Shown: positions 1 through 20,000 of the stretch, piece after piece | How positions within the stretch are numbered: position 1 is the stretch's first letter | Layout of the letters: each line of letters begins with the position of its first letter | Virus record (IMG/VR): IMGVR_UViG_3300036949_000060 | Strand: one strand, 5' to 3' | From: an uncultured virus (IMG/VR IMGVR_UViG_3300036949_000060) | Taxonomy: Duplodnaviria; Heunggongvirae; Uroviricota; Caudoviricetes | Length of the DNA: 20,000 nt | Program-made: the position numbers and the translations under genes | The notes under the pieces: generated by a model | What the model saw: only the letters and a program-made list of their open reading frames with translations | What the model was told of the DNA's origin: nothing | Database searches by the model: none

Positions 1-42
1 ATGGGATTCCGATGTGTTGTGGAAATGAATATAAAGAGAATG

Positions 43-78
43 AAAAGAGCCCTCGTACCTAAGTACGGGGGCCTTTTT
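43..78. terminator. Probable bidirectional intrinsic terminator closing the minus-strand late/accessory region
   Basis: Stem GCCCTCGTAC (49-58), loop CTAA, stem GTACGGGGGC (63-72) with one G-U pair on the + strand; flanked by AAAAG on the left and TTTTT (74-78) on the right; about 70 bp past the stop of the last minus-strand gene. Confidence 0.75.
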
Positions 79-148
79 CAATGAGTAAGGTAGGCTTCTG
101 CATTCGCTGTTCGTGATTATTGTAGCATTTCACTTACCGGAATGCAAC

Positions 149-595
149 CTACATTTCATTTGCAATCTGCTGTAACTTCTGCTTGATCTGATCGTTGGGC
201 GCGTCATTCATAAGCTGGGTCAGCTCGGATTCAAAGTCGCCTTCCATGCTGTACCCATCGTCCATGCTGTAATCGTCCATGCTATATCCGTCGCGCGGAT
301 AGCGATCTCTTGAGTATCTATCCCTTGAATATCTACCCATGCTGTCACGTCTCGCATTACGACCTCTACCTCTTGCCTCGGAATAACCGCCATCGCGGGA
401 ATAATAACGATTGCGAGAATAGCCATCCATGCTATATCCGCCATTCATCATTTCTTCAGACTTGAGGAGATTCTTTTTTGCATGAGCGAGAGTGTCCATA
501 TACTGAACCTCAGTCATAGAGAGCTTTCCGCCCTTTTCTGCCTTGCGCTCAAGATCGTCGAGCTCGTCACAGATAAATTCTATGAGTTTGTGCAT
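149..595 (-). CDS. Hypothetical phage protein (148 aa) with helical termini and a central Arg/Tyr/Ser/Asp low-complexity repeat
   Basis: ORF; start moved to ATG at 595 (MHKLIEF) because AGAAAGGAGA lies at 601-610; centre has repeated YS(R/M)D motifs. Confidence 0.8.
   Translation of the reverse strand: MHKLIEFICDELDDLERKAEKGGKLSMTEVQYMDTLAHAKKNLLKSEEMMNGGYSMDGYSRNRYYSRDGGYSEARGRGRNARRDSMGRYSRDRYSRDRYPRDGYSMDDYSMDDGYSMEGDFESELTQLMNDAPNDQIKQKLQQIANEM
243..435 (-). repeat. Degenerate coding tandem repeats (YSMD/YSRD units)
   Basis: TCCATGCT at 243, 261, 276 and 426 on the + strand; protein reads GYSMDGYSRNRYYSRDGGYSE...RYSRDRYSRDRYPRDGYSMDDYSMDDGYSME. Confidence 0.7.
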
Positions 596-609
596 AGCGT
601 TCTCCTTTC

Positions 610-1065
610 TCACGCTGTTCTCTCAACAGTAATAGAAGCACCTCTTCTAACTGTGATTGAAGGTGTTGGTGTAGTGGTAGGATCATCTTCTGTGCCATCG
701 AAGTAAATTCCCGACACAGAGACACAACAGCCACAAGGAACTGTAACGGGAATCTCGGTGTTGATATGTCCGTATTCCTCAACAGCCTGTGGCGTGAAGA
801 TTGCTATGCTTTCGGGGACTATCACACCATTTATCGTGATTCCGATAGCAATGGGAGTGACCTCGCCACCCTCGGGAATCTGAACATTCGCCTGTACCCT
901 TACATTGTATCTTGCGAATCTGCCGGATGTGCTACCTTTCAGATTAAGAACCCCTACCGCAAGAGGAACTACATTTCCTGTGTTGCAAGGGATAGAAACC
1001 GCGCTGAATGGTATCGTGCCATTAAGGGCAACTAACGCATCGCTCGTTGTTACATATTCTGCCAT
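610..1065 (-). CDS. All-beta protein (151 aa), possibly a BclA C-terminal/C1q-like jelly roll
   Basis: RBS AGGAGGT (1071-1077) overlaps the upstream stop; alternating hydrophobic strands (NGTIPF, GVLNLKG, RYNVRVQANV, ASITVER); VPCGCC motif. The fold call is by eye. Confidence 0.7.
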   Translation of the reverse strand: MAEYVTTSDALVALNGTIPFSAVSIPCNTGNVVPLAVGVLNLKGSTSGRFARYNVRVQANVQIPEGGEVTPIAIGITINGVIVPESIAIFTPQAVEEYGHINTEIPVTVPCGCCVSVSGIYFDGTEDDPTTTPTPSITVRRGASITVERTA

Positions 1066-1076
1066 AGCACACCTCC

Positions 1077-1946
1077 TTAATTCATAAAGGTATTTCCGCT
1101 ACATCCGCATCCACCGTTGCAAGTAAAGATAGGGGTTCTGCCGTACACGGGGGTTGAAGGAACAGGGCAGTTGGAAAGTCTGTTATAGAGCTGATCGACT
1201 TCATCACTGAATCCCTGAGAGATAAACGCGTTCTGAGCAGTCTGAGACTCGCGAAGGGTAGCCATGTTAAGCTGCTGGCGAAGCTGCGCGATGGTATCAT
1301 TCTTAGCATCCAGTTCAAGGGAGCAGAGCTTATCGAGAATAGCCTGAGTGCCCTTGTTCTGAGAGTCGATGATATCACGGGTGTTATTTGCGTCAGCAAA
1401 TCTTGTAGCATTAGCCTCGTTCTGAACGATGTTCTGAGTCTGACAGGTAGCAAGTCTGTTATCGCAGCAGCACTGAGCAAGCTGAGACTGAACAGAATTG
1501 AATCCCTGATTCATCGCGGTCTGTCCGGCAAATGCGGTCTGCATATTGGCGATCTGTCTTGCGTTTGCGCCCTGTTCTACTCCGGCAAAGCCGTTGGCAA
1601 GAGCCATCTGAGTGTCGGAACAGCAGTTGCAAAGCTGGGTTGACAAAGAAGAAATGCCGTCGCGGATTCCGGTAATGCCGTCATTAATCATCGCATCCCT
1701 GAAGCCGTTGTTGGTATTAGTCATAATGTTCTGCTGTCCGTTTGCGAGCCAAGGATAGTCACCGCCAAAACCGCCGCCGAAGCCGCCGTTTCCGCCCCAT
1801 CCATTGTTGCCCCATCCGAGAAGAAGCAGCAAAATGATCCAAGCCCAATCGCCGCCGAATGCGTTTCCGAATCCTCCCCCGTTTCCGCCGGTAGGAGAAA
1901 CAAGCATAGTTGCGCCAATTCCGCCGTTTTCGTCTGTTAAAGCCAT
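1077..1946 (-). CDS. Hypothetical protein (289 aa): Gly-rich N-terminus with a hydrophobic segment, Gln/Asn/Ala coiled coil with Cys clusters, Cys-rich tail
   Basis: Start moved to ATG at 1946 (MALTDENG) with AGGAGGT at 1953-1959; motifs GGDWAWIILLLLLGWGNNGWGG, QLCNCCSD, QLAQCCCD and CNGGCGC. Confidence 0.85.
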   Translation of the reverse strand: MALTDENGGIGATMLVSPTGGNGGGFGNAFGGDWAWIILLLLLGWGNNGWGGNGGFGGGFGGDYPWLANGQQNIMTNTNNGFRDAMINDGITGIRDGISSLSTQLCNCCSDTQMALANGFAGVEQGANARQIANMQTAFAGQTAMNQGFNSVQSQLAQCCCDNRLATCQTQNIVQNEANATRFADANNTRDIIDSQNKGTQAILDKLCSLELDAKNDTIAQLRQQLNMATLRESQTAQNAFISQGFSDEVDQLYNRLSNCPVPSTPVYGRTPIFTCNGGCGCSGNTFMN

Positions 1947-1956
1947 AATTTTACCT

Positions 1957-2028
1957 CCTATAACTTTTGTTAGGTTAGGGAATACACTCGTACGCTGTGT
2001 AGTCCGTATATAAGGCACGTCTGCCTTA
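1957..2028 (-). promoter_or_regulatory. Putative structured 5' leader with tandem hairpins upstream of the 289-aa gene
   Basis: Perfect 7-bp inverted repeat TAAGGCA-4nt-TGCCTTA (2011-2028); imperfect stem GGACTACAC...GTGTATTCC (2005-1979, minus strand); weak third stem near the RBS. Confidence 0.45.
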
Positions 2029-2241
2029 CTTTCTCATAAGTTGCTGTATCATGGGATTGTTTCTCATGCTCATAACCTGATTGATCTGTTGCTGAGAAAC
2101 CTGATTTGTGTTGATAAGATACTGAAGAATGCTGCTCGGGTCGTTCATATCCACATTATTTGGGATATTAAACCGTCTCGACAGCATTTGTAACGGGTTT
2201 TGCCGAAATTGCTGATACATTGAAAAGATATCATTCATCAT
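2026..2241 (-). CDS. Small Gln/Asn/Met-rich helical hypothetical protein (71 aa)
   Basis: ORF overlapping the upstream stop; repeated NP motifs (QNPLQML, NDPSSIL, NNPMIQQL). Confidence 0.75.
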   Translation of the reverse strand: MMNDIFSMYQQFRQNPLQMLSRRFNIPNNVDMNDPSSILQYLINTNQVSQQQINQVMSMRNNPMIQQLMRK

Positions 2242-2725
2242 CGTCGTCCTCGTCTTTTGGAACCTTCTTAGGTGCGGGTTTGGTTATGCTCTTGAGCTTT
2301 TCTTTAATTGCTTTTACATCAGCCTTAATCGCCTCAATTTCGCTTATTAATCCCTCAAGTGTATCATTTATTGCCTTGTTATCGTTTCTATCGTCCTCGG
2401 GCGAATTTGAGGGTTCCTCGGGTTCCTCTTTGACAAGCCTATACTTTTCAATCTTGGGTGAGTCCAACTGAGAAAAGCCCATTGATTTTTCCATGACATA
2501 CGGCTTACCCTCAATCTTGAAAGTGACACAATTTCCGAGAGCAACCGGATATGTGCGGACATATTCTTCATTTGGTGCTGTCAGGAACCCGCCGTTCTGA
2601 ATCTGCTGAATAGGCTGTTGAGGAATCTGCTGAGCCATCTGCTGAGGCATCTGCTGCTGCATCTGCTGCTGAGGCTGATATCCGTACTGCTGAGGATATT
2701 GATAAGGGCTGTAAAAGTTAGGCAT
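2231..2725 (-). CDS. Hypothetical protein (164 aa): Q/P/Y-rich disordered N-terminus, small globular domain, C-terminal coiled coil and acidic tail
   Basis: RBS AAAGGAG at 2731-2737; YQYPQQYGYQPQQQMQQQMPQQMAQQIPQQ; heptad pattern in LEGLISEIEAIKADVKAIKEKL. Confidence 0.8.
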   Translation of the reverse strand: MPNFYSPYQYPQQYGYQPQQQMQQQMPQQMAQQIPQQPIQQIQNGGFLTAPNEEYVRTYPVALGNCVTFKIEGKPYVMEKSMGFSQLDSPKIEKYRLVKEEPEEPSNSPEDDRNDNKAINDTLEGLISEIEAIKADVKAIKEKLKSITKPAPKKVPKDEDDDDE

Positions 2726-2727
2726 GT

Positions 2728-3105
2728 TTACTCCTTTCTATACCATACATACACGGGAATTTCTCTTGAAGAATCCCAACTATCATATATATCGCCGTCT
2801 ATCGCACAAACGGTATGCGTTCCAGTCCCCAAAACAAATACCCCTTTAGGATTATCTCGGCAGAAATCACTTATTGTGTAACAATTCGGGCATAAGTTGG
2901 GGATAGTTTTGCGGTAGAAACCTCTTTCACGAAGAACAGATCCCCAAACAGAATCCGCATGAGGCATATCGCCCATAGCAAGGCCGTTTGAACAAATTTC
3001 AATATAGGCATCCTCCCATTCTATATTAAGTGCTTTTGAGACGGCTCTAATAGCGCAGTCGTCTACACTTCTTCCTGTTGGGTTGGGGTTATAATGAATC
3101 CACAT
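2728..3105 (-). CDS. Putative papain-fold (C39-like) cysteine peptidase/hydrolase (125 aa)
   Basis: DCAIRA (Cys at a helix start), THTVCAIDG (His) and YDSWDS (Asp) in papain-like order; extra CPNC motif; AAGGAG upstream at 3114-3119. Confidence 0.65.
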   Translation of the reverse strand: MWIHYNPNPTGRSVDDCAIRAVSKALNIEWEDAYIEICSNGLAMGDMPHADSVWGSVLRERGFYRKTIPNLCPNCYTISDFCRDNPKGVFVLGTGTHTVCAIDGDIYDSWDSSREIPVYVWYRKE

Positions 3106-3132
3106 TTCCTTATCTCCTTGTATTAAATTACA

Positions 3133-3180
3133 ACACTAAAAAAGCACCCTCACAATGATGTGAAAGTGCATTTTTAGTGT
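3133..3180 (-). terminator. Intrinsic terminator within a longer inverted repeat, after the HTH gene
   Basis: Minus-strand RNA GCACUUUCACA-UCAU-UGUGAGGGUGC followed by UUUUUU (11-bp stem with two G-U pairs); outer arms ACACTAAAAA/TTTTTAGTGT also pair. Confidence 0.75.
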
Positions 3181-3191
3181 AAGTTATGTGA

Positions 3192-3404
3192 TTATAGATG
3201 TTTAAAGACTTTTTCTTCGCATTTATAGACTATGGCTTTTGTTTGCCGAACAGACAGGCCAAATTCTTCGCTAAGCTTTTCAAAGGTGATACCGTCAAAC
3301 AATCTTCTACGCAAAATAGCTCTATCGCGCTCTGCATTCTTGCCAATTATCCATTCTGCAATCAGTGAGTCTAACTCTGACTTTGAAACATTCTCGGGGA
3401 TCAT
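3192..3404 (-). CDS. Small sigma-70 region-4-like helix-turn-helix DNA-binding protein (70 aa)
   Basis: ERDRAILRRRLFDGITFEKLSEEFGLSVRQTKAIV matches the sigma-4/GerE-type HTH pattern; too short to contain sigma region 2. Confidence 0.75.
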   Translation of the reverse strand: MIPENVSKSELDSLIAEWIIGKNAERDRAILRRRLFDGITFEKLSEEFGLSVRQTKAIVYKCEEKVFKHL

Positions 3405-3538
3405 CGCTTTTTTGCTCCACGGCCTACATTCCGCACGCGCCCTGTCCCTTTACAATGAGGGCAAGTGTGATAGCCGGAATTACCGCCCACTCGTCTTGTT
3501 CTGCGTCTCGTCCTCACTCTCTGTGTCACTCTCGCCAT
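3401..3538 (-). CDS. Arg-rich microprotein (45 aa) with CPHCKGTG motif; not in the ORF track
   Basis: Manual translation MARVTQRVRTRRRTRRVGGNSGYHTCPHCKGTGRVRNVGRGAKKR*; AGGAG 6 nt before the ATG; its TGA overlaps the HTH start codon (ATGA, 3401-3404). Confidence 0.7.
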   Translation of the reverse strand: MARVTQRVRTRRRTRRVGGNSGYHTCPHCKGTGRVRNVGRGAKKR

Positions 3539-3797
3539 GATAATCTCCTATGCCTATGACCGTAAAATCGCCCTCGGCCTCAATTTCCTGTTCAACCTCT
3601 TGCTCGTAGTATTCCCACTGGCTCTCATACCATATCCACATGGCGTTGGTTCCCACAAGTAAGACTATGAGCAGTATACACATTATCCACAATCTCTTAA
3701 TGGTGAGTGATTGCCTATCTGCCATAGCCTCAAACACACAAAAAGGGATTGTGGAATTGTCTTTACCATTCATTGTCGGAATCCTTGTTGCTGGCAT
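3480..3797 (-). CDS. Single-pass membrane protein with acidic C-terminus (start may be 3773)
   Basis: Hydrophobic segment LWIMCILLIVLLVGTNAMWIWY followed by a Glu/Asp-rich tail; overlaps the holin stop. Confidence 0.7.
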   Translation of the reverse strand: MPATRIPTMNGKDNSTIPFCVFEAMADRQSLTIKRLWIMCILLIVLLVGTNAMWIWYESQWEYYEQEVEQEIEAEGDFTVIGIGDYHGESDTESEDETQNKTSGR

Positions 3798-3975
3798 CTA
3801 CAAGTCCCTCGCCAATTACATACCCGATTACGGTAGCTCCAGCCATGATAAGCGATGCTACCTGAGCAGCTTCATTCTCAGTCCCGCCGAGAGCAACGAT
3901 CAGAAGCGAAACGAAAGCACATATACTGACCCAAAGTTTTCTTGATGTAAGTTTTCTTTTCCAATCAATCTTCAT
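3763..3975 (-). CDS. Putative holin (70 aa, two TM segments)
   Basis: Basic N-terminus MKIDWKRKLTSRKLW typical of small Gram-positive phage holins, two hydrophobic helices, strong RBS AGAGGAGG, lysis-cassette position. Confidence 0.75.
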   Translation of the reverse strand: MKIDWKRKLTSRKLWVSICAFVSLLIVALGGTENEAAQVASLIMAGATVIGYVIGEGLVDASNKDSDNEW

Positions 3976-3987
3976 GGTATTCCTCCT

Positions 3988-4323
3988 CTACTGTAAACCC
4001 AATTTACATGCAATATAGCCGATTACGATGGAAACAACCGATATGACAATGTGTGATACCACTTTTCGCCATATCTCGCCATCGCGATCTTCCAATTTCC
4101 TGATTCTGTCGCTTTGATCGTTGAGGTTTTCGCCCTGCCTCGCCTGTTCGCGGACCATGTGCTCCATGTTGGTAGCAAGTCTTTCGACAGACGTGGCGAT
4201 TGATGAAATAGACTCAATAGCTAACTCAAGTTTTGAAATCCGGTGGTTTTGTCTGTTATCTTCTTCTTCCATTCGCTTAACAAACTCCTCGTGGACATCC
4301 TTGCGTACATACTCGTCTGACAT
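3988..4323 (-). CDS. XhlA-like coiled-coil protein with a C-terminal membrane anchor (lysis accessory/holin-like)
   Basis: Start moved to ATG at 4323 (GAGGTG upstream); coiled coil RISKLELAIESISSIATSVERLATNMEHM; C-terminal TM VVSHIVISVVSIVIGYIA; directly follows the endolysin. Confidence 0.7.
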   Translation of the reverse strand: MSDEYVRKDVHEEFVKRMEEEDNRQNHRISKLELAIESISSIATSVERLATNMEHMVREQARQGENLNDQSDRIRKLEDRDGEIWRKVVSHIVISVVSIVIGYIACKLGLQ

Positions 4324-4333
4324 TTCCCACACC

Positions 4334-5848
4334 TCATACAATCTTAATATACTGGCCTATCTGTATTAAATTCGGGTTTTTAATCCCGTTTGCCTCGGCA
4401 AGTGCTTTAACGGTAGTGTTATATCGCTTTGCTATGGCTGAAAGAGTATCTCCGCGCTTTACTGTAATACCCAAGATGGTTTTTGCCGTCTCGGTCACTA
4501 CATACGGCTTGCCGGTCTCTTTACGCTGAGCCACTATTTCATCGACCCTCTTTTGGACGGCTGAATAATCAAATCCGGCGTTTGTGAGCCTTATGCGCCT
4601 AAGAGGATTGTTGCCCCAAAGTCCGGCAAGAACCTCATTGGCTATCTGATCTACCGAAGCCTTTGCCTGAACGGGGACTATAACCTCCTGTTTAGGTAAA
4701 TCCGGTTGATCGACCCACTCAATAAATATTTCATCCTGATCTACGACAGTTCCAGCAATCTTAGGATCACGGATGTAGTTTACAGACCCGCCGTACTGCC
4801 AAATCTCAATAAGAGAAATGCTATTAAGATGCGGCTCTTTGTTTGAATACCTTGCAACCCAATGAGGGAAAAGAACAAGTTTATTATCGTCAAATCGGCT
4901 ATTAAAATGGCTTTCACTTGTATAGATGCCGCAAGCATATCCGGCGTTTATCATGGTCTGACAGAAGGTTTGGATAATCTCGGTCAGGTGAGTATATCCC
5001 TGATTGAGCATCGCCCCCTCCACATCATAGTAAACATGGGTGATTGCTTTTCCCTGAAGGCACTGTATAAAGAAATTAGCCTCATTGATTGCGTCGGTCG
5101 TGCTGAATGCGTTTCCAAAAAAGTAAGCCCCGATCTTCCATGCTCCGGCCCTTGCCTGAGTGTAGAAATTCTCAAACTGAGAATCTTTATAAGGCACCTT
5201 ATTTGAGGTATCAGCTCCGCCCGCCTTTATAATAACATACGAAAAGCCCTCATTCCACGCTTTTTTTAAATCAAATCCATTTTGCCATCTTGAAACGTCT
5301 ATCCCCTTGGGGTGAGTCGGAATAGAGGGGGTCTCGTTTGAGTATTCTACCCATGGCAGAAGGCCGTGATCCGTCCATGATCTTCCCTTAGAAGTTGAGC
5401 CTTTATAAAGATACCTCTCACCTTTTTCATTGACGTAGGTATACTGAACCTTGCTGGCCCAGTCTGAAGTACACTCTATAACGTTGAATACCTCATTCTG
5501 ATAGGTGAAATCACCGACGTATATGCCGGAATGCTCATGGCCTTTATCAGAGATATAGAGGTATGTTCCGGCTTTTTTAAGCTGCGTAAAGTCTTTTGAT
5601 CTTTCCGTGCATTGTAAAAGCAAGTGATATCCGTCAACATCGCCCGTAGGAAAATCTTTCGGGCTTATGTAAGAGCCTATGACTCCTGTGGGAGACCAAT
5701 TTGCAAGGACGCATTTTATGAGATTCCAACAATCAAACGAGTACCTTTTGCCGTCATAATATCCGCAATTATACGGAAATTTGTTGTTATAGTAATTGGG
5801 TACATCATGGGCCAGCTTTAACTTTTCGATAAAATCTTTAACAAGCAT
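4334..5848 (-). CDS. Endolysin: NlpC/P60-CHAP-like domain + GH25 muramidase + CW_7 (Cpl-7) repeat + LysM
   Basis: FDCWNLIK...HSGIY (Cys/His); KGIDVSRWQ...YYDVE...WVARY...IWQY...VDQD (GH25); [15 protein letters not shown]...VQKRVDE (CW_7); [38 protein letters not shown] (LysM); RBS GAGGAGG. Confidence 0.92.
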
Positions 5849-6085
5849 TTAGCCCTCCTCGGTGTTTCTTTCGTATCGGTCTGTTTTGAGCACAAAACCC
5901 GTGTCGTCTATGATCTCCCCGAAAACATATTTGCAATTTGCATCACCCACACATGCCCTCATACTTCCGTACAGATTAATCAGGGCAAGCTCCATAGTGT
6001 TGAAATGGGTAATAGTCCTTTCGTGGGTTTCGTTTGCCATAGTCTTTAATAGTAATACATTCATCGGAGGTTCTTCTTTATTCAA
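5849..6085 (-). CDS. Small hypothetical protein between the tail-tip genes and the endolysin (start uncertain: 6085, 6064 or 6040)
   Basis: Fills the gap exactly, with its stop abutting the endolysin ATG and the endolysin RBS inside its 3' end; no clear RBS of its own. Confidence 0.6.
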   Translation of the reverse strand: MNKEEPPMNVLLLKTMANETHERTITHFNTMELALINLYGSMRACVGDANCKYVFGEIIDDTGFVLKTDRYERNTEEG

Positions 6086-6560
6086 GTTCCAAAGATATTG
6101 TTATCGCTACTTGTTTTCCTTTAGGTACTACGATAGGTTTACCGAGAACGGTACGGGTCAAAAGTACGTTATGTGCTTTGCTGTTTGCTGTTCCCGATTT
6201 TTGAGCGTAGCCGACCTCGGTAATTGTGACATCACTTTCCGAATTGTTCGCATACGTTGTGGTAAGGTTTCGGATATACGGATAAGTTGCACTTGCAACA
6301 AAACCATTGGATACGAACGTTAAAACGGGTGAGTCCACGGCGTTTGATTCCGCTAGTATATAATCGTCTTTATCTTCGGGTGTGTTGCCAAAACCAACAT
6401 CTATATATGAACCCGCAAGGCTATTCGAGAAAAATGCCGCCGCATTGTTGGTATTTGCGACTACAGTTCCACCGCCGTTGTTTTGCGTGACAGTAGTTCC
6501 GTCGAAACCAACAAAACTTTGGTTTGAGAAGTGCCACCTTAAATAATTTGTAAGTTGCAT
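6078..6560 (-). CDS. Putative tail fibre/baseplate-associated beta protein (160 aa)
   Basis: RBS AAGGAGA; motifs IDVGFGNTP..DYIL, TITEVG and LLTRTVLGKPIVV resemble fibre-attachment domains; tail-tip position. Confidence 0.6.
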   Translation of the reverse strand: MQLTNYLRWHFSNQSFVGFDGTTVTQNNGGGTVVANTNNAAAFFSNSLAGSYIDVGFGNTPEDKDDYILAESNAVDSPVLTFVSNGFVASATYPYIRNLTTTYANNSESDVTITEVGYAQKSGTANSKAHNVLLTRTVLGKPIVVPKGKQVAITISLELE

Positions 6561-6570
6561 CGTATCTCCT

Positions 6571-7017
6571 TTACGATATTACATAACTGATCTGCTCTTT
6601 AATCCTTGACCGCATTTGTCCGACCATTGAATACATTTTCATATTTCCACCGCCCCCGCTCGGAGCGTATACGTTTTGGGTTGTTCCGTTGATTGTGATT
6701 TCTGCGATTTTCTCGCCCTTTGTGTATATCTGATTCCATGATACAGAGTCGCCACTACCGCCCCCGCCCGTAACGTTTACAACAGTGCGGTCATTGGCTG
6801 AATCGTCTGTTACCGTAACCCCGCCCGTAAATTGCAATTTTCCCCTTGCGGGCATATCTGTACCCGAGGGGTTTTCTATTGTGTGACCCGCTGAACCGCC
6901 CCCACCCATATTTGAGTCGATATTATCCATGTTGCGGTTATAGCTTTGTAGGAAGTCCCCGAAAGGGTCACTCGGTGCGGGTTTTTCTAATCCGTAGTTG
7001 GGTGTTAAACTTGACAT
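6571..7017 (-). CDS. Short tail fibre/adaptor protein (148 aa)
   Basis: N-terminus LTPNYGLEKP...NRNMDNID resembles phage fibre anchor segments; small beta modules separated by poly-Gly linkers. Confidence 0.65.
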   Translation of the reverse strand: MSSLTPNYGLEKPAPSDPFGDFLQSYNRNMDNIDSNMGGGGSAGHTIENPSGTDMPARGKLQFTGGVTVTDDSANDRTVVNVTGGGGSGDSVSWNQIYTKGEKIAEITINGTTQNVYAPSGGGGNMKMYSMVGQMRSRIKEQISYVIS

Positions 7018-7019
7018 TT

Positions 7020-8090
7020 TTAATACCTCACAAGTCCCGTCTTAAGATTTGACGAATTGCAAACAATCCATTCACCGCTAATCGCTTTGGGTGTCAGATC
7101 ATCGGGTGGGGTTCCTGTGTAAAGCGGGTTAACCTCTTTAAAATCTGTAACAAAAACGCTGTTTGCGATTCTAAAAGTTGCATATAAGCCATCATCACGC
7201 ACGATTGCCCTTTTTGCCAAAATACCGCTATCCATGTTTCCGACTAATTCAAGAGGGACGGGTTTTTCTATGTTGGGCGGTATCTTATACCGTCCGAGTT
7301 TCCAATTTGCATAGATTTTTGTCGGATACCACAAAAAACCATTTACGGGAATTGCTGACACATATCCGACTTTTGAAAAACCATCTGATCCCGATTGACT
7401 TGCGGTTAGTTTAAATACATGAGAGCCGTCTAATACGCTTACTCCGTACACTTTCGCATAATGTGAGAACCATGTAGGCGAGTCATAGGATATAAAATTC
7501 GTATTGTCATACATACCGAGGAACGGTGCACCCAATATCTGTGAACTCGTTACGGTCTGCCCTACGGTATTGACCGCTATTACTTTTGCTGTTGCATTGT
7601 CGGCTATTTCTCCCGCCACAATGTAAACAACATTTCCCGCACGAACCGCCTGTGGTATTCCGAGGTCTAAATCTGTGGCTATCGCCGTTCCGTTCAACGA
7701 AATAGTTTGTAAAATGGTATCGCTTGTAAGGTCAAAGAATACCAATTCATCGTCAGCGTGGTTTTCAACTATTCCTGTGTTTGTGCCTTTAATTCTGACA
7801 AGCCATGATGTGTTGTTGTACGATGTCCCCTGTTTGTATATATTGGCGGGTATCGTGTGTGATACTTCCGTCCACGGTGAAGCCGATGTGTCAAACTTGT
7901 ATAACTTGTCGTCTCTGAAACTTGTTATCCAACAGTATTGACCCGTTTGGTCGAACTCGGCAAAGTCGCAAGGAAAATTCATATAGTCAACATCGGGAAT
8001 TTCACCCGTCCCGCTGTCGCTACGTTCATCGTCATAACCTCGCCCGAATAAAGAAAACCTCATTTTGTATTTTCCGATAGTTCCGCTCAT
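7020..8090 (-). CDS. Beta-rich, possibly beta-propeller tail-tip/receptor-binding protein (about 356 aa)
   Basis: Start at 8090 gives an ATGA overlap with the upstream stop; blade-like motifs KLYKFDT, ELVFFDLTSD, KVIAVNT and KVYGVSVLDG. Confidence 0.6.
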   Translation of the reverse strand: MSGTIGKYKMRFSLFGRGYDDERSDSGTGEIPDVDYMNFPCDFAEFDQTGQYCWITSFRDDKLYKFDTSASPWTEVSHTIPANIYKQGTSYNNTSWLVRIKGTNTGIVENHADDELVFFDLTSDTILQTISLNGTAIATDLDLGIPQAVRAGNVVYIVAGEIADNATAKVIAVNTVGQTVTSSQILGAPFLGMYDNTNFISYDSPTWFSHYAKVYGVSVLDGSHVFKLTASQSGSDGFSKVGYVSAIPVNGFLWYPTKIYANWKLGRYKIPPNIEKPVPLELVGNMDSGILAKRAIVRDDGLYATFRIANSVFVTDFKEVNPLYTGTPPDDLTPKAISGEWIVCNSSNLKTGLVRY

Positions 8091-9580
8091 ACCAAGTCGC
8101 TCCATAAAGTAGGGTTATCCGTGACGGTCATATAAACTTTTGCCGAATGTAAACCCTCTCCGAAAATTGTTTGAGGGTTTGAACAATGAAAGACTCTTTC
8201 TCCTTTAAAAGATTTTTCCTCGGTAACGTTCATTTCGAGGTCGGTTTCATCGTCAACGATAAGCCTTACATTGACCGTGGCTGTGGCACTCAATACCATG
8301 TCAGCCGTTAATATCATTTCTATTTTTTGTGCGAATGTCTTTTGCTCGAACTCTATTTCCGTCACAAGGGTTTCGGTTGAACCGATATTTATCGGTTCGG
8401 TGTTGGTGTTATAAAGTAACCAAAAGTCCTTGTCACCGATCTCCTGTCCGTTGGAATACTCGGAAGAAATACCCTCTAATGTCTTGGTAAATCTATCCTG
8501 GGCATCGGCAAGCAAGGGATTATCTCCGGCACACTTAACCGACATCGTGCCGTCAATCTTATAGGTTATCTCGGTTATCGCTCCGAGGTCGTAGACATCA
8601 GCTTGGTTATCAACGAATGTCAGGACATCGCCAACATCGTAAATAGGGATCAAAGGCATATCCGAGGAATAAGGCACATAATAAACCCCATCCCACGCAT
8701 CTATGATCTCTTGTAAGGCTTCGAGTCTGTTGGTTTGATTCGTGAATTGTAAGAACGGATTCGTTCCCAAATCAAGGACTAATCCACCTGTGTTTGAGTT
8801 GGAGACATACTCTTGTACCCCCTCGTTCTTATACGTTGCATACAAGCCATCATAGGTGGTTCTGAAGTCTGATAGATCAGAAGTATACCTAAAGTTGGAA
8901 TGAACTGTGTCGGCTGAATTAGAACTATAAGAGCCTATATACAAATATCCATCTCTGCCGATGTAGGCATATCCACCCAAATAAGCTGTGATGTACGAAA
9001 GAACATCTCGCCATGTCTTTGCATCTGCCACGGAATCCGCAAAGCCTGTCTTTCTTCGTCCGTTCGGCATGGCTTCAATCTGTGCGGATGTAGTTCCGAG
9101 AGTAACGCCGCAAGCTACGCAAGCTTGTGACAGCCACACATAAGGACTCTGAATCGAGTTATTAAGTGATGCCGAGAAACTGACCGCATCGAACTTGGTC
9201 ATGTTGTCATAAGCTTTAATCGTGATGTGGTCGAGTGCCTGGTTCGCTTCACTTATCGTGAAGATTCCCATAGGGATGACATCTGCGGCACCGTCTATGG
9301 AAAAGCTTAACGAAACTTCTCCGTTATAGAGTTCATATCTCGACACAGCCGGAAGTACAACTTCAAGGGATAAGGTGGATGCGTAAGCTGTTCCAACATT
9401 AAGGCTCTGCGATGAAATGGATCGTGTGATTGACCCTGAAACTATCTTTCCGTTTGCCGAGTCCTTATCCGCATCAAAAGCATAAGTGACACCACCAACT
9501 GTTGTGATAGTGCCACTCCACTTCATGTGCCTGGTATTCGATTTTATTTTTGTGAGAAAATCTGCCGATGCTGAATACAT
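8087..9580 (-). CDS. Tail-tip hub (Tal-like) protein (497 aa)
   Basis: Follows the Dit-like gene; motifs IPMGIFTISE, ITIKAYDNM, YIGRDGYL and YDVGDVLT are typical of siphophage tail hub proteins. Confidence 0.7.
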   Translation of the reverse strand: MYSASADFLTKIKSNTRHMKWSGTITTVGGVTYAFDADKDSANGKIVSGSITRSISSQSLNVGTAYASTLSLEVVLPAVSRYELYNGEVSLSFSIDGAADVIPMGIFTISEANQALDHITIKAYDNMTKFDAVSFSASLNNSIQSPYVWLSQACVACGVTLGTTSAQIEAMPNGRRKTGFADSVADAKTWRDVLSYITAYLGGYAYIGRDGYLYIGSYSSNSADTVHSNFRYTSDLSDFRTTYDGLYATYKNEGVQEYVSNSNTGGLVLDLGTNPFLQFTNQTNRLEALQEIIDAWDGVYYVPYSSDMPLIPIYDVGDVLTFVDNQADVYDLGAITEITYKIDGTMSVKCAGDNPLLADAQDRFTKTLEGISSEYSNGQEIGDKDFWLLYNTNTEPINIGSTETLVTEIEFEQKTFAQKIEMILTADMVLSATATVNVRLIVDDETDLEMNVTEEKSFKGERVFHCSNPQTIFGEGLHSAKVYMTVTDNPTLWSDLV

Positions 9581-9942
9581 TAGTACGCTGTCACCTCAAA
9601 CGATACATCCCAATGTGTTTCTGTGCCGTTGTCTTTAATAAGTTCAAAGGACAAGTTCTGTATAAATCCGCCAAAGGTCGCTTCTGCTAATGTCGCAGGA
9701 GAATAATAAGATATCGTCACGCTCTGACCCGTGACATAATACTGCTGAATCTTCTGATACCATGTTGAGTTTATGGTAGAGGACACAGACAGATGGGGAA
9801 CTCCCAACCGCTTTATATCACGCTGAATAGTTCCCGCTTCTGTCTCTTTTACTGTTTCCTTGTTCTGCAAGGTGAGATTATAACTCCCTTTGGTGAGGGG
9901 GAAGTAATCTGTATTAAACTTTAATTTGACTTTTCTGTTCAT
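9580..9942 (-). CDS. Distal tail (Dit-like) protein (120 aa)
   Basis: Immediately after the tape measure gene with TAATG coupling; ETEAGTIQRDIKR and C-terminal WDVSFEVTAY pattern. Confidence 0.65.
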   Translation of the reverse strand: MNRKVKLKFNTDYFPLTKGSYNLTLQNKETVKETEAGTIQRDIKRLGVPHLSVSSTINSTWYQKIQQYYVTGQSVTISYYSPATLAEATFGGFIQNLSFELIKDNGTETHWDVSFEVTAY

Positions 9943-11894
9943 TATCTACCCCCACTAACCAAAGCGTGCCTCTGCTGTGCATTGAGAATGATCGTGTCTA
10001 ACCTTTCCTGTCCGATATAAACAGGAATTACTATGTCACCGGTTTCGGAATTGGTATTCTGGCCAATCAATCCGTAAAGTGTTTCATTCGGATCCGCTAT
10101 CGCTGAATAATTCGGTGCTGCCTGAACAGTGCTGAAGTCTTCAGCTATCGTTCCCGTTACAGCCCCTATCGCATCGGTGATGAGGTTCATGTTTTCTTTA
10201 ACACCTGATGCGAACAGTTCCATCATGTCCGGTGCGTATGTATGGAAATTCGAAAGAGGTCCTTCTTCGGGTTCGGAGAATCCCAAGAGGCTCTTTATCG
10301 TACTTGCCAGATCTGTGACAGTGCTCTTCAGTTTTTCCCACTTAGCCTTAATGCCATCGATAAAGTTATCGATCAGATCTTTGCCCCAGTCCTTAGCAGC
10401 TTCGACCTTTTCCATGAATCCGTCTTTGACCGACTGAACAAGTTCTGCACCTGTAGTGACCAGCTGACCGATTACCATCAGCACGCCTTCTATCAGCTTA
10501 AATATGAGCTCTGCTCCGGCTTCAAGTATCAACGGAGCCGCCTGAATGAGGGCACTCAACAGATTCTTGACTATCTCAGGAGCTTTTTCTATCAGCTTAG
10601 GCAGTGCCCTGATGAGGCCTTCCGCAAGGGCTATGATCAGCTGAAGCGCTGCTTCAACGAGCCGGACTAATGTATCAGGATCCGTGAGCTTATCAACGAT
10701 GGTAAGCACCACGTCAACAATGGCAGGAATCAGTGTAGGCAAGGCCTGTATGAGACCATCTGCCAATGCAAGGATCAGCTGTAATCCGAGATCTATCAGC
10801 ATGGGGAGCATGCTGAGTATCGTTTCTATGATCATGTTGAAGAGGTCCGGCAATATTTCAACTATTACACTCAGTATCTCGGGAAGTGCCGCGACTAAAG
10901 CCTGCAGCAGGCCAGAAGTTGCTTCTATCAGGGGCGGCAGAATCTGCTGGAACATGGCAGGAAGCTTCTCCGTGATTATAGGTACAATCATTGGAAGTGC
11001 ATTTGCAATTCCCTGCAGTGCATTTAATATCGTAGGAATCAGATTATCAAGCGCTGTCGCTCCAGTCTGAACCACGTTGTTTATAAGCAAACCAAGGTCT
11101 GCGTTCGGATCAGCAAAGCCTGTTACCAAATTACCCCAAGCCGCCTTGACGGATGCCACAGATCCCGAGATGGTGCTTCCCGCTTCTTCTGCGGTAGCGC
11201 CGGCAATGTTCATGTTCTCCTGTACGATGTGGATAGCTTCGACAACATCCGCAAAGTTGTTAATATCAAGGGAGCCTTCGATATAGCCTTCCATTTCTTC
11301 GGCATCACGCAGGAGCCTTTCCATCTCTTCTTTTGTACCGCCGTAACCGAGTTTAAGGTTATCGAGCATGGTGAAGTTTTGCTTTGCAAATCCGGCATAA
11401 GCATTCTGAATGGATTCCATTGAGGTACCCATTCGGTTTGCATTATCCGCCATGTCGGTGATAGCTTCATCGGCATATGCCGCCGCTTGCCATGCGTTAT
11501 CCCCAAGCGATGATGTGAGGGATGCCGCAAAGCCTGTGACGGTTTCCATGTAGTCATTTGCTGAAAGTCCCGCTGTTGCGAATGCGTTGGCCGCATTTGC
11601 CATGACTTCATCTGCGGTATCTCCGAAAAGAACTTCAACACCACCGACAAGCTGTTCATAATCTGCAAAGGATGCAGTCGCGGCTGTTGTTAAAGCAGTA
11701 GTTCCGGCAGCGGCTGCGCCTACAGCCTTCACCGCTATTCCACTGAGGGCCTTGGCTCCTGCACCGAAGGCAGAGGCGAAAGCACTTCCTCCACTTGTTC
11801 CGGCAGAACCCATTGCCTCTTCGATTTCGCCGGTCATACCCTCCATCGAAGGCCTGATCTGTAAATAAGCTTCACCTATTGTGTTGTTCGGCAT
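9942..11894 (-). CDS. Tape measure protein (650 aa)
   Basis: N-terminal IGEAYLQIRPS; Ala/Gly-rich helices; YEQLVGGVE..F and GFAKQNFTMLDNLKLGYGGTKEEMERLL motifs; Pro-punctuated amphipathic repeats; follows the tail chaperones. Confidence 0.93.
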   Translation of the reverse strand: MPNNTIGEAYLQIRPSMEGMTGEIEEAMGSAGTSGGSAFASAFGAGAKALSGIAVKAVGAAAAGTTALTTAATASFADYEQLVGGVEVLFGDTADEVMANAANAFATAGLSANDYMETVTGFAASLTSSLGDNAWQAAAYADEAITDMADNANRMGTSMESIQNAYAGFAKQNFTMLDNLKLGYGGTKEEMERLLRDAEEMEGYIEGSLDINNFADVVEAIHIVQENMNIAGATAEEAGSTISGSVASVKAAWGNLVTGFADPNADLGLLINNVVQTGATALDNLIPTILNALQGIANALPMIVPIITEKLPAMFQQILPPLIEATSGLLQALVAALPEILSVIVEILPDLFNMIIETILSMLPMLIDLGLQLILALADGLIQALPTLIPAIVDVVLTIVDKLTDPDTLVRLVEAALQLIIALAEGLIRALPKLIEKAPEIVKNLLSALIQAAPLILEAGAELIFKLIEGVLMVIGQLVTTGAELVQSVKDGFMEKVEAAKDWGKDLIDNFIDGIKAKWEKLKSTVTDLASTIKSLLGFSEPEEGPLSNFHTYAPDMMELFASGVKENMNLITDAIGAVTGTIAEDFSTVQAAPNYSAIADPNETLYGLIGQNTNSETGDIVIPVYIGQERLDTIILNAQQRHALVSGGR

Positions 11895-12261
11895 TGATTA
11901 TTTTCTCCCAAGCTTCGTTGAACTCATCTGCGGTAAGGAACACTTCCGCTTCTTCTCTCTTTTCTTCTGTCAATGCTTTAAGGATTGACGGAGGTTGATT
12001 TCTATTTTTTGACCCGTCTTTTGTCTTTGACCAGTGTAGCCAGGCTAACTCGTCTACCATTCGGGCCGTAAGTATCTGTTCCAATGTGAGCTTGCTGTTT
12101 GCGAGAGCCAGTTTGACTCTGGAATCATCTCTTAATCCAAAACAAAGAACAGCCACCAGCTCCGGTGACTGTTCTCTGTAGTTGAATAAGTGATAGGTTT
12201 CTGCAAGATCACAAATCAGTGAATCCTCACACACCGCAATGCAGTGCGCGAGGAATATCAG
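11872..12261 (-). CDS. Tail assembly chaperone, C-terminal (T-like) frame, probably expressed by -1 frameshift
   Basis: The frame stays open from the slippery site (CTG at 12261: LIFLAHCIAVCEDSLICDLAETY...) to 11872; the GTG at 12234 has no RBS. Confidence 0.8.
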   Translation of the reverse strand: MIFLAHCIAVCEDSLICDLAETYHLFNYREQSPELVAVLCFGLRDDSRVKLALANSKLTLEQILTARMVDELAWLHWSKTKDGSKNRNQPPSILKALTEEKREEAEVFLTADEFNEAWEKIINAEQHNR

Positions 12262-12533
12262 TTTTTTATATTCTTCTTTTCTTCGATGATCTCCTTCGCG
12301 GTATTCATTACCACATCAGACGGAACAAAACCATCATTCTGGCTTGCGATGTGTTCCATCAGCCTATTAAGCTGTTCTTTTCCGAACATAAGCTCGACCA
12401 TCCTCTGAGCTGCAAGGACCTTCTCTACATTAGAACCGCTTTCTGTCTTTGCGGCCTCAGATGTAAAGCGCCAGTCAGTCAGTATTCTTTCATCTATTTC
12501 GTACTCAAATCCACTTTTTGTGATACCCTGCAT
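12258..12533 (-). CDS. Tail assembly chaperone (G-like, 91 aa)
   Basis: Lies between the major tail and tape measure genes; RBS AAGGAGAGAGG; ends ATA AAA AAC TGA. Confidence 0.85.
   Translation of the reverse strand: MQGITKSGFEYEIDERILTDWRFTSEAAKTESGSNVEKVLAAQRMVELMFGKEQLNRLMEHIASQNDGFVPSDVVMNTAKEIIEEKKNIKN
12261..12267 (-). other. Programmed -1 ribosomal frameshift heptamer A AAA AAC
   Basis: X XXY YYZ heptamer in the correct phase directly before the chaperone stop; the -1 frame joins the downstream ORF. Confidence 0.85.
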
Positions 12534-12556
12534 ATCCTCTCTCCTTACTGGTCCCT

Positions 12557-13120
12557 TTATACAGAGGGAACCGTTGCTGTGATGTACTCGTAATGATATC
12601 CGCCGGCGGTATCAGGTACATCGGTGATCGTGATGTTGTAGCCGATAGCCTCATCATCCTTATAGGTGATCTCACCGAGCTCAGAAATGGTTCCGTTAGG
12701 AACTACGATTCTCTTTGCTCTGCCGCCCTTAAGGATCATGTCGAAAACCCAACATCCGGAAGTCATCTCTTCTGCGGTTGCCTTGATCGCCAGATTTCCG
12801 TTTCCATCTACGGTTACATTGGCTGAACCGTAAATAGTCTTAAGAACGTCTACATTCAAGGACTCGATAAGAGTGAATGCGAAAGTGTCGGGTCTGTCGG
12901 TCTGAAGATTGAGAACGGTATCACCGCCCCAAGCTTTGACAGAATCGCTCTCGGGTGAGTTGTTGTTTACGACACCATCTTCGGAAACATATCCGAGCTC
13001 AGCAAATGCCGCATCGAGTGCAGCTGTTGCGCTGGTAGGAAGTGTGGTTCCGAGAGGAGCCCAGTGAACAGCTCCGCCGACTTTAGGCTTACCTACTGAT
13101 ACTTTTGTTGCATCGGGCAT
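12557..13120 (-). CDS. Major tail (tube) protein (187 aa)
   Basis: Start moved to ATG at 13120 (AAAGGAGG upstream); motifs APLGTTLPT, LGYVSEDGV, VKAWGGDTV and FTLIESLN are typical of siphophage tail tubes. Confidence 0.9.
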   Translation of the reverse strand: MPDATKVSVGKPKVGGAVHWAPLGTTLPTSATAALDAAFAELGYVSEDGVVNNNSPESDSVKAWGGDTVLNLQTDRPDTFAFTLIESLNVDVLKTIYGSANVTVDGNGNLAIKATAEEMTSGCWVFDMILKGGRAKRIVVPNGTISELGEITYKDDEAIGYNITITDVPDTAGGYHYEYITATVPSV

Positions 13121-13133
13121 AATTAAGCCTCCT

Positions 13134-13472
13134 TTAATAAAACAGATTATAGTAACTACGATAGCGGTACCGCTTAAGTTCAGTGTCGGTGTTATCATTA
13201 CCGCCGCCGATCTCACAGGTTATGTCTGTCGTTTCGTGAAGCTTATCCATTGCTGTTCTGAGTTTTTCATCAAGAACAGCCGCTGCGTACTTGCTCGGAC
13301 CGTAGGATCTGAACTCGAGTGTCACAGCATCAATGCGGTTAGTTCTTCCAATGTCTACACGCTGGAAGATTATGAACGATTCCGGGACCTGCTTCGGTAT
13401 CTCCAAGACCACAGGGATGTTATCCTCTGCAAATTCCGCATCAAGAAAGTTTTTCACTCTTTCTTCAATCAT
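13134..13472 (-). CDS. Tail terminator/completion protein
   Basis: Directly upstream of the major tail gene; AAAGGTGA before ATG 13472; motifs SYGPSKYAA and YRYRSYYNL. Confidence 0.7.
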   Translation of the reverse strand: MIEERVKNFLDAEFAEDNIPVVLEIPKQVPESFIIFQRVDIGRTNRIDAVTLEFRSYGPSKYAAAVLDEKLRTAMDKLHETTDITCEIGGGNDNTDTELKRYRYRSYYNLFY

Positions 13473-13650
13473 TGTCATCACCTTTGTCTTTCCGCACTAT
13501 TACGTGACATCTATCGAAACCCACGAAACTTGAATCTACTTCTCCGTGCCTTTCAGCTTCATTCAACAAAGCATCCATCATGAACTGAGATTTTAAAACC
13601 TCCACCACTCCGGAGCTCTTCAATTTGACTTTAACCTTCGAGTTCTTCAA
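13465..13650 (-). CDS. Short head-tail/neck protein (HK97 gp10-position gene, 61 aa)
   Basis: Overlaps both neighbours; KVKLKSSGVVEVLKS resembles N-termini at this position; TTG start. Confidence 0.55.
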   Translation of the reverse strand: MKNSKVKVKLKSSGVVEVLKSQFMMDALLNEAERHGEVDSSFVGFDRCHVIVRKDKGDDND

Positions 13651-13972
13651 GATGTACCTTCTTGTTCCACCTTAATGGGATATTTGCTTCGATGCCTGCT
13701 GTTGGCTTTCCTATGGTGTGATATCTTCCGGTAAACGGTGCGGGAAGTATAACATAAGTGTCTTCCCAGTTATTATCATCGCCTTTCGGGATTGCCAGCG
13801 TGTATTTGGTCTTCTTGCCGTGCATCGCCAGGTTGTTGGTGATGTCATCAGCTGAAGGTTCTCCGACCAGCACGTCGCTGATATCCTTTGGGGAAGTGCT
13901 GTAAACAGGAGCACCGAAATTATCGGTGCCTGTCTGTGTCTTGACTTCTAATGTGACTGTTATACCGGTCAT
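13631..13972 (-). CDS. Head closure/head-tail adaptor protein (113 aa)
   Basis: GTDNFGAPVY N-terminal motif typical of head-closure proteins; ATGA overlap with the upstream gene. Confidence 0.75.
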   Translation of the reverse strand: MTGITVTLEVKTQTGTDNFGAPVYSTSPKDISDVLVGEPSADDITNNLAMHGKKTKYTLAIPKGDDNNWEDTYVILPAPFTGRYHTIGKPTAGIEANIPLRWNKKVHLEELEG

Positions 13973-14343
13973 ACAGAAACCTCCGGATCATTCAAACAGG
14001 GAACTATTCCGATCTTATTACCATATCCTAAGAGCTTTTTCTCAGTTCTGTTCAGATACAGTTCTCCGACTGAAGTATTTGTTCCCATAGTCCAGGACTG
14101 CGCATAGCCCATTGCAGACATTGATCCCTGCGTTGCTCCAACAGGGATATCCGGATCAATGCTCATTGATCTCTGGACCATGCGGATTGAAACAATCTTC
14201 TTTGCATCAGCTGCCGCGTTTGCATTGAAGCTGTCGATTATAATTCCCGCATCATTTAAGAGATTTGAGCAGATGTTCTGCTGTGCGGTTGTCATTGGCT
14301 CGGACATTCTATCCTGAACATCCTGAACGGTTGCGTATGCCAT
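13969..14343 (-). CDS. Head-to-tail adaptor/connector protein (124 aa)
   Basis: Start moved to ATG at 14343 (MAYATVQDV, GAGG upstream); SMSAMGYAQSWT...GELYLNRTEKKLLG is typical of adaptors at this position. Confidence 0.8.
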   Translation of the reverse strand: MAYATVQDVQDRMSEPMTTAQQNICSNLLNDAGIIIDSFNANAAADAKKIVSIRMVQRSMSIDPDIPVGATQGSMSAMGYAQSWTMGTNTSVGELYLNRTEKKLLGYGNKIGIVPCLNDPEVSV

Positions 14344-14350
14344 AACTGCC

Positions 14351-14572
14351 TCATTTCTTGGTTTTCTTTGTCTTCTTAGGAGCCTCGGTCTTGGGCTCTT
14401 CTTTTTCCTCCAGTTGCACCGGTGCAACTTCGGACTTTTCGACCTGCTTCACTTCGGACTTGGGTTTTTCCAAGTCAGCGGCGAGCTTATGGCCCGCCGC
14501 CTTGTATTCTTCAACTCGGTCATCCGCTACCCAAAACTCGATTCCTGTGAAGCAGTTGTTCATCTTTATCAT
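14351..14572 (-). CDS. Small capsid-adjacent hypothetical protein (73 aa) with Lys/Glu/Pro-rich tail
   Basis: TGATG overlap with the capsid stop at 14572; TGIEFWVADDRVEEYKAAGHKL followed by a charged disordered tail. Confidence 0.7.
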   Translation of the reverse strand: MIKMNNCFTGIEFWVADDRVEEYKAAGHKLAADLEKPKSEVKQVEKSEVAPVQLEEKEEPKTEAPKKTKKTKK

Positions 14573-15447
14573 CAGATCGAAGGAACTCTGCTTGCAGTGA
14601 GAGCGTTGAAGCAATCGGTGTCAGCGCGGAAGCCTACTTCGATTTCTGCTCTTACTGCGAACATATTCTGCTGGAAAAGATTGATGGTGTTGCCATCGGG
14701 AAGATCAAGAGTTGCCTGATCAGAGATAGCAATCTGAACATCATCCTCAACAGCGCCCCAAACTGCCTGAGTCCAGTCACCGCCATAGCCGATTACGGAA
14801 GGAGTTCCGCTCTTGAAAGCTGCCTTAGACATTTCGGTTCTTGCTCCGAGGATCATAGGGATAGCACCCTCTGCAGTATTATTGACGAACAGAGGTCTGT
14901 TAGCGTTGTCTTTTGCTCCGAGAAGGATTCCTCTTGCCTGAGGGGAAAGGATGTAGCCGTCGAGCAGTCCACCATGAAGCGCAATGTCGGTATCTGCTGC
15001 AACAAGTCCATCATAGGCATTGGATGCGAGGCTCTGAGCAGTTACATTTGCGAAAGTGTCAAAGTCATCGCCGGGAGCTGCTCCGTGAAATACAGTATAA
15101 TCAAACTTTCTTCCGAGAGCTGCAGGGAGCCTGCGAACAATCTGATCATAGAGAGCGCCCATGTCTCTTCTGAACTGATTTGAAAAAGGAACGATTACAG
15201 AGAGGGTATATCCTCTGAGCATCTTGGTTCCAAGAGCGGGATTGCTTACGGGCTTCTTTCCGGTTTCGCCTACCCATTCAGCCTCAGGATCCGAAAGAAT
15301 TTCAGGAATTGCGATTCCTCTTCCGGGAAGGTCGCTCTTGCGGGCAAGTCTCATAACCTTTGATTCTTCAGCAACTTTCTGCATGATCTCTCTGCTCACA
15401 TCAGCAGGGAGTGTGATGTCTGATCTGTTAGTGGGAATACCTGACAT
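14572..15447 (-). CDS. Major capsid protein (HK97 fold, 291 aa)
   Basis: RBS AGGAGG; motifs AEWVGETGKKP, LGRKFDYTVFHG, LKDxxxRPLF-like GAKDNANRPLF, GDW and NLFQQNMFAVRAE. Confidence 0.93.
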   Translation of the reverse strand: MSGIPTNRSDITLPADVSREIMQKVAEESKVMRLARKSDLPGRGIAIPEILSDPEAEWVGETGKKPVSNPALGTKMLRGYTLSVIVPFSNQFRRDMGALYDQIVRRLPAALGRKFDYTVFHGAAPGDDFDTFANVTAQSLASNAYDGLVAADTDIALHGGLLDGYILSPQARGILLGAKDNANRPLFVNNTAEGAIPMILGARTEMSKAAFKSGTPSVIGYGGDWTQAVWGAVEDDVQIAISDQATLDLPDGNTINLFQQNMFAVRAEIEVGFRADTDCFNALTASRVPSI

Positions 15448-15459
15448 AATTTTTCCTCC

Positions 15460-15939
15460 TTAATGTAAAACGGCTGAAATGTAGTCAGCAAACTGCTGCT
15501 TTGTTGAGCCGCCATGATTAGTGGAAATCTCTCCGCCATCCTTTACCTTAGGATAACCGGAAGGCTGGGCGAAGGCTTTGATCGCCTCGGCCTGTGCTTT
15601 GCAAGCTTCCTCTGTATCTCCGGTAAGAAGATTCGAAGGGATTCCTGTTTCTTTTGATACTGTTTCTCTCATTACCCTGACTTCGTTCTCTTTTCTGAGA
15701 GCCGCAAGTTCGGATTCGAGATTGTTTGCTCTTTCGGTTGCCTTCTGAAGTTCGCTCTTGCTGGCTTCTTCCGCTTCGTCATACTTAGCGGCCTTTGCCT
15801 TAAGGTCTTCGTAATCAGAATACTTGCCTTTTTCTTCAGCGAGTCTCTTTCCTACGATTGCGTTTACTTCGTCCTGGGTGAAAGTGCGGTTCTGGCCTTC
15901 GCCATTTTCCTGAGTGAGTACAGTAGCGGGTTCGCTCAT
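15460..15939 (-). CDS. Capsid scaffolding protein (DUF4355-like, 159 aa)
   Basis: RTFTQDEVNAIVGKRLAEE motif followed by a coiled coil; directly upstream of the capsid gene; RBS AGGAGG. Confidence 0.88.
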   Translation of the reverse strand: MSEPATVLTQENGEGQNRTFTQDEVNAIVGKRLAEEKGKYSDYEDLKAKAAKYDEAEEASKSELQKATERANNLESELAALRKENEVRVMRETVSKETGIPSNLLTGDTEEACKAQAEAIKAFAQPSGYPKVKDGGEISTNHGGSTKQQFADYISAVLH

Positions 15940-15992
15940 TTGATATCCTCCTAAAAGAGTAAAATTCCTCGACTTGGCGCGAGTAGCCTATT

Positions 15993-16017
15993 AAAAAAGC
16001 ACCTTTTGACGGGTGCT
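15993..16017 (-). terminator. Intrinsic terminator-like hairpin between the minor head gene and the scaffold gene
   Basis: Minus strand AGCACC-CGTCAAAA-GGTGCT followed by TTTTT, 3 nt after the stop at 16021. Confidence 0.65.
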
Positions 16018-16020
16018 GAT

Positions 16021-16758
16021 TTAAACATCGATTAATTCTGAATTGTCAGGACCTTCGGTCTTTTTGTCTTCTGCATATGCAGCTCGCCTCATTGCGTTAA
16101 TCTTGTCCTGCGGAGTTCTTCCATCTGCATGTCTATACATGCTCAAATATCTATCCGGATCATATCCTTCGACATTGGTTCTCTCATTGAATCTGATTGC
16201 ATATGCGCAATCACAATTTGAATGAATGTGCTCTGCATGACCGCCTTTGATGGCTTTCTTTGATGCGTACTGCCATCCACGCGAGGCGAGAGTTAAACAG
16301 AAAGCACAAGTCTCGCCCGCCGGAATCCAAGCAAATTGTGCTCCGTCCCTTAAACTGTTCTGTAAAGTCGTATCCTGCCCGGCCTGTTTGACAAGCCTTC
16401 CGACCACGTTAGAGATATAGGTCGCATCCTCGGAAAACTTTAATGCCCCATTAATAGCCTTGCCTGTTTCTGCAATCGTGGCGGTCTCTGCAGGTACCGC
16501 AGCAGGAAGATAAACTTCTGAAAGTTCAGCCATTGTGTCATAGTATTCGCAAGCAAGAGCCGCCGCTCCCTCGCCGTATTTTGTAGCGAGTGCATAAGCA
16601 AATTCTATAAGCTCATCCCTGGGAATATTGGCAAGGCCTACGCCTCCCCATCTTCCGGATACGCTCCAAACGGCATCTCTAAATTCATCCGCTGCCTTCT
16701 GGCTTAATTTTGCTAAGAGGTCTCTATATTTTGTCCATTCATCAAGAGAAACCGTCAT
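16021..16758 (-). CDS. Minor head/MuF-like morphogenesis protein (245 aa)
   Basis: Lies between portal and scaffold; TCAFCLTLASRG and HSNCDC metal-binding motifs of MuF-like proteins. Confidence 0.8.
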   Translation of the reverse strand: MTVSLDEWTKYRDLLAKLSQKAADEFRDAVWSVSGRWGGVGLANIPRDELIEFAYALATKYGEGAAALACEYYDTMAELSEVYLPAAVPAETATIAETGKAINGALKFSEDATYISNVVGRLVKQAGQDTTLQNSLRDGAQFAWIPAGETCAFCLTLASRGWQYASKKAIKGGHAEHIHSNCDCAYAIRFNERTNVEGYDPDRYLSMYRHADGRTPQDKINAMRRAAYAEDKKTEGPDNSELIDV

Positions 16759-16762
16759 TTAT

Positions 16763-18148
16763 CTATTCCTCTAATTCCGTCAAAACCTGAAGTCCTCTCG
16801 CCTTAGCCTGCTGCGCGTTGATTCTTCTGATATCTGACTGTGAGAATCCTACCATTTCAAGGAATACATCAGTCTGACCAAATCCCGGTCTTGCAGTAGC
16901 AATCTTCAAAGCCGCATCAGCTGTTGATGCTATTGAGGGCATCATCGGATTCTTGAAGTGAGGCATAATAGCTTTGTCTTCGTCTGTCAGTTCATCAACA
17001 GAAACATTCTTCTCAATAGCAAGAGCCATGAGCATGATCTGAGTCAGTGACACTCCGTTTCCTTTATTGAGTTTTTCAGCAAGAGATACCAGTTTCTTTG
17101 ACTGAGCTTCTATCGCATCTGAGCTTGTCGGGTTTGCTTCCTCAACAACTCCCACATCATTGGAAGACAATCCGGTTATTGCAGAGAACTGAGTCGCAAG
17201 AGCTTTAAGCATCTGGATATGAGGGGATATATTTCCCTGAGCCAGCTGTCCGAACTCAGGAACCTGCCCTGATTCCGGATCTCTTGTTGCTGCGAGCATT
17301 GATCCTACATACTGCTTGAATTTCTGACTTATTATCACATCGTACTGTTCATCACTAATTCCAAGAAGGTATTTCTGCGGTGATGTAGCAAATTCAAGTC
17401 CGATTGTCGCATTGCAGATAGTACGAACAAAGCCTTTTATAAGTCCGCGCTGAGGAGCTTTAAGCCTTGATCTTCCTAAAGGCTTTCTATCTGTGGCGTT
17501 CCAAACCATAGGCTCCATAAGAGGTCTTCCCATCTTGTGAGGGAACTCTTCAGCCTTAAATGTCTGTGTATCTGCGATACGTTTAAGTACCCAGATTGAA
17601 GTGTCATTGTAAAAATTGATTATAGATACGAGCTCTTTTTCTCCGCTCTTAATAGTATCTATAATCGCAAGACCGTATTCGATCCTCCCAAGTTCTCCGT
17701 TATACTTTGCCGCTGCTGTTTCTGGAGAATGAAATCTGATCCTGGCTTTCTTGTTATCATCAGCTGAAAGCGTAGCGAATACGCAACCAAATTCGAGCTC
17801 TGTCGTTGCAGCTTTAGGATATTCGGATAAGAGTTTGTTCCTTTTGGCTATCTGAGTTATCAGCTCAATATCTCCGCCATTCTCACCTACAAATCCATCA
17901 AAAACAGATCTCTCGGCGAGAACGTCAACAGCCTGTCCGCCCCATCCGCAATCCATCTCCAAACCAAGAAGATTGTCAGGCAAAGCGATACCAAGATTAA
18001 CCTCAGAAAGAGGGATTTTCCCTTCGTAGTATCTGCTTTTTATGGCGTTTGCGTTTCTGTGCTTATTGAAGATCCGAACGCACTGATTAAACTGATCCTG
18101 AACTTCTTCAGGCATATCCAAGATAAATTTAAAATTAAGCTCGAACAT
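16763..18148 (-). CDS. Portal protein (SPP1 gp6-like, 461 aa)
   Basis: Directly after the large terminase; motifs RYYEG, VDVLAER, PLGRSRL, EFATSPQKYLLG and NPTSSDAI. Confidence 0.9.
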   Translation of the reverse strand: MFELNFKFILDMPEEVQDQFNQCVRIFNKHRNANAIKSRYYEGKIPLSEVNLGIALPDNLLGLEMDCGWGGQAVDVLAERSVFDGFVGENGGDIELITQIAKRNKLLSEYPKAATTELEFGCVFATLSADDNKKARIRFHSPETAAAKYNGELGRIEYGLAIIDTIKSGEKELVSIINFYNDTSIWVLKRIADTQTFKAEEFPHKMGRPLMEPMVWNATDRKPLGRSRLKAPQRGLIKGFVRTICNATIGLEFATSPQKYLLGISDEQYDVIISQKFKQYVGSMLAATRDPESGQVPEFGQLAQGNISPHIQMLKALATQFSAITGLSSNDVGVVEEANPTSSDAIEAQSKKLVSLAEKLNKGNGVSLTQIMLMALAIEKNVSVDELTDEDKAIMPHFKNPMMPSIASTADAALKIATARPGFGQTDVFLEMVGFSQSDIRRINAQQAKARGLQVLTELEE

Positions 18149-18157
18149 TTCTTATCC

Positions 18158-19609
18158 TCATCCGATCCGTTGTTTTCTTCCGGGGACTCTCTTAGAATTT
18201 CTCGCTCCCCAGAGAGCAAGTGCGCACGACTCTATTGGGCCGGATGTTTCTCCTCCAAAACCCCAGCCTTTGCCAATAGGTCTTTTGGTTGCGTTCTTTG
18301 CGCTCTCGTTTAATATTTCCTGTTTAGAGTACCAAGTCAGCTGTTTGGTTCCTATCTCATCGACAAGAAGGCTTGCTGATGCGATAACCTGGTTTGCAGT
18401 AGGTCTGATGATAGAATCCTGAGCTTTCCAGATGTCCTTGATCTTATCGTTGAGAACATCCACTCCATTCTTGCCATCAATAACCACGCATGATGCCTTA
18501 GTTGCTCTTGCATTGAGCCAGTCCGCAAGCCACTGAACACCTGCAGCTGTGGATTTCTGCTCGATAACGGATATTCTGGCGATTCCGTCTTTGTCGATTA
18601 CAGCTCCGCTTAAGCAGACTGTCGAACCATCAGCAGAAAACTTAATACCATAAGCGGTTTTACCTTCAGGTTTGAGCTGATCTGATTTGCAAGCACTCCA
18701 TTTATCCCTGTCGAGTGCGTAGTTTTCTTTCGTGATGGTTTTTGCTAAATATCCTAAATGCTCTCTTGCGAAAGCATCGGGTGTCATGCTGATAAGGTCT
18801 TTTTCAAGTGCTGAGACGAGCAGCTGGAATCCAAGAGAAGGATTGCATTCGTACCATCTCTCCTTATCGGACACATCCCCGATCTCCCTTGTGGACCATT
18901 CATGAATACACGCACCGGGGACAGCTTCATCATGCATCTTGTCTATCTGCTTCTTGAAGATAAAACCTTTATGTTCTGCCTCCGGTGTCGGAGGGGTACC
19001 CATCAATATGGTCTGAGGGGATCCGGACGGTGCCGCTGAGTTCAGAGGTGAAAGTGAAGCGTCCTGAGCTTGTGTATAACTCTGCGCCTCATCAACTACG
19101 ATGAGGTCAAAGGTTCCGCCTCGTCCCATGTCGGAACTATTTCCGCGAGTTCTGAACTCTATGTGACCGCCATTTTTAAGGTCAAGGACCATCTGCCCTG
19201 CACTGGTTGTATATTTATCGACCAGTGCGTTGAGTTCCGGATACTTAGCCATCGGATCATCTCTTCTGTCTCCGAATTTCTTCCGAAGCCTGTCGAATGC
19301 GATCTTTGCAGTCTGGAACTCTTGCGCAGTATGAAGTATTCTTTCACCCCGCTTAACTAAGCCCCAAGTTTCGCGTGGCTCGGAGTCTCCCGTTTTACCG
19401 TTCTGTCTTGGCACCATCAAATAACAGATATGATGGATGAGGACTCCTTTATCATCAACAGCCAACCAATCATCAAGAACAAGCGCTTGCCACGGATGAG
19501 GTTTGAGAGCGTATGCGGTAGCAAGTTCTGTCGCATATTTGCCCTCGGTTTTTTGCCAAGGCTCGGCTCGATGAAAGATCGGAGTCTGTCTTCCGATTCG
19601 TTCACTCAT
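18158..19609 (-). CDS. terL: Terminase large subunit (483 aa)
   Basis: Adenine-binding HPWQ, Walker A VPRQNGKT, Walker B LIVVDEAQ, coupling motif MGTPP, and NPSLG...FAREHLG. Confidence 0.95.
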   Translation of the reverse strand: MSERIGRQTPIFHRAEPWQKTEGKYATELATAYALKPHPWQALVLDDWLAVDDKGVLIHHICYLMVPRQNGKTGDSEPRETWGLVKRGERILHTAQEFQTAKIAFDRLRKKFGDRRDDPMAKYPELNALVDKYTTSAGQMVLDLKNGGHIEFRTRGNSSDMGRGGTFDLIVVDEAQSYTQAQDASLSPLNSAAPSGSPQTILMGTPPTPEAEHKGFIFKKQIDKMHDEAVPGACIHEWSTREIGDVSDKERWYECNPSLGFQLLVSALEKDLISMTPDAFAREHLGYLAKTITKENYALDRDKWSACKSDQLKPEGKTAYGIKFSADGSTVCLSGAVIDKDGIARISVIEQKSTAAGVQWLADWLNARATKASCVVIDGKNGVDVLNDKIKDIWKAQDSIIRPTANQVIASASLLVDEIGTKQLTWYSKQEILNESAKNATKRPIGKGWGFGGETSGPIESCALALWGARNSKRVPGRKQRIG

Positions 19610-19871
19610 TTGCGGCTGCTTTATTCAGGATTCTGAACAAAGGTGTCTCGTTCTGGGCTTCACTGTTCTGATTCCTGAGAGCCTTTAACCTATCCATTGC
19701 TTCGAAAAGACCAGTCGCCAGTGGCTTGATGTCTCTTCCGGAATCTGTCATATCGAGAACCTTTGCATATTTTGCAATGATGGTCTCGCAGATCCTGATC
19801 TCGTCTTTGGATTTTACAGCTGCTGAAATGCTGTTTCTTGACCTTGATGAAGGTTGCTTGTTTTTTGCCAT
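19602..19871 (-). CDS. Probable terminase small subunit (89 aa)
   Basis: Small helical protein overlapping the start of terL; RBS AAGGAGGT at 19880-19888. Confidence 0.65.
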   Translation of the reverse strand: MAKNKQPSSRSRNSISAAVKSKDEIRICETIIAKYAKVLDMTDSGRDIKPLATGLFEAMDRLKALRNQNSEAQNETPLFRILNKAAANE

Positions 19872-20000
19872 ATTTTGTTACCTCCTTGGAATGACCAAGT
19901 ATGAGCTTAAAAACCGCTCCCCACTTGAATTTTTAAAACGTCTGTGGTCTACGTTGTGGATAACTTTATTGTGGATTTTGACTTCGAGAGTGCTGGCGCT

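Follow-up and report, generated by a model that had tools for sequence, protein, structure and literature searches.

A portable accessory gene cassette in tailed phages of gut and rumen anaerobes

RESULTS

Eight co-oriented open reading frames (ORFs) follow the holin and endolysin genes on the minus strand at positions 149 to 3538 of the window, the 20,000-nucleotide stretch of an uncultured tailed phage (IMG/VR record IMGVR_UViG_3300036949_000060) analyzed here. This region is very probably one copy of an accessory cassette that is portable among the tailed phages infecting gut and rumen anaerobes. The cassette is real, its gene order is conserved, and it moves from one phage backbone to another; this phage does not need it to build a virion. 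Its core is a set of six genes (g3 to g8) that always travel together. Our best explanation overall joins this portable cassette to the assembly mechanism set out below, and we hold that combination as a little less than evenly balanced. We found no paper in the literature that describes the cassette.

Organization of the cassette

The ORFs described in the earlier note were confirmed (Table 1), and the tight coupling it had pointed out is visible. The stop codon of one gene overlaps the start codon of the next at g1/g2 (ATGA), g4/g5, and g7/g8, gaps of 2 and 11 nucleotides separate g3 from g4 and g6 from g7, and AGGAG-type sites precede g1, g3, g4, g6, g7, and g8. We took the start of g6 to be the ATG behind a GGAGG site (a longer GTG frame reaches position 2018) and that of g8 to be the ATG behind GGAG (a GTG frame reaches 613). 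Gene g1 overlaps the 3' end of u1 in a different frame. By sequence, four of the eight genes belong to PHROG families: g3 to phrog_3754 (E = 3e-27), g4 to phrog_21718 (E = 4e-9), g6 to phrog_16490 (E = 3e-27), and g7 to phrog_20016 (E = 5e-20). Relatives of all eight occur in the same order in other phages, and the genes go far beyond chance ORFs. In crAss-like phages and at some variant loci, g6 is accompanied by a protein of Pfam family DUF7841 with an Arg/Ser/Tyr-rich tail. These PHROG and Pfam families are names without a function, and the libraries do not record them as one joint cassette.

Table 1. Features of the cassette and the adjoining lysis genes in the window.
Feature	Position	Strand	Length	Description
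g1	3401-3538	-	45 aa	Arg-rich CxxCxGxG zinc-ribbon microprotein
g2	3192-3404	-	70 aa	sigma-70 region-4-type HTH protein
g3	2728-3105	-	125 aa	papain-like cysteine peptidase, predicted fold
g4	2231-2725	-	164 aa	phrog_21718
g5	2026-2241	-	71 aa	Gln/Asn-rich helical protein
g6	1077-1946	-	289 aa	phrog_16490; signature protein
g7	610-1065	-	151 aa	phrog_20016; predicted stand-alone TNF/C1q-type jelly roll
g8	149-595	-	148 aa	low-complexity protein
u1	3480-3797	-		small single-pass membrane protein 5' of g1/g2; context gene
Lysis cassette	3763-5848	-		holin, XhlA-like protein, and endolysin; context
Holin	3763-3975	-		phrog_297
XhlA-like protein	3988-4341	-		phrog_937
Endolysin	4334-5848	-		GH25+CW_7+LysM
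Terminator-type hairpin closing the cassette	43-78	-		stem 49-72
Terminator hairpin between g2 and g3	3136-3180	-		stem 3144-3169, then UUUUUU

Both terminators that the earlier note had placed fold strongly relative to shuffled sequences. The hairpin at 3144-3169 (-28 kcal/mol, z = -8.4) and the minus-strand hairpin at 49-72 (-22 kcal/mol, z = -4.9) were each equaled by 0 of 200 shuffles. A terminator scan detected the former with its run of six U residues; the latter, which has an A-run before its stem and a U-rich tail after it, was listed on the plus strand only. Overall, the scan gave 4 terminator-like sites versus 4.5 expected from shuffles, which is no excess. The terminator said to split g2 from the six-gene block is conserved: of 39 distinct g2-g3 spacers from related loci, 35 have a similar hairpin followed by a T-run. 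In this window, the terminators insulate the core of the cassette on both sides.

The core is preceded here by an optional control unit consisting of the g1 zinc-ribbon microprotein and the g2 helix-turn-helix (HTH) protein of the sigma-region-4 type. The earlier view of g2 as an HTH regulator stood insofar as the protein resembles sigma-70 region 4, but its scores lie under the curated cutoffs (Pfam Sigma70_r4, E = 1.8e-4 and 21.4 bits against a cutoff of 24.1; NCBIfam sigma70-ECF, E = 6.9e-5, also under the cutoff). The gene often but not always accompanies the cassette: 56 of 105 canonical loci have it no more than 1.5 kb upstream of g3. For g1, which has weak DnaJ_CXXCXGXG and anti-TRAP matches, a hidden Markov model (HMM) was positive in 21 of 161 loci. 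The membrane protein u1, another frequent companion, was detected in 68 of the 161.

Conserved order, variable location

A search for relatives of g6 gave 176 places in IMG/VR and 98 in genome contigs, from which 80 and 79 loci, respectively, were kept. HMMs for the cassette proteins found g6 in all 159 kept loci (159/159), and gene-order counts rest on the 122 loci with enough flanking DNA. The profile and synteny check suggested by the earlier note found the block to be syntenic: 94 of the 122 loci have the order g3-g4-g5-g6-g7-g8, and 9 more keep the same order from g3 to g8 with one or two members undetected. A rearranged order, g6-g7-(g8)-g3, occurs in 15, at one of which (L086) g4-, g5-, and g8-like genes could still be recognized by eye. 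Among the full-flank loci, the HMMs were positive for g4 in 96, for g5 in 102, and for g8 in 106.

The cassette is very common and movable in the phages of the gut and rumen, in line with the earlier suggestion of a self-contained module that follows the lysis genes in other gut Clostridia phages. In Vescimonas fastidiosa MM35, a full copy lies after the lysis genes at the end of a prophage, and another follows the holin/endolysin genes of a cultured phage, Butyrivibrio virus Ceridwen. According to excerpts of its published description, Ceridwen was isolated on B. fibrisolvens, and the lytic cycle alone was observed. Upstream of the cassette, a peptidoglycan hydrolase was present in 17 of 38 sampled loci. 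Downstream, 55 sampled loci led into replication or recombination genes (27), lysogeny genes (8), a terminase (2), glycosyltransferases (2), a head scaffold gene (1), an endolysin (1), a host gene (1), or nothing informative (13). One rearranged cassette (L133) sits between a minor capsid gene and a scaffold gene, and two cassettes (L159 and L131) lie just ahead of the terminase. Contigs from RNA libraries also carry pieces of the cassette; neither strand nor transcription can be read from them.

A sister record (G001) is 100% identical to the window from 5859 to 20000, structural genes included, and diverges from it exactly below position 5859, at the lysis cassette. There, it encodes a different holin and lysin, directly followed by an integrase fragment and a repressor, and it lacks the cassette. 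Because the structural genes are identical with or without the block, the cassette is accessory.

Predicted properties of the core proteins

The signature protein g6 belongs to a family of more than 8000 protein clusters. Its conserved N terminus (MALTD..) is followed by a 13-residue hydrophobic segment with Gly-rich flanks, and just ahead of that run conservation is 90% or higher at F30, G31, G32, D33, and W36. With a median run of 13 residues, a mean Kyte-Doolittle value of 1.39 for the best 19-mer, and almost no Lys or Arg on either flank, the segment looks atypical for a membrane anchor. A long helical region follows, which contains Cys clusters (C106, C108-109, C159-161, C168, and C208) and runs without proline for 195 residues (66 to 260). 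The lack of proline would allow the coiled coil proposed earlier, which is putative at most: a hydrophobic period of 3.5 residues is clear only around residues 85 to 126. The C-terminal tail (CPVPxTPVYGRTPIFTC..GCGC) is near-invariant in the alignment, even across unrelated phage backbones. A homolog with the same landmarks lies two genes downstream of a gene annotated "pholin" in a crAss-like phage, and the g6 homolog has similar neighbors in crAss-like phages. The g6 of a near-identical sibling is interrupted by a group I intron that contains a GIY-YIG gene; such introns are usual in expressed, conserved genes.

For g3, the earlier guess of a cysteine peptidase agrees with the model, which predicts a papain-like Cys-His-Asp fold (AF2 pLDDT 95) and has invariant Asp16-Cys17, His97, and Asp108 in the alignment. 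All top structural matches were papain-like peptidases, with VIA-align Z scores of 7.2 for AvrPphB, 7.1 for the C39 domain of PCAT, and 6.9 for Josephin and ComA across 100 to 114 residues, although the tool itself cautions that a Z score below 8 may indicate no more than a shared fold. The C39 double-glycine peptidases (ComA and PCAT1), AvrPphB, and Josephin share with g3 a domain size of about 125 to 150 residues and the order of Cys, His, and Asp, and a conserved Gly-Gly stands ahead of the hydrophobic segment of the neighboring g6. In contrast to C39 peptidases, g3 has no match to Pfam C39 or C39_2 and is not fused to an ABC transporter, and the candidate substrate of this putative cleavage is a 289-aa protein rather than a short peptide. 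The fold also resembles Josephin-type deubiquitinases and "clippases." Members of the g3 family stand alone in Bacillus, Geobacillus, and Lak phages, and in Bacillus phage Izhevsk they sit among early or accessory genes adjoining an Ocr-like gene. Since these relatives work alone, g3 may act on a host protein rather than on the cassette.

The predicted fold of g7 (AF2 pLDDT 94.3) is consistent with the BclA-like domain proposed earlier: the protein appears to be a stand-alone TNF/C1q jelly roll, nearest to the BclA C-terminal domain (CTD) and ExsFA/BxpB. Its best Foldseek match was the BclA-CTD (3tyj; E = 2.7e-7; TM 0.68/0.75), followed by F-BclA, BxpB, and ExsFA, and the best solved matches (3tyj, 1wck, 9h38, 8d02, and 7r1m) had E values from 3e-7 to 1e-5. 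Further structural matches include C1q/TNF proteins and phage spike knobs, the TNF-like lectin BC2L-C among them, while BFVD returned viral fiber tips labeled as C1q, collagen, or BclA. Cys27 and Cys113-Cys114 are invariant in the alignment. The family has 692 cluster representatives, nearly all of 100 to 160 aa, and mean column identity is 68% across unrelated phage backbones. Sequence divergence of g7 tracks neither any g6 segment (Spearman 0.06 to 0.19) nor g8 (Spearman 0.01), and therefore there is no signal of covariation.

The kit that anchors the exosporium nap and appendages in the Bacillus cereus group (CTDs of BclA and F-BclA, ExsFA, and BxpB) has the type of jelly roll predicted for g7, and ExsF, like g7, stands alone at about 150 residues. 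As described in excerpts of the report on ExsF, its trimers dock N-terminal leader peptides of the fiber protein in inter-subunit clefts (PMC12357932), the same logic of a small hub and a long partner; this docking is a precedent for a stand-alone TNF-like hub. The cassette differs from the kit in that g7 is only 12 to 16% identical in sequence, there is no collagen repeat, and g6, in the place of the long partner, is helical with Cys clusters and a hydrophobic head. Furthermore, these are phage genes that also occur with non-spore-forming hosts. No cassette protein matched Pfam BclA_C, the TIGR03720 exosporium leader, GerE, or the CotY/ExsY families.

The other three core proteins, g4, g5, and g8, are low-complexity or prion-like. 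In g4, a Pro/Gln/Tyr-rich N terminus leads into a conserved core that is small and of beta type (NYPVALGNxVTFK..KTMGFSQLD); an acidic linker comes next, then an amphipathic helix and finally a Lys-rich/acidic tail. The motif of g5 is QNPxQxLSQRFNIPQN..DPNxIIQHLLNTGQVSQxQVNQ. Helical termini bracket an Arg/Gly/Ser/Tyr-rich low-complexity middle with a conserved core (SYARGRGxNARRDSMGRYS) in g8, which had no match in Pfam, PHROG, or NCBIfam. No signal peptide was visible when the sequences of g3, g4, g5, g7, and g8 were inspected by eye, so a surface structure would need lysis or another export route.

DISCUSSION

An accessory role in lysis or egress is one alternative, which we consider unlikely. 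The second option of the earlier note, a proteolytically matured membrane-active protein, likewise still stands as a candidate. For the lysis role, g3 would cut a g6 precursor at the conserved F-G-G-D site, removing about 30 N-terminal residues and exposing a hydrophobic peptide, flanked by Gly, at the tip of a helical rod; like spanins, disruptins, or class I fusion proteins, the rod would then insert into membranes or disrupt them late in infection. Such a role would account for the position of the cassette directly after holin and endolysin genes in the window, in Ceridwen, and in Vescimonas, for the upstream hydrolases and the "pholin" neighbor, for the conserved residues ahead of a hydrophobic run that is short and uncharged at its flanks, unlike an ordinary anchor, and for the double-glycine C39 peptidases among the nearest folds to g3. 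However, the sister phage has a complete holin-lysin pair with which to lyse and does without the cassette, whose position also varies (before the terminase, inside a head module, or before the endolysin), and six genes that include three low-complexity proteins and a TNF-like knob exceed the needs of lysis. Known double-glycine leaders form an amphipathic helix, whereas the region of g6 before the FGG site is Gly/Pro-rich. The likeness of g6 to two-component spanins (i-spanin, Rz-type) and to viral class I fusion proteins lies in an N-terminal hydrophobic segment that leads into a long, helical stretch containing conserved cysteines, and in the location of the gene beside the lysis genes. Yet the hydrophobic run has too little length and charge for a typical anchor, there is no lipoprotein partner (g7 has neither signal peptide nor lipobox), the cassette is dispensable in a sister phage with its own lysis genes, and its known hosts are monoderm-type Clostridia with no outer membrane to breach.

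Optional decoration of the virion, in which g6 and g7 would form a knobbed fiber on capsids or tails that binds glycans, mucus, or plant material while the other proteins assist assembly, strikes us as distinctly unlikely. TNF/C1q knobs are common at viral fiber tips, BC2L-C is among the g7 matches, and the genes stand last in the late region or, at L133, L159, and L131, beside head or terminase genes. Against this stand the cassette-free sister phage with its identical structural genes, the terminators that set the cassette off, the conservation of g7 where receptor-binding tips usually vary, and the greasy head of g6, which is hard to place in a tailed virion that contains no lipid; because the cassette moves between unrelated backbones, its docking site on virions would also have to be universal. 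More improbable yet is exclusion or counterdefense, whether a membrane-associated rod-and-knob that blocks superinfecting phages or masks receptors on debris, or a g3 that cleaves a host defense protein or ubiquitin-like conjugate with the rest as helpers. The cassette is accessory and can sit like a moron between lysis genes and a lysogeny module or prophage end, and both the Izhevsk relatives next to an Ocr-like gene and the deubiquitinase-like fold of g3 would fit. But no cassette protein matched the PADLOC families, same-strand continuation runs into early genes more often than lysogeny genes (27 versus 8 of the 55 sampled loci), and the cassette is also found in Ceridwen, seen only in the lytic cycle in the excerpted description. 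The spore option of the earlier note, in which the module would make or reshape a disulfide-cross-linked layer of the spore coat or exosporium and be regulated as in sporulation, is now very improbable. The predicted fold of g7, the Cys-rich and Tyr/Arg/Ser-rich compositions that recall coat proteins, and a CotH-kinase-domain gene upstream at one locus (L043) speak for it. Nevertheless, a full cassette resides in a phage of Butyrivibrio, a non-spore-forming genus according to source excerpts, g6 homologs keep similar neighbors in crAss-like phages, and the cassette proteins bear no spore-family signature, g7 itself being without a collagen stalk. The spore reading is largely refuted, and the cassette is not tied to spores.

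Our best guess, held with low confidence, is that the products form a rod-and-knob assembly that is made late, is processed by the protease, and has low-complexity partners; as a mechanism by itself, we regard this as possible but doubtful. The cassette would be expressed at the end of the lytic program, a timing suggested by gene position only, and its products would self-assemble inside the infected cell. In this assembly, g6 may be the rod, whose hydrophobic head would keep it in or on a membrane, trimers of g7 may form a knob or docking hub comparable to ExsF/BclA-type trimers, g4, g5, and g8 may act as assembly partners or matrix, and g3 may trim one of the low-complexity proteins. Since conservation of the parts extends over very different phages, the target of the rod-and-knob assembly would have to be universal, such as another cassette protein, a lipid, or the cell wall, rather than a host-specific receptor.

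Organization of the gene block

The first 6 kb of the window carry genes on the minus strand only. The earlier note had placed eight genes (g1 to g8) after the lysis genes, with one terminator between g2 and g3 and another closing the block, and this arrangement was confirmed: the coordinates held, and folding against 200 shuffled sequences identified both terminators as real hairpins. Within g1 to g8, the stop and start codons of neighbors overlap or are separated by a few bases, and most starts follow an AGGAG-type site. In a different frame, g1 begins inside the 3′ end of u1, a gene for a small membrane protein at window 3480-3797 (59-nt overlap at 3480-3538), and both frames are conserved in relatives.

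Features of the lysis region and of the gene block that follows it
Feature	Window coordinates	Strand	Description
Endolysin	4334-5848	-	GH25+CW_7+LysM
XhlA-like protein	3988-4341	-	phrog_937
Holin	3763-3975	-	phrog_297
g1	3401-3538	-	45 aa, Arg-rich, CxxCxGxG motif
g2	3192-3404	-	70 aa, HTH
Terminator hairpin	3144-3169, then six U		-28 kcal/mol, z = -8.4; 0/200 shuffles as good
g3	2728-3105	-	125 aa
g4	2231-2725	-	164 aa
g5	2026-2241	-	71 aa
g6	1077-1946	-	289 aa
g7	610-1065	-	151 aa
g8	149-595	-	148 aa
Terminator hairpin	49-72		-22 kcal/mol, z = -4.9; 0/200 shuffles as good

The first two genes, the regulator pair of the earlier note, form an optional control unit. g2 resembles region 4 of sigma-70, with scores under the curated cut-offs (21.4 bits on Pfam Sigma70_r4, cut-off 24.1; 22.5 bits on sigma70-ECF, cut-off 42.9), and GerE was not among the matches listed. 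Upstream of g3, sigma-70-type promoters were not in excess, with 3 of 66 spacers scoring at least 10 versus 6% of shuffles. Some dozen loci share a TG-extended -10-like element 20 to 25 nt ahead of the start codon, and we do not count this element as established. A scan of window 1-6000 against Rfam (E ≤ 0.1) returned no RNA family.

Gene content and order are conserved

Relatives of g6 were encoded at 176 places in IMG/VR and at 98 places in species-representative genomes, of which 80 and 79 loci, respectively, were kept. We built HMMs for g1 to g8 and u1 from the fetched loci and searched them against all six-frame open reading frames (ORFs). Gene order was counted in the 122 of 159 loci with at least 1.7 kb before and at least 1.3 kb after g6. 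The order g3-g4-g5-g6-g7-g8 was found in 94 of these, and the same order with one or two members undetected was found in 9. A second layout, g6-g7-(g8)-g3, accounted for 15 loci, and the remaining 4 had g6 alone or g6 and g7 only. Since a rearranged locus that we read by eye (L086) retains g4-, g5-, and g8-like genes, with g3 moved to the end, both layouts keep the same six components. Most of the 159 loci have the cassette in this order.

The control unit is kept less strictly than the six-gene core. Of 105 canonical loci, 56 have g2 no more than 1.5 kb upstream of g3, and 52 have u1 within 2.5 kb; the HMM for g1 detected that gene in 21 of 161 loci. In loci with g2 immediately before g3, a stable hairpin stands before a T-run in 35 of 39 distinct spacers, and therefore the insulation of the six-gene block is itself conserved.

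Four of the core proteins matched PHROG families of unknown function (g3, 3754; g4, 21718; g6, 16490; g7, 20016; E values from 4e-9 to 3e-27). In a large protein collection, g6 relatives form more than 8,000 clusters at 90% identity, none meaningfully named, and Protein Atlas look-ups of g6 and g4 returned unnamed viral clusters only. We found no published description of the cassette. The paper on Butyrivibrio virus Ceridwen, a cultured carrier, gives no functions for its cassette genes (PMC7372960); its supplementary tables may hold annotations.

More distant g6 relatives, with 28 to 31% identity, occur in crAss-like phages, where they are annotated "spike protein/glycoprotein." They keep the Gly-flanked hydrophobic run and the CCC..DNRL, DKxCxLE, and CPVP motifs. 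In one such locus (cr1_1, L002:3913-7251), a "pholin" gene stands two genes upstream of the g6 homologue. The neighbors of this homologue are a DUF7841 protein whose Arg/Ser/Tyr-rich tail recalls g8, a 136-aa beta-rich protein, and a third protein with a terminal amphipathic helix, whose only HMM match, a weak one, was to g4 (E = 0.0016 among seven proteins). This neighborhood suggests a diverged version of the same cassette.

The cassette is mobile and dispensable for the virion

Among the virus records compared, the nearest is a sister record (G001) that matches window 5859-20000, with all structural genes in the window, at 100% identity and diverges exactly at the lysis region. There its holin is a different one and its lysin has 260 aa; immediately after these come an integrase fragment and an XRE-type repressor on the other strand. 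No match to window 1-3600 was found in G001. With identical structural genes and no cassette in G001, the same virion is therefore built without it. The mosaic junction falls at window 5849-5860, and there is no G001 identity below 5859.

Flanking genes differ between loci. Of 38 sampled loci, 17 have a recognizable peptidoglycan hydrolase on the upstream side of the cassette. These enzymes are diverse, being of the GH25, CHAP, M23, NlpC/P60, M15, amidase_2, and glucosaminidase types, mostly with CW_7, LysM, choline-binding, or PG_binding_1 modules. The remaining annotated upstream ORFs in the 38 loci are mostly tail-fiber-like, and many ORFs had no match. Downstream, 55 sampled loci showed genes for replication or recombination (27), lysogeny (8), terminase (2), glycosyltransferases (2), a head scaffold (1, next to a rearranged cassette), an endolysin (1), and a host gene (1), and 13 were uninformative. 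The parts of the cassette are maintained on changing phage backbones and next to changing lysins, so its target is probably the cassette itself or something universal rather than a host-specific receptor.

At 1 of the 38 sampled loci, the gene just upstream of the cassette (L043:2878-5055) encodes a protein of 725 aa that contains a CotH kinase domain (E = 1.9e-30), which is of note because g8 carries a conserved RRDSxGRYS motif. GT2-type glycosyltransferase genes follow the rearranged cassettes at L123:8333-10622 and L086:9510-10547, with a DUF4422 gene also present in L123; the products of these genes could modify a cassette protein.

Folds of g7 and g3

The earlier note had assigned a BclA-like domain to g7, and at the level of fold this was borne out. 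The AlphaFold2 model (pLDDT 94.3) is a TNF/C1q-like jelly roll of the BclA C-terminal domain type. Its best Foldseek matches were that domain of BclA (3tyj, E = 2.7e-7, TM 0.68/0.75; 1wck, E = 7.1e-7), followed by F-BclA and by the ExsF-type proteins BxpB and ExsFA (8d02, E = 2.8e-6; 9h3d, 3.7e-6; 7r1m, 9.7e-6). Ligands of the C1q/TNF type, a lectin resembling TNF, and knobs of phage spikes ranked lower. Against BFVD, the best matches were unnamed phage proteins of about 135 aa and then fiber proteins labeled C1q, collagen, or BclA. A profile search of 1.84 billion representatives found 692 relatives. Among the 150 matches listed, lengths ranged from 68 to 287 aa, almost all from 100 to 160 aa, and nearly all were stand-alone; no longer or fused relatives of g7 were found, which by the tool's own note is weak evidence.

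The jelly roll is what g7 has in common with BclA, whereas the GXY stalk and exosporium leader of BclA are absent from it. No collagen GXY repeats occur in the 151 residues of g7, the exosporium leader TIGR03720 matched none of nine proteins scanned, BclA_C gave no match at E ≤ 1 among 45 family members, and g7 has no Pfam family at E ≤ 0.1. ExsF/ExsFA/BxpB is, like g7, a stand-alone TNF-like protein of about 150 to 170 residues. Its trimer is described as docking leader peptides in clefts between subunits (PMC12357932). There, the ligand is the Pro-rich N-terminal leader of a fiber protein and the site is the exosporium basal layer, a spore location that is implausible for Butyrivibrio. We did not rely on the 2011 mBio report of BclA attachment by isopeptide bonds, which is listed as retracted. 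A complex prediction for three g7 chains and three copies of g6 residues 200-289 scored 0.02 against a mark of 0.32, with the partner's own fold uncertain, and we give it no weight for or against contact. Co-variation of g7 with g6 segments, g8, g3, and g5 was uninformative (Spearman -0.11 to 0.21).

The proposal that g3 is a cysteine peptidase is well supported as a papain-like fold with a conserved Cys-His-Asp triad. The model is confident (pLDDT 95), and Asp16-Cys17, His97, and Asp108 are invariant in 45 sequences. Foldseek gave no match below E = 0.04. The top matches of an exhaustive aligner were papain-like peptidases only: AvrPphB (Z = 7.2), the C39 domain of PCAT (6mpz, 7.1), and Josephin and ComA (5xe8; both 6.9). 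Because these values all lie under the tool's caution line of 8, the subfamily is left open. For peptidase C39, which is characterized by a papain-like fold with a Cys-His-Asp triad, the Z scores are tied with those of AvrPphB and Josephin, and g3 has no Pfam family, Peptidase_C39 and C39_2 included. C39 peptidases are fused to or partnered with an ABC exporter, whereas the window's cassette holds no ABC transporter gene; no longer or fused g3 relatives were found, again weak evidence.

Apart from the cassette, Tsamsa-like Bacillus phages, Geobacillus phage GBK2, and Lak phages each have g3 relatives standing by themselves in regions of early or accessory genes. In Bacillus phage Izhevsk (L165), a stand-alone g3-type gene lies between genes for a Ser/Thr kinase and a lipoprotein, two genes upstream of an Ocr-like gene. 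In phage GBK2 (L166), it lies three genes upstream of RecE/RecT.

g6 and the low-complexity proteins

The signature protein g6 has a conserved N-terminus and a hydrophobic run (median, 13 residues) between Gly-rich stretches. Since this run is short, has almost no flanking Lys or Arg, and reaches a best 19-mer Kyte-Doolittle mean of 1.39, it is doubtful that it serves as a classical membrane anchor. No proline occurs in residues 66-260, which carry conserved Cys clusters, and the C-terminal tail is near-invariant. A Cys-clustered coiled coil had been proposed. The Cys clusters are indeed conserved, but a hydrophobic period of 3.5 residues is clear only around residues 85-126, and we therefore call g6 a helical rod rather than a proven coiled coil. 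The remaining core proteins, g4 (P/Q/Y-rich), g5 (Q/N-rich), and g8 (RG/YS-rich), are of low complexity with short conserved cores. Profiles from the g3, g7, and g6 family alignments (A1, A2, and A3) gave nothing significant against PDB chains, the best matches being glutaredoxin (E = 0.12), carbonic anhydrase (0.52), and Med21 (0.004).

The g6 gene of the window is uninterrupted. In a sibling cassette whose g6 is 99% identical over residues 1-159 (L085:6480-7415), the gene is broken by about 0.9 kb after ..QSQLAQC, at the CCC motif. The insert has a 214-aa ORF for a GIY-YIG-type endonuclease and a match to group I introns (RF00028, 40.5 bits, E = 1.4e-8; gathering score, 50).

Carriers and habitats

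Two cultured bacteria are linked to the complete six-gene core. In Butyrivibrio virus Ceridwen, the endolysin gene is followed by u1, g2, and the full six-gene core; only lytic growth, on Butyrivibrio fibrisolvens DSM 3071, is reported for this phage (PMC7372960). A prophage of Vescimonas fastidiosa MM35 has the complete cassette between a holin-amidase pair and host genes, and the one match in a plasmid collection was this prophage, in a Vescimonas megaplasmid or chromid. Host labels from metagenome-assembled genomes include Bacteroidales, Prevotella, Spirochaetaceae, and Alphaproteobacteria. We did not use these labels as evidence because phage contigs are easily misbinned and because the upstream endolysins carry wall-binding domains of Gram-positive type.

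Contigs from RNA libraries indicate presence only, and neither strand, level, nor transcription. In run X8, g6, g4, the XhlA-like gene, and structural genes were represented by pieces with 99% identity or more, and two bovine gut metatranscriptome runs contained 90 to 99% relatives of cassette and lysis pieces. Run X11, from the same study as X8, gave near-identical contigs for the G001-shared part only (window 6066-11792), and X8 also had cassette and lysis pieces (window 1286-4453); this would fit the presence of both phage variants in that habitat.

Possible functions of the cassette

The analysis establishes the gene set, its order, its mobility and dispensability, and the folds of two proteins. 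All function is inferred here, and the reading that we tentatively prefer is a rod-and-knob assembly made late in infection, which we regard as possible at less than even probability. g6 would be the rod, trimers of g7 may form the knob or hub, for which ExsF is a precedent, the low-complexity proteins would be partners, and g3 would be the processing enzyme. A bolder reading, which we hold to be somewhat doubtful, is an accessory apparatus not described before. Its cysteine peptidase would mature a Gly-flanked, fusion-peptide-like rod that, with the TNF-fold trimer and three prion-like proteins, might, as infection ends, assemble by itself into a nanostructure that acts on membranes or forms a matrix. 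Thousands of phages from gut and rumen would have this apparatus, and crAss-like phages a diverged form of it, across host phyla.

The main rival is an accessory to lysis or egress, in which g3 would free the hydrophobic peptide of g6 at a conserved FGGD site. The cassette's place after lysis genes accords with this reading, which we consider unlikely. Among the known systems compared are the spanins, in which an outer-membrane lipoprotein is the partner of a type II membrane protein whose coiled coil is periplasmic, in diderm hosts. By comparison, the hydrophobic run of g6 is atypical, neither g7 nor its neighbors show a visible lipobox or signal peptide, and the hosts of the cultured examples are Clostridia. 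Decoration of the virion is improbable in our estimate; phage spike knobs are among the structural matches of g7, and G001 encodes the same structural genes with no cassette. A role in exclusion or counter-defense we judge quite improbable. PADLOC defense models gave no match for g1 to g8 at E ≤ 0.01, and u1 alone had a weak match to KwaA (E = 0.002). The link to spores and the exosporium proposed in the earlier note rests in part on the fold of g7 and is now barely credible. It fails on host range, as the full cassette occurs in a phage of Butyrivibrio, a non-spore-forming genus (PMC6249431), and no sequence-level test of membership, BclA_C and TIGR03720 among them, placed the cassette with spore proteins.

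With more than 8,000 clusters of g6 and a gene order that recurs in most of 159 loci, the cassette ranks among the more frequent blocks of conserved genes in viromes of the gut and rumen. Because it is optional and moves between phages, it should confer a selectable advantage in these habitats, for example in egress, persistence, adhesion, or exclusion. The two cultured carriers, Ceridwen on B. fibrisolvens DSM 3071 and the V. fastidiosa MM35 prophage, make the question directly testable. Finally, a fold link to spore-surface hubs in hosts that form no spores suggests that the docking module of ExsF/BclA type is older and broader than the exosporium.

Follow-up and report, generated by a model that had tools for sequence, protein, structure and literature searches.

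A long cysteine-bearing helical rod from an accessory gene cassette carried by phages of the gut and rumen

The window, that is, the whole stretch of 20,000 nucleotides that was analysed, belongs to a siphophage in which the gene of a long helical protein, here called the rod, belongs to a cassette that is located downstream of the lysis genes and flanked by terminator-like hairpins (Table 1). The product of this gene, P0001, translated from window:1077-1946:-, comprises 289 residues and a stop and begins MALTDENGG, its initial methionine being common to 70 of 76 relatives and pointing to the same start in the homologs. The open reading frame, the glycine-flanked segment (residues 20-62), the 12 cysteines and the strings on which the original prediction had drawn are all present, on the minus strand: QLCNCCSD at residues 104-111 (nt 1614-1637), QLAQCCCD at residues 155-162 (nt 1461-1484) and a C-terminus reading PVPSTPV...CNGGCGC. 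Contigs from RNA libraries of two studies partly cover the gene, one (X3) matching window positions 1286-1637 with 1 difference and 1682-1926 with 0 differences, another (X22) matching 656-1235 and 1214-1612; DNA carry-over into such libraries is possible, and gaps in the coverage do not amount to silence.

Table 1. Rod gene, its parts and the surrounding cassette, in window positions
Feature	Position	Strand	Basis or remark
70-aa sigma-70 region-4-like DNA-binding protein (regulator)	3192..3404	minus	PF04545, TIGR02937, both below cut-off
Terminator-like hairpin between regulator gene and cassette	3144..3169	minus	pattern scan only
B125, 125-aa putative Cys-His peptidase, conserved C72-P-x-C75	2728..3105	minus	PHROG 3754
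C164, 164-aa protein: N-terminus rich in Gln/Pro/Tyr, then beta region and acidic coiled-coil tail	2231..2725	minus	PHROG 21718
D71, 71-aa Gln/Asn-rich protein, Q+N 32%	2026..2241	minus	sequence, composition
Shine-Dalgarno AGGAGG	1954..1959	minus	7 nt before ATG at 1946; strong ribosome-binding site
P0001 CDS, 289-aa rod protein	1077..1946	minus	translation; stop codon 1077-1079
Acidic leader, residues 1-20, no Lys/Arg	1887..1946	minus	column and charge counts
Gly/aromatic-rich region around hydrophobic run, residues 20-62	1761..1889	minus	sequence; Gly fraction
Hydrophobic core W-A-W-I-I-L-L-L-L-L-G-W, residues 34-45	1812..1847	minus	AF2: short helix 35-45
Single continuous helix, residues 80-259, Cys 'rungs' 106, 159-161, 208, 260	1170..1709	minus	AF2, 76-row alignment
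CCC motif, residues 159-161	1464..1472	minus	column counts, 76 relatives
Tail rich in Pro, ending in C-x3-C-x-C knot, residues 260-289	1080..1169	minus	column counts
F151, 151-aa partner, BclA/C1q/TNF-like jelly roll, invariant C27, C113, C114	610..1065	minus	AF2, Foldseek
G154, 154-aa protein, repeat core rich in Arg/Asp/Tyr/Ser/Gly, flanked by helical ends	149..613	minus	sequence, composition
Terminator-like hairpin ~75 nt past last cassette gene	49..72	minus	scan; TCTTTTC tail

The gene order is identical across 82 loci, among which tblastn found homologs of G154 in 56 and of C164 in 17; D71 was found in 43 and the regulator, whose matches to PF04545 (E 1.8e-4) and TIGR02937 (E 6.9e-5) are both below cut-off, in 48. 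Linkage was counted over 108 related loci with full flanks, where the F151 family is present in 102, starting no more than 250 nt from the rod stop in 92, and a small peptidase in 105, being of a Cys-His type in 100 and of an HExxH type in five, with both types together in none. The rod is the most widely conserved part of this cassette, a mobile accessory element in phages of the gut and rumen, of which it would form the 'stalk', and it had rightly been picked out as the core product of the module. Bacteroidota phages carry an analogous set, with a Cys-bearing beta protein, a beta/coiled-coil protein, an Arg/Asp/Tyr-rich protein of 74-77 residues and an HExxH peptidase; hhalign comparison of the F151 and B125 profiles with the neighbours of the rod homolog of cr116_1 gave no similarity. 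None of the five cassette partners has an N-terminal hydrophobic region or an export signal, which argues for assembly in the cytoplasm, and PADLOC found nothing in the cassette.

The naming of B125 as a putative peptidase is drawn solely from its conserved Cys/His/Asp pattern, in which D16, C17, C72 and H97 are invariant and C75 and D108 near-invariant. B125 itself has no Pfam match, its 49 homologs give only scattered chance-level matches, and the one match of its profile in the PDB is to a glutaredoxin CPxC (E 0.13). Peptidase_C39 (PF03412) was absent at E <= 1 from B125 and the 49 homologs, as well as from five cassette-bearing phage records in a scan whose control matched in 7 of 14 genomes; among the named ESM Atlas clusters nearest to B125 is one in which 15% of members carry Peptidase_C39, a weak match (score 0.91). 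The occurrence of two unrelated peptidases in one slot marks proteolysis as part of the mechanism, and proteolytic maturation of some component of the kit is likely.

The AF2 model of the rod consists of one unbroken helix from residue 80 to residue 259, about 27 nm long and with pLDDT 85-97 across residues 120-260, and contains no globular domain, in keeping with the long non-globular coil foreseen from the sequence. The periodicity of hydrophobic residues, roughly estimated, is 3.6-3.8 residues and not 3.5; a second hydrophobic segment is lacking, and the C-terminal tail is polar. Searches with the rod against Pfam, NCBIfam, PADLOC and the PDB gave no match, Foldseek gave 0 matches of the model in the PDB, and no usable match was obtained among the named ESM Atlas clusters. 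The sole family match is PHROG 16490, of unknown function (E 2.6e-27, residues 7-283 against positions 5-282 of 286), an annotation that an archaeal-virus homolog also carries in its record. The expectation that no characterised virion protein would be matched with confidence thus holds across the Pfam/NCBIfam, PHROG, PDB profile and Foldseek searches. The best match of the rod profile in the PDB, the ZorA tail at E 0.013, was attributed to coiled-coil composition. Longer or fused forms of the rod were not found, which is weak evidence given the design of the search, and among the matches listed for the N-terminal module (residues 1-82), a good part of which the full-length query had also retrieved, there were only proteins of 166-299 residues and no other architecture or functional name. 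No description of the rod family or the cassette was found in the literature, and the accessible part of the genome paper on Butyrivibrio phage Ceridwen gives the cassette genes as hypothetical (PMC7372960).

The cysteines of the rod stand at positions 106, 108, 109, 159, 160, 161, 168, 208, 260, 276, 280 and 282, a content of 4.2%, whereas 24 of the window's other proteins together have 0.91% (50 of 5512 residues), and this richness goes beyond chance because conservation is high among 76 full-length relatives of 35-64% identity, over which the column counts were taken. Nine of the 12 are conserved, each in 54-72 of the 76, as had been anticipated: C106 in 66, C159 and C160 in 55 each, C161 in 58, C208 in 69, C260 in 54, C276 in 66, C280 in 68 and C282 in 72. 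Of the two cysteine clusters proposed as motifs, the one at C159-C161 is kept in 55-58 relatives, whereas C108 and C109 occur in none; C168 occurs in eight, and position 179, an Asn in the window rod, is Cys in 61. The CCC motif is present too in homologs from crAss-like phages, Bacteroides phages and archaeal viruses, in which the architecture of the rod is preserved at 28% identity. Other positions are conserved as well, among them G81 (75 of 76) and F82 (76 of 76) at the start of the helix and P261 (73) and V267 (74) in the tail. The 'rungs' are spaced roughly 50 residues apart. An internal repeat had been proposed from the two quoted Cys motifs, both of which exist, but the self-alignment is weak: hhalign aligns residues 78-170 with 171-262 at E 0.0011 and a probability of 20%, pairing C106 with C208 and C159 with C260. 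Some relatives (P0127, P0267) contain extra copies of an LCxGFAGVN segment.

The N-terminus is acidic, as originally predicted, with no Lys or Arg and three Asp or Glu ahead of the hydrophobic run (family means 0.21 and 2.7), and at residues 14-18 the window rod has M-L-V-S-P in place of the family motif M-P-V-A-P. The leader types of the rods vary together with the arrangement of the peptidase. The glycine-rich part reads GGNGGGFGNAFGG...GWGNNGWGGNGGFGGGFGG, without triplet (G-x-y) periodicity; G20 is kept in 47 and G21 in 61 of the 76 relatives, the surrounding region being Gly-rich throughout, and the Gly fraction is 0.4 before the hydrophobic run and 0.6 after it. The tryptophan of this segment, W36, was expected to be conserved and is kept in 69 of 76. 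The proposal of a membrane anchor fared worse: the strictly hydrophobic run measures 4-13 residues in the family (median 10.5) and 10 in the window rod and, judged by its length in the sequence, would hardly suffice for an ordinary transmembrane helix. A rough estimate of the 19-residue insertion energy, on approximate scale values, is above 0 in 73 of the 76 relatives and below 0 in only three, charge counts over the 76 give no positive-inside signal at the N-terminus, and the Kyte-Doolittle maximum over 19 residues is 1.41 for the rod vs 2.2-2.35 for the holin-type proteins of the window.

At least 8000 database proteins match the rod, in 1052 clusters at 50% identity (E <= 0.001), and the kit of rod, knob, small protease and sticky low-complexity proteins is found in thousands of gut and rumen phages. 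Genome contigs were scanned with a 12-row rod alignment. Homologs of the rod occur in Firmicutes phages, in crAss-like and Bacteroides phages and in viruses assigned to Methanomassiliicoccales; for most carriers the label (MAG labels) is Clostridia, Lachnospiraceae or Bacilli, and the cultured carriers are Butyrivibrio phage Ceridwen and Bacteroides phage C3_41T2LP, the closest cultured carrier infecting Butyrivibrio. The position of the gene varies. In cr116_1, the homolog lies between the small terminase and capsid genes, with a holin and an L,D-carboxypeptidase nearby, and in other phages the rod gene adjoins recombination genes or an integrase. A tyrosine integrase is present in only one of four complete cassette-bearing phage records and a serine recombinase in none of the four; since three of these carriers lack an integrase, the cassette appears to be needed outside lysogeny. 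No rod match was found in a sister record, G001, which is 100% identical across window positions 5859-20000 (tail, head and packaging genes) and has different lysis genes followed by repressor and replication genes; as this record is only 87% complete by CheckV, the absence there is not absolute. Its lack of a rod, together with the position of the cassette after the lysis genes and between hairpins, argues that the rod is not a core part of the virion.

The adjacent partner F151 is modelled with pLDDT 95, and Foldseek places at the top of its PDB matches the C-terminal domain of BclA (3tyj; E 6.9e-7, TM 0.69/0.76), F-BclA (9h38), ExsF (9h3d) and BxpB (8d02), followed by C1q and TNF ligands; ExsFA, the spike knob of phage phi812 and the tail of cyanophage A4 are matched as well. 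Pfam scans of 60 F151 homologs gave only scattered chance-level matches. The BclA C-terminal domain, ExsF/BxpB, C1q and TNF ligands are trimers, and it is only from the predicted fold of F151, through these structural matches, that a trimeric state of the rod would follow. A tie between the knob and the terminal Cys knot of the rod is suggested by 150 loci, in which the two rods truly without the knot (L084, L167) are both without a knob gene and knot-bearing rods miss the knob gene in 5 of 146 cases. The knot-knob association rests on two lineages. A complex prediction with three F151 chains and one full-length rod, run without controls, returned a score of 0.00 and a mark of 0.32, values that speak neither for nor against contact of the two.

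These observations can tentatively be read, at somewhat short of even odds, as the rod being a subunit of a non-virion, peptidase-matured rod-and-knob assembly. From N- to C-terminus, the rod comprises about 20 acidic leader residues, a Gly/aromatic region with a short Trp-capped hydrophobic plug, a helix of about 180 residues with conserved cysteine 'rungs', a Pro-rich tail and the C-x3-C-x-C knot. Rods would join as a parallel oligomer, most probably a trimer, whose plug end may anchor or self-associate, seated either in a lipid membrane or in some hydrophobic core, and whose Cys-knot end may bear the trimeric BclA/C1q-like knob F151, while the small cassette peptidase would mature one part of the kit. 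The kit would be made in the cytoplasm during infection, would not belong to the virion, and might become cross-linked by disulfides on meeting oxidising conditions. The habitats of the carriers are strictly anaerobic and disulfides may form poorly there; the cysteines of the rod could bind metal instead.

A comparable arrangement is the exosporium nap of the Bacillus cereus group (BclA on ExsFA/BxpB), in which a long rod bears a trimeric TNF/C1q-like jelly roll, the fold to which F151 is closest (BclA C-terminal domain, F-BclA, ExsF, BxpB, ExsFA), and which is assembled, as the phage kit would be, in the cytoplasm without export signals in a Cys/Tyr/Gln-rich context that includes a protease; BclA is cleaved at its N-terminus before attachment. 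The two differ, however, in that the phage rod is alpha-helical whereas the BclA stalk is a collagen triple helix, and in that the TNF/C1q-like domain resides in the adjacent F151, rod and knob being separate proteins. Sequence similarity is absent, and the carriers are phages, including those of non-sporulating Bacteroides and of archaea.

It is rather unlikely that rod and knob instead form a dispensable two-piece trimeric virion fibre, docked by the N-terminus of the rod on capsid, neck or tail and binding glycans of the host or the gut in the manner of an adhesin, as do phi29 head fibres, fibritin whiskers and reovirus sigma-1. Viral fibres usually follow this plan, in which a coiled-coil rod ends in a trimeric C1q-like knob (reovirus sigma-1, the head fibre of phi29, T4 fibritin, collagen-like phage fibres), and the BFVD matches of F151 include the C-terminal knobs of collagen-like proteins and proteins labelled 'tail fiber protein', 'fibritin neck whiskers' or 'virion component', its fold in predicted viral structures typically being the distal domain of virion fibres. 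This typical use of the fold favours the fibre, as do the names 'spike protein/glycoprotein' and 'outer capsid protein/viral fiber' given in GenBank to homologs from crAss-like phages, and the phi812 and A4 matches and the place of the cr116_1 gene beside capsid genes point the same way. The cassette moves, however, among siphophages, crAss-like phages and archaeal viruses, which would share no docking site, and it is missing from the sister phage, whose head and tail genes are identical. In the window, the cassette stands outside the virion module, past the lysis genes and set off by a terminator-like hairpin, and has a regulator of its own. Fibres do not usually come with accessories such as a W-I-I-L-L-L-L-L plug, a peptidase of their own and three proteins of low complexity, and the profile search of the PDB matched the rod to no solved fibre.

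An improbable reading places the rod as a membrane stalk in the host, passing through the envelope or into the cytoplasm and blocking superinfecting phages or host defence. The conserved hydrophobic segment and the 'moron-like' placement beside lysis or integrase genes are compatible with such a role, and the ZorA tail match has been counted for it, though it reflects coiled-coil likeness only. Against it stand the short hydrophobic run without a positive-inside signal, the lack of a PADLOC match, the three of four complete carrier records without an integrase, partners without export signals and the weight of a five- or six-gene kit, heavy for exclusion.

Very improbable is a role as a lysis helper, in which the rod, as a spanin-like or fusion-peptide protein, would disrupt or fuse membranes late in infection with its Gly-rich hydrophobic end, perhaps exposed by cleavage. 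The rod shares with i-spanin Rz and class I fusion proteins a hydrophobic element near the N-terminus and, after it, a long coiled-coil-like stretch that contains cysteines, Cys-linked coiled coils occurring in Rz, and its Gly/Trp-rich segment resembles viral fusion peptides; its gene lies just 3' of endolysin and holin-like genes here, and in cr116_1 near a holin and the carboxypeptidase. Unlike these proteins, the rod has no lipoprotein partner, no C-terminal anchor and no hairpin of two heptad repeats, its helix being single and its hydrophobic run only about 10 residues long. Most carriers infect monoderm hosts (Clostridia, Lachnospiraceae, Bacilli), for which a spanin is not needed, the gene elsewhere adjoins recombination genes or an integrase, and G001 lyses via another cassette, without a rod.

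Hardly credible, finally, is the double-glycine precursor, one of the two options originally proposed, in the form of a secreted membrane-active bacteriocin-like toxin cut after Gly-Gly by the neighbouring Cys peptidase: the acidic leader, the plentiful Gly-Gly pairs, the conserved Cys...His...Asp protein of the cassette and the weak ESM Atlas cluster recall C39 systems, but no C39 signature was detectable, no ABC exporter or immunity gene was seen in the window (27 proteins scanned for an ABC transporter), in 5 of 108 loci the Cys type gives way to an HExxH peptidase, cleavage after any N-terminal Gly-Gly would leave about 265 residues of a 27-nm rod and no small mature peptide, and the knob and low-complexity partners would have no place.

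For the non-virion rod-and-knob assembly, a more specific form is conceivable, though rather unlikely: a host-independent kit, carried by phages of bacteria and archaea in animal guts, that builds a cross-linked rod-and-knob layer or particle of spore-coat-like chemistry, produced while the cell is dying and set free when it lyses. Its parts would be the Cys-runged rods, the BclA-like knobs, the Tyr/Arg/Asp-rich and Gln-rich proteins and the maturing protease, and its use might be, for example, the bundling or shielding of progeny or their attachment to gut glycans. The rod family is very large, yet it has no name, Pfam family or experiment, and it crosses viruses of Firmicutes, Bacteroidota and Methanomassiliicoccales, as few accessory phage genes do; this broad host span suggests a job that follows from life in the gut or from some trait shared by all cells and not from one type of envelope. 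Whatever its role, the rod provides a natural, very long helix with regularly spaced cysteine sites, and if the layer or particle reading is true, the kit would be a new class of late function in phages, with the rod as its scaffold.

Translation of window positions 1077-1946 on the minus strand gives a protein of 289 residues, here called the rod, which begins MALTDENGG and ends CNGGCGCSGNTFMN; the coordinates and every string quoted in the original prediction were recovered in this frame. A longer, GTG-initiated frame of 313 residues is unlikely, since the ATG at 1946 lies 7 nt 3' of AGGAGG and 70 of 76 full-length relatives begin at that methionine. The protein contains 40 Gly, 33 Asn, 24 Gln, 12 Cys and just 3 Lys, cysteine making up 4.2% of residues compared with 0.91% across 24 further proteins from the window. 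Searches of Pfam, NCBIfam and PADLOC produced no match, PHROG 16490 (function unknown) matches the rod end to end (E 2.6e-27), and a word-indexed protein search returned at least 8000 candidates, all at E <= 0.001, none of those scored bearing a name beyond 'hypothetical protein'. The rod family is very large: querying 1.84 billion cluster representatives exhaustively gave 1052 clusters at E <= 0.001, of which 507 reached E <= 1e-10 and 123 reached E <= 1e-30.

Conservation was assessed in an alignment of the 76 full-length relatives (35-64% identical). The expected conservation of the cysteines holds for nine of the 12, which are retained in 54-72 relatives, C108, C109 and C168 being private or rare; at position 179 the family usually has Cys and the window's rod Asn. 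The Trp that opens the hydrophobic run is kept in 69 relatives and followed by seven positions of conserved aliphatic character, G81 and F82 at the start of the helix are kept in 75 and 76, and the conserved tail reads C-P-V-P-x-x-P-V-Y-G-x-x-P-I-F-T-C...G-C-G-C. The AlphaFold2 model built from this alignment consists of a short helix (35-45) and a single unbroken helix (80-259), predicted to be about 27 nm long at 1.5 Å per residue, with pLDDT of 85-97 from about residue 120 and low values elsewhere; with no globular domain, it agrees with the non-globular helical rod first proposed. Foldseek of the model against the PDB gave no match, and the rod profile against PDB sequences gave coiled-coil hits of chance level only (best, ZorA tail, E 0.013). 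In a rough Fourier analysis the hydropathy periodicity of the alignment peaks at 3.6-3.8 residues, not 3.5, a hint only of a near-straight bundle instead of a classical heptad coil. The conserved cysteine sites lie about 50 residues apart (106, 159-161, 208 and 260), and the two helix halves align weakly with these sites coinciding (E 0.0011, probability 20%). Some relatives extend the rod by repeats of a Cys-bearing 'LCxGFAGVN' unit; in P0127 (367 aa) and P0267 (361 aa) a unit of about 22 residues (LCxGFAGVNQN...) is repeated, so rod length varies by whole units. Interchain disulfide rings occur at the coiled-coil ends of fibrinogen and matrilins, which makes the similar picture originally drawn for the rod chemically reasonable.

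The hydrophobic segment of the rod is clearly functional, being conserved even in crAss-like and archaeal-virus homologs. For the proposed membrane anchor this end is nevertheless the weakest point: among the 76 relatives the run of strictly hydrophobic residues spans 4-13 positions (median 10.5), and an approximate 19-residue insertion energy is negative in three only. The best Kyte-Doolittle 19-mer scores 1.41 in the rod versus 2.2-2.35 in the window's three holin-type proteins. Leaders carry a mean of 0.21 Lys/Arg and 2.7 Asp/Glu; in the following 40 residues the mean is 0.67 Lys/Arg. The segment might insert into a bilayer, perhaps as a bundle in an oligomer, or into a core of protein or lipid.

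The window covers the late region of a siphophage, with all genes on the minus strand.

Features of the window in order of transcription
Feature	Position	Strand	Remark
Large terminase, portal, protease-like VG15 protein, scaffold, HK97-type capsid protein		-	packaging/head genes
Connectors, tail tube, tape measure, then tail-tip genes		-	
Endolysin	4334-5848	-	GH25, CW_7, LysM
XhlA-like protein	3988-4341	-	
Small membrane protein, 105 aa	3480-3797	-	single-pass
Sigma-70 region-4-like protein, 70 aa	3192-3404	-	likeness to region 4 only, below Pfam and NCBIfam cut-offs
Terminator-like hairpin	3169-3144	-	
Cys/His protein, 125 aa		-	first gene after hairpin
Gln/Pro/Tyr-rich protein, 164 aa		-	
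Gln/Asn-rich protein, 71 aa		-	
Rod, 289 aa	1077-1946	-	
Beta protein (knob), 151 aa		-	
Arg/Asp/Tyr/Ser-rich protein, 154 aa	149-613	-	3' of 151-aa gene
Second hairpin	72-49	-	after 154-aa gene

In the endolysin, about 180 N-terminal residues without Pfam match precede the recognised domains. The 105-aa membrane protein, encoded after the holin-like genes and before the regulator, is found again in 31 of 82 related loci; its PADLOC match to KwaA is weak (E 0.0022). In tblastn with the window's cassette proteins these 82 loci share one gene order, the rod being accompanied by the 125-aa protein in 72, the 151-aa protein in 72, the 154-aa protein in 56, the 71-aa protein in 43 and the 164-aa protein in 17. 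The 70-aa sigma-like gene precedes the cassette in 48; in the window the first hairpin separates it from the cassette, and its product is a possible dedicated regulator. Length and sequence differ widely among copies of the last cassette protein (window 149-613; L064 3014-3325; L166 8062-8295), which always retains, flanked by helical ends, a repeat core rich in Arg, Asp and Tyr (RDRYSRDRY, DRDYDRDYDRE, RDYRDYRDYRDY). An analogous set follows the rod in the crAss-like phage cr116_1 and in C3_41T2LP, a Bacteroides phage; it comprises a beta protein with cysteines (136 and 180 aa, respectively), a protein that combines beta and coiled-coil regions (168 and 177 aa), an Arg/Asp/Tyr/Glu-rich protein (74-77 aa) and an HExxH protein (131 and 154 aa per record annotation), the last labelled PolyVal metallopeptidase in the C3_41T2LP record.

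Iterated profile searches covered every ORF of 164 loci (80 on viral contigs, 80 on genome contigs and four in GenBank phages); partner counts refer to the 108 loci whose flanks reach 3 kb or more upstream and 2.5 kb or more downstream. Of these, 100 carry the 125-aa family and five a small HExxH protein, giving one or other type in 105 and both together in none, which bears out the peptidase anticipated in the rod's module. That two unrelated peptidases share one slot and never co-occur is the strongest indication here of proteolysis as part of the kit's mechanism. HExxH proteins replace the Cys/His protein at L064 (3325-3648), L092, L095, L111, L129, L002 (6832-7227) and L166 (8770-9234), the gene being seemingly split into two ORFs in L095 and L111. 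The 125-aa protein (window 2728-3105, minus strand) has an invariant D16-C17 and H97, a near-invariant D108 and a conserved C72-P-x-C75; the order and spacing of the first three are typical of papain-like enzymes and suggest a putative peptidase. Pfam scans of the protein alone and of 49 homologs linked it to no family, a PDB profile search found no known family, PF03412 was not found in five phage records at E <= 1, and an ESM Atlas search gave a weak lead only. Its sole PDB profile match is a glutaredoxin CPxC site (E 0.13), and in so Cys-rich a kit C72-P-x-C75 could indicate that the protein acts in redox chemistry, alongside proteolysis or in its place. The rod leader co-varies with the peptidase arrangement: with M-P-V-A-P the 125-aa gene lies upstream in 77 of 79 loci, with N-G-I-Q-P-T-V-E-L it lies downstream, and S-P-A-D-V-A-A-V occurs with either peptidase type. 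This co-variation may reflect shared descent and is no proof that the leader is a substrate.

The knob family is found in 102 of the 108 loci, starting within 250 nt of the rod stop in 92; four of the other six (L063, L153, L002 and L166) have another Cys-bearing, beta-rich protein there. Its AlphaFold2 model is a jelly roll (pLDDT 95) with three invariant cysteines (C27, C113 and C114), best matched in the PDB by the BclA C-terminal domain (3tyj, E 6.9e-7, TM 0.69/0.76), followed by F-BclA (9h38), ExsF (9h3d), BxpB (8d02) and ExsFA (7r1m) and, at lower rank, a TNF-like lectin, C1q-like proteins and TNF ligands. These matched proteins are trimers. Among 150 loci with enough downstream sequence, 141 have both the terminal Cys knot of the rod and the knob gene, five have the knot without a knob gene of this family, and two have the knob gene and a knot lost through apparent frameshift. 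The only rods truly ending without cysteines, in L084 and the archaeal virus vir215, both lack a knob gene, a pattern that, in two lineages, fits the Cys knot as a candidate attachment site for the knob. In two genome-contig copies (L136 and L095) the end of the rod reads ...PVYRKNSDI..., an apparent frameshift that removes the Cys knot and could be assembly error or decay. Among predicted viral structures the knob fold occurs in two settings: by itself, in phage proteins of about 135-145 aa, and as a distal knob on collagen-like, tail-fibre and whisker proteins. The main rival explanation is that rod and knob form a dispensable virion fibre.

Judged by gene content, the rod cassette is accessory rather than core virion. 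The nearest virus record among those searched, the sister phage G001, is 100% identical over window 5859-20000 (tail, head and packaging genes) and diverges exactly at the endolysin gene start (window 5848-5860; compared region of G001, 13500-31536, locus L005). Beyond this point it carries a different holin, other lysis genes, a divergent repressor and genes for replication, and no rod match was found throughout its 31.5 kb (87% estimated completeness). Since identity extends to the endolysin start and a different lysis set follows, the lysis-plus-cassette block looks to have been exchanged as one unit. Elsewhere the rod adjoins recombination genes (C3_41T2LP), lies between small terminase and capsid genes (cr116_1) or adjoins a retroelement, between a diversity-generating reverse transcriptase and an integrase (vir215).

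Carriers matched at protein level in the phage collection include the Butyrivibrio phage Ceridwen (66% identity), crAss-like phages, viruses from lemur and mouse gut and numerous phage contigs from human gut, and the crAss homolog as query adds C3_41T2LP and two viruses assigned to Methanomassiliicoccales. These two are vir215 (L167; NC_092586 31753-32634), whose rod carries a pair of CCC motifs and lacks the terminal Cys knot, and BK063680. Scanning a single genome for each prokaryote species gave 93 relatives. All of the 80 listed belong to metagenome-assembled or uncultured records, the majority of rumen and gut origin; their labels are chiefly Clostridia, Lachnospiraceae, Ruminococcus, Acutalibacteraceae, Erysipelotrichaceae and Bacilli, some are Bacteroidales, and a few records are probably mis-binned. 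The sequencing run containing the whole window is a wastewater metagenome, and about a quarter of the window's sampled words are present in many bovine, sheep and other gut runs. RNA-library contigs from two studies cover parts of the rod gene, which is compatible with, and no proof of, its transcription.

Established here are the predicted rod-like fold, the conserved cysteine pattern, the accessory status and a knob and a peptidase as near-obligate partners. From these we infer an assembly in which the rod would be a parallel oligomer, a trimer if it matches its knob. One end would hold the knob through the Cys knot, the opposite end would be buried by its Gly/aromatic hydrophobic plug, proteolysis would mature the assembly, and the Cys rungs would lock it by disulfides or possibly by metal instead. 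In composition the kit's partners, with a Gln/Pro/Tyr-rich N-terminus, a small Gln/Asn-rich protein, Arg/Asp/Tyr repeats and a protease, recall insoluble materials such as spore coats. On this likeness rests a bolder and less probable reading, in which the kit would build a cross-linked layer or particle of rods and knobs outside the virion. All five partner proteins lack a hydrophobic signal at the N-terminus, so any meeting with the rod would take place in the cytoplasm or after lysis. A tyrosine integrase is present in one of four complete cassette-bearing phage records and a serine recombinase in none, and Ceridwen is reported in lytic growth only (PMC7372960), which together argue that the kit serves lytic infection and not lysogeny alone.
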